Source: Cetorhinus maximus (taxonomy: Eukaryota). From it: a DNA stretch of 64,000 nucleotides. The notes beneath the pieces were generated by a model. The model did not search any database and was not told the origin of the DNA. It saw nothing but the letters and a program-made list of their open reading frames with translations. The DNA is taken from contig NC_135887.1 in assembly GCF_964194155.1 (NCBI RefSeq), forward strand, positions 40,238,001 to 40,302,000. The letters are read 5' to 3'. Shown one piece after another: positions 1 through 64,000 of the stretch. Both the position numbers and the translations under genes were made by a program. Within the stretch, counting starts at the first letter, position 1, and each line of letters begins with the position of its first letter.

Positions 1-547
1 AAGTCTCTGAAATGCTACTTACTGTTCAGTCTTTTAAAACTCAACCAGTGGTTTCAGCCCAATAAATAGGTCAATTCATTTTCAACTGAAGCACGCCTTT
101 ATAACACCTCCCCACCAGGCTACAAGTATTTCATTACAATGTTCTTCAGCAGGAAAAAAAGACACACACATACTCAAAAACTCACTCACATCAATCTTAC
201 AATTGCTACAGCTGACATGTCTGCAATAGCAATTTTCGGTTCAAGTTTGATTTCCTCATCACCCTCTTTGGATAAGCCACAATTATAAATAAAACCCTTT
301 TGGTGTTTGGTCTTTTGTTTTGAAAACCTGCATTCTATCCCTTTCCCCTTCTAAATTCCTGTTAAGTGTCATCTAGGGGGTTTGGATTTTCGCTGGCATC
401 TGTTCATATTGTTCTAGGAATTTTAATACCAGCAGACATACAGTCTTTTGTGAGGTTTGGGCTAAAGGGAAGGGTCAAGTTCAATAGTTGAGCTTTTGAG
501 GAGGCTGAATTTCATAGGATGCTCTAGAGACATCTTTTCTGTCCCAA
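1..547 (-). mobile_element. 3' end (PPT and start of 3' LTR) of the older minus-strand LTR element
   Basis: The minus strand reads GGTGGGGAGG (116-107) directly followed by TGTTATAA (from 106), the same terminus as the LTR at 553. Confidence 0.55.
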
Positions 548-3512
548 GGCTTTGTTATAAAGCTATTAATGTATATAATATTATTCGAAAATATTTTTCT
601 CCTAAAATAGAGGTTTTGCCTATGGGTGTGTCTTAATTGGATTAAAGCCAGCTAGTCTGGGTGCTTTGATGTGTACTAGTTTTGATATGTAAGAGAGATA
701 GTGTGCATTTGCATTTTTTGAATAGAGCATTCAAGAAGTAGGGAGAAAACGGACACCTATCTAGCAGCTACCAAGCAATATGTTTATATTACTAATAAAA
801 TCGGTACTATGAAAGGGGTTTCATTGTTAATAGTTGGAGCTCAAAGAGGCTGGTGAGGCAATGAGAATTTGTATTCAATCAGTGGGGTATGTATCTTCGG
901 GAAGGTATTTTAATGAGAAAGTGGCGGTCGGATCATGCATCAGTAAATGAAAGTTGGAGGGAGGTGCATCAGATTGTTATCCCATTAGGGTATAGAGATT
1001 CTGAGGATTGCTCATGAAATTCCAATGGGGGGTCATTTAGCAATTAGGAAAACGCAGGAAAAGATACAGAGGTTTTTTTGGCCAGGATTGCATAGGGATG
1101 TAGTCAAATTCTGTAGAACCTGTTATATACGTCAAGTAACAGGAAAACCACAAGCAGTGATTAATCCGGCACCTTTAATCCCAATACCAGCATTTGAAGA
1201 ACCTTTTACCTGGGTCATTATTAATTGTGTAGGACCTCTCCCTAAGACTAAAAGTGGAAATCAATATTTACTGACAATAATGGATGTGTCTACCAGGTTT
1301 CCTGAAGCGATGCCTTTGAGAAATATTGCAACTAAGAAGATTTTGGAGGTGTTAACTAATTTTTTAATAAGATATGGTTTACCTAAGGGAATATAATCAG
1401 ATCAGGGGTCAATTTCATGTCACAGCTGATTAAGCAGTAAAGAACAGTTTAGAGATAAAACAGTTTAAGTCAACAGCTTATCATTGGGACTCACAAGGAG
1501 CTTTGGAAAGATGGCAACAAATTTTAAAAACTATGATAACAGCATACTGTCAGAATTGTGCACCGGATTGGGATACAGGAATTCTACTTTTGTTATTTGC
1601 TATTAGAGACGCTCCTAATACATCAACTGGTTTTAGCCCTTTTGAACTAGTTTATGGTCATGAGGTAAGGGGACCACTGAAATTAATTCATGAGAAATTG
1701 ATGGGTCAAAATTCAGAAATTACTCTCCTGGATTATGTATCAAATGTCAGGGAAACATTGAACAGAACGTATAAGCTGGCTAGGGAATATTTAAAGATAT
1801 CACAGCAAGTGATGAAAGTGAAAGCAGGTAAGAAGGCTAAAATTCACAGTTTTGTTTCTGGAGAGAGAGTATTAGTTTTGTCACCAGTACTAGGTGATTC
1901 ATTAAATGCAAAATTTAGTGGGCCTTACAGGATTGAAAAGAAATTGAGTGAAGTAAATTATTTAATAAATACTCCAGATAGAAGAAAGAAGTAGAGGGTG
2001 TGTCAAGTAAATATGCTTAAAAAGTACTTTGACAGGGAAGAGGAACAAAAAGAGATATTAGTGATGGTGGATGATGAGAAAGAGGTAGAAGTGCAGGACT
2101 CTGAAATTGGTTTTCCTCTAATCAAATTGGATAATGAGGAGCTGCTTGAAAATTTAAATGAAATATTGAGTTACCTTCCAAGCAAGTGTCAAAGTGATTT
2201 GGAAAAGCTATTGCAGTCACACAAACCTATTTGTGGAAATAAGTTGGGAAAGACACATTTAGCTTTACATGATGTATGTATAGGAATATCACCTTCAATA
2301 AGACAACAACTTATAGATTAAACCTGGCAAAGTTATCACAAGTACAAAAAGAAATTGATTTCATGCTTCAAAATGATATCATTAAGTCTAGATGCAGTAA
2401 CTGGAGTTCACCTATTGTACTGGTACCGAAACTGAATGGAACACAAAGACTGTGTGTGGACTATCAAAAGGTGAATGCGGTGACAAAAGTGGATTCATAT
2501 CCTATACCATGGTTGCATTGAGAAAGTGGAACAATCGAAATTTATTACAAAGGTTGATTTGTTAAAAGGATTTTGGCAGGTCCCGTTGTTGAAGAGGACA
2601 AAGGAGGTATCAGCTTTTGTAACGCCAAGTGGACTATATCAGTTTAAAGTCATGCCATTTGGTATGAAGAATGCACCTGCGATATTTCAAAAACTGACAA
2701 AGTAATTTCAAGTCTAAGCAATTGTGCGGTTTATATTGATGCTCTAATTGTTTTCAGTCAGGTGTGGGAGGAGCATTTACAGCATCTGGAAGAATTATTT
2801 ACTCGACTATAAGAATCTAATTTGGTGATGAACTTGGCTAAAAGTGAATTTGCAAAAGCACAAGTTACATATCTTGGCCATACCATTGGACATGGTAAGG
2901 TGGCTCCGAGAAGTTTTGAGATTTCTGGGCATGAGTGGGTTTCACCGGAAATTTGTACCAAATTTTAGCCAAGTGATTGCTCCACTGTCTGAACTATTAA
3001 AAAACAACAAGTTTCAATGGACACTGGTGTGTCAGAAGTTATTCAATAGTTTGAAAACTGTATTAACTACAACACCAGGTTTGGCAGTACCCAATTATGC
3101 CAAGCAGTTCAAGTTGGCCGTTAATGCAAGTGATAGAGGCATTGGGGCTGTACTGTTACAAGAAGATGACACTGGAATTGAAAAGCCAATAGGGTATTTT
3201 TCACGGAAGCTGAATGTACAGCAGAGAAGATATTCAACAATCGAAAAAGAGACTTTGAGTTTGGTTTTAGCATTGCAGCATTTTGAAATTTATGTTGCAA
3301 ACAATTCATCAGAAAAAATCATTTATACAGACCATAATCCCTTGAAGTTTTTGGACAAATTTCGAGACACAAGTGCAAGGCTTTTCAGATGGAGTCTATT
3401 ATTACATTTAATCTACGTATTATACATATTGCTGGAAGAGAAAATCTGTTCGCAGATGCATTATCAAGAGTTTGAAGCTTAAAGGAAAATGGGACATTGA
3501 AAAAAAATCCTG

Positions 3513-4220
3513 GGGCTGAATTTTCTGGCTGACATGCAGGTGGTGAAGCCTGCCCATCAGTGCTTAAAATGTCACGCGCTGACGTCGCACGAGCATCCCG
3601 ACGTCAGCGCACGGCATCGCGATGTTTGGGTCGGCGGGTGCGCTATGCAGCACGATGCATGCCCGCCATTAAATAAAGGCCTTGTTAAGGCCATTGAGTC
3701 AGCAATTGACAACAATTTTGAGGAGCCTGTGCGAACTTCTGCTCGGCGCACGGGCCCAACGGGCAGGCAGGTAAGTGATTTTTTAACAAACCTCATCCAC
3801 TGGCAGGATAAGGTTTGAGTTCAGATTTTAAAAAGTTTAATAAAGTTTTTGTGTACTTTATTAACAAGTCCCATCTCGTGTGACATTTTCACATGAGGGG
3901 GACATGTTAATGATTTTCTTATTTTTCTATTTTTCAACTTTCACAACCTTTCAGCGCTCTCCCTGAGGCATCATTTAGCCTCAGGGAGATGTGCGCTCTT
4001 TTGCGTGCATGCACGAAAGAGTGCACTCTCGCCATTGGGGAATCCCCCCTGCCCGCACAGGAAGCGCATAGCGCTTCCCGTCGGGCGTCATGCTGGGCGG
4101 GCCTTAATTGGCCCGCCCACGTAAAATGGCGGCGGGGCCCGTTTCGGTGGTGACGATCGGCTGCCCGCCCGCTGCCAAGTCGGTCGGGCTCACCCACCCA
4201 TCAAGGGCAAAATTCAGCCC
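3513..4220. mobile_element. PIF/Harbinger non-autonomous element (MITE)
   Basis: TIRs GGGCTGAATTTT / AAAATTCAGCCC; 3-bp TSD CTG; GC/CpG-rich; inserted between pol and the PPT of the Gypsy element. Confidence 0.88.
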
Positions 4221-4403
4221 CTGGACACTGAACTGGAGTGATTTCTGTTGATACCAAGGACTTGTGATATATATATATTAATGTTAATGCATGTGTCTGG
4301 TAATGTAATAGTGTAATAAGTATAGGAGATGGTGTGAGATGGGTTATTAAACTGAAGCCATCTTTTAGAATTATGACAGTTCATTTTTCAATAAGGAGGG
4401 GGA

Positions 4404-5176
4404 TGTCATGAAGCTATTAATGTATATATTATTGGAAAATATTTTTCTTTTAAAATGGAGGTTTAGTCTGTGGGTGTGTCTTAATTGGATTAAAGCCAGC
4501 TAGTTTGGGTGCTTTGATGTGTACTAGTTTTGATATGTAAGAGAGATAGTGTGCATTTGCATTTTTTGAATAGAACATTCAAGAAGTAGGGTGAAAACGG
4601 ACACCTATCTAGCAGCTACCAAGCAATATGTTTATATTACTAATAAAATTGGTACTATAAAAGGGGTTTCATTGTTAAAAGGTGGAGTTCAAAGAGGCTG
4701 GTGAGACAATGAGAATTTGCATTCAATCAGTGATGGTAGGTATAACAAGACAACCATTTTTGTGTGTACAGAGCAGAGACAATGTGAGATCAAAAGACAG
4801 CTGTAAGTCTCCAATTCTCTCCACAGGAACCAAAGTGAAAAGAACCTCATTTTGAATTCATAAGGTAAAAATGCTTTGCTTGGTGTCTGGTTAAGTCTAT
4901 GGGTTGCTGTTGCCTTAATGGAGATTAGTTTGGGAATTTGTTAAAAGTTATGATAGTAGTAATTGGTAGCCATGTGTATATATATTTAAACCTGTGTAAA
5001 TTAATAAAATGTTTCATTTAGTTTAATGAAAAACCTCGAGAACTAGTGGCCTGATTCCTGAGTTTAGAGTCGCATCTCAAACATAACACTTAAAATTATA
5101 GGCTATGACAGTTGTTTAAAGTTTCCCACTGGAATTTTTAAATAACTCAGCTTTACCAACTGCATCGATCATAACA
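4404..5176 (+). repeat. 3' LTR of the Gmr1-type element
   Basis: Starts TGTCA directly after the PPT, ends ATAACA before the TSD; contains AATAAA; direct repeat of 553-890. Confidence 0.9.
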
Positions 5177-5181
5177 GGCTT

Positions 5182-7150
5182 GTACTATACAAATTTCTGG
5201 TACTGCATTGTTGCATTGCCTGTAAGGTCATTAACTCTTGATTGCTGTTTCCACTACCCATGGGTCTAATAGTTCAGGATCTGGCTCGTTGATAATTCCT
5301 ATTTCCAGGTGACAGTGGCTGATAAACTGGTGTTAAACCCCTGTGAGACATCTGGGTTCTCCTCCTGCACATTGTCTCTAGTGGGCCCTGAAGGTAAATT
5401 GTTGGGTTCGCTTATCTTTGAATTTAGAACCTGACCATTTGATTCTTCATTGGGAAAATCCACACTGACTTCACTTTTATTTTCCTTGTGGTTTTCATAA
5501 GAGCTGCTCATTTTAGGGCATATTACCTTCCCTTTTTACTTTACTTTGTAGATGGGTTTTCCCATTCTACTGGCTCCATCTTGGCCACTTAAACCCTACT
5601 GGCTTTCCTTAAGCCTCCTTAATCCTTACTCGCCCTATAGCACCCTGTGGGATTTTTGGGACTTTCTCAGCCCCCTGCAGCTGTGCAGAATTTTGCTTGT
5701 TCCCCTCAGTTTCCCCAGTCTCCATGGGCTGCTCTAGGCCCTCTGGGCACAATACCTGACATCCTACCAAGTCATTGCCCAGCAGTAGGTCATCCTCCTG
5801 CGTTGGTAAGCTCAGAATGACCCCGACCATCACTACACTGCTGACTAACAGGTAGATTTTAACAAAGGGAACATTCAAGCATTTGCCTTTTTATTTAAAC
5901 CAATACAGTGGTATTTGTTCTGCTTTTGGGTGGCATCTCTGCACCTTCATGGCTACAGAAACTATCTTGACTGCAGCATCTCCAGTTGGTCTTTTGGAAG
6001 GCCAACAACTTTCTCTTATCCAGAATTTCCACACTGAAAATAGAGTGGGCAGGCCCATGCTTGTTTGCCATCTTGATTCCTTCTTTTAAAAGTTGGAGAC
6101 TGGTCTGTTTTTTCTTCCCCACTCTCCTTTTCTCACAAGCCTATTTTGGCTTTTTATACGTCCCTCCTATCTCCCCCTAGCCTGAAAGAGTTATCATTTC
6201 CAAGTTTACTTTAAGTTAGGGGTCCATGTGTTAATTCATAGTCATCTGCTATGATGACAGCTTGTCTAGCTTTAAAGACACTTTGTTCCTTTGCATGGGT
6301 TTTTATGGGAAGGGTTGTGAGTTTTGAGCTCCTCAAGGAGACTCACATCTATGAGGCTTTCATATGTGGAATCTATTTTAAGCGCCCGTATCCATTGGTC
6401 AAAAGCAAGTTGCTTAACCCTTTTGAACTGGGTACAAGTTTGCTCAGGCCACTTCCAGGAAGTTTGGACTTCTTGGTGGTATGCCTCTGCTACCAGGTTG
6501 TATGCGCTCAGGATAGCATTTTTGGTCATCCCACAGTTTGCTGAACTCTTGTTGGAGAATAGGGAATAACTCTCATGGGCTTTTCCTGTTTAATCTGTTT
6601 TGCAGTAGAAGGTACCAAGCTTCCGCTGGCCACTTCAACCTTGCAAGATTTTCAAATGAGACAAAAAATGCTTCTGCATCCACTTCATTAAATCTGGGTA
6701 CCAACAGTGAGTACTTCAAGAACTCAGTGCTCAGTCCTGAACTAGGATCATTTCCCTCACTAGTGGTGTCTTCACTTGGTATACTGGGTTCCTTACTCAG
6801 TTCTAGTTGCCTTAATTCTCTTTCTTGCTTTTCCCTCTGGAAGGGTCTTTCTCTCTCCCTTTCGTAGAATTCTCTTTCTTCCTTTCTTTCTTGCCTTTCC
6901 CTATCCCTTTCATTTTCTTTGAATTCTCTTTCCTCCTTTTCCTTTCTCTCCTGCCTTTCCCTTTCTTTTTCTCTGGCTTGGTAGTCTACCTCTAGTTTCT
7001 CCTGCTCCAGTAGTATCTTTGTTAATGCTAGCCTGATTCCATGCCTGCCTCCTGTTCTTCAGGTTCAATTGCAAAATGGGCGGCCAAAAGTTTGAGGAAT
7101 TTGACCAATAAAATCCAAATTTAGATAATGTTCCAAAATTTGTCAACGTC
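5182..7150 (-). mobile_element. Decayed gag (SCAN-like capsid) and protease region of a second, older Gmr1-type element that hosts the plus-strand insertion
   Basis: Minus-strand fragments VPRFNEVDAEAFFVSFE, KNAILSAYNLVAEAYHQ and LLLGNDL; charged coiled-coil-like purine-rich tract at ~6830-6970. Confidence 0.7.
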
Positions 7151-8629
7151 AACAGTCAATTGGAAATAATTAGTTGGCAAAATAGGGTGTGGCTAGCACT
7201 GTTCCCTCTGCCTCTGGTAGTTTGTAAACAGTCCATACTAATGGAAATTCAAATCTTGTCTCCTTGCGTAGTGCTTGAGTGTAAGTGAAATGAGTTTTGG
7301 GTGTTTTAACTCAGTTTCCAGCAGACCATAGCTAAGGCTGATAACAGCTGCAATATCTCACCTCCAGCATGCAGATGAAATTCAATCAAGCATCAGTTCT
7401 GTAGGAAGATAAATGTTGATTTATAATCACTGACTTTTGTCCTACCCAAAATAAAACTTTGAGAGGCCAACTATTAACCTATATCCTAGGCTACGGCACA
7501 GGGATGTAAAATCACCAGATTAGAAGCAGGGAATGTGTTATTACATAAATTACATGTAATGGTGTAATAGGCTATTCAAATGAATGACAAAGCTGGTTGC
7601 ATATCAACAGAAATGTCTTGCTTATCAACAGAAATGTATTATACACCAACTCTTGCCTGTTACCTGTATTTGTATCTTATTGCCTTTTTTTGGTATGTTA
7701 TCCTTTTGTGCTCATCGCTGTGAAGAATGTCAGTGTTGAAGACTGAATTACTGTCCCACTTCTCACACCAGTGGCAATGGCTCCCACATCAAGATTGTGT
7801 TAAAACTACCGAGGAGTTCTCATTCCCTTCTGTCCCAACAAATATTCACAAACTCAACTTCAGGAAAACACCCTTAGGCCTCACAGACCTCTCCATCCAC
7901 CCCCTGTATTCCATGAGCCCGTTGTGCTTCTGGTGCCTGTCTGTTTGTTAGCCCCTAAACATTTTGAAATGGATGTGCCTATGGTCTGCGTGGACCTCAC
8001 CCATCCCCACCTTGAGGTCATTAACATTGTTCAACATATATCCCCCGCACCCTCCCCCCAATCATGTGTCTGGGTGGAACCTTCCCCATTTGTAAGCCCC
8101 AGGACAGGCCTAGCCCTGCAGCCCCTTCTCCTTCCTGAGACCAGCTACCCCCTTCCCCAGTGGAGCCCTAGCCCTGCAGTCCATTAAAAGCCATCTCTGC
8201 CTTACCGCTGGACTTGCCTGTGACCCCCCTGAAAGCGATCTGGTGCTACTTGTGAAGCCTGGCACTGATTCCTGTGAGTGATGCAAGGCAGGCAAACCAG
8301 CCTCGAAGTGATAAGCGAAGTGCAGGTCACTAGGTGCACGAATTTTATGCACTGTTGTGAAATACAGCATTCTAATTGCATGCTGACATGGTCTGATAAT
8401 CAGCGTGGGGGATTAATTCCAGTAAGCAGGACTTATAATGAGATGGAAATGTATTAAAACGACATTCCTGACATGCAGCAGCATGAAGCATGGTCCGCCA
8501 TTGATGGGTGGAGTAGACAAATGCAAACTGGTTTTACACCAACATAAAACCAATTTTTGCAATCTTGTCATATTTTCCGCTACTGTCCGGCATGAAAGTC
8601 CAATAAAAATCAGTGGTATACTGACTCCC

Positions 8630-9562
8630 AGCCCGCCGCTCCCACCCTCCAGGATCATGCCACCACCAAACACATCTTTGCCTCCCCTATCCCTTTCAAT
8701 TTTTCAAAGGAACTTTTCCCTCCACTGAACTCTGGTCGTGTCTATCTTTACCTCCAACATGTCCCTTTCACAAGGCACCTTCCATGCAAGCACAGGAGTT
8801 GAAACGTCTACCTTTTTACCACCTCCTTTGCCACTGTCCAGGGCCCAAATGCTTCTTCCAGGTGAAGTAGCAATTTACATGTACGTCTTTCAATCTAGTA
8901 TACTATAATTGCTACTCACAATGCACATCTCCAAATTGGGCAGTCTAAACTCAAATAGGTTTATTGCTTTGCTGAACACTTCTATTTAGTCTGCAAGCAT
9001 GACGCTGAACTCCAGGCACTTGTCATTTTAATTCTCTGCTCACTCCCATTCTATGTTCTCTGTCCTTGGCCCCATGAACTGTTCTAATGAAGCACAACAG
9101 AAGCTTGAAGAACAGCATCTTATCTCTTGATTATGCAGCCTTCAAGACTCAACACTGAGTTCAACAATTTCAGATCATAACTAATGCTACCATTTTTTCA
9201 CACAGTCCCTTTTGGTAATGAGATTGCCGTTGGCATTTACAGCTCCTCTAGTCCCTTTTCTTGCTCCACTCTAACCCTTTTTGCCTTGTACCATTATCCC
9301 TATTGTCATTTAATCATTCCTGCCTTCCATCCTATATCAGACATTCCCTTTTGCTCCTTCTGCTTCCCCCCCCAGCTTTCTTTGCCTCTGTACTTGATTA
9401 AAACTTGTTACGTCTCTAACTTTTTCCAGTTCTGATAAAAGGTCATTGACCTGAAAATTTAATTCTGTTTTCTCTCCACAGATGCTGCCTGGCCAGCTCA
9501 GTATTTCCAGTATTTTCTTTTTATATTTCAGGTTTCCAGCATCTGCAGTATTTTGTTTTCAG
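8630..9562 (+). mobile_element. Penelope-like element 3' remnant (GIY-YIG region and terminal repeat)
   Basis: Decayed coding for SFQVK..FTCTSFNLVY...FAEH...HFNS...KLEEQHL...GLNTEFNNFR, then the CTGA..GAAA / CACAGATGCTG...CCAGCATCTGCAG terminal repeat. Confidence 0.75.
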
Positions 9563-9792
9563 TTAGAAAAATTTGCTGATAGCGTAGAGTTGTGTAGAAA
9601 CTAACATTCTGAACCTGCATCATTCCATCACATAGTATTGAAATCAATGATTCAATTCAATTACCTCAAGAGCTTTGCTGTTTCTAAATTCAATACACTG
9701 CCAACCTGATATGCTGACTGTTGCGACAGTGGGACAGAAAGCAATAAAACGAGAACTTGCTTCAGGTACAAAGAGTGAAAATTTGTATTTTC

Positions 9793-9798
9793 TTTATT
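9793..9798 (-). terminator. Candidate tbl2 polyadenylation signal (AATAAA)
   Basis: TTTATT on the plus strand about 220 nt past the stop codon; no transcript evidence available. Confidence 0.55.
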
Positions 9799-10017
9799 TA
9801 CAGAAATTCTGCTCCAAACAAAACAGATTCAAACTCAGTCCTGAGCAACAAATTCCACTGGTCCTTTTCCTGATGGCTGGAACCTAATGGCAAGGGATAT
9901 CGTATTCACTTTATGTACAAACAATGTAGAGTTAAAGTGAAGTCACAAATATTCCTGAGCCTACAAAGGAGATCCAGAAACACACAAAGCCAAAGGCAAC
10001 ATTAGTTTGTTGCAGTT

Positions 10018-10474
10018 TTATTCTTTCTTTATACACACAGCCTCTAATGCGCCCTGTGCATCATCAATCTGCTGCTGCAATCTCTCTCGCATCGCTTCAT
10101 TTGTTGCTTTCTTTAGCCTGCCTTCCATCTCTTCAATAACCGCACGGTATCCCACCACGTTGTGGAAGACCCGGATTGCACGGTCACCACACGAAACTAA
10201 AAACCTACTGTTGATGTCAAATGCCAAGTCAGCAATCTCCTCCCCGTGCACATTTAAAAACTCTTCCTCCTGCTTGCCTGTCTTGGCGCTATGCACTGTG
10301 ATGTTGAAGCCACTGGAGATAGCTACCACCCTAGCATCAGGAGAAAGAGCGATTCGGCAGGGATCGGAGACATTGCATTTCATAGTGTACAGCAAGTAGG
10401 GGTCCTGCTGCTGTTTGTACTCAACATCAGTGTCCCACAGCTTCCAGGTGCCATCTTTAGAAACTGTTGCCATT
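10018..10474 (-). CDS. tbl2: tbl2 exon 7 (last coding exon)
   Basis: MATVSKDGTWKLWDTDVEY...LEAVCIKKE-stop; CAG acceptor at 10475-10477. Confidence 0.95.
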
Positions 10475-13400
10475 CTGTTCAGGAAACAAATTAGATAAAT
10501 AATGTTCCAATAATTATCCATGCCTGTAAATTCTGTTTTCTAAAAAATCACAACCCACAGAAAACTAGATTCTGTAGCTTCGACAACTTGCAACCAATTA
10601 ATAATTTAAATTAGTAAGTTATTCTGAACCCACGAGTTAATGATTTATCCCAGCTAACCAATTAATAACTCACTAGCAACTCACCAGTTAAAATGTAGTA
10701 CCTTTATCTTTCCCTCTTTTAGCTTTCGTTAATTCAAACACTAAAACCTAACTGAAAGCAGATGAGCTGCTCACAGGACTTTGCCAATTTTGCTCTCTAA
10801 TTGCAAGAAGCAAATGGAGCAGTCAATTAGATACTATAACCACCCAATATACTAATATACATAGATTAACGACTGTGCTGGCATTACACAATGTACAAAC
10901 TAAACAAAAGATAATCATCTGGTACAACAAAAATCACATTTTCATCCTTCCACTCACAGGGTTTAGTCTTTTTGTGATCTCAGGTTCTCTTGCCCAAATC
11001 AAAAAGAGAACCAGAGCCTAGGGGCTATAACCTAATCTACTTGGTCTATATCAACAGATATTTGTTCAATTAGACAACAGATTGTTTGGGCCCGAAATCA
11101 ATATTCAAATATGATGCCAAAATTCAAAAAGGGGAACAAGGCAAAACTAGAAAGTTATAGAACCATTAGTTTGAGTTTGGTTTTCGGAAAGTTTTTAAAA
11201 GGGATCGTTAGTGGTCCTCTGTGTGTGTGCTATGACTGAAAGAAGTTGTTAGAGACTCTCAACATGTCTTCTGGTAAATGAAGCCATGTCTTATTAAACT
11301 GTAGAATTGTTTGATGAAGATTTTAGGTCGGTGGATGTAGATAGCTCAGTTGGCATTGTATGCTTACATTTTCAAAAAGCTTTTGATGAAGTGCCACACA
11401 ATACACCACTAAATAAGATGTAGTTCTGTGAGACTGGCAGGCAGATCTTGGGGTAGATAGAAAAAATTGATCATATCCTCCTAGATAGAAAGTTGTTATT
11501 GTTGAGTGGCTCTGTGTGGTGACTGAATCGCATAGAAATCAGTCTTGGGACAACTGCTCTTCACCATCTTTATTATCTGGACAATAGCAATGGAAAAACT
11601 ATCTGCAAGCTTGCAGAAGATCCAAACATTAGTGTAAATGTTAAACCTTAGATGAGAAAAAAAAACAATGACAATCCAATCCAATACAATGGGCCCACAT
11701 CTGGTGAAAGTAATTTAGCATGGATAAATGTAGTATCATGGCGGGTGGGGGAAGGGGTGTGAAGGGACGTAAATGAACAGCAAGCACATGTACATTATGG
11801 AGGATTCAGAGCTTAAGGCTGTTATGTGGAAAAGGAACCTAGTTGTTATATTAAGTTCATAATGAGTGTCACAAACATAAGAGATTACATTGCTAGATCT
11901 GATGCAGAACAAAAAGCAAAAGCCCTTATAAATGTCCTCATTAAAATAGTGCATCTAAATTTGGTCCCTTCAGATGGGAGCTGATCTAGAGGCTCTGAAA
12001 AAGGCTCAAAGGAGGACATTTAGTTACAGCTATCAGTATATTCAGATGGTTCTTTTTATTTTAGAAAGGTCTAGACTGCAAGGATATTTGTTAGAGATCT
12101 TTAAATTAATGAAGGAACAGAAGCTGTCCTTGCGAACAAATTATTAGAATTATATTGGGTTAAGAGGACAAGGGGAAATGCATACAAGTTACATCACACA
12201 GATCCAGGTTAGCTGTCAGAAAGTGTTCTATTTACAGAGGGTCACGACCTCTGGAATAAGTTACCAGCAGTGAGTACAGTTTTGCTACAGGGACTCAAAG
12301 GCAGCTTGATTTCTAACTTTGACTGATATTGCAGCTTACAGGAGGTAGGTGGAGCATTTGGCGATAAATCTGATAGTCACCGGTCTCCTGTTTTGATCGC
12401 CTCAGGGGAATCAGAGATGAATTTCTCAGAATTTTTCCCTGAAATGGTCTAGGATTTTTTTCTGTGTTGGTCTGGTGGTTGGGAGGCCATGGTGTTCTTG
12501 ATGTTCAACTGCTCCATGACGACATGGGACAAGATCCTACCTTTGTGAAAAACGTATTAAAAAAAACTGATCTTGATAGTAATTTTGTTTCTCTGTGAAC
12601 TCTGGCTCTCTTAGTCCATGCAACATTAAATCTCGCTGTCGCAATGGTTTGAAAGATGTTGTTGACTGCATATAAATAAAACACTGAAATCAGTGGGATG
12701 GATGCTTTTTAAACAATACATGCTACTTAGGTACCGTATGTAGGGTGATCGTACAATAGGGTCTCACCTTCTGGAGTCATTGGAGAAAGCAAACGAGTAA
12801 ATACCAGCTGAATGACCCTTTAGATCAAAAGCCCTCATCACTTCCCGGAATGTGCCCGATTTGGTAAAACAGACTTCCCAAACTTTCACATCTGGTGTAA
12901 AGCCACATGAAGCCACAAACCTGCAGAAATGGAAATGAACCATGATCCATCAAATGATGTTTTTAAAAGCCATACAATCTGATTGTGACATAACCTTTGC
13001 TTACAGCACCTGATAAACAGTGAAGATTGACAACAATGTGAAGCTACCTCTCAAACACTGGCTGCAAAGTGGCATTTGCTCAGTCCCAATACAGCTTTCT
13101 GTGTTGGCCTTCCCTCTCTTTACTACACCAGTGTATATGGTATTCCTGCTGGGTTTGGGTTATTTAATGCCAAAGTGAATGACACTGACCTTCCACAAGG
13201 AGACACTATGGCGTATGCATTGTTCATCTGGTTAGTGTTAATTGTAGCCAGAACCTCTCCTTTCAGGTCCCAGATCAGGATGGTAGTGTCATTTGACGCA
13301 GACATAATGAACTTTCCTAGAATTAAGATTAAAATAGACACATAGTTAACATATTTTGCTCTGTACAGAGTATTTATAGTTGACAGTCCTACTGCAGCAA

Positions 13401-16400
13401 GGAGAAAGTCCCACTGCGTCTCTGGCATGTAATTATGCCTTAAAAATACTAGTCATGCAAAGGCCAAGTTCCACCCCTTGGCACTAGTTTGCATCTACAA
13501 TTTCCTAATGTAATAAGTGTATGATTTCAGTCATGCCACCAGAAGGCACTGACAATACTTCTCCATACACTGTGGCGAGTGGAGCATGGCAAGTCACACC
13601 AGATCATGGTCACAGTTTGGGATTTTTTGACTATTTTAATACAAAGGATTTTGGGGGAAAATTTTACTTTAAATGCTGTGCTTAGTAAAGCATAATGCAT
13701 GCAAGTTAATACAGGGATTTTGAGATGATAGATAGATACAGTGTAAATGAATTAGCTTTGATTCATTCCCAGACCAGATAATAAAACAATTCAGTGACTT
13801 GTCTTCATAACTGATAAACATCTCATACCCATGAATTGGGAGCTTTCAATCTCTTCTGACTGAATAACCAAAAATAAAGCAGATTTATAGATACCAAAGA
13901 GGCAGACCAGCTTTTCTAACTGGTAATGGTACCAGCCAAAGAAAATGAACAGTACTCGACACTGGGTCAACCTTCCAACCAAAAGGAGTGAATCAAATGC
14001 TGGACGAACTCCACGCCCAGAGAAGCGAACCACTAACACTGGATGAACCCTGACCAAAGGCATTGACCCGCACCTGTTTCCGCAATTCCGATGTTCACAA
14101 TGGGAGCTTTGTGCTTCTTCGGGAAGTCTTCAGGCGCGGCGGTGAATGCGAATGAACCATCATCCTTTTTGATCATTTTGAAAACACGGATTGTTTCTTC
14201 ATTTGCCAGCCAAGTGATGAAGGCTCTGCAGTGACAGAATTAAAAACAAAACTAAATTAACAGGCTGCTGGTATCTTAAATGCTACAGAACCAATATTCA
14301 GGGGTGGCTCAAAACAATAAGGTTCAGACACAGTGAAGGTTCAGAGCTAGCTGGAGTTACAGTCACGAGCAGTAGCATGGAAGCTGGCAAATTACTTATT
14401 TTTTTCACCGAATCTGCAACTCAGACCCAGCTAATTGGCAACTGAGATTCTGTTCGCTGTACCCGAACAGTGAAATAATTTTCTTCCAATAACATATAAA
14501 TGCTAAAAGCAATGTCAAATGGGGTATTCAAAAATAAGCAATAATCAAAGACCAAAATCTTAAAAACTCATCAACATGATTGACCGGTGAGTATTGTAGT
14601 TTTGTTTCCCTTTCTCCAAAGTTATGAAGTTAGTATAATGAACTGGAAAATTGAAAATTACATTTTTTTTTAAAAGAGATAAGGATTTAAGTAAACCTTT
14701 TAGTTAACTTCCCTATATTTAAGTGACGTCTGCAGAAGGGAAGTGAGTTGCAGGTGAGTCTTTTTTTTAAGTAGTATGTTTTATTATCCAATGGACAGAG
14801 TAATGGCAGGGCAGTTATAACCTCTCCAATGCACATCCTGTGCCATGTGTGAACTCTCAGATGCTCCCTGTGTCCTAGATAACCATATGTGCAGGAAGTG
14901 ACATCAGCTGCAGCAACTTGAGCTCTGGGTTTCACTGCGGGACATCTGAGAGATTGAGAGCTTCATGAATAGCACATTTATAGATGTGATCGCCACGCAG
15001 CTAATGAATATGCGGGGAGAGAGGGAAGGGATGATCACCAAGGAGTCAAGAAGAAACAGGCAGGTGGTGCAGGAGGCCCCGGAATGCATCTCACTTGCCA
15101 ACCAGTATGAAGTTCTGAATGCTGATGAAAGTGATGATTCATCTGGGGAGTGCAGCCAGAGCCAAGTCCATGTACAGGGCTCAGCTGTACAGGGGTGCAC
15201 AAACAAGACTGGAAGAGCAATAGGTGTAGGGAATTCAATAGTTAGGGAAACAGACCGGCGATTCTGTGGCCACAGTTGTGAATCCAGGATGATATGTTGC
15301 CTCTCTGGTGCCAGGGTCAAGGGTTTGTATGGCTGCAGAGCAGCCCGAAAGTTTGGCGAGGTTTGGTGGGGGGGGGGGGGGGGAGCGTGGTGAACAGCCA
15401 CCAGTCATGGTCCACATTAGTATCAATGGCATAGGAAGTAAGGGGGATGTGGTCCTGCAGTCAGAATTTAGGGCAGTAGGTTGGAAATTGGAAAGCAGGG
15501 CCTCAGAAGTAGTAATCTGTGGATTACGACCAGTACCACGCACAAGTCAGTATAGAAATAGGAGGATAAAGCGGATGACGCTTGGCTGGATAGATGGTGC
15601 AGGAGGGAGGGCTTTAGATTCCTGAGACATTGGGACCAGTTCTGAGGCAGATAGGACCTGTACAGGCCGGATGGGTTGCATCTAAACAAAGCTAGAACCA
15701 ATTTCCTTGATTTGCTAGTGCTTCTGGGGAGGTTTAAACTAACTTGACAGAATTTGGGAACCAGGAGGTAACATTAGAGAGGAATACTAAGGTGCAAAGA
15801 ATACTGGGAGAGACAGATAGCACCAGAGTAGGAAATAGTAGGGTATTGGGTGGGTTCAGCATAAGGGGGAAGTAATAAAATTCTAAATTAGGGTTACTGT
15901 GAATGCGTGAAGCATGGTAAATAAGATTGGTGAGCAGGCACAGACAACCAAATGGAAATATGATGTTGAGATGCTAACGGAGACCTGGCTCAAAGAAGGG
16001 CAGGACTGGGTATTAATTATTCCTGGATACAAGGTGCTCAAGAAAGATAGGAAAGGAAAGGGGAAGAAGTGGCCTATTGATAAAGGAGAAAATTGCAGTG
16101 CTGGAGAGAGAGGATGTCCGAGAGGGGTCAAGGACAGAATCTATTTGACTAAAGCTAAGGAACAAAAAAGGTGCACTTACGTTCTCAGTGTAGTCTGTAG
16201 GCCACCAATTAGTGGGAAAGATGTGGAAGGACAAGTTTGCAAGGAAGTTTCAGAGAGGTGCAATTTTATAGTAGTTATAAAGGGGGGCTTTAATTCTATG
16301 AATATAGACTGGGATAATAATAGTGTAAAGGGCAGAGAGTTCCTCGAGTGTGTTCAGGAGAATTCTCTACAGCAGTATGTTTCCAATCCAGACCTGGTTC

Positions 16401-19400
16401 TTGCGAATGAGGTAGGCTAAGAGTAGTGGAACATTTAGGGGATGGTGATCATTGTATCATAAGGTTTAGATTGGCTATGGAAAAGGACAGGAACAATCCA
16501 GAGTAAAAATAATGGGGCAAAGCCAACTTCAATGGGATATGAATGGTTCTAACCCAGATAAATTGGAATCAAAGGTTGGCAGTCAAGACTGTAACTGAGC
16601 AGTGGGTTATCTTTAAAGAAGAGATAGTTCGGCCACAGTCAAGGTAGATTCCCACGAAGGGGAAAGGTAGGGCAAACAAATTGAGAGCTCCCTGGCTGAC
16701 AAAACAGATAGAAATTAAGATGAAGAAAAAAAATTGTGTTTATGAGAGACGTTATGTGGAGAAAACAACTAAGAATCAGGCTGAATATGGAAAGTTTAGA
16801 GGGGAATTAAGAAAACAAATAAGAGAAGCAAAGAGAAAGTATGAAAAGAGACCGGCAGCTAACATAAAAGAAAATCCAAAAGTCTTCTATAGGCATATAA
16901 ATCGTAATACGGTGGTAAAAGGAGTGGGACTGATTATAGACCAAAAATGAGAATTATACATGGAGGTAGGGCACAGAGCTGAGATATTAAATGAATACTT
17001 TGCATCTGTCTTTATCAAGGAAGATGAGGCTGCACAGGTCAAGGTGAAAGAGGTGGTAGTTCAGACATTTGAAGGATTTAAAATTGATCAGGAGGAGGTA
17101 TTGAAAAGGCTGCCTGTACTGAAAGTCAATAAGGCACCTGGGTCAAATGAGATGCATCCAAGGATACCAAGGGGAGCAAACGTGCAAATAGCAGAGGCAC
17201 TGGCCATAATTTTCAAATCTTCGTTAGACTCAGGGGCGGTGCTAGAGGAGTGGAGAATTCCAAGTGTTACACCCTTGTTCAAAAAAGGGTAATATGGGAG
17301 AAAATTCATAGTCACTTGGGAGGAGGAGGAGGAGGAGGTGGTGGCACAGTGGTATTGTCATAGGCTAATAATCCAGAGACCCAGGGTACTGCTCTGAGGA
17401 CCAGGGTTTGAATCCCACCATGGTGAAATTTGAATTCAATAAAAATCTGGAAATAAAATTCTAATGATGACCATGAAACCATTGTTGGTTGTCGTAAAAA
17501 CTCATCTGGTTCACTAATGCCCCTTTAGGGAAGGAAATCTGTTGCGCTTACCTGGTCTGGCCTACATGCGACGCCAAACCCACAGCAATATGGTTGACTC
17601 TGAAATGGCCTAGCAAGCCACTCAGTTGTATCAAGCCTCTACAAAGTCTATAAGGAATGAAACTGGATGGACCACTTGGCATCGATAACAGCAAACTCAG
17701 CCCTGTTGACCCTCCAGACTCCTCCTTAGTAACATCTGGGGCCTTGTGCCACAATTGGGAGAGCTGCCTCACAGGCTAGGCAAGCAACAGGCTGACATTG
17801 TCATACTGATGGACTCCCTGCAGAGGGTGGCGGCACAGTGATATACAGTCGGGAGGGAGTTGCCCTGGGAGTCCTCAACATCGATTCCAGACCCCATGAA
17901 GTCTCATGGCATCAGGTCTAACATGGGCAAGGAAACCTCCTGCTGACTACCACGTACTGCCCTCCCTCAGCTGATGAATCAGTGCTCTTCCATGTTGAAC
18001 ACCACTTGGAGGAAACACTGAGGGTGGCAAGATTGTGCTCTGGGTGGAGAACTTCAATGCCCATCACTAAGAGTGGCTCGGTAGCACTACCACAGACTGA
18101 GCTGGCCAAGTCCTAAAGGACATAGCTGCTAGACTGGGTCTGCAGCAGATGGTGAGGGAACCAACAAGAGGGAAAAACTTACTTGACCTTATTCTTACCA
18201 ACCTGCCTGCCACAGATGCATCTGTCCATGACAATATCGGTAGGGATGACCACCACACAGTCCTTGTGGAGACGAAGTCCCAACTTCACGCTGAAGATAC
18301 TTACCATCTTGCTAAACGGGATAGGTTTCGAAAAAATCTAGCAACTCAAGACTGGGCAACCATGAGGCACTGTGGGCCATCAGCAGCAGCAAAATTGTAC
18401 TCAATCACAATCTGTAACCTCATGGCTCATCATATACCCCACTCTACCATTGCCAAGCCAGGGGATCAACCCTGGTTCAATGAAGAGTACAGGTGGGCAT
18501 GCCAGGAGCAGCACCAGGCACACCTGAGGTGTCAACCTGGGGAAGCTACAACACAGGACTACTTGTGTGCCAAACAGCATAAGCAGCAAGTGATAGAGCT
18601 AAGCAATCCCACAACCAAAGGATCTAAGCTCTGCAGTCCTGCCACATCCAGTTGTGAATGGCGATGGACAATTAAACAACTCACTGGAGGGAGAGGGTCC
18701 ACAAATACCCCTATCCTCAATGATGGAGGAACCCAGCACATCAATGCAAAAGATAAGGCTGAAGCATTCACAAGAATCTTCAGGCAGGAGTGCCTAGTGG
18801 ATGATCCATCTCGGTTTCCTCCAGAAGTCCCTAGTAGGACAGATGCCAGTCTTCAGCCAATTCAATTCACTCCATGTGATATCAAGAAATGGCTGAAGGA
18901 ACTGGATACTGCAAAGACTATGAGCCCTGACAATATTCCAGCAATAGTACTGAAGACTTGTGCTCCAGAACTTGCCGCGCCCCTAGCCAAGCTGTTCAAC
19001 TACAGCTACAACACTGGGATCTACCCGGCAATTTGGAAAATTACCCAGGTATGTCCTGTACATAAAAAGCAGGACAAATCCAACTTGGCCAATTACTGCC
19101 CCATCAGTCTACTCTCCATCATCAGTAAAGTGCTGGAAGGGGTCATCAACAGTGCTAGCAAGCAGTACTTGCTCAGTAATAACCTGCTCACTGATGCTCA
19201 GTTTGGGTTCTGCCAGGGTCACTCAGCTTCAGACCTCATTACAGCCTTGGTTCAAACATGAGCAAAAGAGCTAAACTCCAGAGATGAGGTGAGAAGAGAA
19301 TGACTGCCCTTGACATCAAGACAGCGTTTGACCGAATGTGGCATCAAGAAGCACGAGCAAAACTGGAGTCAATGGGAATCAGGAGGAAAACTCCCACTGG

Positions 19401-22400
19401 TTGGAGTCATATCTAGCACAAAGGAAGATGGTTGTAGTTATTGGAGGTCAATCATTTCAGTTCCAGGACATCTCTGCGATAATTCCTCAGTGTCCTAGGC
19501 CCAACCATCTTCAGCTGCTTCATCAATGGCCTGCCTTCCATCATGAGGTCAGAAGCGGGGATGTTTGCTGATGATTGCACAATGTTCAGCACCATTTGCA
19601 ACTCCTCAGATGCTGAAGCAGCCCATGTCCAAATACAGCAAGACCTGAACAATATCCAGGCTTGGGTTGACAAGTGGCAAGTAACATTCAAGCCACAGAA
19701 GTGCCAGGCAATGACCATCTCCAAAAAGGGTGAATCTAACCATCACCCCTGGATGTTCAGTGGCATTACCAACACTGAATCCCCCACTATCAACATCCTG
19801 GGGCTTACCATTGACCAGAAACTGAATTGGACCAGCCATATAATTACTGTGGCTACAAGAGCAGGTCAGAGGCTAGGAATCCCGTGGCGAGTAGCTCATC
19901 TCCTGACTCCCAAAGCCTGTCCACCATCTATAAGATACAAATCAGGAGAGTGATGGAATAATCTCCACTTGCCTGGATGAGCGCAGCTCAAACAACATTC
20001 AAGAAGCTTGATACCATCCAGGACAAAGCAGCCCACTTGATTGGCACCACATTTACTCCCTCCACCACCGACAAACAATGACAACAGTGTGTACCATCTA
20101 CAAGATGCACTGCAGAAACTCACCAAAGCTCCTTAAGCAGCACCTTCCAAACCCACGACCACTACCATCTAGAAGGGCAAGGGCAGCAGATACTTGGGAA
20201 TACCACCACCTGGAAGTTCCCCTCTAAGCCACTCACCATCCTGGCTTGGAACTATATTGCCTTTGCTTCACTGCTGCTGGATCAAAATCCTGGAACTGCC
20301 TCCCTAACAACACTGTGGGTGTACCTACACCACAGGGACTGGAGGGGTTCAAGAAGACAGCTCACCATCACCTTCTCAAGGGCAATTAGGGATGAGCAAT
20401 AAATGCTGGCCTAGTCAGCAACGCCCACATCCAATGAATGAATTAAATAAAAACTTGGGCAAATGCAGGTTAATTAAGGAAAGCCTGTATGAATTTGTTA
20501 AGTGCAAATTGTGTTTAACTAACTTGCCTGACTTTTTTTTAAAAAGGCAAAATACTGCGGTTGCTGGAAATCTGAAACAAAAACAAAAAATGCTGGAAAA
20601 ACTCAGCAGGTCTGACAGCATCTGTGGAGAGAAAGACAGAGTTAACATTTCAAGTCCGTATGACTCTGGACTTGAAACATTAACTCTGTCTTTCTCTCCA
20701 CAGATGCTGTCAGACCTACTGAGTTTTTCTAGCATTTTTTGTTTTTGCTTGACTTTTTGATGAGTTAACAGAGGGTTGATAAGGATAATGCTGTTGTTGT
20801 GATGTACATGGACTTCTAAAAGGCATTTGATAAAATGCCGCACAACAGATGTGAGCAACATTAGAGCTCATGGAATATAAGGGACAGCAGCAACATAGAT
20901 ACAAAATTGACTGAGTAACAGGAAACAGAGACTTGTGGTGAACTGTTGTTTTTTTGGGCTGGAGGAAGGTTTATAGTGGATCTCCTCAGAGGTCAGTTTC
21001 AGGACCCTGCTCTTCCTGATACACATTAACTACCTAGACCTTGGTGTACAAGACACAATTTTAAAATCTGAGGATGATACAAAACTTGGAAGTATTGTGA
21101 ACTGTGAGGAGGATAGTGTAGAACTTCAAAAGGACAAAGTCAGGGTGGTGGAATGGGCAGACAGGTGGCAGATTAAATTTAGTGCAGAGAAGTGTGAAGT
21201 GATTCATTTTGGTAGGAAGAACGCAGAAAGACAACATAAAATAAAGGATACAATTCTGAAGCGGGTGCAGGAGTAGAGGCAACTGGGTGCATACGTGCAT
21301 AAATCATTGAAGGTGGCAGGACAAGTTGAGAGTGATTAATAAAGTATACGGCATCCTGGGCTTTATCAATAGGAGCATAGAGCACAAATGCAAATAAGTT
21401 ATGTTAAACATATATGAAACACTGGTCCAGCATCAACTAGAGTATTATGTCCCAATCTGGACCACAAACTTTGGGGAAGATATGAAAGCATTAGAGAGGG
21501 TGCAGAAAAGATTCACAAGAATGGTTCCAGGGATGAGGAGGCATTCAGTTATGAAGTTAGATTGGAGAAGTTGGAACTGTTCACCTTGGAGAAAAGAAGG
21601 TTGAGAGAAGATTTGAAAGAGGTATTCAAAACCACGAGTGGTCTGGACAGAGTAGACAAGGAGAAACTGTTCACATTGGTGGAAGTGCCAAAAACCAAAG
21701 GGCACAAATTTAGGTAATTGGCAAAAGAAGAAATGGCAACATGAGGAAAAATGTATTAAACAGTGAGAGGTTAGGATCTGGAATGCACTGCCTGAGATTG
21801 TGGTGCAAGCAGGTTCAATCAAGACATTCAAGAGGAACTTGGATTAATCTCTGAAAAGGAAGAATGTAGAGTCACAGGGAGAAGGTATGAGAGTGGCTCT
21901 CGGAAAGCTGTTCCTTCAGAGAGCCAGCACAGACATGACAGGCCAAATGGCCTTCTTCTGTGCCATAACCATTCTATGATTCTATGTTTAAATAGATCAC
22001 ATTTTACCTGGAGTCAGGGCTGAAGCACACATGCGTGGCGTGATCAAGCTCAACATTAGTTCGCACACAACGATGGTCATGCTCAAGGAAGTCTTTTGTA
22101 CTCCAAATTCGCACAGTACGGTCATCAGCACAGGAAGCCAGGTATTTCCCATTACTACTGAAATCCAGACAGCTGATATTCCCACTGTGATTCTTTAAAA
22201 CAAAATAACAATTCAATCAAAACCCTTTTTCAGTCACTGATAATACATCACTCATCTTTACTAAGGTTTTTGTCACATTTCAGGATTTTCTGATAGTACT
22301 TTTTGCACAGAAACGATTTGGAAAAAGTGTTATTCTTAACATGCTTTAAATGCATAGTGTAATTTTAACAAAAGGATCTGAGATGATAAGTAATTAAGTT

Positions 22401-25400
22401 GCCAATAAAGCAGCTTTGGTGACAATTTCTCAGATTGTAAATAATAAGTAATTTGCTAAATTTTCTCAGTAATCAAAAAACAACTCATGCCTATTGTGTT
22501 GGGGAGTCACTGATGCTGGACATTTAGGAGATCGAGTGGATCTTTTCTCTAGTTGTGAGCAGCAGGCGTTAAAACAGAAATAGACACAAACAGTAGGTTT
22601 GAAAACTGGAAAAGCCATGAAGGCAGTCAGGCTGTTTAGAGAGTTTTTGCTGAGTTAGAAACGCTGAGGATAGTTCAAAGCCATCTTGATTTGAGTCAAG
22701 TAGGATGGCCCATTAAAATAAAAGCAAAAAACTGCAGATGCTGGAAATCCAAAACAAAAATAAAAATACCTGGAAAAACTCAGCAGGTCTGACAGCGTCT
22801 GCGGAGAGGAACACAATTAACGTTTCGAGTCCGTATGACTCTTCAACAGAACCAAGGAAAAATAGAAGAGTTCGCCGAGCGGCTTCTCGCTCTGGCTGGA
22901 GCTGTCAGCCAGCTGCCTGGCTCCACCTATCACTGGCCCTCTATCCAGCTCTACTTGTCCCACCCCCCCCTTAAACCAGCTTATATTTCACCTCTCTTCT
23001 ATTTTTCCTTGGTTCTGTTGAAGAGTCATACGGACTCGAAACGTTAACTGTGTTCCTCTCCGCAGATGCTGTCAGATCTGCTGAGTTTTTCCAGGTATTT
23101 TTATTTTTGTTTAGGATGGCCCACTATGTGGGTAGTATAACATGTTTTTGTTCCTGTGCAAATGTAAGCTATACAGATTGAATTAAGTGCTGTTCTGCAT
23201 GTTTATCTTACTGTGAAATAAAGCAGCTCATTTTTGTGTGGCACCAAGTGTTCATTTGCTTCACCTTCGGATAATTTGAAGTAGTACACATGCGAATCAC
23301 ACGAATACCATGTCCAGATCACAAGGGGCTATTATTGTCACACCAGGGGTTACACTATCATGCAAACAGATAAGAGAGACAGAGAGAGAGTAGTGTGAGT
23401 CAACTCCCATAAAAGTTAAGATGTCCAGACTGCTTATGGTAGAAACTTAACGCCAGAAAGATATTTACAGCAGGCCTAAATGTACAACAATTTTGCTGGT
23501 TAAAAGTACATGGCCGGTACCACTGTGAAGCTTTTTGTAATGGCTATCACCAACAGGTCTGGCACAGAGTTCCTCCAGTATCATTACCAACAAGAAGTGG
23601 ATCATAGGAATTCATCATTGAAAAATGCAGACCTATAGATGATACCTCCAGTATCACCAGTAGGTGTTGGTTCTGAGTTCCACATTTAATATCAGAGACA
23701 GACTGACCCACATATGCAGGGATCAGTGACAATACAGGGGGGAACTCAAAGGCCAGCATCTATTAGTGAAGGAAGAATTACACAAGCTAGTGCTCACTGC
23801 TGACTGAACAGGGAGATGCTCACAAAGCCCAGTGGCTAGATGGAGAAGGTCTCAAACAGCTAGCATTTATCACTGACCAGGTGGGAAGAATATACAAATC
23901 CAGCACTTATTCATGATCAGGCAGGGCAAAATTATATGTGGCCAGTGCCTGACAGTGTATGAGGATAACCTCATAGGATTGGCATCCACCAGAGATTTGA
24001 ATGGGAGGAACTCACAGAAGTCATCAATGTCAGACAGGAAGGAGCCTCACCCAAAAACTGGTCTAAGATGATGGAGGGGAATCCTATTTTGTTCTTTTGC
24101 CATAGTTACATCAAAATTGTGCCAGAGGGTCAGAGAAAGCTTTCCAGTGATGGGCTTTTCAGCAAGGAGCTCTGAAGAATGGATGCTGACATGGATTATT
24201 AATTTTTCAAACCAAGATGTAGAGCAGCTGCACGAACAAAGCATCCTGCTTAGCACTGGCTGTTACATAAAATAAAAACAGAAAATGCTGGAAATACTCA
24301 GCAGGTCAGACAGCATCTGTGGAGATAGAATAGAGTTAACGTTAACCAGCAAAAAAAAACATGAAACAAAATGAGGCAGAGGTTAGGATCCAAAACTGTT
24401 GAGCTTAATTTTGAGTCCAGAATGCTATAGAGTGCTGAGTCAAAAGATGATGTGCTGTTCCTCTAGCTTGCATTGAGCTTCATTGGAACACTAGCAGGCC
24501 TTGGACAGAAAGATCAGAATGGGAGCAAAGTAGAGAATTAAAATGAAGAACAACAGGAAGCTCAGGGTCATGCTTATGGACTTAACAGAGGTGTTGCTTT
24601 TATTTCATGTTTTTTTTTTCGCTGGTTCGGTTATGTCTCCTTTCTTTATCCCATCACATTGTATATGGATGACTGCCATGTAGCCATTCACATCTCATCT
24701 GGATACATCATGTTTCTTCACTATAACCATTACCACTTCTTTGGTAAAAGCAAAATACTGGGAATGTTGGAAATCTGAAATTAAAACAGAAAATGCTAGA
24801 AAAACATTAACTCAGCATCTTGGAGAGAAACAGAGTTAATGTTTCAGATCGTGATGACCCTTCATTGGAACTGAGGAAAGATAGAAATGGAACAGGTTTT
24901 CAGCAAATGGAAGGGAGGAGTGTGTGGAAGAACAAAAGAGAAGGTTTGTGGTAGGGTGGAGAGCAGGAGAGATAGGACAAAATGTTTCTTGGTACAAAAG
25001 CCAAAGGAAGTGATATAAAAACAGAAAATGCTGGAAAAACTCAGTAGGCCTGGCAGCATCTGTGGAGAGAGAAACAGAGTTAACGTTAACAGAGGTCTGA
25101 AGAAGAGTTTTATGGGCTCGAAATGTTAAATCTGTTTCTCTCTCCACAGATGCTGTCAGACCTGCTGAGTTTTTCCAGCATTTTCTGTTTTTATTTCAGA
25201 TTTCCAACATCCCCAGTATTTTGCATTTGTATGCGATCTTACATGGGGATCAGAGTTCTAAAAACATTCTCAGCCACACAAAGGTGAAGAAGTCCAGAAT
25301 GAATATTTGTTTTTCTTTATTATTACACCTCTGTGATAGGCCTTGGAATGTTTTTCTACATTAAAGACACCATATAAATTCGAGTTGTTGTTGAACTACA

Positions 25401-28400
25401 GAAATTACTGCTTTTCCCCATCTCAGGTACTGCTCTCGTGGCTCTGAAGCACATATTGCTGTGACAGATTTGCTCTACAATTTTAAAGTTCCTTACCTTT
25501 AGTGAAGTGGCCAGCAGTGGGTGGGCAAACACATGTTGCTGTGATTTTTCTTTACGTGGACGCTGCAACTTTTGCTTCCTTGATGCTGTGCTTCTGTCAC
25601 TTACACCATTACTGTCTTTACTGTCCTCTGAACAAAACAACAAATGGCTTCAGTTCACAAACATTTTTAGAATCATTTAATCAAATATCTATCTATACCC
25701 GAAGTGTTCAACCATATGTGCCTTGTATCTGCTGATGGGCAGCAGCTCGGGAGAGGGGCACAGGTAGCAGCTAGAGAAGGGAGCATGAACAAAGACATTA
25801 CACCTGCAACTGACTTTGACCAACACATGTATATGAACAGATTAAATATGATGTGGGATTTCTACAGGCAAAAAGATGAACAAAACCTTGCCTCATATCA
25901 CATTTTCTATAATGATAACATCACCACATATATTACTTTGACACATGATAAAGCTGTCACTCATTTGGATTTCTAGTACTCTGTTATCGATGTTTAGCAT
26001 CCTAAGTGCTCAATGGATTAAACACTGACTGTTGGTAGTGAGTCATACAGAGGAAGAGGGTCTCAGAATCAACCCCTAGGGCTTTAGCATTTCCCAAGAG
26101 CCTGGGTTTGGAGTTTAAACGTTTGCCTTGAACAGTGACACTGTTATCTAAAAAAGGCATCCTGTCCTCTGGGCATGTGAGCTGTACAGAATTTCCAAGA
26201 TGCATCAATAACATTCAAGCTGGCCAACTGATATTATGCTTTTCTTCCAAATGTAATAATATCAATTTGATTGTTTTTTATAGAAAATTTGAAGCTAAAG
26301 GACTACTTTTAAAAAGAGGTGAAATTAATATATATTTTTTAAAAAACACAACCTCATCTAATGCAGTCATATTTATGGCCTCTTCCACTCACTGCTAAGA
26401 CACATCAGCAAGTTGCCAATGAGCCAAACTCTATACGGCACTTCAGATCTGCCAAGCTTCAGATTCCCACTCCATAGTGATTTCAGGCCAAAGCACCCCT
26501 CATTTCTTAAAACACTAACATGCCCAATGCAGTGCCACAAAACTCCAGGACCAAAGAGCAAAGGCTACAACCAATGCAGTTAAAGTACACTCCACCTACC
26601 TAGTACTGCTAGACACCCTGATAGTTAACTGCAATTAGCAAATTGCATAAAATCCTGTTGTGTAATGCTGCAGGTTAATGCCGATTGTTAATTGCTCCAA
26701 GTGTTGCTGCAGCCTCTTAAAAAAATGTTGCCTGCAACCACTTCACGACTTACCTATAAATTCCTATTATAAATCTTTACTTAAGCATTTCAATGTTGAC
26801 ATAAAAAGCATCAATCAAAATTGTAACACAGGAAGTAACATTAGTTAACATAATGTGGAAGTATATGTATGTCCACACCATGCTTTTGCTTCTACTACCT
26901 TAGTTGGTAGAAATAGTGCTGTGGAGATGGAGCGTTTCTTTTGGGGAAGAAGCAGTGCTGGGGTGTGCTGCAGGGAAAGGCACACTATGTGTCACCCTTC
27001 ACTCAATGCTAATGGTCTATCCTCTCAGTCAGAAGGTCATGGGTTCAAATCTCAATCCAGGACTTGAGCACATATCTAGGCTAACAATTCTATGCTGTAC
27101 TGAGGGAGTGCTGCATTACATGCCATCTCGCAGATGAAATCCCATCTCTGTTTTCAGGTGAGTGTAAAAGGTCCCATAGCACTATTCGGAACGTATCATG
27201 AGAGTTTTCCACATGTTTATTTCTCAACCAACAAAAATAAAAAGAGATTAACTTTTCTTCACAAAGTGATTAACACTTCCTAGCAGAGCAGTGGAGCTGA
27301 AAACACCAAAATTATGTAGCAACTAGCTATAAGAGGGGAGGGGGAGGCACAGAGAAAATTTTAAACGTATGAATTAGGAGGATTCTTCTAAATGTATTAA
27401 TTAAGTCACACCTCATCCATCAGTATTGTGAGGTCCCATTGCTGTTTGTAGGTATTTGCTTTTGTGTAAAATGGTTGCCACATTTGCCAACAAAAAATTG
27501 GCTGAAGTGCTTTGGGATGGATGTAATAAGCACAATATAAACACAAGTTCTTTCCTTTCATAAAAGCAAAATCCACCTTTTAGCCTATTTCGATCCCTTC
27601 CCCCCACCCCACCCCCACTAGGGCTATCTGTCACTTGCTCGTCCTGCTTTCTACCCTTAATGTCACCATTAGCACATTCCTTAGCTAATATCAACCACTG
27701 TCAACACCCCTTTGTCCTTTTGTCTGAGATCTTTGGCAATCCCTTCTTTGCCTCCACCTATCACTGGCCCTCTATCAAACTCTACCTGTCCCACCTCCCT
27801 CAACCAGCTTATATTTCACCTAATTTCTATTTTTCCTTAGTTCTGATGAAAAGTCATACGGACTCGAAACGTTAACTGTATTCCTTTCCGCAGATGCTGT
27901 CAGACCTGCTGAGTTTTTCCAGCTATTTTTGTTTTTGTTTCTTTCCTTTCATACCAGACCCATCATCCTGAGTCACCTCAGTAAAGTACTAGGATGAGGG
28001 GTGACAGGGGAGCAGATACTGCTAGAAACACTTAACAGGCCAAGTAGCACTCCTGATGTTTCCAAGTAAATCCCTGGGGGATCCTAGGCTCGTATCCAGA
28101 GATTAGTTTGCTTATGATCAAATCTATGGAACAGGCTCCCTAGGGAGATGGTGGAAGCAGATAGATCAGTGACCCATTCAGGTTTAAATTAAATCAATAT
28201 TTTCCCCATTCTGGGATGCAGTATATGAGCAATTTTAGACATGATACAGTAAGTGTAGGATGCTCAGCAAGAGAAGGTAGCTTTGAGCCAATAACTCCCA
28301 AAGCTCTCTATCACTAAAGTTTTCCATATGTCTGGGTCTGCTGTACACTAATTGTTATTGATGGTCAATATGTCCAGTATGGCTGTCTCCAGGTGGCCTT

Positions 28401-28680
28401 TGCTCTTTTCCCTCTGACATCTTATGAATGGAGCTGCCTCATAGCCCAGCCCACCCGGCCCGCCTGCCAATAGGAAGCGCTGACAGCTTCAAGGCGGCGG
28501 TGGCCGGTGCTCAGGACTCAGGCCGGCTCACACTCTCTTCTCCCCACACCCCGGCTCCTCACCCTCATTACTGTTGTCTTCCTGCGGTGCGGCCCTCCGC
28601 GATCCGGTCACCGCCGCTGAGATAAAGAAAATGAGCGCCCCGAGGAGCAGCGACACGGCGAGGACAGCAAACGGCTCCAT
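10018..28680 (-). CDS. tbl2: Transducin beta-like protein 2 (ER-anchored WD40 protein), complete 7-exon CDS: 28563-28680, 25497-25627, 22008-22192, 14074-14225, 13190-13316, 12768-12920, 10018-10474
   Basis: All introns are GT-AG. Exon lengths 118+131+185+152+127+153+457=1323 nt give an open 440-aa frame. N-terminal hydrophobic anchor MEPFAVLAVSLLLGALIFFISAAV. Motifs HPLLATSLKNHSGNISCLDFSSNGKYLASCADDRTVRIWSTKDFL and RMATVSKDGTWKLWDTDVEYKQQQDPYLL are recognisably TBL2. Confidence 0.97.
11040..12540 (+). mobile_element. Old CR1 LINE RT remnant
   Basis: Decayed RT blocks (NYRTISL, FQKAFDEVPH-like, RTRGN..KL) with many stops. Confidence 0.65.
12768..12920 (-). CDS. tbl2: tbl2 exon 6
   Basis: FVASCGFTPDVKVWEVCFTKSGTFREVMRAFDLKGHSAGIYSFAFSNDSR; CAG acceptor, GTGAG donor. 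Confidence 0.94.
13190..13316 (-). CDS. tbl2: tbl2 exon 5
   Basis: KFIMSASNDTTILIWDLKGEVLATINTNQMNNAYAIVSPCG; TAG acceptor, GTCAG donor. Confidence 0.94.
14074..14225 (-). CDS. tbl2: tbl2 exon 4
   Basis: AFITWLANEETIRVFKMIKKDDGSFAFTAAPEDFPKKHKAPIVNIGIAET; CAG acceptor, GTGCG donor. Confidence 0.93.
17321..20452 (+). mobile_element. Full-length single-ORF (APE-RT) non-LTR retrotransposon with a tRNA-derived 5' head
   Basis: TSD ACTTGGG at 17314-17320 and 20453-20459. A box and B box within the first ~100 nt. EN starts at ~17730, RT includes PDNIPAIVLK, NYCPISLLS and MFADD. Tail TGAATGAATTAAATAAAA. Confidence 0.9.
20540..20748. repeat. Penelope-derived palindromic (fold-back) insert within CR1
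   Basis: Arms of about 80-90 nt around GTCCGTATGACTCTGGAC are reverse complements; flanked by near-duplicated TTGCYTGACTTTTT. Confidence 0.8.
22008..22192 (-). CDS. tbl2: tbl2 exon 3
   Basis: NHSGNISCLDFSSNGKYLASCADDRTVRIWSTKDFLEHDHRCVRTNVELDHATHVCFSPDS; AAG acceptor, GTAAA donor. Confidence 0.95.
22495..23354. mobile_element. Possible solo LTR interrupted by a Penelope-derived insert
   Basis: TG...CA ends with CTAT on both sides; AATAAA near 23217; terminal inverted repeat imperfect. Confidence 0.45.
22713..23111. mobile_element. Short Penelope-derived element with inverted terminal repeats
   Basis: 12-bp TSD TAGGATGGCCCA (22701-22712 and 23112-23123); arms of about 120 nt are reverse complements. 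Confidence 0.85.
24268..25230. mobile_element. Cluster of Penelope fragments (minus-strand GIY-YIG tail and several terminal repeats in both orientations)
   Basis: Repeated GAAAATGCTGGAAA...CAGCATCTGTGGAGAG blocks at ~24275, 24745 and 25020, with an inverse copy at 25130-25230; 24400-24500 is the reverse complement of the block at ~9070-9170. Confidence 0.75.
25497..25627 (-). CDS. tbl2: tbl2 exon 2
   Basis: EDSKDSNG...QRPRKEKSQQHVFAHPLLATSLK; CAG acceptor, GTAAG donor. Confidence 0.93.
26990..27250 (+). mobile_element. tRNA-derived Deu-domain-type SINE, decayed
   Basis: B-box-like GGGTTCAAAT, then TACTGAGGGAGTGCTGCA...TCAGGTG..GTAAAAG.TCCCAT.GCACTATT, as recalled for DeuSINE/AmnSINE-type bodies. 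Confidence 0.6.
27563..27938 (+). mobile_element. Short Penelope-derived element with the best-preserved hammerhead motif
   Basis: 15-bp TSD TTCTTTCCTTTCATA (27548-27562 and 27939-27953); shares its body with 22920-23111. Confidence 0.85.
27839..27877 (+). ncRNA. Minimal type I hammerhead ribozyme motif (putative, would need to act as a dimer)
   Basis: AGTT-CTGATGA-A-AAGTC-ATACG-GACTC-GAAA-CG-TT-AACT: stem I AGTT/AACT, intact core boxes, stem II, palindromic ACGT stem III. Confidence 0.6.
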
Positions 28681-28870
28681 GGGCCCGGGCTCCAAGGCAA
28701 CGTCAGCACGCGTGGCAGGGCAGCATCGGCACGCACCTGACGTCAGTGCGTGCGTGACGTCGACGAGTAGATGGCGTGTCCGACGTCATCGCGCAGGCTG
28801 CGTGCCTTCAGGGCGGCAAATAGTTTGTGCAGAATCGTTGAAGTTAGGACTAAGTTCCACGTGCCAATTG
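28440..28870 (-). promoter_or_regulatory. CpG island / tbl2 promoter with clustered CRE/ATF-type ACGT elements
   Basis: Sharp CpG enrichment over exon 1. Perfect TGACGTCA at 28738-28745, near-matches at 28755-28762 and 28781-28788, and CCACGTG next to CCAAT at about 28857-28868. Confidence 0.75.
28563..28680 (-). CDS. tbl2: tbl2 coding exon 1 (signal anchor)
   Basis: ATG at 28680 within the CpG island; donor GTGAG at 28562; phase 1. Confidence 0.9.
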
Positions 28871-29402
28871 CATCAAGAGCCAGTAGAAATCAGTCAGCAA
28901 CTAACCTGGTCCTGCAAGTTTCCTTTAAACTCTGTCTTTGTTTTTTCAGCCTCCCTAATTTGGGGGCTGTGTTTATTTTGTCCCTCATTTTGTTAATTTA
29001 GTTTATTTGGTTGACTGAAAAGTGTTAACTGGGCACCAGCGGAGGGTCTTTACTGGTGCTGAATGCCTGTTCTGCTGAACAAGGCTGAGAGAGGGGTATT
29101 AGTTGCAGCATTGATCCCCAAGATGGCAGCAGTGGCATCAAATCAATGCTGCACGCTGATTGGTATCACAATCTGCCTGCTCTGTAAATTCTGGCCAAGG
29201 TCCCTCCGTGCACACTTATACCATCACCAAAAAAGTGCAGGCATCATGTGCAGCTTGCACCAGAAATGTGCTCACATGCTATGGATGCCAAGTTTGGAGG
29301 AAAGACAACATTTGTAACACAGAAAAGCTGGGCATAATAAAGCTGAATTTTGGGACCTAGTAAATTAATTAGAGGCACTGGTTGAAAGAGAAGTCAGTTA
29401 TC

Positions 29403-32290
29403 ATTGAAGGAGCGGTGATATACTTCCAAGTCAGGATGGTGAGTGACTTGGAGGGGAACTTCCAGGTGGTGGTGTTCCCATCTATCTGCTGCCCTTGTCC
29501 ATCTAGATGGTAGAGGTCATGGGTCTGGAAGGTGCTGTCTAAGGAGACTTGGTGAATTTCCGCAGTGTATCTTGTAGATGGTACACACTGCTGCTGCTGT
29601 GTGTTGATGGTAGAGGGTGTAAATGTTTGTGGATGTGGTGCCAATTAAGTGGGCTGCTTTGTCCTGGATAGTGTAAAGCTTCTTGAATGTTGTGGGAGCT
29701 GCACGTATCCAGGCAAGTGGGGAGTATTCCATCACCCTGACTTGTGCCTTGTAGAGGCTGGACAGGCTTTGGGGAATCAGGAGGTGAGTTACCCGTCGCA
29801 CAATTCCTAGTCTCTGACCTGTTCTTGTAGCCACAGTGTTTTATGGCTAGTCCAGTTCAGTTTCTGGTCAATGGCAACGCCCCAGGTTGTTGATAGTGGG
29901 GGGTTAAGTGATGGTAATGCCATTGAACATCAAGGGGCAATGGTTGGATTCTCTCTTCTTGGATACAGTCATTGCCTGACACTTATGTGATGTGAATGTT
30001 ACTTGCCACTTGTCAGCCCAAGCCTGGGTATTGTCCAGGTCTTGCTGTATTTGGACATGGACTGCTTCAGTATCTGAGGAGTTATGAATGGTGCTGAACA
30101 TTGTGCAATCATTAGCGAACATCCCCATTTCTCACCTTATGTTGGGAGGAAGGCCATCGATGAAGCAGCCGAAGATGGTTGGGCCGAGGACACTACCCTG
30201 AGGAACTCCTGCGGTGATGTCCTGGAGCTGAGATGACTGACCTCCAACAACCACAACCATCTTCCTTTGTGCTAGGTATAACTCCAACCAGTGGAGAGTT
30301 TTCCCCTGATTCCCACTGACTCCAGTTTTGCTAGGGCTCCTTGATGCCACACTCGGTCAAATGCTGCCTTGATATCAAGGGCAGTCACTCTCGCCTCACC
30401 TCAGGAGTTCAGCTCTTTTGTCCATGTTTGAACCAAGGTTGTAATGAGGTCAGGAGTTGAAAGGCCCTGCCGGAACCCAAACTGAGCGTCAGTGAGCAGG
30501 TTATTGCTAAGCAGGTGCCGCTTGATGGCACTGTTGATGACCCCTTCCATTACTTTACTGATAATGGAGAGTAGACTGATGGGGCAGTAATTGGCCAAGT
30601 TGGATATGCCCTGCTTTTTGTGTATAGGACATACCTGGGCAATTTTCCACATTGCTGGGTAGATGCCAGTGTTGTCGCTGTACCAGAACAGCTTGGCTAA
30701 GGGCGCAGCAAGTTCTGGAGCACAAGTCTTCAGTACGATTTCCGGAATATTGTCAAGGCCCATAGCCTTTGCAGTATCCAGTTACTTCAGCCGTTTCTTG
30801 ATATCATATGGAGTGAATTGAATGAAGAGTTGCATCTACGATGCTGGGGACCTTCAGAAGAGGCCGAGATGGATCATCCACTCGGCACTTCTGGCTGAAG
30901 ATTGTAGCAAATGCTTCAGCCTTATCTTTTGCACTGATGTGCTGGGCTCCTCCATCATTGAGGATGGGGATATTTGTGGAGCCTCCTCCAGTGAGTTATT
31001 TAATTGTCCACCCCCATTCCCGACTGGATGTGGCAGGACTGCAGAGCTTAGATCTGATCTGTTGGTTGTGCCTGTCTATCACTTGCTGTTTATGCTGTTT
31101 GGCACGCAAGTAGTCCTGTGTTATAGCTTCACTAGATTGACATATTTTAAGGCATTCCTGGTGCCGCTCCTGACCGTGCCCTCCTGCACTCTTCTTTGAA
31201 CCAGGGTTGATCCCCTGGCCTGATGGTACTGGTAGAGTGGGGTAGCACAGTGGTAGTGCCACACAACACGATGGAGGGTATCCTCAATGTGTTGGCAGGA
31301 CTTCGTCTCCACAAGGCTGTGCGGGAGTCACTCTTACTGACACAGCGGCAGGCAGGTTGGTGAGGATGAGGTCAAGTATGTTTTTCCCTCACCACCTGCC
31401 ACAGACCCCAGTCTAGCAGCTAAGTCCTTTAGGACTCAGCCAGCTCGGTCAGTAGCAGTGCTACTACCGAGCCACTCTTGGTGATGGACATTGAAGTCCC
31501 CCACCCAAAATACATTCTGCACCCTTGCCACCCTCAGTGCTTCCTGGTGGTCGACATGGAGGAGCACTGATTCATCAGCTGAGGGAGAGCGGTACGGGGT
31601 AATCAGCAGGAGGTTTCCTTGCCCATGTCTGACCTGATGCCATGAGACTTCATAGGGCCCAGAGTCAATGTTGAGGATTCCCAGGGCAACTCCTTCTTGA
31701 CTGTATACCACTGTGCTGCCACCTCTGCTGGGTCTATCCAGCCAGTGGGACAGGATGATGTTGATGTCTGGGACATTATCTGTAAGGTATGACTCAGTGA
31801 GGATGACTATGTTAGGCTGTTGCTTGACTAGTCTGTGAGACAGCTCTCCCAATTTTGGCACCAACACCTAGATGTTCGTAAGGGAGACTTTGCAAGATCG
31901 ACAGGGCTGAGATTGCCATTATCATTTCCGGTGCCTAGGTCAGTGCCAGGTAGTCCTTTCATTCCTTTTTTGTGACTTCGTAGTGGTTTGTTACAACTGA
32001 GTGGCTTGCAAGGCCATTTCAGAGGGCAGTTAATAGTCAACCACATTGCTGTGGGTCTGGTGTAGACCAGGTAAGGATGACAGATTTCGTCCCCTAAAGG
32101 GCATTAGGGAACCAGATGGGTTTTTACAACAATCAATAATGGTTCGTTAGACTTTTAATTCCAGATTTTTATTGAATTTAAATTCCACCATCTGCCTTGA
32201 CAGGATTCGAACCTGGGACCCCAGAGCATTACCCTGGGTCTCTGAATTACTAGCTCAACAACAATACCACTACACCACCACCTTCCCCAG
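29403..32290 (-). mobile_element. Second copy of the tRNA-headed single-ORF LINE, lacking the last ~190 nt
   Basis: Colinear with 17321-20265; the head carries TGGTGTAGTGG and a perfect GGTTCGAATCC; EN and RT fragments appear in the ORF track. Confidence 0.9.
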
Positions 32291-34764
32291 TTTGTATTAT
32301 TGACAAACTTCCATAACTATGATTCATCCAATTTACTATTTGTGGCTTCTTATTACGTGAACCTGGTGAACAGGTGTGGCTACATAACCACAGTAACTGC
32401 ACTTAAAAAGGAATTTATTGGATTCAAAGACATCCCGAGGGTATAATATGATGCTGAATAAATGTAAAGTTTTTCTTAACCAGGTAAAGGGAACATTACC
32501 AAAACTAATGTACAGCTCAGACTGAACTGTAATTTTAAGAATGCAAGAACACAATTCCAGAAAATCAAACCGAACCCTCTACAATAAATTAACTGAAGTA
32601 CGATATGAAAGTACAGCATGAGGGTTTAAGCTCTGCTGCAACCTTTGGGACATCCCAAAACGTATCGGCTACACCTCCTCTCTAACCTACACACTGCACT
32701 TCTTCAAATTTGTCCTTTTCTTTCTTGAGTGATGCTGACCTCAGCCATTGTTTCATCGCTTTCAAGCTTTTCTTCCTTTCAACTTCCTTCTTATACTCTC
32801 TGATTCTAATTTCTGATTAAAAGAAGGTGTGGTCATGTGCTGATTACACATCCCTACTGCTCACCTCAGCTCCCTTGAAACATTTAACTTCAGTCTCCTG
32901 GGGTTAACACTACGTGAATGTTAGCTCACCAGATTCATCTTCTGTCTTGTGACCTTAACTAATCAACAAAAACAAAATCAAATCCATCAATTCTTCCTCT
33001 CTGCTGCAATCACCATCTTGGTGACTTTTTTGTCCACCATTATCAGTGGGCTCTGCTTCTCTTTGACTGAACAGGCTAGGACTAATGCTGAGACCTTCGT
33101 TATCCTAAATGACCTTGAACAACTCATCAATCAACCTACCAGTGTCCATGATCATTGCAGCAATTCAGCTAACCTGGGTATTGATTTTGCAGCTTGTCCC
33201 AACTTTCCCATTCTATTTGTCTCTTCACTGCTGGGCTAAAGTTTCAACTGCCAAGATTTCAAAAAATAAACTTTAACTAAGTATGAAAGGAATGGGTTCA
33301 ATTTCCTGAGCATCCTTGAAAACCACATTCTGCATTACAAATCTGCAACGAGCCACCCATAGCTCAATGCCAAACGTGAAATAGATGTAGTACCATTCAA
33401 TAATGTATCTAGTCATGTATCTAAAGGTTGTAAAGTTATTATTAGAAAAAAAGTATTCAAATTGAAATGAAGGGCTGTGTTCAGTCAGAAAAATCATTTT
33501 TTTGTTTCCAACTAAAATGTTGTTCTTAAACATTTCTGTTAAGTAGGGGAATATGGTAAATTGGTGCCTTGTGAGTTATAGTGTGTAGACAGTCAGGTAC
33601 TGAGAATTTGGTGACAGTAAATGTTCTATTCACAGTGACTGCTTAGTTCCTATGCAACAACAAGGTTCAGTAATCAAGTTTATGCTGAACCAAACTGCAA
33701 AGTCCACAGTTCACAAAGACCCATTTTGTAAGGATTATCTTATGAAAATCTGCAGCAGATCTTGTCAGAATGCTGATTTTGTTTCAAACTTCAACCAGAC
33801 AAGTTTATTTTAAATTAATTAAAAGTACATCACTCTTGAGCAGCCTCTGCAGTTATGTCAAATCGTGCAGTGAAGCCAATTTGCTTGAAAGCAGTGTTGT
33901 CAGCATCATTAGGTAATTGTGAGGAGTGAAATATATATGTGCACTGACATAAGAGGTGAGACACCATGCATTGTTAAACCAAATGACTGAGACAGATCGA
34001 TAAATTTTCACTAAAGGGATTAACCAACCGTCAATAGTAATCAATGACCATCAGGTTTAGCACAAAATAAAGCTTGAGTCTTTTGTTCAGAGCTTCTATT
34101 TGTGAAGATTTTCAAAAGGTTTATTTATCCCCTCTGAAAGGATATTTGTGCCATGGTGGCACGGCCTTCCATTCCAGAAATTATTCCAGTGCACTAAGAA
34201 TGTGAACTGTTCCATGCTGCAACAGCCCTTCACTATCTGATCACCTTCATAATCTTGCTCTCGCTAATCTCGCAAATGTAAAGAAAGCATCCAGAGACTA
34301 CTTACCTTGATGTCTTGCTTTCCAATCTACTACTTAAATTCCTGTTATAAGACCTTGAATAAATTCTATGCCATACGGTTCCAACCTAGACCACAAACTT
34401 TACTTTCTCTCCCCATCTTACCAGAAACTTTTGCATGTCTCCAGTGACATCCTTCATCCTGGCAGCAGGAAGGCAATGCAACATTAGAACTCCCAGTCAC
34501 AACTGCAAGAAATGTCTACTTCCTTAACAATGGTCTACTTCCTTAACAATGGAATTTCCTCCTACTTCTACTCTCTTATGGTCCAAGTGCCTCTCACAGC
34601 CCTCAATTGGTCCCTTTTCCATGCTATCATCTTCACTGTTCACCTCACAGTTGTTAAACATCATGTATCTATTGGACAATTTAATAACTCGGGTTGCCTA
34701 TACCATTGAATCCCACCTCTCTGCTCTCCCTGTCAATGGTCACTCAATTATCTGATTCTGAAAA

Positions 34765-35145
34765 AAAAACAATTTGCATTCATAATGCACCTTTCACAAT
34801 AACTGGATTATGGCCAATTAAGTACTTTTAAGGTGTAGGAACTGTGACAGCTAATTTATGCGCAGCAAACTCCCACAGAAATGACCAAATTATCTGTTTT
34901 TGTGATGTTGATTGAGGGATAAATGTTGGCCACAACACTGGGGATAACTCCCCACTCTCCTTTGAAATAATCTACCTGAGCGGGCAGATGGGGCCTCAGT
35001 TGTCTCATCTGAAAGCTGGCACCTCTGACAACATAGCACTCCCTAATTTCTGCACAGGTGTGTCAGCCTCGATGGTTGTGCTCATGTCCTCGAGTGGGAC
35101 TTGAACTGATAACCTCCTGACTCAACGTGAGCTGTGGCTGACACA
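34765..35145 (-). mobile_element. Deu-domain-type SINE
   Basis: Reverse complement resembles 26990-27250; head GAGTCAGGAGGTTATCAGTTCAAGTCCCACTC; poly-A at the plus-strand left end. Confidence 0.65.
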
Positions 35146-35611
35146 CGACCCTTATTTCTTAAGGTGTCTAACAGCACTTCTTATGTTACCACATTCTGGA
35201 AATTCTGTAGAATGTAGCTGTTTACTCCTCTAGAAGAGATCCTTAGAGGCTTAATTTTCCAATACTTAGGGCAAATGTGCTACACTGGGTATCCATGTGC
35301 CTAGCCTTCCGAAAAAAGGTGAACACATCAGTATGAACTCCTGTTAGCAGGAATTAACCCTGATTTATTCAGTTTACACATACGTTGCACTTGATATCAT
35401 ACCACATGACATCATCTAAGTCATCAAGGATGTGGGATATGGACTTTTTCTGATCCGCGTATCTCAGTACCACTCAGGGTGCCATATTTATCAATTAAGA
35501 TTATTTGATAGAATCCATTGCTAAGATAATTATTGGAAGGACTCCTAAATGGGGCATGGTATTGAAAAGGGAGATTCTCAGCACTCAGTAACCTATTAAA
35601 TGTGGTTGGTT

Positions 35612-35641
35612 CAATCATTATTTACCAGCCCCATATTAATA
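35612..35641 (+). promoter_or_regulatory. Candidate slc5a2 core promoter: degenerate HNF1-like site followed by a TATA-like box
   Basis: ATCATTATTTACC (reverse GGTAAATAATGAT) at 35614-35626 and ATATTAATA at 35633-35641, 80-110 nt before the ATG. Several mismatches to consensus. Confidence 0.35.
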
Positions 35642-35720
35642 GGCTAGTCCGTCATACTGTCAGATGCAATCCTAGCCTCTTTCACGCTAGTTACTTTCCC
35701 TCTCTGCATACCAAGCTGAC

Positions 35721-35843
35721 ATGAAGGCATCTGCGACTCCGACATCTACCACGTCTCCATCCCAAACTGTGGCTATCAACAATGCTGCGGACATAAGTGT
35801 GATTGTCTTGTACTTTGTTTTGGTCATCGGTGTAGGACTATGG
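35721..35843 (+). CDS. slc5a2: slc5a2 exon 1
   Basis: [41 protein letters not shown] followed by GTAAGT. Confidence 0.9.
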
Positions 35844-38800
35844 GTAAGTGTTCACTACCTCATGCTGTTTGGGTTCTGTTCGGAGAGCTGGTGCAGACTC
35901 GAGGCTGAATGGCCTCCTTCTGCACTGTGACAATCCTGTGATTCTTCTTCAATATATTTGCTTCAACGCCCCCTTTTACATAGGCAATCATATTTTATTA
36001 AAATGTTTGTTCTCCATTTCTGTTTCGTACTGTCCTGATTATGTTGCCCATTAGTGGGTATAGTTCTGCGGCCGCATAATGGGTAGAGAAACTGCCTCAT
36101 ACTGAGTACTGGAGTACAGACTCACTGCCCCATATTGGATACAGCTGTATTGCCCTATTCTGGGTAAAGACTCGCTGCTCCATTCTGGGGTACAAACCCT
36201 CTGTCCCATATTGGATATGATTGTACAGCTCAAAACTGGGGTACAGACTCACTTCCCCATACAGGGTACAGATCCACTGCTCCCTTCTGGGAAATGCTTG
36301 CACCGCTCTATGCTAGGGTACAGATCCACTGCACCATTCTGGGGTATGGTTGCACTGCTCTATACTGGAGTACAGATCCACTGCCCCGTACTGAGTATAG
36401 TTGGATTGTTCCACACTGGGTACTGACACACTACCCCATACTGGGGTTTAGACTCGCTGCCCCTTGGTGGGGTATTGACTCACTGCCCTATATTGGGGTT
36501 TAGACGCATTGCCCTATACTGGGTACAGACTCACTGCCCTATACTGGGTACAGACTCACTGCCCCATCCTGGGGTATAGACTCACAGCTCCATACTGGGT
36601 ACAGATTCCCTGCCCCAGACTCGGGTACGGACTCACTGCCCCATACTGGGTTATAAACTCACTGCCACATACTGGGGTACAGTATCACTGCCCCATACTG
36701 GGTTATAAACTCACTGCCCCATACTGGGTTATATACTCACTGCCCCATACTGGATTATAAACTCACTGCCCCATACTGTGGTACAGACTCACTACCCCAT
36801 ATTCGGGCACAAATTCACTGCTCCATACTGGACCACAGGCTCACTGACCCATACTGGAGTATAAACTCAATGCCCCATACTGGAGTATAGATTCATTGCC
36901 CCATACTTGGGTACAAACTCACTGCCCCACACTGGATTATAGGCTCACTGCCTCATACTGGGTTATAGACCCACTGCGCCATAATGGGGTTTATACTCAC
37001 TGCCCCATACTGGGGTACAGTCTCACTGTCCCATATTGGGGTTTAGACTCACTGTCCCATACTGGGGTGCAGTCTCACTGTCCCATACTGGGGTGCAGTC
37101 TCACTGTCCCAAACCGGGGTATAGACTCTGTCCCATACTGGGGTATAGACTCACTGCCCCATACAGGGGTACAGTCTCACTGCCCCATACAGGGGTACAG
37201 TCTCACTGCCCCATACAGGGGTACAGACTCACTGCCCCACACTGGGGGTACAGTCTCACTGCCCCATACTTGGGTACAGTCTCACTGCCTCATATTGGGG
37301 TACAGTCTCACTGCCCCATACTGGGGTATAGACTCACTGTCCCATACTGGGGTACAATGTTACTGCCCCATGCTGGGTTATAGAGTCACTGCTCCATATT
37401 GGGATTTCATTCATTGCCCCATATTCGGGCATAGACTCAGTGCCTCATTACACTTCTGACTTGTAACAAAAACAGAAAATGCTGGAAAAACTCAGGAGGT
37501 CTGACAGCATCTGTAGAGCAAGAAACATTATTGACGTTCCAAATGACATACCTTGGCAATTTTCTACATTCCACTGGGCAACAGCTCAACCAGGGGCACA
37601 GCTAGTTCTGGAGCACAAGTCTTCAGTACTACAACTGGATGTTGTCAGGGCCCATAGCTTTTGCTGTATTTGGCCATTTCTTGATGTTACAACTGAAGTC
37701 GTTATGAATGCTGTTTGGTTAAGTTGCAAAAGCGCTTAGCGCAGCAGGGGAGGTTGAGTTCACATTTTAATTGAAAGTTTAAAGGTGCTATTAAAGGATT
37801 AGCTGTCTTTGATATGGTAACTGAATAAAGCTTTGTTTATAGTACAGATTGAACACTTGAGGGATTTTAAAAGCCCTCAAGTGGGATTTATGAATGGGAG
37901 TGTTTTTTCAGTAACAAGTGTGAAGGAGTGAGTTGCATAAGATTGTTCAACATTTATATATATTTATCTCTACTTGGCTCCTGAGATCTGCCCATGCTGA
38001 ACACTGGGTGAGTTTCTGTAGAGATGGTATGGAGGGGGAATAAGTTGGCATTGAAGTGGCATGGAGGTATGCGGAGGCATGGGAGTGTGTGTGGGGGTTG
38101 AGGGGTTGTTAGGGGTGAGGACTAGAGGGCCTAATGGCCTTTCAAACAACTGGGCTGAAGTCCCAAAGAACCGAGACAGGCCTTCTAACCAGCCCACCTT
38201 GGCACTCATCCGTTTCATGGCTGCCTACAAACTGCTTCCAGGGTCAGCGGGCTCGACCCTATCTCATTGCCGTCTCCCCATAGTGAAAATTTAAACTGAG
38301 CCACATTTGCCAAGTTGGAAAATTTCCTGATTCAAACTACCCACCTCAGCAGCGAAAATCTGGCCCTCATTGTCTAGCCTGTTCCATGAAGAATAGCTAC
38401 TTGGGTGAGCTACCATAGGCCAGCAACGCCTTGAAGTCTACCTAGGTAACTGTCAGCACTTCCAAAAAGAGAAGAGAAAATGGAGGAGGTGATTTGGGAA
38501 AGTTTCTGCCAACACTTCAGGCTGCACTTACACTTTCAGTTTAGCAAAGTTACATGTAGATTTCAGTTTCACATTAACATTAAACTTGCAGTGTCAGCCC
38601 TGAAACAGGGCCCTACTTGACTCCTGAACAGAACAGATGGTACCTCCAACAATGCTGTACTCTCTTAGTTGTGCATGAAGCATTAGCCCGGATTAAAAAC
38701 TGGAGTGAGTCTAGTTATTTACCATTTACAGCAAAATATAGAGTAAAAGTTCTCCTTCAATAATTACAAGGGTACCAGATTTGACTAGAAAGTCTCTTAA

Positions 38801-41800
38801 CGCTTATGTGAATTTATTATTGTAATATTAGTATTTACTTCAAAAACACAATGGTTCAACTGGAAGGGAAGAAAACCGATTGCCCAGGAGTCTCCCCAAT
38901 CCTGTATGCAGTGCAAGGGTTAACAATCAAGTTTTCTACTGAATGAGGAGGGACATGGTTAATTTAAGAGTAAGGTCATTGACTTTACAAGCTACATTTC
39001 AAAATACTCCATCTGACCCTGTAAAAGTTTACAGAGCAAAAGGGTCAAAAGGCCCCACACATAATTACAAGGGAAAATTACTGAAGAATTTTAGTTGCAT
39101 AGTCATTTAACATAATTGTCAGTATAAGCTAAAAATTAAGGAGGAATATTGCATCAAAGACCTTGTTTACTCTGTTAGTTTACTGACTGGAACTAAATCA
39201 TAATTTTGGAAGGAGCCCAGCAGTGCATGTTCATGTGATCTGCACAAGGCTATTAGAAGGGAAGTAAATGGAAATATTTGTCCTATATCTGATTCCTTCC
39301 ACCAGAATGCTTTAACATTGCCAAGAGGCTGTCATTAGCGCTGGAGAGGAGAGGATATGTAAGAACACACAAGAGTATATAAAAGAGTTTCCAAAACTAT
39401 AGCTATCTTAAAGCTGATTGTAATGTTGTAGTGACCTGGATTTGGCTTTCCTCCATTTATGCTGGGCATTGCGTCCTCATGGTACTTTTCCGATGCCCTG
39501 ATATATCAAGAGATTGACTAAAAGTTGTGCTTTAATCTTTTTTAGAAAGATTGGGCATGATACCCCTGGCACCATTCTATCAGGACTAGTGATTGGCACA
39601 CTGTCCTGGCACTGACGCTCCCTGCCCACCTCATCCCAATGATTTCAATAGAGAATAAAATTAGGCAGTGCATAAGATGGGCAACAGAATCAAATCTGAC
39701 CCATCCCCACTGGATGGGCTAGATTAAAATTGACGCTCAAGTTTTTTCGCTTATATGTATGTCTTCATGGCAGAAACCATTCTAGTAAATCTATACCGTG
39801 CCCTTTCTAAGGCCTTAATAGTCTTCCTGTACTGTGGTGTCCTATAATGCACACAGTACTCTGGCTGAGGTCTTATTAGAGTTGTATATAGGATCACTAT
39901 TTTCTCCTGACTTTTATATTCTATAATTCTTGTGAAAATACCTAACATGTTGCAACCTTTCAACTTGAGACAGTACCTTTAATATCCTGTAAACTGCATG
40001 CCTAAATGTCATGGTGGTGTAGTGGTAATGTCACTGGACTAGTAATCCAGAAGCCCAAGATAATGTTCCAGGGTCATGGATTTAAATACCACCTCGGCTG
40101 CTGGTGGAATTTAAACTTAATTAATAAATCTGTAATGGTGACCATGACAACTATCATCGATTGTTGTAAAAACCCACCTGGTTCACTAATGTCTTTTAGA
40201 AAAGGAAATCTGCCGTCCTTACCTGGCCTGGGCTATATGTGACTCCAGACCCAGAGCAATGTTGTTGACTCTTATCTACCCTCTAAAATGGCCTACAAGC
40301 CACTCAGTTCAACGGCAATTAGGGATGAGCAACAAATGCAGGTCTTGCCAGCAATGTTCACATCCCATTAAAGAATAAAGAAAAACAAAGCTTCCAGTCA
40401 GACTCTATTTACAGCTGCGTTTTTATCAAAATGCTTCACCTCACACTTACTGGCATTAAATTGTGTCTGTCCCTTTTTAAGCTTTTCCACATCACCAATC
40501 CCCCATCTTATCAATAACCCCTTACAGCTTCCTTTTGTCTTCTGAAGAATTAATTATATCTCCTATTTTGGTATTATCTGCAAATTTCAACATCTGTTGG
40601 GCGTACATCCAAATCGTTGATATACTCAAAGACTGGTGTGTGGGAGAAGTGGGTTCCGGTTTGTGGGGCATTGGCACCTGTACTGGGGAAAGTGGGGGCT
40701 GTGCCATTGGGACCGTCTACACCTGAACCATGCTGGGACGTGTGTTCTTGCGAACCGCATAACTAGGGAAGTAGAGAGGACTTTAAACTAAACAAGGAGG
40801 GTGAGGGAGCAAGCTTGGGTAAATGTGGCAAATCAAGGGGTAGATTCAAGGCAGGACACCGTAGTTGTAATATAGGAAATGAAGGTCATAGAATAACAGG
40901 AAAGGGCAGAGAGATAAAACCTAAGAATACACCAGTAATCAAAACTAGATGTTACAAAGATAACAAAAAGACAAAGCTAAATGGCCTGTATCTAAATGTG
41001 CATAGCATTCATAACAAAGTAAATGAATTGATGGCGCACATTGAAGTAAATAAATATGATCTGATAGTCAATATAATATAGGATTTGAACCCAGTTCCCC
41101 AGAGCATTACCTGGGTCTCTGGAATACTAATCCAGTGACAATACCACTATGCTGCTACCACCTCCCCTATTAATTAAGAAGGCTAATGGAATGCTATACT
41201 TTATTATGAGAGGAATTGAACATAAAAGTAAGGATGTTATGCTTCAGTTGTACAGGGCATTGGTGAGACCACATCTTGAATGTTGTGTGCAGTTCTGGTC
41301 TCCTTATTTAAGGAAGAATGTAAATGTGTTGGAGGTGGTTCAGAGGAGGTCTACTAGATTGATACCTGGAATGAATGGGTTGCCTTATGAGGATAGGTTA
41401 GACAGACTGGGCTTGTTTCCACTGGAGTTTAGAAGAGTGAGGAGTAACTTGATTGAAGTATTTAAGATCCTGAACAGTCTTGAAAAGTTGGAAATGATGT
41501 TTCCTCTTGTAGGTGAGTCCAGAACTAAGGGGCACTGTTTTAAAATTAGGGGTTGCCCTTTTAGGACAGAGATGAGAATTTTTTTATCTCAGAGTGTTGT
41601 GCAGCTTTGGAACTCTCTGCCTCCAAAGATGGTCAAGGTGGGATCATTGAATATCTTTAAGGTGGAGGTAGATAAATTCTTGTTCGTTAGAGAATCAAAG
41701 GTTATCGAGGGTAGATGGGAATGTGGAATTCAAAACACAAACAAATCAGCCATGATCTTATTGAATGGCAGAGCAGGCTCAAAGGGCCAAATGGCCTACT

Positions 41801-44800
41801 CCTGTTCTTATTTTCTGTATTCGTATGAATGTTCAGTAAACAGAAATGGCCCCTTAACAGGAAACTGTGGGACATCGCAACCCACTTCCAACCACTCTGA
41901 TAAACTGCTGTTAACTCCTGCTTTCTGTTATCTGCCTACTCGTCATTTTTAATCTAGTTTTGTATCACCCCCCTTTACTGGAATCTCTCTTGTGGCACCT
42001 TGTTGATTGCTTTACTAAGTTTTGCAAAGACTACATATGCTGCAGTTCCCCATCTACCATGTCTGCCACCTTATCAAAGAATTCTGAGGTTTGTAAAGCA
42101 CAATCATCCGTTTTGAAATCTGTGCGGCCTGCTACTATTTTCTCCTATGTCAATGGTAAATTCTTCTCAATTGAAGATGCTAAAGACTTTCCCTACCACA
42201 GGTGTCATGCTAACTGGCCAGTGATTATCTGGATTTTTAACTGTTTCCCTTTTTAAAACTGGGTACTGCATTGCTACTCTCCAGTCCTCAAACACACATC
42301 CATACTCAAAAGAACTCTGAAACTTAGGGCGGAATTTTCTGTGCCCATTGGCGTTGAGCGTCATGGCGGGCATAAGGAGACAATATGGCAGGAAGGCCAA
42401 AAATCAGTTTCACGACATTGTGAAACCAGTTTGCAATCGTCTGCTCTGCCCGTCAATGTTGGGCCATATTTCCCGCCACTACATGTCGGGAACTTCATTT
42501 TAATACACCTGCACATAATTATAAACCTTGCTTGCCAGAATCATCACCCCTTGCTGGATCCTCCGGGATTCATGCCGATGTGTCTCACAACAGCATTTAT
42601 GCGGCGTGCAGCTGGCGAGCTGCACTTCGAGGGGAATTCGGAGGTGAGTGCACAGTAACGTTGCGCAGCACTCGCGAGGGTTGCCTGTTGGACCTTAAGG
42701 TCGAGGCGCCTCCCATTCAGGCAATGGCATGTGCAAGTCGCTTTTTCCCGGCAGGCTGACAGTGCAGTGCTGGGGCAAGGGCTGCATTGCGATTGAGGTG
42801 AGTTGGGAGTGTGGCAAGGACTACACTGTGGTTGACGGTAGCGCACAAGCATATGCGGAGGTGGGGGGGGGGAGAAAAGCTGCCATGCATTAAGAAAACC
42901 TTGTATAAAGTGACCATTCCTGCACAGCTGAGACTGTTCTGGCACAGCCACATTGACTTGCTTGGAATCGGGCCTCTAACTTATCTACCCACTCAAGCAA
43001 CACAGAGGCATGAAAGTGCCACCAGATGCTCCAGAGCTTTTCACCCATCAGGCACAGACTGCAAACCGTTGTGCATTTTAGTGGATTGCAGAATAATTGG
43101 ACGACTGGGCACATTGTACAATCTCCTTGCTAAAGTTGGTCATGGAGCAGTCACTGGTGGAGGCGCTCACAGCCCCTTGCAATGTCATCATTCAGGTTTG
43201 GACCAGTCTCCCCCATTTTTTAGGCTAACAGTGTAGCCTTGCAGTGTGGGTGAGGAGAATGCCTGCACCTGAACTGAGAACACAGCATGCAGTCCAATGG
43301 ACAAAGCTGCCGACAATTGGTCAGGTGAATTGAGGCGGAGGTGGGTGGGATTTCGGGCAGCCATGCAGCGCACGTAACTCTGGCCATTAAAGTGGCGGCC
43401 AGCACTCTCTGGGATGCATTAAGGGGCCTTACGGTGTGAAAATCTGCCATTGCGGCCAGCGGGTAAAACGTTCTTTTCCCCGCCCACCACCACACCTCAG
43501 GCTGTAGCGCTGTTGGGCCCTTGGAATTTGTCTTCTTTTAGCCTAACTAATTTTTAGAACCTTCCATTTATTAATAATAATATCACTTATTTCACTTTCA
43601 ACCATTTAAGGAGTTAACTCCGCTCCCATATCCATCTCCTCAGTTTGAGGAAGTCATGAAGCTTGTTGCTGAACTGGTGGCAGATTTTCTGCAGCTTTCC
43701 GAGGCCAATATTCCCCTTTAGCACAGGGCTGACCAATTGTAATTGCTGACCAGCTACAAGTATGGCTGCGGCAACACAATTTTAGCCAAATTTACTCATT
43801 TCAGGAAAAAACACCTTACATTTGCAGACAATTCAAGTAAATATACATAACACGTGTATGTTTACTTAACAAACATCTACCACCTTTCAATAACCAAGGA
43901 CATAAAGCATGCTTTAAATAATTAAAAAATACTCACACTCAGACCTTCATTTTACCATTTTATCAATAAACATATAAAGTCTACACATGCTAGAATGTGG
44001 ATTTTGGGATCAAAACAGTGCTTATTGCTCAGTTTTAAAATTTACAAATCAGAAATGCAATCAGCTACTCTAAAGCAGAATTTTGAAGTCGGCGAGCAGG
44101 CCCCGGAGCGGCTGGGAAACAGCCCGCCGCCCGCGATCGGCACCCAGCCACGATTTCACACCAGTGGGCCAATTGAGGTCCACCCAGCGTGAAAAGCAAC
44201 TCCTCACTGGTCGGGAAGGGGTGGGTGGGGGCGGGTGCTTGTCAGCCACCGGGTCCAATGGCGACCCGGCGGCCGGTTTAAAAATGGCACATTCAGACCC
44301 TGGAGGGCTACCACAGGAGAACTTCTCCTCTGCGTTGTCAATATTGATGTTATGGAGTTGAGCGCAGCTGGACACGGCAGGTGGGATGGCAGGTCGGGTG
44401 GGCACTCGGCCCCCTGTTTTTCGGATGAGTGCCTCACGGCCCTCCTGGAGGAGGTGGCTGCCAGGAGGGACATCCTTGTAACCAGAGATGGGAGGAGGAG
44501 GTCACCACACCTCAGAAAGAGGGTATGGGAGGAGCGCTGGTTAGCAGCCATGATGTGGTGCGGCGCACATGGGTGCAGCGCCAGAAGAGTTTCAATGACC
44601 TGCTGGGCTCAGGAAGGGTGAGTACCATGTTGGCATGGGTCAGTGTGCAGATGTGTTAAGGTGTGGCCATCCCCCCGTGGACCTCAGGGGCACTAGAGTC
44701 TGAGTGCCAACTGTCAGTGATGTGAGAGCTGGTCAAGGGGGTGAGCCCTGGCTGCTTGGACTGGTTGCCTTGTGGCTCAAGGGCCATGACTTGGATGTGC

Positions 44801-47800
44801 CCTGCGAGGTATTCCTCAGCTGGGGTTGGCCAGGCTGCAATGGAGTTGCAGGTATAGAGTGGATTAGTCAATGCTCCTCTGTCCTTTCAGGAGAAGACAA
44901 GCCATAACAAATTGGAGAGGTCACGGACAGGCAGAGGTCCGCTCAACCTGCTGCTGCTCAACAGGCTCGAGCAGGACGCCCTTGAGCTAGAGAGCCTCCA
45001 CGTGCTCCACGCCTCCTCCAGCTCCACATGCAACTGGGCGTGGAGAGGCGGGGTTGCCAGACGAAGGTAAGAGTGCAGTGCACAGAGGTGAGAGTTGCAG
45101 GTTGTGTAATCATTCTAGTGTAGTCTCTTCATTGATGGGAGCCTCAAACCTGGAGGCCCCATTGATCATTGAAAGACAATGGCACCATGATGCAGATCTC
45201 CATGGTCTCACCAGGGTGCATGTACAGTGACAGTGTGATGACTTAAACTAATGACATGTCCTTTTCCTTGTTCTCCCTTTTAGATTTGCCAGCACACACT
45301 CGCTCTCTGGACCCCGAAGGGCCATCCCTGATGCCAGAGGACCAGCAGGCTTCATTTGCACCTGTGTCACACCCGCTCTCTGAACCAGGCACCAACGCAG
45401 ATACCAGTGCATTGGTGGGCATTAGATCGGTGGCTAGAATGTCGGTGCACATTGGTGAGGGCACTTCGCACTCACTTGGTTTATATGTCTGCTGGTGTGG
45501 ACATTAACACCAGTAATGTCATTATGCTTTCAATGTGACAGTAACATTAAATTTGCTTTGGTTCTGTTGGCTTGAGTATGCTTCATCTTTTTTCTTTCTA
45601 GTGCAGGGTACGCCAGTACGTAATGCCGGACCTGAGTGGCTCAATGCTTTATTGCACAGGCATTGAGTGGACTTAGGGTGCAAAGGAAAGGGTCATTTCA
45701 GACATCCAGGATGGAAGCAGCTCCCCTGGCATGTGGTGGAAGCAGATCTCTGGCAGCCTAGCTGAAGGAGCATTGGATCAAGGCGTTCCTGGTGTCCCCG
45801 CCTCCCTGGAGCTTATTGAGGTTTGCCTCCACACCCTCAGCATTCTCCTCACCGTGTTCATCTTCTGACTCACTACTGGATTCATCATCTGTGGCCTGTG
45901 CAGCTGCATCCTCTTCCTCCAGTGGGTCCCCCCTTGCCAGTGTCAGATTGTGGAGAGCGCAGCATGCACCCACTATCAGTTACACCTGCTCTGGGGGGTA
46001 TTGCAGTGCGCCCCCTGAATGGTCCAGGCGTGAGAAGCGCCTCTATGGTCCTCTCTACCACCACCCTTGTTGGATGCATGATTCATATTGTAACGCTGCT
46101 CTGCCTCTGTTCTTGGATGGCGGAGAGGCATCACGAGCCACCTCCTCAATGGATAGCCTTTGTCAACCAGCAGCCATCCATCCAGTCGGGCTAGAGCACT
46201 GAAGAGCCTCAGCACTTGAGAGTGTCTCAGAATGTACCCGTTATGGGAGCTGCCAGGGCACCTTGCACAGACTTGCAAAATATGCATCCTTTGGTCACAC
46301 ACTAACTGCACATTCATGGAGTGGAATCCCTTCCTGTTGACGGAGGCACCTGGCTGACCCACTGGCACCTTGATGGCCACATGTGTGCAGTCGATGGCAC
46401 CTTGGATGCAGGGGAACCCAGCAATCACTGCAAAGCCTCTGGCTCGCTCAGCCTGGCTGGTCTCATCCCTGCAGAAAACAATAAAGGTCAGCACCCGCCT
46501 GAACAGAGCTTCTGTCACCAGCTTGCTGCAACTGTGAACAGCTGATTGGGAGACTCTAAACAGATACCCAACTGAAGTTGACGGCCACTGTGAGCTCCCG
46601 AGCCACTGGCAAGGGGTGTCCACCCACATAGTCAGAGCTGATCTCGGGCCCAATCATCTGACAGATGGAGGTCATGGTCTCCTTGAGAGGCGGAACCTCC
46701 TTCGGCATTGCACCTCAGACATATTGAGGTGGCTGCATCGCCGCCTGTAAACGCTGAGAGCAGGAGAGTGGTGTCTTCTGCAGCCCCTTCCGCCTTGGAC
46801 TTCCTGCTGGCCCTGCACCTTGTGCCTGCGCCTCTCCTCCCACAGGTCCCTCCCCTGGAGGCTGCATTGGGACAACTAGCCTCCTCTCCCTTCTGTCTCT
46901 CTCTTCCTCCTCAGAAGAGGTGCCACCAGCAGAGACCACAATTACCAGGGTAAGGGAAGGCTGTCTGATACCTGGAAGGGTCCACACGGTCTGAATCCTC
47001 CAGAGGCCATGCAGACACCAATAAGTCCTGAAATGAAACCTGGAAATGCTAAGAATGAAGCCCCAAACAGAGATGAAGCTGCCAAGTACCAATAAGCAGT
47101 CAGTAGCAAATTACCTCCAAAACTCCTCACTGCCCACACTGGCAATGCTGCTGACCCTTTTTATCCCGCCTTTGGATGAGGTTTTTGAAATTGTCGGCTG
47201 CCCGCCTGCCCGTTTTGCCCGTGCGATGAGCGCAAAGTCGTACAGGCAACATAAAATACAACTTAATTGCCTTTTTAATGGCCTTAACTGGTCTCATAAT
47301 TGATGACAGGCGCGACTCTGACTCCCACTCACGCCCGCCTGGCAAAATATTGCGCGAGTGCACGATGACATCATTACACGCTATTTTACACTCGAACGTG
47401 TCGGGTGTGTGCCCACACACCAAGTGAAAAATTCTGGCCTAGATTACCTATAGGGCAAATGTGGATTGCAGCTAATTTATTCGGCATTATGCCATCTGGG
47501 ATACACTTGTGCATGTGTTATTTGGAGGAAGAGGAGTAGGATGAGCAAAAAGCATTGCTGATGTCTGGGAGGTGAGGAATCATTATCTGGAGAGATCATC
47601 TGCTCACTGCTTCCGATGAATCTATCAACCAAAGGGCTTTCCTGGCCCTAGCAGAGAAACACCAGTTTCACAGGCAAGAGGGTAGGCTGGGAATTCCACT
47701 AACTTTTGCAACTTGCAACCTGATTGTAAAGTTGGCACAGCACTGCCAGGAATAGTGAAGATCACCAACCCCTTGAACTTTATTTCCTCCAGGGACTACT

Positions 47801-50800
47801 GGTGACATTAGCAACATACATCACCAGCAAATATCGGTGCCTTATTTGCCAGAGCCAACCATTACATTTTCTTTCCTTACAGATCCCAGAGATAAACAGA
47901 TCCATGTCCTGTGGTTCTTTTAAATGACTGGACTTCCTAACATCCAGGGCTTTCATTCAGTACTTACTGAACTGTCATTGCCTGAACAAGCAGGACAATC
48001 CAAGCCTCCAGCACCATCTTAAACTGTTACATTCTATGCAGCATTTCCATTATTTCCAGCAGCAACAGGATTCAAATAAGGAGCTGAAAAACATGGCTGA
48101 GAAGCCAGAAAAGACATTGTTAAGGTTTCGTAGGATATAATAGGTAGCTTCTGAAGAGTCATTATTACCTGAAACGGTAATTCTGTTTCTCTCCACAGAT
48201 GCTGTCTGACTTGCTGTGCATTTCCAGCATTTTCTATTTTTTTTTCCACATTTCCGGTATCTGTAATATTTTGCTTTAGAATAACTGATGAGTTTAGACA
48301 TGAGGTGAGAGATTGGTGTGGGCCTCCACAATGTGTTGTTGTAATGGGACTGCTCATGCTCTGATCAGCAGGCATAATGACACAGAATCCAGGAGAAGGA
48401 GCAGGCCAGGCCTGACCCAGGATTATGTTGCCACCTCTCCTGATATGACAACAGGTCTACACCAGTCTGAACTTTACCCCATTTACCTCCATTGAAGAGA
48501 CTACATGAGCCAGAAAACAAGCAAGGAATGATTGTCCAACACTAATAAAATTGCTGCAGCTTAAAATAGGGTAACTGGTGCTCGTTGAAGTTGAGAGGCA
48601 CTTGGATCCTTTTGTTGACATTGAGTGGTCAGTCACTCACAGGCTCTTGCCATGGGGCCTGAACTAAGAAGAAGCGGCAGTTTAGGTAATTGAACAGAAT
48701 GTATGTCAACTGATTAGAAACACATTTGTCTTCTTGTGAGCATAACAGTATATGCTGGGTTTAGCCAACCTTTTATTTGTGGAGCAGGTCAGAAGAGCTT
48801 TGCTGGGACTTCTGGAAGGTCTTGGTAATGTTGGACTGTTAATTTATTTCAAATGACAGGGAAGATGGTGAGAGGATGTGAAAGGAGTGGAAATTGGAAG
48901 GATTCTTGGAGTGTCAATCCAAAAACAGTAAAAACCATCTGCCAATGACTACTACATGGAATGAATCTGATCTGTTATAGATATCTTTTGTTTTTTTTTA
49001 AGTCCATGTGTAGGACCAATCGTGCGACTGTTAGCGGTTATTTCTTGGCTGGGAGGAACATGCAATGGTACACAGTGAGTAATTTTATCAATTTAGTTTA
49101 ATTTATTTGTCAACATCTCTTTAAATTATAGAAAACAATGTTACAATAAACCTGAAATCTTAGGAAACTAAAATCAATTTTAACCCATAACTTGGCCATT
49201 GTTGGACAATAGAACTCAAGTGAATGGTGAGCCACAGATTGAATATGTGAAAATTTATATGATGGTGATTGATTAATAAGTTTGAATGCAAGTGAGAATT
49301 AAACTTTATGGCTATAAAACTGTAAACAACAGTAAGTAACTTTTAAGGATGTGTAATAACCCTCACTTAGGCCTCAGTAAGATGGAAGTTGAATGGATCA
49401 AATTTTTTGAGCTGAAAGTTCACTGTGCTAACTTATTTTGGCGCGCAGCTCTTTGGAAACCTTTTATAGCTAAAAAATACTTATTTGATATCCGAGACGC
49501 CATACCTGCAGCAGAAGGTAGTTTTTTTTTTCAAAACTCACCAGGTCTCTTTCTCAAATCCTCCTCCAGGTTGGAGCCTCACTCTTTGCGAGTAATATCG
49601 GAAGCGGACACTTTGTGGGTTTGGCAGGCACAGGGGCAGCAAGTGGCTTGGCTGTTGGAGGCTTTGAGTGGAACGTAAGTGTGGTGAAATAAGTATGTTA
49701 ACACTTTGTAGCATTTTATGAATCCTGATCAGCGTGTCCTTGGGATTCCAAACTTTTCCCAAGCTGGCCCTGCTTTGTATCATCACTGGCTGGGAGGAAC
49801 ACTTGACATTTGAAGCTTGACACACTAAGATGTGTATTCACCTAATGGATGACACTATATTGCATTTATAATCCTAATTAACCCCTAAGTTTTTTAAACA
49901 ACCTTATTCACTGGCTGAGCCACCTTTAAGAATTTGTGTCTATGGAGACCAAGGTCTCTCTGCTCATCTACACATTTCAAAATCATGCCATTTATAATAT
50001 ACTGTCTTTCCAAGTTAGTCCTCCCAAAGTGCAATCACTTCACACTTCTCCATAAACTCCATCTGCTATGCTTGTGTCTATTTCACCATTCAGTCTATGC
50101 CACCCTGAACCCTATAACTATCATCATTACTATTACTACTTCATCAAGCTTCATATTAAATATCATAGCAAACTTTATAATGCTGCTCCCTACATCAGAG
50201 TTTAGATCAGTTATAAAAATTAAAAAGAGTAAAGGGCCCAAAACTGACCCTTACAACATCACTGTTCCCAAGCTCCCAGGAATATGAATATTACTTCTTT
50301 CAGACTACCAGTAATCAAACACATTAATAGCCCCAAACCCCAGGATTCTGACATATTACTGCTTGCATTCCTCAGTGACTAGGTATGTTATAGCCCCCAG
50401 ATCTACAGCAATTAGGCACACTACAATCTTTGGATTCCTAAGGATCAGTTGTAGAACCTGTCCCTAGTCTCCCAGAGATCTCAATATTACTGGTGCTTTA
50501 CTGTCCCTGGACCCTCAGGGATCAAATTCATATTTCCCACATGCAAGCATATCAATTGGATGAGATACATTTGATGAAATTTGATTTAAGTTTGTCATTT
50601 TGTAGCTGATACCTATCTCACTTTCAGCTTTTATTCTCCCCCTCAATATCAGCACCCTTTCTCTATTTTATCAGTATTCCTGTGGTCAGTGATCCTCTGA
50701 ACTTGATCTTCTGTCTTCATAAGATTCAAAACTGTTCATACCGCCCTGCATCTTCACATGCTTGAAGTCAAGACTCATTGCTTTTCTCCTACCCTAATTC

Positions 50801-53800
50801 ATACTTTACCAGGAATCATCACATTCCTCACTCTTCCTTTCATTTTGCAATGTACAGACTTTTAAAAACCCAAGAATGGTATCACCTGACTGCTGTAGTT
50901 CCTTATATACCTTATCATCTCTTATGCCCATTTCAACTTTGGTTCTGTCTCATATTCTACGTCCCTAACCTGGATCTCACAATAACAAATGAAGAAATAA
51001 TTTACCCTGGATAACTTTGAGATTTATTTCCCACAGGCCCTGTTTGTTGTGTTACTCCTGGGTTGGCTCTTTGTCCCAGTCTATTTGACAGCTGGGGTGA
51101 GTATGAGATTCCATTTCCATTTCCATTGAACTGTTCTGGTATTTGTATCATACAATTTCCAGATGATGAGCGGGATTATCCAACACACTCTGGCACCCAG
51201 TATCCTGGAGCTGGATTCAAACATGGGGGTCCCAGTGATGGAAGAACACTTTATCCAACACACTGTGGTATCCAGTGCCCTGCAGTTGGATTCAACCCTG
51301 GATGTCACTGGTGGAGGTAATATTGAGTTTGGGTGATAGTGTAAAATGGATGATCAGTTGTGTAAAGTGGATAATATCAATTCATCTGCCTGTTATACGT
51401 CTCTGCTGAATTTTATTTTCATTGACTTCAATCACTACCACCCATTGTACACTATCAGCCAAAGTCAAAATGATTCCCAGTGTATCAAACATAATGTGAC
51501 AACCAGTTCCAATTAATGTCTCCAGGAACATTTTTATCTGTCAAACCTTTGTAAACAAATATTGGCCTAAGCGGATTCAGCATCTATTTAAGCAGAGGAA
51601 ACTTGTAGATGAAAATATTTGCCCATTATTTGACTTCTTGTGTCCTTTCCCAGGTCATCACTATGCCCCAATACCTAATGAAAAGGTTTGGAGGAAACCG
51701 AATCAGACTCTACCTCTCCCTCATCTCTCTCTTTCTATACATATTTACCAAGATCTCAGTGAGTATCTTCTCATAATCATCACTTCATTCAACTTTTTAT
51801 TGACTCTCTCTTTGAAGGGTACTAAAGGTGAGATCTACTCCTTAACAGATGTTCTTATGGTGAAATTTCTTCTTTATGGGTAAACTATGTCTATAAAGGG
51901 TCCTTGATGGCCAGGCACTCTCTTTAATAGTCTAGATGAGAAATTTTAAGAGATCTTAATGGCCATTCTGTCTTTTTATTGATCGCCGATGATTAGACCC
52001 CCCTCTTCAGTTGGATTTCACTGTCATTGATATTTATTCATAAACTTTTATCTGATTGCCTGGTAGGTGGACATGTTCTCTGGAGCAGTCTTTATCCAAC
52101 AAGCTCTGGGATGGAACATCTATGTTGCAGTAATTGCCTTGCTGATTATTACCTGTATCTACACTGTTACAGGTAGGCAGTCACTTGAGAAATTGAGAAG
52201 GAGAAAATTGGAAAAATTAACCATATGTAGCTGGAAGAAACCATAGCTTCAATGGTCTGTGCTCAGTCAGCTGTTGTACCCAGTGTAGAACTAAACCCCA
52301 CAAGTAGGAAAGCCAGCTTCCACCTCTGGTCTGTGCTGGCTTAGCTGATCTCACCCAGGGTAGAATTAAACCCCACAAGCAGCAAGGTACTATCTCTAGC
52401 CTGTGGTTAGGTAGCTAATCACAGTTGGGTTAGCAAGAGAACTGCTAAAATTGCCCATGAATTAGGAGAATAAAAAACCTGAGGTTCCTGCTTTTGATTA
52501 TATTCAGTGATGCTTGTTGCAATGTTTCATTTGTGTGGACATCAGGTGTGATCAGGATCAGACACAGCTTGATTGCAACCTCTCCATGCCATGAACATGT
52601 CATGCAGCGCATGCTGTCTAGAGTTATTACGTGTCTATCTTGCAAGGAAATTGTGGGCCTTACAGGCTCCCTCATAAGGGCTAATCCCCCATTGGATAAG
52701 AGTCCCAGCATCTGCTTTCTCCCACTCCTGGATCAGTTGCCACCAATCAGAAGGCCCTTGTATTTGTAAATCTTCACTGGCTCAAAATATAAAAGACCTT
52801 TTTACTTGATTCCGGAGAGTAATCTGGATTTACTCTTCACTCACTAGGTTGAGATTTACATAGTCAAAGTTTAGAAATCTACCGACCAATCAAAGTTATT
52901 GAGGAACTGGCTTAGTAGAAGCAAAGATGCTTACAAAGTGGGTTATGGCAAGGCCATTACTGTGAACATTTTTGAAGCTTACTTTCTAACTGAGGCCTTG
53001 TAACTCTTTCGAGTTATCAACAGATCACATGTAACTCTTTCGAGTACATTCACAGTTCTTGGTTTCCGGGAGTGGGACATGAACCCACAACCTTCTGATT
53101 CAAAGGCGAGGACTGAGGCCTTGTAACTCTTTCGAGTTATCAACAGTCACAGATTGTAACTCTTTCGAGTACATTCACAGTTCTTGGTTTCCGGGAGTGG
53201 GACATGAACCCACAACCTTCTGATTCAAAGGCGAGGACTGAGGCCTTGTACCTGACTACTTGAGACCCACCAACTAATTGAAGCCAAATAGTTAATTAAG
53301 GCTTGTTTAGCCCTGCCAACAAAATCAGGCCTAATTTCCTCAATTCAAGACAGCATTAATTCAGGTTACTGTAATTTAGGAACATTGTATTTCCATCCCC
53401 TCCCAGTGTTATTGTGAGCTTTTGGCAGCATTGACGTTACATGTGGAAGAAGAAACTAGATATAGGAGGAACATTCCCATATTTTAGAATATCCCTGTGC
53501 CCAACAAGTGGACAACACTGCTGAGTTCTTTCCAAAACAACAATCTGTTCCGGTCGATAAACTAACATGTTAAGCAATGTCTTTGATACGATGTTCCTCT
53601 TTTAATTTTTAGCTTATGCTGACAGTAGTGCTAAGCAGCTGGGCAATTAAAATTCCTCAATCATGTTTTGTTGTAATTATTCTTGAGGCCTTTGACTCTT
53701 CTGCTCTGTAAATTTTTACAGGGTCGGTTGGAACATTTTGGAATATCAATTGACAATGCCCTTGCTCTAGTATTAACCATGTGCTTCCCCATTCTAGTAA

Positions 53801-56800
53801 TAAAATTACATTTTTAACCCTTACACTGTGGGAATATCTGAAGAAACTCTGATTATTCAGTTTTATTCCTTTTCAGCATGCCATTATGACCTTGAATGAA
53901 CATCAGTACTGCAGCAATAATTCCATGTAAACTTTAGGAAAATTGTTCTAAAATCAGATTCTCCCACATTCATCCCCACCCATACTATTGTAGCCTGTAC
54001 TATTGTAGGTGCTGACTCTGTGTATATTAGGAATAGAATACAAAGGGGGAGAAGTCATGCTTCAGCTACACAAGGCTGTAGTTGGACCACACCTGGAGCA
54101 CTGAGAACATTTCTAGGAACCACACCTTCGGAAGGATATTGGCCTTGGAGGGAGTGCAGTGTAGGTTTACCAGGATGATAACTGGACTCCAAAGGTTAAT
54201 CTATGAGGAGAGATTAAGCTAACTGGAGTTAGCCAAGAATTTAGAAAGTTATGGGTGATTTGATCAAAATATCCAACATATTAAGAGGAAAAGGTGGGGT
54301 AGCTTGGAAGAAACTATTTCTGCTAGTTAGGAAGTCTAGGGCACGATCGAAAAATTAGAGTCAGACCTTTCAGTAATGAAAACAGGAAATACTTCTACAT
54401 GCAAAGGATAGTAGAAGCTTGGAACTCTGCAAATGGCAATTGATGTTCGGTCAATTGTTAATTTTAAAACTGAGGTTGAAAGTTTTTTTTGTTAGCTGAA
54501 GATATGTAGGGATATGGCACAGAGGCGGGTGTATGGAGTTAAGTCGCAGATCAGTCATGATCTCAACAAAATGGCCTCCTCTTGTCCTATATTCCACTGA
54601 TGTGGGGACCATACCTCAAAAGGCCATTCTCCATGAACTCAGACAGTGAGTATCAGCAGGTAATTGTACCAGAGGGTACCTCACAGCTGAGTCCGACCCT
54701 ATTCTCCCCCAACATTCTCACAGATTTTAATGAAGCTACCGCATGCTTCATTGATCTGTAGCAAGGATAAAACTTTCCTGATGTTATATGCAGATGAGCT
54801 CAGTGCATCAAGTGGAGACCCTGGTCATTGCACATCATGGAAGACTGACCTCAGTGCCTGCACATAGGTGTAACATTCATTGAGCATCATTCTTTTCATA
54901 GCAGGCACTGTGAAATCTGAGTCTGCTGCTTCTTAGGCCAAAGGAAGCTATCACTGCAGCCTTTACTGTGAACGGCCAAATCCTTATCCATCCCCCATTC
55001 CTCCAGCTCCCTCATTCACTGTGATTCAACTGGGACAATTTCTTCACCTCCACTGTGTAGATTCCACAAGATGAAAGTCTCTGAGCTGCAGCATAGAGCA
55101 AAAAAAGCTGATCGATGAGGGGATGTAATTTTTGTGGGGGGAGGAATGGTAGGACACTGGAGAGATTGCTGCTGAGTTAGTTGCCCTTGCCCAGTTGGGT
55201 AAAATTTTGTAGAGCAAGGGGTAGGGTAACTGTCATCACCGTCCCCTAGAAACGCATAAAGACTTTTTTCCACTTCCTTCACCGCATTGTCATCATTGTC
55301 CTCCTCTTCCACCACATTTGACTGTGGGAGACCTGCAGATGAAAAGGACATGAGGATGTACAGCATTCAGACAGGCAGCCAACCAGGAGTTCAGTGTCAG
55401 CTAGGCCCCTTAAAATACTTTATTACGAACAGATACTGCTTATCTCCTAATCATCTGCTACTGGCACTGTCCTAGCAACCTCAGCTTCTCATGGAGCTCG
55501 ATTGCCTGCTCCTCAAAATCAGTTGCCCCAGATCCTCCCACCTGTGAACTGTCTGCCTCAGTCATTATGAGCCAGTTTCTCCTGAAACAATATTAACAGC
55601 GACATGTAAAGATAAGTATCTGAAGGGAATCTCCAACATGGCAGCAGACAGCTGATGTAACAAATGCTAGAAGGACTGGACAATGTGTGAGAGATTGGAG
55701 GAGTAAGTCTGCTTGTGATCGATACCTCAATAATTCAAGGTAGAAGAAGAGATTTATTGAATCATGGTGCAGTATGAAATAAGACTTAGCATCCTCTTTA
55801 AGAACTGAAGGTGATGAGTAGAGGGATCCCATAGTGCTAAAGTGAAAAGGCTTGTTTCCATGCAATGCTGACTTTTTTTTATTAATTCATGGGATATGGA
55901 CATTGCTGGCTAGGCCAGCATTTATTACCCATCCCAAATTGCCCTTGAGAAGGTGGTAGTGAGCCGCCTCCTTGAACCGCTGCGGGCCATGTGGTGTAGG
56001 TATACCCACTGTGCTGTTAGGAAGGGAGTTCCAGGATTTTGACCCAGCGACAGTGAAGGAACTGCTTCTTTCTGATTGATTGGTTCTAGGAGGCCTGGCC
56101 GCACTGATGTACACGGACACAATACAGACATTTGTGATCATCGCTGGAGCTTTTGTACTGATGGGATACTGTAAGTGAGTCGCTCTTTGTACCTTCCAAA
56201 CAAGAAAGATTTAAAATCTTCCCCATGTCCCCTTGATGCCTCACTGAGTTTAAACTGTTACTGAGCCATACAGAGCAGGAAGGGCCCAGATTACGTACCA
56301 ATAAGGGCTGACTTGGCTGATCTTATCCAGGACAGGGGATTGGCGTGTTTGGAGCGTTGTGCCTATAGCTTTGGGAAGAAGGAAATCAGCCAGTGCTTGC
56401 ACCCCTAATCAATATCCAGGAACCTCTCCTGTAAAGTGCACGTGTGTGGATGTTGGTTGCAAGCTGATTGGTAATATTATCTGCAATTGAGTACCCTGCT
56501 GACACTATCAGGACCTCTATTGGAACTTGGGTGAGGCATCAGAGGGTGTCTAGTTTTCCTTGGAGCCTGTATCCAGAAAGAGTCAGCAGCTTGAGATAAG
56601 GATGTGAGGAAACTGAAAGAAGAGGACAAAGCCCTATTGCTCCACAAATGGTGCACATGAGCCCATCTACGTCGACACAACAAAAACACTATTACTCACT
56701 TTAATCATTTTTGTTTGGGACCATTAATGCTTGTCATGGTTCAGGATGCTTTGGGCCCTTTCCCACAGAATAGTATTAGATTTGAAGAGTTTTTAATATG

Positions 56801-59800
56801 CATTCTGGACAAAAGTTGACTAAAATCAAGTCACCTTTCAGCAGAGCCCCATGTTAACTGTTGGATGCATAGGCAGATAAGAGACATTTAAGATGCAGTA
56901 TGGCTAGTTGTTTTTGTACAGATGCCAAGCAATGGCCAATTCATTAATAATGTCTGACCATTCAGGAAGGCATCTAACACTTGGATGCTGACAAAACTGT
57001 TTTGATCTCTGCTTGTGTTTGAAGAAAAGTTTTTGGGCACCAACAATAGGAGGCAATGAAGTCCCAGAGAGGTTGCGAAAAGAGATAACTTCTGACCTAA
57101 TGTTCAAGACATGTAGCAGTCTATCGCTTTAAGTTAAACAACCAACGCCAACACAGGTTAATAGGTATTTTGTAACAGTACAGAAACAGAAAGTATATTG
57201 ATTGTACCAAGTATCTCTCATCATACTCAGTGTTATGTATGTTTTGCCTAATGCGAAATAAAGCAGCTTACAATGGAACTGAACACCATCTCTCCTAGCA
57301 TTAACACTGTCCGCCTTCAGAGTGATTAAAGGAGTGAACATGCTTAAGACATGGAGAATCAGAACACAAGCACATTTTGTTGCTAAAATCCTGGGTTTAA
57401 TAGATAACAGGCAGTGGGAGTCAAAATCCATTAGTAGTAAGTTACCAGACTGCTTAGGGAAGGAGCTGATGCCTTTAAACCCAAGTGGGAATGGATAGTA
57501 AATGGGATGAAGGATAGGAAACAAATACCCTTTAAGAGATTTATGTTGTAGTGGGGGAAGCTGCTGAGTGGGTGCCATGGAACTCAGTGTTGGAATCATT
57601 ACAATTATTAATTTACACAACTGGTGTATATTCAGAAACTTAATACAAAGTGATCAAATTTGCAGATTATCTCAAACTAGACAGGGCAGTGGAATCAAAA
57701 GAGGCAGTTCAGAAATTGCAAACTGAACTGAACAATATGTGTAAGTAGGCAGAACAATGGCAGATTAAATTTAATGCTGACAAGTGTAAAGTGATGCAAA
57801 AAAATAGATGATATACATACTGTGTGGATCGTGCTGAAATATCTAAGGATAAAACTGAAAGAAATCTGGGAGTCATAGTAGATTTGAAATTCAGACATAA
57901 ACAACCAATAAAGAGTAGCATTCAACAAAACCATATATAGCTTAAACAGTGGAATGTCAGTCAAGGTCATCATGATCAAACCATATGCTGAAGATTCTGT
58001 CCAGTTCTGGTTGCCAAAAACAAAAGAGCTATTTAGGCGCTGGAGGCAGTGTAGGAAAGAGTTATGAGGGTAATCCCTAGTCAGAGAGCTCTGAGTTATA
58101 AGGAAAGACTAGAAAAATTCGACCATTAACCTGTGGATTTCCATTCCATCTTCCATAGCTTTCCATGAAGTCGGGGGCTACCAGGCTTTATTTGCCAGGT
58201 ACAAAGATGCTGTGCCAAGCCTTCGTGATTCAATGAATCCACTCCACTATAACATCTCTGACAAATGCTACCTCCCTCGTGCTGACTCATACAACCTCCT
58301 GCGAGATGCCGTCAGTGGTGATTTACCCTGGCCAGGATTAATCTTTGGCATTACCATCATTGGAGTTTGGTTCTGGTGTAGTGATCAGGTAGGCTGGTGA
58401 TTGACCGTTGATCCACAGCTCTTGAGAATGACTTTTCTTTAAAAAAAAAACACAAATGAGAGTCCATGGCTTGAATTTCTCGCTCGTCGGGCGCGCAAGA
58501 TCGGCAGGCCCGGGAGCGGACAGGAAACGGACTCCCAACCGCGATCGCCCCCTGACTGCAATTTCACACTGGCTGGCCAATTAATGACCAGCCAGCGTAA
58601 AACACGCGCTGAGAAAGGTTCAGCACTGCCGTAGGGGCGGGTCACCGCGGGTGCTAGTGAGCGTTTCCTGGGAGCTCCCTTAAGGTAGACAGCTGCCTCA
58701 GGGAGCTGCAGACCTCCACAGAATAAATGAAACAACAAAAATGCTGCAAAATATGTCCATACAGCACAATCAAGCATCTGAAAGGGTACCTCATGAAAAA
58801 ACAGTCCCCAGATATCTCTTTTTATCTTATTCCCCCACGGAGATTTCATCCCACCCTGGATCGAGATTTGAGCAAAAATGTAAAGGCCGTCTGCCCAATT
58901 GGCCCGTTGGCCAACCATAAAAGTGGACGGGCCACAAAAATCGCTTTCAATTGCCTTCTTAATGGGCTTAATTGTCAGTGGGCGCGCTTCCGACTGCCAC
59001 GCACACCCGCCAATCTGTAGATTGCTCGTGTGCGGGATGACGTCAGAACGCTCACCCCCAACGTCATCTTGCACTATTTCACATCTGCTCGGGTCGTGCA
59101 CAAGCGCGCCCACGAGGTGTAAGATTCTGCCCCATGTGTTAGTTACACTGCCCTTTCACCTCTGCAACGTAGATTTGAATCCAGCCTCAGGGAACGACAC
59201 ACATATTACAGTTTGCATTGGGTACACTGTTCTTTCAGCTCCAGAATGATGGAATAAAAGTTTCCATTCTCTGCTGGCTGAGTGTAGCATTGGGCTTTAC
59301 AGAGACTAGGCTGATACTGTAACAAATATCAAATGCCCATCCAGGCTTTATAAAATGAAAGGATATCTGAGAGGGACTGATCAGACACTGTTACAGTTTT
59401 GAGGTTTTTAAGGTCATTATGTTTTGCTACTATGTCTTTATTTTAATGTAAAACAAGTCATGTTACCTGTTCTGAAGTCTGTCTGACAGCAAGCCTGGGT
59501 GGTTTAATTTTTTGAGATTAAAGGGGCTCAGATTGTTTTACAGGGAATAAAGTGCAATGTGTTTACACTTGGAGACAATGACAATGTTTGTTAACAGTGG
59601 ATTGGCTATGAGTCTCCAAAGCCCCAGAAAAACATTGAGAATGTTAAGTTGTAAACAATTGTGCAACAGTCCATTGACTTCAAGATAATAGAGTTGGGGT
59701 CTCAAGGATAGCTAATCAACATTTCTACCTGGGTACAAAGCCCATGTGATTCACGTTGTCATGGAGATGGGCTTTGGGAGGGGAAGGATCTAAGATATTC

Positions 59801-61505
59801 CTGAAAACTCACAGACAAGGTTAGTCTGCCAGGATCCTGGAGAGGGAGAGAAGCTATAGGCAGCAAGATGCTGTGGTTCACCATGCAGGTGGGAGCTCGC
59901 ACTTGGATTGAAAAGACTGAACTCGTGAGGAGTTAAAATGAGGCTGGAAGATTTGCCTAATTTGCACTAAAGGAAGAATCTCCAGGGGAAAAAACCTCAC
60001 TGTGAAAGTTCTAAAGATTAAGTTTCCAGGCTGTGAAAGGAAAAGAACAAATGAAAACCCTTGGGACCTAGGAATCACCTTAGACTGATTCTGGGAGAAT
60101 TGAATGTCTACTTAAAGCACAGTATGAAGTATTTTTGAGAAGTATGTTTTTGGTTGTGCTAAAAGTGAAAGGGGAATGTTTTGTTTTGTGTTCTAAAGAA
60201 TAAGTTGCCTCCAAAGATAGTATTTAGTCAAGTGTGCTTTCAGTCTTTTGTCACAGTAAAAGTCTTAACATGTGAAATCTTGTCATGTCGCCCTTTCGGC
60301 TATTAATCAGGAGTTTGAATTTCTTTTAAAAAGTTATCGGACTCTACAGAGACCATAACAACACATGTTTGAAAAGGAATCGGGGAAATGATTGATAGTG
60401 AAATCTATAAAATGGGTTTTGAGGAGATAGGAGAGAATTCGTGAGAATGGAGCTGGTCTTTAGGGAGAGAGCGCCAGAGAATTGAGAATGATAACTGAAG
60501 AATGCATCTGTGATGGTGGTACAGGGAAGGCAGAAACACTTTAACATTCAAAAGAGTCAATGGTGCAGGAATGCAGAGCCTCGAGGTTGGCAGGTCAGGA
60601 GGAACAAGGATGTGGAAGGATTTGAAGTCGTGCACAAGAATTTTAAATTTGATGTTCTAAGGGACGGGGAGGTCATGAAGGGTGGTAAGGGCAGCGGTAA
60701 AAGGTTGAAGGATATAGTAATACCAGTAAGGACAGGAGTAATAGGTGAGAGTGCTATGGCCAGGAGCAATAGATGAGCCCTAAGGCCAAGGGCAATATGT
60801 GCCATCAGTAAGAACAGAGATGATGGACAGGGGTGAAAGATGAGAACAGTAAGGATAGTGATAGGTGAGTGAGGCAGGATGTGGGTAATGGAAGCCTGAA
60901 TGAATTGGAATTTATGTAGAGAGGAGTTTGGGAGTCAATAAGAAGAGTGTTGGAGTCATCAAACCTGAGGTGACTTGGAGGGTGAAGCTGGGGCAAAGGT
61001 AGGAAATGTTTTGAAGGACAAAACTGCCTCAAATTTGGCATTAAATTGGTAAACTCATTTAGTGAGGATGTGAAATGGATGGCAGCAGGGGGGAAGGGGA
61101 GGGGAAATAATCACATTGTTAAAATAAGGCTCCTCTTCCAAAATCAGGGTCACTCTGTTTGATGGAACAGAGTAGAAGGAGTATTATCTAACCTTTGCTG
61201 TTCCTCAATGCAAAGTGTTTGACAGGGTAATGCAGAGTGAGTATGAATCTGTATCTAACCCATACTGTATATGTGCTGAGAGTATTTGATGCTGACAGTT
61301 AATTTTGAATCCTCCAGGAATAAAATTTCTGCTCAGATATTTCTAATAGTTGCTACTCTACTTTTCCAGGTCATCATCCAGCGTTGCCTTGCTGCCAGGA
61401 ACCTGACGCATGTGAAGGCTGGTTGTGTCCTATGTGGCTACATAAAGCTGTTGCCCATGTACCTGATGGTCTTGCCAGGAATGATCAGTCGAATACTTTA
61501 CCCAA
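35721..61505 (+). CDS. slc5a2: Sodium/glucose cotransporter 2 (SGLT2), 5' partial; coding exons 35721-35843, 49003-49074, 49570-49674, 51037-51096, 51654-51758, 52067-52172, 56090-56170, 58159-58388, 61370-61505; continues beyond the window
   Basis: Nine GT-AG exons join in frame. SGLT2-type motifs: [82 protein letters not shown]. The SLC5A family call is secure; the paralogue is assigned from recalled motifs. Confidence 0.9.
36045..37455. repeat. Minisatellite with a ~26-bp unit CTCACTGCCCCATACTGGGGTACAGA, roughly 50 copies
   Basis: Direct tandem repetition, most homogeneous at 36500-37350 and decayed at both edges; lies in slc5a2 intron 1. Confidence 0.95.
39750..40605 (-). mobile_element. 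CR1 RT remnant interrupted by a SINE
   Basis: [10 protein letters not shown] and [16 protein letters not shown] on the minus strand. Confidence 0.7.
40010..40388 (+). mobile_element. tRNA-derived SINE sharing both its 5' ~300 nt and its 3' ~70 nt with the tRNA-headed LINE
   Basis: 40010-40308 aligns to 17338-17628; 40309-40385 aligns to 20376-20452; anticodon-like hairpin CTGGA-CTAGTAA-TCCAG. Confidence 0.88.
41080..41170 (-). mobile_element. Isolated tRNA-like head of the same SINE/LINE family
   Basis: Reverse complement of GGGGAGGTGGTAGC...AGTGGTATTGTCACTGGATTAGTATTCCAGAGACCCAGG...GGTTCAAATCC. Confidence 0.7.
41171..41830 (+). mobile_element. CR1 LINE 3' fragment
   Basis: [41 protein letters not shown], followed by 3' UTR and tail. 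Confidence 0.85.
42327..43500. mobile_element. Harbinger-related non-autonomous element
   Basis: Left TIR GGGCGGAATTTT after TTA; GC-rich body similar in style to the other MITEs; right TIR not clearly resolved. Confidence 0.55.
44380..45480 (+). pseudogene. Harbinger Myb/SANT-like DNA-binding protein gene, intron-containing and frameshifted
   Basis: [23 protein letters not shown]...WEE...[14 protein letters not shown] followed by GTGAGT; further putative exons from ~44891 (CAG) to ~45066 (GTAAG) and from ~45284. Confidence 0.7.
45758..47000 (-). pseudogene. Harbinger (HARBI1-like) DDE transposase, frameshifted
   Basis: [64 protein letters not shown], acidic tail. Confidence 0.88.
48130..48280 (+). 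repeat. Penelope-derived terminal repeat fragment
   Basis: CTGAAGAGTC...GAAACGG..TCTGTTTCTCTCCACAGATGCTG block, shared with the other copies. Confidence 0.7.
49003..49074 (+). CDS. slc5a2: slc5a2 exon 2
   Basis: [24 protein letters not shown]; polypyrimidine tract plus AG, GTGAGT donor. Confidence 0.92.
49570..49674 (+). CDS. slc5a2: slc5a2 exon 3
   Basis: [35 protein letters not shown]; CAG acceptor, GTAAGT donor. Confidence 0.95.
51037..51096 (+). CDS. slc5a2: slc5a2 exon 4
   Basis: [20 protein letters not shown]; CAG acceptor, GTGAGT donor. Confidence 0.93.
51654..51758 (+). CDS. slc5a2: slc5a2 exon 5
   Basis: [35 protein letters not shown]; CAG acceptor, GTGAGT donor. Confidence 0.94.
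52067..52172 (+). CDS. slc5a2: slc5a2 exon 6
   Basis: [35 protein letters not shown]; TAG acceptor, GTAGG donor. Confidence 0.94.
52989..53250. repeat. Near-perfect tandem duplication of a ~124-bp unit
   Basis: Units begin ACTGAGGCCTTGTA at 52989, 53112 and (partial) 53237. Confidence 0.92.
54025..54595 (+). mobile_element. CR1 3' fragment, decayed
   Basis: [24 protein letters not shown] and a CR1-type 3' UTR. Confidence 0.75.
55872..56061 (-). mobile_element. 5'-truncated 3' tail of the tRNA-headed LINE family
   Basis: Reverse complement aligns to 20263-20452; ends about 28 nt before the exon 7 acceptor. Confidence 0.85.
56090..56170 (+). CDS. slc5a2: slc5a2 exon 7
   Basis: [26 protein letters not shown]; TAG acceptor, GTAAGT donor. 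Confidence 0.94.
57600..58125 (+). mobile_element. Old CR1 RT remnant
   Basis: [23 protein letters not shown]-like blocks. Confidence 0.6.
58159..58388 (+). CDS. slc5a2: slc5a2 exon 8
   Basis: [14 protein letters not shown]...[47 protein letters not shown]; TAG acceptor, GTAGG donor. Confidence 0.94.
58468..59132. mobile_element. Harbinger MITE related to 3513-4220 (opposite orientation)
   Basis: Degenerate TIRs GGCTTGAATTTC / AAGATTCTGCCC; TSD CAT; shares internal blocks with 3513-4220 and with the right end of 44073-47439. Confidence 0.82.
59389..60360 (+). mobile_element. Solo LTR (972 bp)
   Basis: TGTTA...TAACA inverted termini; 4-bp TSD ACAC; 3' end ACCATAACA resembles the Gmr1-type LTR end GATCATAACA. 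Confidence 0.78.
60365..61100 (-). mobile_element. Old L2-like LINE 3' remnant
   Basis: Purine-rich plus strand; the minus strand gives decayed RFDDSNTLL..., [14 protein letters not shown], as in L2 RT C-termini. Confidence 0.45.
61370..61505 (+). CDS. slc5a2: slc5a2 exon 9
   Basis: [45 protein letters not shown]; CAG acceptor, GTAAG donor. Confidence 0.94.
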
Positions 61506-61794
61506 GTAAGTTTTCTAAATCAAATACCTATTTGTTCCAAGCCAATTATTCTTGTTAATGGGCACAAGAACCAATATTGGTGGATTATTGAAGTGTACTT
61601 GTAGAAACTCCAAATGAACTATCTCCAAATAAAACAACTGGAACAGAAAAAAGAGTTACAGACCATTGCCAACCTGCTCCCTACCCGCTGCCCAACAGCC
61701 TCCAAACACACACCACCACAAAATGATAGTGATGGCAGCTTGCATCATCATCTTCAGACCGGGAACTTTCTAATCTCTCTTTGTAGCATATATT

Positions 61795-62997
61795 ATAGTA
61801 TATCTGGACTTCCAGAAGGCCTTTGATAAGGTGCCGCACAAAAGATTAATACACAAGATAAGATCACACGGAGTTAGGGGTAATATATTAGCTTGGATAG
61901 AGGATTGGCTAACCAACAGGAAGCAGAGAGTTGGGATAAATGGGTCTTTTTCTGGTTGGCAAGCTGTAACTAGTGGGGTGCCACAGGGTTCGGTCCTTGG
62001 GCCCCAACTATTTACAATCTATATTAATGACTTGGATTCAGGGATAGAAGGTACTATAACTAAATTTGAAGATGACACCAAAATAGGTGGGAAAGTAAGT
62101 AGCCATGAAGAAATAAGAAATTTACAAATGGATGTGGACAGGTTAGGTGAATAGGCCAAAATTTGGCAGATGGAGTTTAACGTGGATAAGTATGAGGTTA
62201 TCCATTTCTGTTGGAAGAATAAAAAGGCGACTTATTATTTAAATGGAGAGAAACTTCAGAATGCCTCAGTGCAGAGGGATCTGGATGTCCTCGTGCATGA
62301 ATCATTGAAAGCTAGTATGCAGGTACAGCAGATAATAAGGAAGGCAAATGAAATTTTGGCATTTATTGCTAAAGGAATAGAGTATAAAAATAGGAAAGTG
62401 TTGTTGCAACTGTACAAGGCATTGGTGAGACCGCACCTGGAGTACTGTGCACAGTTTTGGTCCCCTTACTTGAGGAAGGATGTAGTTGCATTGGAGGTGG
62501 TTCAGAGGAGATTCACTAGATTGATTCCAGAGATGCGGGGCTTGTCTTATGAGGAGAGATTGAGCAGTTTAGGCCTATACTAGCTAGAGTTTAGAAGGAT
62601 GAGAGGAGATCTAATTGAGGTATATAAGATGTTAAAGGGGATAGACAAAGTAGACATGGAGCGGATGTTTCCCCTTCTGGGGCATTCTAGAACGAGAGGC
62701 CATAGTTTTAGGCTAAGGGGTGGTAGATTTAAATCAGAGATGAGGAGGAATTACTTTTTTCAAAGAGTCGTGAATCTGTGGAATTCACTACCTCAGACTG
62801 CAGTGGATGCTGGGGCGCTGAATAAATTTAAGGAGGAGATAGACAGATCTTTAATTAGTAACAGGTTGAAAGGTTATGGGGAGAAGGTGGGAAATTGGAG
62901 TTGAGACCGAAATGAGATCAGCCATGATCATATTGAATGGCGGGGCAGGCTCGAGGGGTTGAATTGCCTACTCCTGCTCCTAGTTCTTATGTTCTTC
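61795..62997 (+). mobile_element. CR1 LINE, 5'-truncated and relatively young
   Basis: YLDFQKAFDKVPHKRL...SGVPQGSVLGPQLFTIYINDL...[19 protein letters not shown] in one frame with two in-frame stops; tail TTCTTATGTTCTT. Confidence 0.92.
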
Positions 62998-63639
62998 TTT
63001 GGTGGAATCAATTTCATAGGCCCTTTAATGGGAGCAGGGAACTTTACTGATGGGGACAGCGCTTTGTGATGATGTATGAAGCGAACTGAAAAAGTCTAAG
63101 TACCAATGGGTCTACCCTGTACCGGGTTTTCTGATGTCATACCATCTGATACTGTACAGAGCAGGCTTGGCCCAGAGGCCTGAAATGACACTCCGTCCTG
63201 TCACCAGCTGAAGGAAATTTCAGATTTTTTTTCCCTGTCCTCTTATCTTCACAGTTAGAATTTACCTGCTCTGCTGTCTCTTTCCATTGCCACTCACTGC
63301 ATTTTGTTAAGGAGGGTTACCAAAGCTGGCAGGCGTCCTTGGCTGACCCTTGTTGAACATGGATTCTCAGGTTCTTTCAGTAAAGGCAGCATTACAGCCC
63401 ATATCCACTATGCATTTCCAATACATTCATCAAAGTTGCTCTCCAAATGATCCTTTGGAATTAGAAGTGCAGCTTTAGGATACTACACTGGAAACTTTTA
63501 AAGTGGCTATTCTGGAAGTACTGCCGCTTTACCTCTGTGGATCCTGAGCTGGGCAAAGGTTGTTGGCAAGGCCTAGTGAAGTGACAAAACGGGACTACAT
63601 GCATGGTAAATAGAGGAAGCCGCATGCTATAGACAGAGC

Positions 63640-64000
63640 TAATGGATCAGATTATAGCTCTGTAGTCCTTCCACATCCAGTCGTGAACGGTGGTGGAAAA
63701 TTAAACAACTAATCAGAAAAAGAGGCTCCACAAATATCCCATCCTCAATGATGGGAGAATCCAGTGCATCAGTGCACAAGGCAAGGCTGAAGCATTTGCA
63801 AACATCTTCAACCAGAAGTGCCGAGTGGATATTCATTTCAGTCTCCTCCTGAGGCCCCCCCATCATTGATGCCAGTTTTTAGCCAATTTGATTCACTTCA
63901 TGTGATATCAAAAAATGGCTGAGGCACTGGATGCAACAAAGGCCCTGACAACATCCTGCCAGCACCGAAGACTTGTGCTCCAGAACTAGCTGAGCCACAA
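63640..64000 (+). mobile_element. Internal fragment of the tRNA-headed LINE family, running off the window
   Basis: Aligns to ~18620-18985 ([14 protein letters not shown]). Confidence 0.8.

What the first reader, a model, noticed from the sequence alone, without database searches (positions are those of the whole stretch)
27563..27938. Family of short Penelope-derived elements carrying a minimal hammerhead ribozyme with covarying stem II
Seen: the motif stemI-CTGANGA-A-stemII-GAAA-CGTT-stemI' recurs at 27839-27877, 23010-23048, ~22816-22853 (minus), ~24833-24872 (minus), 25093-25131 and 9428-9464. Stem II changes while still pairing (GAGTC/GACTC, AGGTC/GACCT, GGGTC/GATCT, GAGTT/GGCTC). Stem I is AGTT/AACT and stem III is only the palindrome ACGT. 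Some copies have core substitutions (CTGTTGA, CTGATAA, CCAATGA). Established: Penelope-like element terminal repeats carry minimal type I hammerheads thought to cleave as dimers. Inference: these 200-400-nt TSD-flanked inserts are non-autonomous ribozyme-bearing retroelements mobilised by Penelope RT. Several sit inside tbl2 introns.
Basis: partly seen in the sequence, partly recalled or inferred. Interest (0 to 1): 0.7.

Follow-up and report, generated by a model that had tools for sequence, protein, structure and literature searches.

The report
Truncated Penelope tips with drifting hammerhead
This is a cut-off end of a very common jumping gene that carries a known kind of small RNA motif predicted to self-cut; less ordinary is that the youngest branches of the family swapped a normally fixed letter of the motif, and that many copies begin right at the motif, likely because the element's RNA starts there and is mostly copied uncut.

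Summary
The motif is real and at the stated places, but the inserts are not a separate non-autonomous family. 27563-27938 is the 5'-truncated terminal repeat (pLTR) of a 3.3-kb Penelope-like element with reverse transcriptase and GIY-YIG endonuclease: 94% identical to the ends of long copies, with a 15-bp target duplication and an inverted tail tip. About 485,000 such tips lie in the genome. Minimal type I hammerheads in Penelope pLTRs were described in 2014. Stem II pairing survives about three lineage-level changes; the focal copy has lost its first stem II pair. The 'core substitution' CTGTTGA is not decay: exact counts are A6 18,758, U6 32,890, C6 22,731, G6 964, and the C6 lineage is the youngest. 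Copy 5' ends pile up at the first base of helix I (19 of 60 random copies), 29-30 nt behind a TATA-like box, not at the cut site. That suggests a transcript that starts at the hammerhead and is mostly copied uncleaved. Cleavage is untested. This scan noted both points before, in this genome and in others.

The parts
27548..27562 (+). left copy of the 15-bp target site duplication
   Evidence: exact repeat
27563..27572 (-). inverted tip of the element's optional 3' tail (its last bases overlap the target by 3 nt)
   Evidence: reverse complement of the tail end seen in 16 of 29 relatives
27572..27938 (+). 5'-truncated pLTR / 3' UTR of the Penelope-like element, starting about 140 nt behind the stop codon of the RT-endonuclease frame and ending at the tail-less end point
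   Evidence: 93-96% to 39 other scored copies; 94-95% to the ends of long ORF-bearing copies
27810..27819 (+). TATA-like box, 29 nt before helix I; likely core promoter element (inferred)
   Evidence: at -29 or -30 in 117 of 131 long copies selected for holding the word
27839..27877 (+). minimal type I hammerhead motif: helix I AGTT/AACT, core CTGATGA, extra A, stem II with A.C mismatch at 27851/27865, GAAA, ACGT palindrome, predicted cut after 27873; 27839 is also the initiator-like A where copy 5' ends pile up
27939..27953 (+). right copy of the target site duplication
22713..23111 (.). composite insertion of the U6 lineage: inverted copy with tail (22716-22870, minus), 53-nt captured host fragment (22868-22920), direct copy (22918-23111); 12-bp target duplication
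25011..25231 (.). head-to-head pair of minimal tips; plus-strand copy starts at helix I, minus-strand copy starts near the cut-site palindrome
20538..20749 (.). head-to-head pair of minimal tips, both lacking the 5' core
24745..24905 (-). decayed tip resembling the oldest (AGGTC/GACCT) lineage, core CCAATGA
24268..24626 (-). old fragment: endonuclease C-terminal coding remnant (24626-24386) followed by a tip lacking the hammerhead core (24343-24268)
8647..9562 (+). old-lineage copy: broken endonuclease-coding remnant (8647-9177), 3' UTR, decayed hammerhead at 9428-9464, tail
37461..37543 (-). further tip without hammerhead core
48143..48278 (+). further old tip starting at the hammerhead

Best explanation
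The stretch is a 5'-truncated terminal repeat of an autonomous Penelope-like retrotransposon and holds a worn minimal hammerhead motif, likely made when the element's own reverse transcriptase copied part of an uncut element RNA into a nick in the first intron of a WD40 (tbl2-like) gene. Shown: a 3.3-kb parent with one RT plus CX4CX2C linker plus GIY-YIG frame; tandem pLTR-ORF junctions with the start codon about 170 nt behind the hammerhead; two preferred 3' end points about 35 nt apart; inverted 5' copies; target duplication. Inferred: in tandem copies RNA polymerase II starts at the A of YYAGTT, 29-30 nt behind a TATA-like box, so the hammerhead is the first 39 nt of the RNA. RT primes internally at one of the two tail sites, as shown in vitro for the lizard element PAc (PMC11167929). 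It either runs off this 5' end, leaving 100-140-nt tips and head-to-head palindromes, or carries on through or jumps to the 3' pLTR, leaving longer copies such as this one. The hammerhead is likely a slow cutter that needs a second copy or the element's protein. Its stem II, GAAA and ACGT stay constrained, while position 6 went from A to U to C in successively younger lineages without stopping their spread. The focal copy itself is likely dead: first stem II pair broken, antisense to the host gene, and shared with a relative about 3-5% diverged.
For: Collinearity with long copies and variable 5' ends. RT and GIY-YIG: (RVT_1 30.8 bits in L227, above the cut-off 29.6; GIY-YIG E 4e-4, below its cut-off); motifs. 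pLTR-ORF junctions. Two 3' end points: 16 of 29 with tail, 13 of 29 without. 5' ends: 19 of 60 random copies end at -5..+14 around the first base of helix I (0.027 per nt at risk) against 0.003 upstream and 0.007 downstream; in the youngest lineage, read by eye, 17 of 100 begin at -8..+15, 1 at +21, 1 at the cut site (+35), 81 run at least 12 nt further 5'. TATA-like spacing. Core counts. Age order: neighbour distance A6 0.166, U6 0.102, C6 0.072; tree of 79 endonuclease-coding ends with all C6 rows inside a 100/100 clade and the shortest end branches; long open frames in C6 copies. Stem II. PAc: hammerhead mutants do not impair insertion, cutting needs protein (PMC11167929). Shared insertion: a DNA contig of another organism runs from 27909 into the unique flank.
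Against: No raw RNA reads were available, so the start site is inferred from DNA ends only. The TATA word was a selection criterion for the long copies and was sought only in a 24-nt window. YAG before TTCTG also reads as a 3' splice site, and in Drosophila virilis an intron end maps to the 5' end of helix I (PMC4209133); that element has a TATA-less internal promoter (PMC2377424). Some apparent ends in old lineages are alignment failures. 4 of 60 random ends lie at +33..+38, so some cut templates are not excluded. The A6-U6 backbone of the tree is poorly resolved and its bootstrap had not settled. Stem II measures that count pairs or types are not above shuffles (342/500, 340/500), and helix I has a C.A mismatch in one large A6 lineage. 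The monomer folds no better than shuffles. Only 30 nt of the shared contig lie in the element, just under the tool's 31-letter bar.
Confidence: 0.8

Rival explanations
1. The short inserts are an independent non-autonomous family (SINE-like or retrozyme) with its own unit length, mobilised in trans, perhaps through circular RNA.
For: Short copies greatly outnumber long ones and about a third share one 5' end; partial tandems put two hammerheads about 300 nt apart in L009 and L015; vertebrate retrozymes are reported to derive from pLTRs (10.64898/2026.07.22.740005).
Against: 29 of 29 relatives of the focal copy extend further 5'; short copies carry the same lineage marks as ORF-bearing ones; the two arms of palindromic stubs often match each other more than other loci, as expected if built at insertion; no tandem array with the motif in the window.
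Confidence: 0.07
2. The pile-up of 5' ends marks a 3' splice site or an RT stop at bound protein, not a transcription start.
For: Pyrimidine tract and YAG precede helix I; intron end at helix I in D. virilis (PMC4209133); ends spread over about 15 nt.
Against: No shared upstream exon is joined to the short copies; their flanks are unique or inverted copies; the TATA-like box keeps its distance although the bases between differ among lineages; RT would meet the fold from the 3' side first.
Confidence: 0.25
3. In U6 and C6 lineages the motif is no longer a ribozyme: it is kept as a promoter, leader or protein-binding hairpin.
For: A6C gave a rate under 0.1 per min in a phage hammerhead (PMC3088659) and strongly lowered Mg-dependent cleavage (PMC7151607); U6 lets the core pair with the cut-site bases in the predicted fold; few ends at the cut site; cleavage is dispensable in vitro for PAc.
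Against: C3, U4, G5, G8, A9, GAAA, ACGT with its mutable CpG, and a U16-H17 cut triplet are kept in the common words of all lineages, and stem II changed compensatorily inside the C6 clade; A6C ribozymes retain activity, more with Mn.
Confidence: 0.35

Closest known systems
Minimal hammerheads (min-HHR) of metazoan Penelope-like elements; Cervera and de la Pena 2014, PMC4209133 (read: parts 1-2 of 4; one of two supplements searched)
   Same: Type I layout, 4-bp helix I, extra base between positions 9 and 10.1, G10.1-C11.1, palindromic 15.2-16.2, location in pLTRs, mostly single truncated copies, pairs on opposite strands.
   Different: Position 6 is U or C in 74% of exact matches here; the core variant named in the parts read is U3-A8. 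Stem II is 5 bp. The supplement searched has no shark or skate entry.
EN+ Penelope-like elements of the Neptune/Nematis type; Craig et al. 2021, PMC8557442 (passages), Arkhipova et al. 2013, PMC3846280 (passages)
   Same: One ORF with RT, CX2-5CxxC linker and C-terminal GIY-YIG; 5' truncation, partial tandems, inverted 5' copy, 30-40-nt tail on one end, target duplications; TATA and Inr-like words were noted in a rotifer pLTR.
   Different: About 485,000 tips and about 3% of the genome; pile-up of 5' ends at helix I not seen in the passages read. Clade not tested by a tree with named references.
PAc (Poseidon of Anolis carolinensis); Frangieh et al. 2024, PMC11167929 (read: parts 1-2 of 4)
   Same: Hammerhead at the pLTR-ORF junction, two end points bounding the tail, uncut RNA as the likely main template.
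   Different: In PAc the ORF starts inside the hammerhead; here the start codon is about 170 nt downstream, the linker has the Cys motif, and the core is variant.
Non-LTR retrozymes of animals; Li et al. 2026, 10.64898/2026.07.22.740005 (read: parts 1-3 of 5)
   Same: Short pLTR-derived units with type I hammerheads; reported in one cartilaginous fish.
   Different: Defined as tandem units each with a full hammerhead; these copies are dispersed, of variable length and collinear with the parent.
Natural A6C hammerhead of phage Bcep176; PMC3088659 and PMC7151607 (passages)
   Same: C at core position 6.
   Different: A single phage ribozyme there; here tens of thousands of copies in a dimer-type motif, with a U6 stage before it.

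Membership tests
EN+ Penelope-like element | single ORF with RT and C-terminal GIY-YIG endonuclease | tested here: met
   694-aa open frame from RT to the end of the endonuclease in L224; Pfam GIY-YIG below its cut-off
EN+ Penelope-like element | pLTR formed by partial tandem, 5' truncation, inverted 5' copy | tested here: met
EN+ Penelope-like element | optional 30-40-nt tail on one end | tested here: met
   16 of 29 with, 13 of 29 without; about 35 nt
Neptune clade | CX2-5CxxC linker before GIY-YIG (shared with Nematis) | tested here: met
   C-x4-C-x2-C; definition from PMC8557442
Neptune clade | RT phylogeny with named references | not tested
   no reference set fetched
min-HHR of PLEs | type I order, helix I of 4-5 bp, extra base after A9, palindromic helix III bases | tested here: met
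   helix I 87.7% paired, no lineage-level compensation
min-HHR of PLEs | stem II kept by covariation, G10.1-C11.1 | tested here: inconclusive
   93.5% paired, score above 500 of 500 shuffles, but only about three lineage events; oldest lineage has A-U at 10.1/11.1; focal copy has A.C
min-HHR of PLEs | canonical core CUGANGA ... GAAA | tested here: not met
   met in the focal copy and A6 lineages; not met in U6 and C6 lineages (55,621 of 75,343 exact matches)
min-HHR of PLEs | self-cleavage as dimer | not testable with these tools
   cofolding pairs the ACGUU region across two copies in 5 of 6 cases, a prediction only
Non-LTR retrozyme | two or more consecutive tandem units, each with a complete hammerhead | tested here: not met
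   for the window; elsewhere only partial tandems
Non-autonomous short element | fixed 5' end and unit length, independent of the ORF-bearing parent | tested here: not met
   0 of 29 relatives start where the focal copy starts

The most novel reading that the evidence does not exclude
A vertebrate Penelope lineage kept spreading while replacing the invariant A6 of its hammerhead twice, because the motif, placed at the very first base of the transcript, has become a deliberately slowed or protein-gated switch: uncut RNA serves as template, and RT run-off at the RNA 5' end makes a strong-stop-like cDNA of 100-140 nt that accounts for over a hundred thousand genomic stubs and for the inverted ends of Penelope insertions.
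Probability: 0.3. Interest if true: 0.7.

Novelty: new variant of a known kind. Interest (0 to 1): 0.38.

Why it matters
The focal insert is ordinary. The family is useful because the role of hammerheads in Penelope elements is still open: in vitro they cut slowly and are dispensable for insertion. This genome gives a dated natural series (A6, U6, C6) with near-intact coding copies, and a copy-end profile that points to where the RNA begins and to uncut templates. Both are directly testable. About half a million copies also make it a notable share of the genome.

Tried and rejected
Rfam scan: no hammerhead family hit; the miRNA-like hits are the head-to-head palindromes. Programmed frameshift between RT and endonuclease: long copies found with a frameshifted query all shared the shift, but among 8 copies not so chosen 4 were in frame, so it is a mutable C run and a search bias. 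Intron in the leader behind the hammerhead (a GT donor in younger lineages): no matching joint in four contig runs; contigs cannot exclude it. Expression: no RNA holder on record; contigs cannot show start, strand or level. Solved structures: no match. Monomer folding stability: not above shuffles. Core-to-cut-site pairing as the cause of U6: fits U6 but is weaker in C6, kept only as a lead. One search placed nothing (pattern error) and was repeated. Lunse et al. 2017 is not held, so whether it lists position-6 variants is unknown; I saw only its citation and a review's account. Literature searches for the variant core with Penelope gave 0 papers and 3 general papers; file 1 of the 2014 supplement and bioRxiv supplements could not be seen.

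Full report
Observation. At 27839-27877 the order is helix I (AGTT), core CTGATGA, one extra A, stem II, GAAA, ACGT, U17, helix I partner (AACT), with the predicted cut after 27873. In this copy the first stem II pair is A.C, not G-C. Of the six, 2 have the canonical core, 3 the ACGT palindrome, none everything. A profile finds 12 tips in the window. Rfam has no hit. The motif is not chance: 75,343 exact matches to four core patterns against 0-3 for reversed patterns.

What the insert is. 27563-27938 lies between two exact 15-bp repeats. Its first 10 nt are the reverse complement of the family's tail end; the rest is 93-96% identical to the 39 other copies scored of 3,866 candidates. Of these, 29 were fetched: all continue further 5' than the focal copy, to different lengths; 16 end with a 35-nt tail and 13 without. 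Eight picked as long are collinear for 1.2-2.9 kb, one of them through an inverted copy, and the focal copy is 94-95% identical to their ends, starting about 140 nt behind the stop codon. The parent has one frame with RT, a C-x4-C-x2-C linker and GIY-YIG. In tandem copies the tail leads into the start codon, about 170 nt behind the hammerhead. The 9428 copy belongs to an older lineage and also runs into endonuclease remnants. This is the insertion anatomy described for Penelope-like elements (PMC8557442; PMC3846280). The inserts are truncated copies of autonomous elements, not a separate short family.

Abundance. 96 hits in 79 random 10-kb stretches, 0 in reversed DNA, give about 485,000 tips (bootstrap 370,000-617,000); three full copies cover 3.2% of that DNA. 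Of 51 random copies with a whole motif, 4 have canonical core, full stem II and ACGT. The host is likely a shark; that is my recall of the repeat landscape and the wording of earlier notes, not a tool result.

Host gene. A WD40 gene on the minus strand, read as tbl2 from recalled motifs, has exons at 28563-28696, 25497-25627 and 22008-22192 joined in one contig of a probable RNA run. The focal copy is antisense in intron 1; four lie in intron 2; the 9428 copy is beyond the stop at 10021. The sense-strand intronic copies have a U6, a decayed or no core, so cutting of the host pre-mRNA is unlikely. A DNA contig of a second organism runs from 27909 into the unique flank at about 5% difference, which suggests an old, fixed insertion.

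Covariation. On 104 aligned copies (83 distinct) stem II is 93.5% paired; the score 0.387 exceeds all 500 shuffles and all slid controls, but counts of pairs and types do not. The changes are G-C to A-U at 10.1/11.1 (oldest lineage), A-U, G-U and G-C at 10.2/11.2, and U-A to C-G at 10.4/11.4 (youngest; 14 of 104 rows): about three events inherited by many copies. Helix I shows no lineage-level compensation and a C.A mismatch in one large lineage. The rows were chosen by patterns that fix the core and ACGT, so their invariance in this alignment is not evidence.

The core variants are lineages. Exact counts by position 6: A 18,758, T 32,890, C 22,731, G 964; G marks the decay background. Exact counts favour young copies: in random DNA the split is A 28, T 13, C 8, G 2 of 51. 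Neighbour distances fall from A6 0.166 to U6 0.102 to C6 0.072. A tree of 79 endonuclease-coding ends, rooted at the midpoint with the old lineage outside, has A6 rows at the base, U6 nested, and all C6 rows in a 100/100 clade with end branches down to 0-0.012; the A6-U6 backbone is unresolved. C6 copies hold the longest open frames and 97-98% identity. A6C is known to slow hammerheads and to favour Mn over Mg (PMC3088659; PMC7151607).

Where copies begin. With the first base of helix I as 0 and the cut at +35, 19 of 60 random copies begin at -5..+14, 11 in the 210 nt upstream, 18 at +15..+64 (4 at +33..+38), and 12 run beyond -215. In the youngest lineage, by eye, 17 of 100 begin at -8..+15, 1 at +21, 1 at +35. 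A TATA-like word sits at -29 or -30 in 117 of 131 long copies selected for it, and 0 is the A of YYAGTT in most. I infer a polymerase II start at helix I, and that uncut RNA is the main template. This agrees with PAc, where RT starts internally at two sites bounding the tail, hammerhead mutants still insert, and cutting needs protein (PMC11167929). Run-off at the RNA 5' end would give the 100-140-nt stubs and head-to-head palindromes at 20538 and 25011. A splice site at the same YAG is the main rival (PMC4209133). No raw reads were available to decide.

Comparison and verdict. It works like, and by structure is, an endonuclease-bearing Penelope-like element of the Neptune/Nematis type with the minimal hammerhead described in 2014; clade membership was not tested by phylogeny and cleavage not at all. 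It is not a retrozyme by the tandem-unit definition. The lineage-wide U6 and C6 cores and the start-site pile-up were not found in my searches of the held literature, but Lunse et al. 2017 could not be read. This scan has 45 notes on Penelope hammerheads in this genome and similar ones in others; I looked them up after reaching my reading, and they are not independent support. The focal insert is ordinary; the family offers a testable natural series.

Noticed in passing
window 22868-22920: A 53-nt GC-rich piece at the junction between the inverted and direct copies matches (91-92%) a CpG-rich, CCAAT-rich region of a multicopy family concentrated on contig C24, with short microhomologies at both sides: likely a host RNA fragment captured by template switching. 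No Rfam hit.
   Followed up: partly
L024, L017, L029 and others, between RT and endonuclease: A C run in the linker varies in length from 13 to 25 nt and shifts the frame in 4 of 8 unbiased copies: a mutation hot spot that detaches the endonuclease.
   Followed up: yes
L227 5210-5300, L061, L230: In younger lineages the leader behind the hammerhead has a GT donor-like site, then a branch-like word and pyrimidine tract before the start codon; no spliced joint was seen in contigs.
   Followed up: partly
L222 5850-7580: A young C6 copy ends about 100 nt before a 577-aa NACHT/FISNA (NLR-type) frame.
   Followed up: no
window 36107-37403: 26-nt minisatellite, 50 copies.
   Followed up: no
window 17684-20273 and 29402-31923: Two inverted copies (77-89%) of a LINE-like RT element about 9-14 kb apart, one inside the WD40 gene and one upstream of it.
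   Followed up: no
window 45979-46653 and 2832-3479: A DDE_Tnp_4 transposase fragment and an RNase H fragment of an LTR-type retroelement.
   Followed up: no
The tail-motif count was reported as exactly 54,232 on each strand; treated as approximate and not used.
   Followed up: no

Follow-up and report, generated by a model that had tools for sequence, protein, structure and literature searches.

The SINE copy and its surroundings

In the window, by which we mean the whole stretch of 64,000 nucleotides that was analysed, the element at 40010–40388 is a decayed member of an amplified SINE family and consists of the head (to 40309) and the last ~70 nt of a single-ORF LINE of the Zenon type (CR1 group), with no sequence between the two (table 1). 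When 40010–40388 was searched against the window by BLAST, its nucleotides 3–300 matched 17339–17627 (72%, E = 3e-38) and its nucleotides 300–377 matched 20376–20454 (82%, E = 1.5e-16). These two blocks, with nothing between them, confirm the head-plus-tail structure that the original prediction had read from the letters, and both partners do lie in the window, as it had claimed, the headed LINE of 17334–20454 being accompanied by a second copy on the minus strand (32287–29402). A SINE-specific middle is absent from the extant SINEs, in which only the LINE ends are present. The window SINE copy carries a private 20-nt deletion in its body, the window LINE copy of 17334–20454 a ~75-nt deletion at 17816, and no target-site duplication was found at the 40010–40388 SINE. 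V-SINEs are marked by an 80-bp V domain in their body, and HE1 probably pairs with the canonical CR1; a V-SINE/HE1 label for 40010–40388 was considered and dropped.

Table 1. Coordinates of the SINE copy, the LINE copies and their fragments in the window.
Feature	Position	Strand	Basis
SINE tRNA-like head, type A	40010..40100	+	sequence, Rfam, ARAGORN, alignments to genomic tRNA-Gln and tRNA-Thr
SINE head boxes	A box about 40015-40025; decayed B box about 40078-40089	+	
SINE anticodon-arm hairpin CTGGA-CTAGTAA-TCCAG	40034-40050	+	
SINE body, same sequence as the remainder of the LINE 5' untranslated region	40101..40309	+	
SINE tail, LINE-derived: last ORF codons and stop, predicted stem-loop, A-rich end	40310..40388	+	
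Head and 5' region of full-length Zenon LINE copy, type L (younger subfamily)	17334..17627	+	
LINE part absent from SINE: decayed single ORF with endonuclease and reverse transcriptase	17628..20376	+	
LINE 3' tail common to SINE	20377..20454	+	
Second headed LINE copy, type L, without 3' end	29402..32287	-	
Head-only fragment, 83 nt	41081..41162	-	
5'-truncated LINE 3' end	55879..56065	-	

The window also holds an abundant palindromic repeat of ~200 nt with many partial copies (20543–20750, 22720–23117, 25011–25231, 27749–27941, and others), one of which directly follows the LINE tail. Elsewhere, two direct repeats (553–894 and 4404–4743, 92.7% identity) flank broken pol-like ORFs (989–3482), the 553–4743 unit being presumably an LTR retrotransposon; a long decayed tandem array lies at 36107–37448; a minus-strand ORF at 10018–10539 with WD40 repeat matches is probably a host exon; and another minus-strand ORF, at 45976–46653, resembles a Harbinger-type transposase.

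With regard to the head, the predicted perfect hairpin of the anticodon arm is indeed present, and its AGT loop is the majority anticodon loop of the family (17 of the 24 copies with a scorable loop). The accompanying reading of the head as Thr-like draws on that loop: alignment to the only two genomic tRNAs compared gave z scores of 6.2–6.4 for tRNA-Gln(CTG) and 4.5–5.8 for tRNA-Thr(AGT), the former being equal or higher, with a Gln-like stem and a Thr-like loop. An origin from tRNA-Thr is not supported over one from tRNA-Gln. The Rfam tRNA model matched the SINE head at 19.9 bits (E = 0.15, below the gathering threshold) and ARAGORN called no tRNA in it; in the majority head sequence, the A- and B-box motifs are clear by the usual box patterns. 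Many heads (loci L346–L395) lack an extra hairpin between the anticodon arm and the B box and thereby have normal tRNA spacing, which reflects either recurrent deletion or a subfamily.

A headed LINE family and its short forms

The majority sequence of 13 full-length copies, out of 20 fetched, describes a LINE family of ~3.3 kb with one ORF of 944 codons and no ORF1, the other frames reaching at most 106 codons. The long ORF has no AUG near its start and begins with an Arg-rich N-terminal stretch; a short AUG-started frame of about 36 codons (~347–460 of the majority) overlaps its start. In the window copies, Pfam recognizes RVT_1 (E = 6e-10) and, below the curated cut-off, Exo_endo_phos (E = 1e-4). 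The 3' tail is A-rich and not a microsatellite. Protein searches returned shark gene models containing fragments of the LINE and, as protein records, further relatives of 920–1,060 aa at 30–35% identity; the gene models, together with the published consensuses described below, indicate that the host is a shark or a ray. Judging by domain layout, A-rich tail, and consensus matches, the LINE partner is a Zenon element of the CR1 group. Motifs resembling an A box and a B box are present at its 5' end, and among 30 loci chosen at the ORF start the head lies upstream in 27 (26 by BLAST, 1 by eye), the remaining three being truncated near the ORF start; neither an alternative native 5' end nor an ORF1 was found in these 30 loci. 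The head is thus a fixed part of the LINE family. At one locus (L123), a second head fragment sits in antisense within the LINE's own 5' region, about 70–200 nt past the body motif.

The same arrangement recurs in published consensuses. The five elasmobranch Zenon consensuses of Stuart et al. 2026 (PMC13343379), named CarCar, RhiTyp, ScyCan, HypSab, and SquAca, start with the same head and the same head-to-ORF join as the LINE here, as indicated by exact motif matches and by-eye agreement over the first 400 letters, and the elements that this source describes are likewise 2.9–3.3 kb long, devoid of ORF1, and terminated by a poly-A tail. The head of the Squalus consensus shows, by eye, the features that we call type A below. 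The hagfish and coelacanth consensuses begin otherwise over their first 400 letters, as compared by eye, the start of the coelacanth one being in low-confidence lower case.

Both partners are abundant in the 3.99-Gb genome, and the SINE/LINE pair is real, the SINE being the head-plus-tail form of a tRNA-headed Zenon LINE. As lower bounds, and with pattern lengths that differ so that the counts are not directly comparable, exact searches gave 1,770 matches to the 31-mer of the type A SINE junction, 4,252 to the type B SINE junction, 3,979 to the head-to-ORF junction of the long form, 17,127 to the LINE 3' end, and 29,088 to the body motif, with none for the reversed-pattern controls. Where the body motif was the only criterion of choice, 30 loci comprised 22 short forms, 6 long forms, and 2 of another kind; the same motif had no match in metagenome contigs.

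The two main short families, SINE-A and SINE-B, differ at the 5' side of their junction. In SINE-A, head position 315 (window 17627) is joined to LINE position 3216 (window 20377) with zero extra bases and a direct repeat of at most 1 nt, a single T being ambiguous. The SINE-B break lies 23 nt earlier, so that these 23 nt, common to the LINE and SINE-A, are missing from it; the 3' break, about 12 nt before the predicted stem, is common to both families. The original prediction had proposed a microhomology junction at TCAAG, which we reject: the TCAAG at 17631 is separated from the break by 3 nt, GTA, which are missing from the SINE, and this motif is a minority at that site (5 of 63 LINE copies, against 27 with TCAAA and 12 with ACAAA). 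Other head-plus-tail junctions occur in about 11 of 40 A-headed candidates, and a few recur, namely head 319 to tail ~3188–3201 (L328, L303, L304, and L348) and head 315 to 3213 (L112 and L192), which suggests that further small SINE families exist.

Type A and type L heads differ at 28 non-CpG columns, indels included. By the same measure, 5 columns separate the SINE-A head from that of A-LINE, 28 separate it from that of L-LINE, and 6 separate the SINE-B head from that of L-LINE; short forms exist with A heads and with L heads. From 249 distinct heads mined, 36 were left out of the group comparisons (35 of unclear type and 1 unplaced), and since the loci were picked by exact patterns, mostly at the start of one contig, the ages and proportions that follow are biased. 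Divergence of the head from its own majority was 0.099 in SINE-A (n = 41) and 0.115 in A-LINE (n = 37), against 0.076 in L-LINE (37 of 41 with enough cover) and 0.075 in SINE-B (24 of 26); SINE-B and L-LINE are not distinguishable in this respect (P = 0.6), when SINE-A and L-LINE are (P = 0.0006). SINE-B matches L-LINE in head, tail, and age. The divergence of the ORF tracks the head type (A 0.135, n = 10; intermediate 0.114, n = 14; L 0.071, n = 30), and the LINE subfamilies succeed one another, from A, the older, through the intermediate to L, the younger. Heads cluster by subfamily and not by long or short form, a grouping that is partly circular since A and L were typed on the head itself; in the head tree, built from at most 16 heads per group and with no outgroup SINE or LINE placed, the one strong split (0.993) unites 41 L-type heads with 2 A-LINE heads, and no clade of the ORF tree exceeds 0.9.

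The succession is not free of mixing. Mosaic heads, A upstream and L downstream, were seen in 19 of the 78 typed long copies, with ORFs mostly intermediate in sequence and age, and in a few copies (L153, L291, and L317) an L-like ORF is preceded by a head of the A or intermediate type, which shows that recombination occurs. On the other side, the type A junction is found 1,154 times with the A head marker and 15 times with the L head marker (the markers differ by one base in length), A-headed long elements giving 114 exact matches. Among the tails of A-headed elements, 6 of 23 have C23, an allele of the SINE-A tail that is missing from all 15 comparison tails, mostly L-headed. As for the claim that SINE and LINE of the window are the same element, it stands at the level of the family and fails at that of the subfamily: the SINE shows 89% likeness to the majority sequence of type A and 85% to that of type L, and both window LINE copies are of type L. 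The parent of the 40010–40388 SINE is therefore likely the older A subfamily, and not the type found at 17339 that had been proposed.

Possible routes to the short form

The origin of SINEs is usually drawn as a small-RNA head fused to a LINE tail. Here, this head-tail fusion sits on the autonomous element, and a single deletion can thus make a SINE. We consider it probable that the SINE family, which combines ~315 nt from the start and ~70 nt from the end of a tRNA-headed shark Zenon LINE, was born by deletion in the older subfamily. A deletion that spared the head and the 3' stem-loop would leave a complete SINE, which Pol III would transcribe from the head and which the LINE protein would copy via the stem-loop. 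Such deletions were probably amplified at least twice, giving this family from A and a second one from L, and loss of the coding middle is likely a one-step route to new SINEs that ran more than once. Their likely source would be a jump of the polymerase in the course of reverse transcription, for which long microhomology is unnecessary, and the common 3' break just upstream of the stem-loop likely reflects selection that favoured a minimal tail. As to the head itself, a single and early gain is probable, as the different start of the hagfish and coelacanth consensuses suggests; it was likely captured, from either a tRNA or a SINE of earlier date, before the shark/ray split. In this regard, the two options left by the original prediction, internal deletion of a headed LINE or capture of a SINE's 5' part by the LINE, probably both apply, at different times, even if microhomology, a Thr origin, and a parent of the 17339 type have to be given up.

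A reverse order of events, in which an old tRNA-SINE with a Zenon tail came first and a 5'-truncated Zenon took its whole front by template switching, only SINE-B and the scattered forms being deletions, seems rather unlikely to us. It agrees with the non-elasmobranch consensuses, whose different start implies that the head of the elasmobranch LINEs has a source elsewhere, with the excess of short over long forms among elements bearing the A marker (1,154 vs. 114), and with the fact that tail sharing and module exchange are a textbook route (PMC5786205; PMC11481361). However, since no SINE-only sequence remains, the capture would need to stop exactly at the border between SINE body and tail; SINE-A copies are not older than A-LINE copies, the difference running the opposite way (P = 0.02); and the Squalus consensus places the A head on an autonomous Zenon. 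SINE-B could not be the donor of the LINE's head-to-ORF join in any case, because it lacks the 23 nt. The 3' break common to SINE-A and SINE-B also fits one ancestral SINE followed by head exchange and a 23-nt loss; fitting minimal-tail selection and common descent alike, it keeps in play both this reverse order and a continuous exchange, in which long and short RNAs would swap heads repeatedly during reverse transcription and the matching subfamilies would be the outcome of concerted evolution between a single old SINE and a single old LINE. We regard the latter as improbable: if the mosaic heads, the A-type heads on L-like ORFs, and the 15 L heads at an A junction speak for it, the mosaic-headed copies mostly have the intermediate ORFs expected of an intermediate subfamily, cross combinations are rare (15 vs. 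1,154), and the many junctions unrelated to one another show that new deletions arise often.

It could finally be asked whether the element is a one-off genomic deletion, or a SINE that inserted by chance before a truncated LINE. Target-site duplications are near the control rate (7 of 62 copies, vs. 251 of 3,782, or 6.6%, for mismatched flanks), and their absence alone points that way. A single copy with a private junction, which the original prediction had named as the outcome that would undo it, is not what the genome holds: thousands of identical junctions exist for both forms, those 1,770 matching that of 40010–40388 included, and the same head stands in the consensuses of five species, so that the counts refute this reading and leave it practically no chance. 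Deletion within the headed A subfamily is the origin that we retain as the most probable.

Possible Pol III transcription of the LINE and comparison with known elements

The head raises the further possibility, to which we give tentative and less than even credence, that elasmobranch Zenon is an autonomous coding retrotransposon which Pol III transcribes from a captured promoter of tRNA origin. Its 3.3 kb would have been cleared of T-run terminators, and it would serve as a recurring SINE factory, every internal deletion giving a SINE ready for use. In the 3.27-kb LINE majority, the sense strand has no run of four or more T, against 14 runs of A, 11 of C, and 7 of G, an absence that is significant against base shuffles (P = 0.01) but not when dinucleotides (P = 0.17) or codons (P = 0.07) are shuffled instead. 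Stretches of at least three T occur 4 times, the expectation under codon shuffling being 12, and none of 2,000 such shuffles went as low. In actual copies, T4 runs occur at 0.62 per kb vs. 2.17 expected, a signal close to a single observation since the copies share ancestry. Canonical CR1 elements in the same loci show no such depletion overall, with 4.8 and 5.5 per kb in two regions vs. 3.6 and 4.0 expected, a third region of 6 copies only being below expectation (0.99 vs. 1.86). The missing T4 runs may be taken as a hint of Pol III transcription. Contigs from four putative RNA runs of four organisms cover all 30 bins, head-to-tail joins included, in a form from which starts, strand, and polymerase are not readable. 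If the head truly drives the LINE, a coding retrotransposon would here be a product of Pol III, and one would have to ask how translation starts on an uncapped RNA without an in-frame AUG near the ORF start.

From a comparative perspective, deletion derivatives of Zenon are already known, and the tRNA-headed parent is the new part as far as the literature searched goes. In the main text of PMC13343379, the word tRNA does not occur and SINE appears in the reference list only, the head and the short derivatives being undescribed there; the literature consulted, which subscription papers, Repbase, and Dfam may complement, gave no description of a tRNA-headed shark LINE. The closest case is Persaeus, a SIDE of Lepidoptera reported as an amplified 5'-plus-3' deletion derivative of a Zenon LINE, which was born several times and is active alongside its parent (Wang et al. 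2019, PMC6740152). According to the same source, Persaeus lacks both tRNA homology and a Pol III promoter and has a variable middle and a 5-bp repeat at the break, whereas the shark SINE has a tRNA-like head inherited from the LINE, no middle, and no such repeat. Like a SIDE, the shark SINE consists of the ends of its parent LINE only, but it has a small-RNA head and no direct repeat at the deletion ends; it has the attributes of a SINE2, namely a tRNA-related head with A and B boxes in a dispersed multicopy family with a LINE tail.

Among elasmobranchs, the HE1 V-SINE and the HER1 LINE of sharks and rays are also listed as a pair of a tRNA-SINE and a LINE with a common tail (PMC3747384; PMC4824008); in the supplements searched with regard to this pair, the body motifs of the SINE studied here had no match. 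The bipartite derivatives of RTE, Ingi, Vingi, and R2, and the SINEs built on them such as Bov-A/Bov-tA, also hold the 5' and 3' parts of a LINE (Kojima 2018, PMC5786205); in the Bov-A/Bov-tA type, however, the tRNA head was added after the deletion by a template switch, whereas in the shark it was already on the autonomous element, where dated subfamily pairs within one genome make the one-deletion route to a SINE testable.
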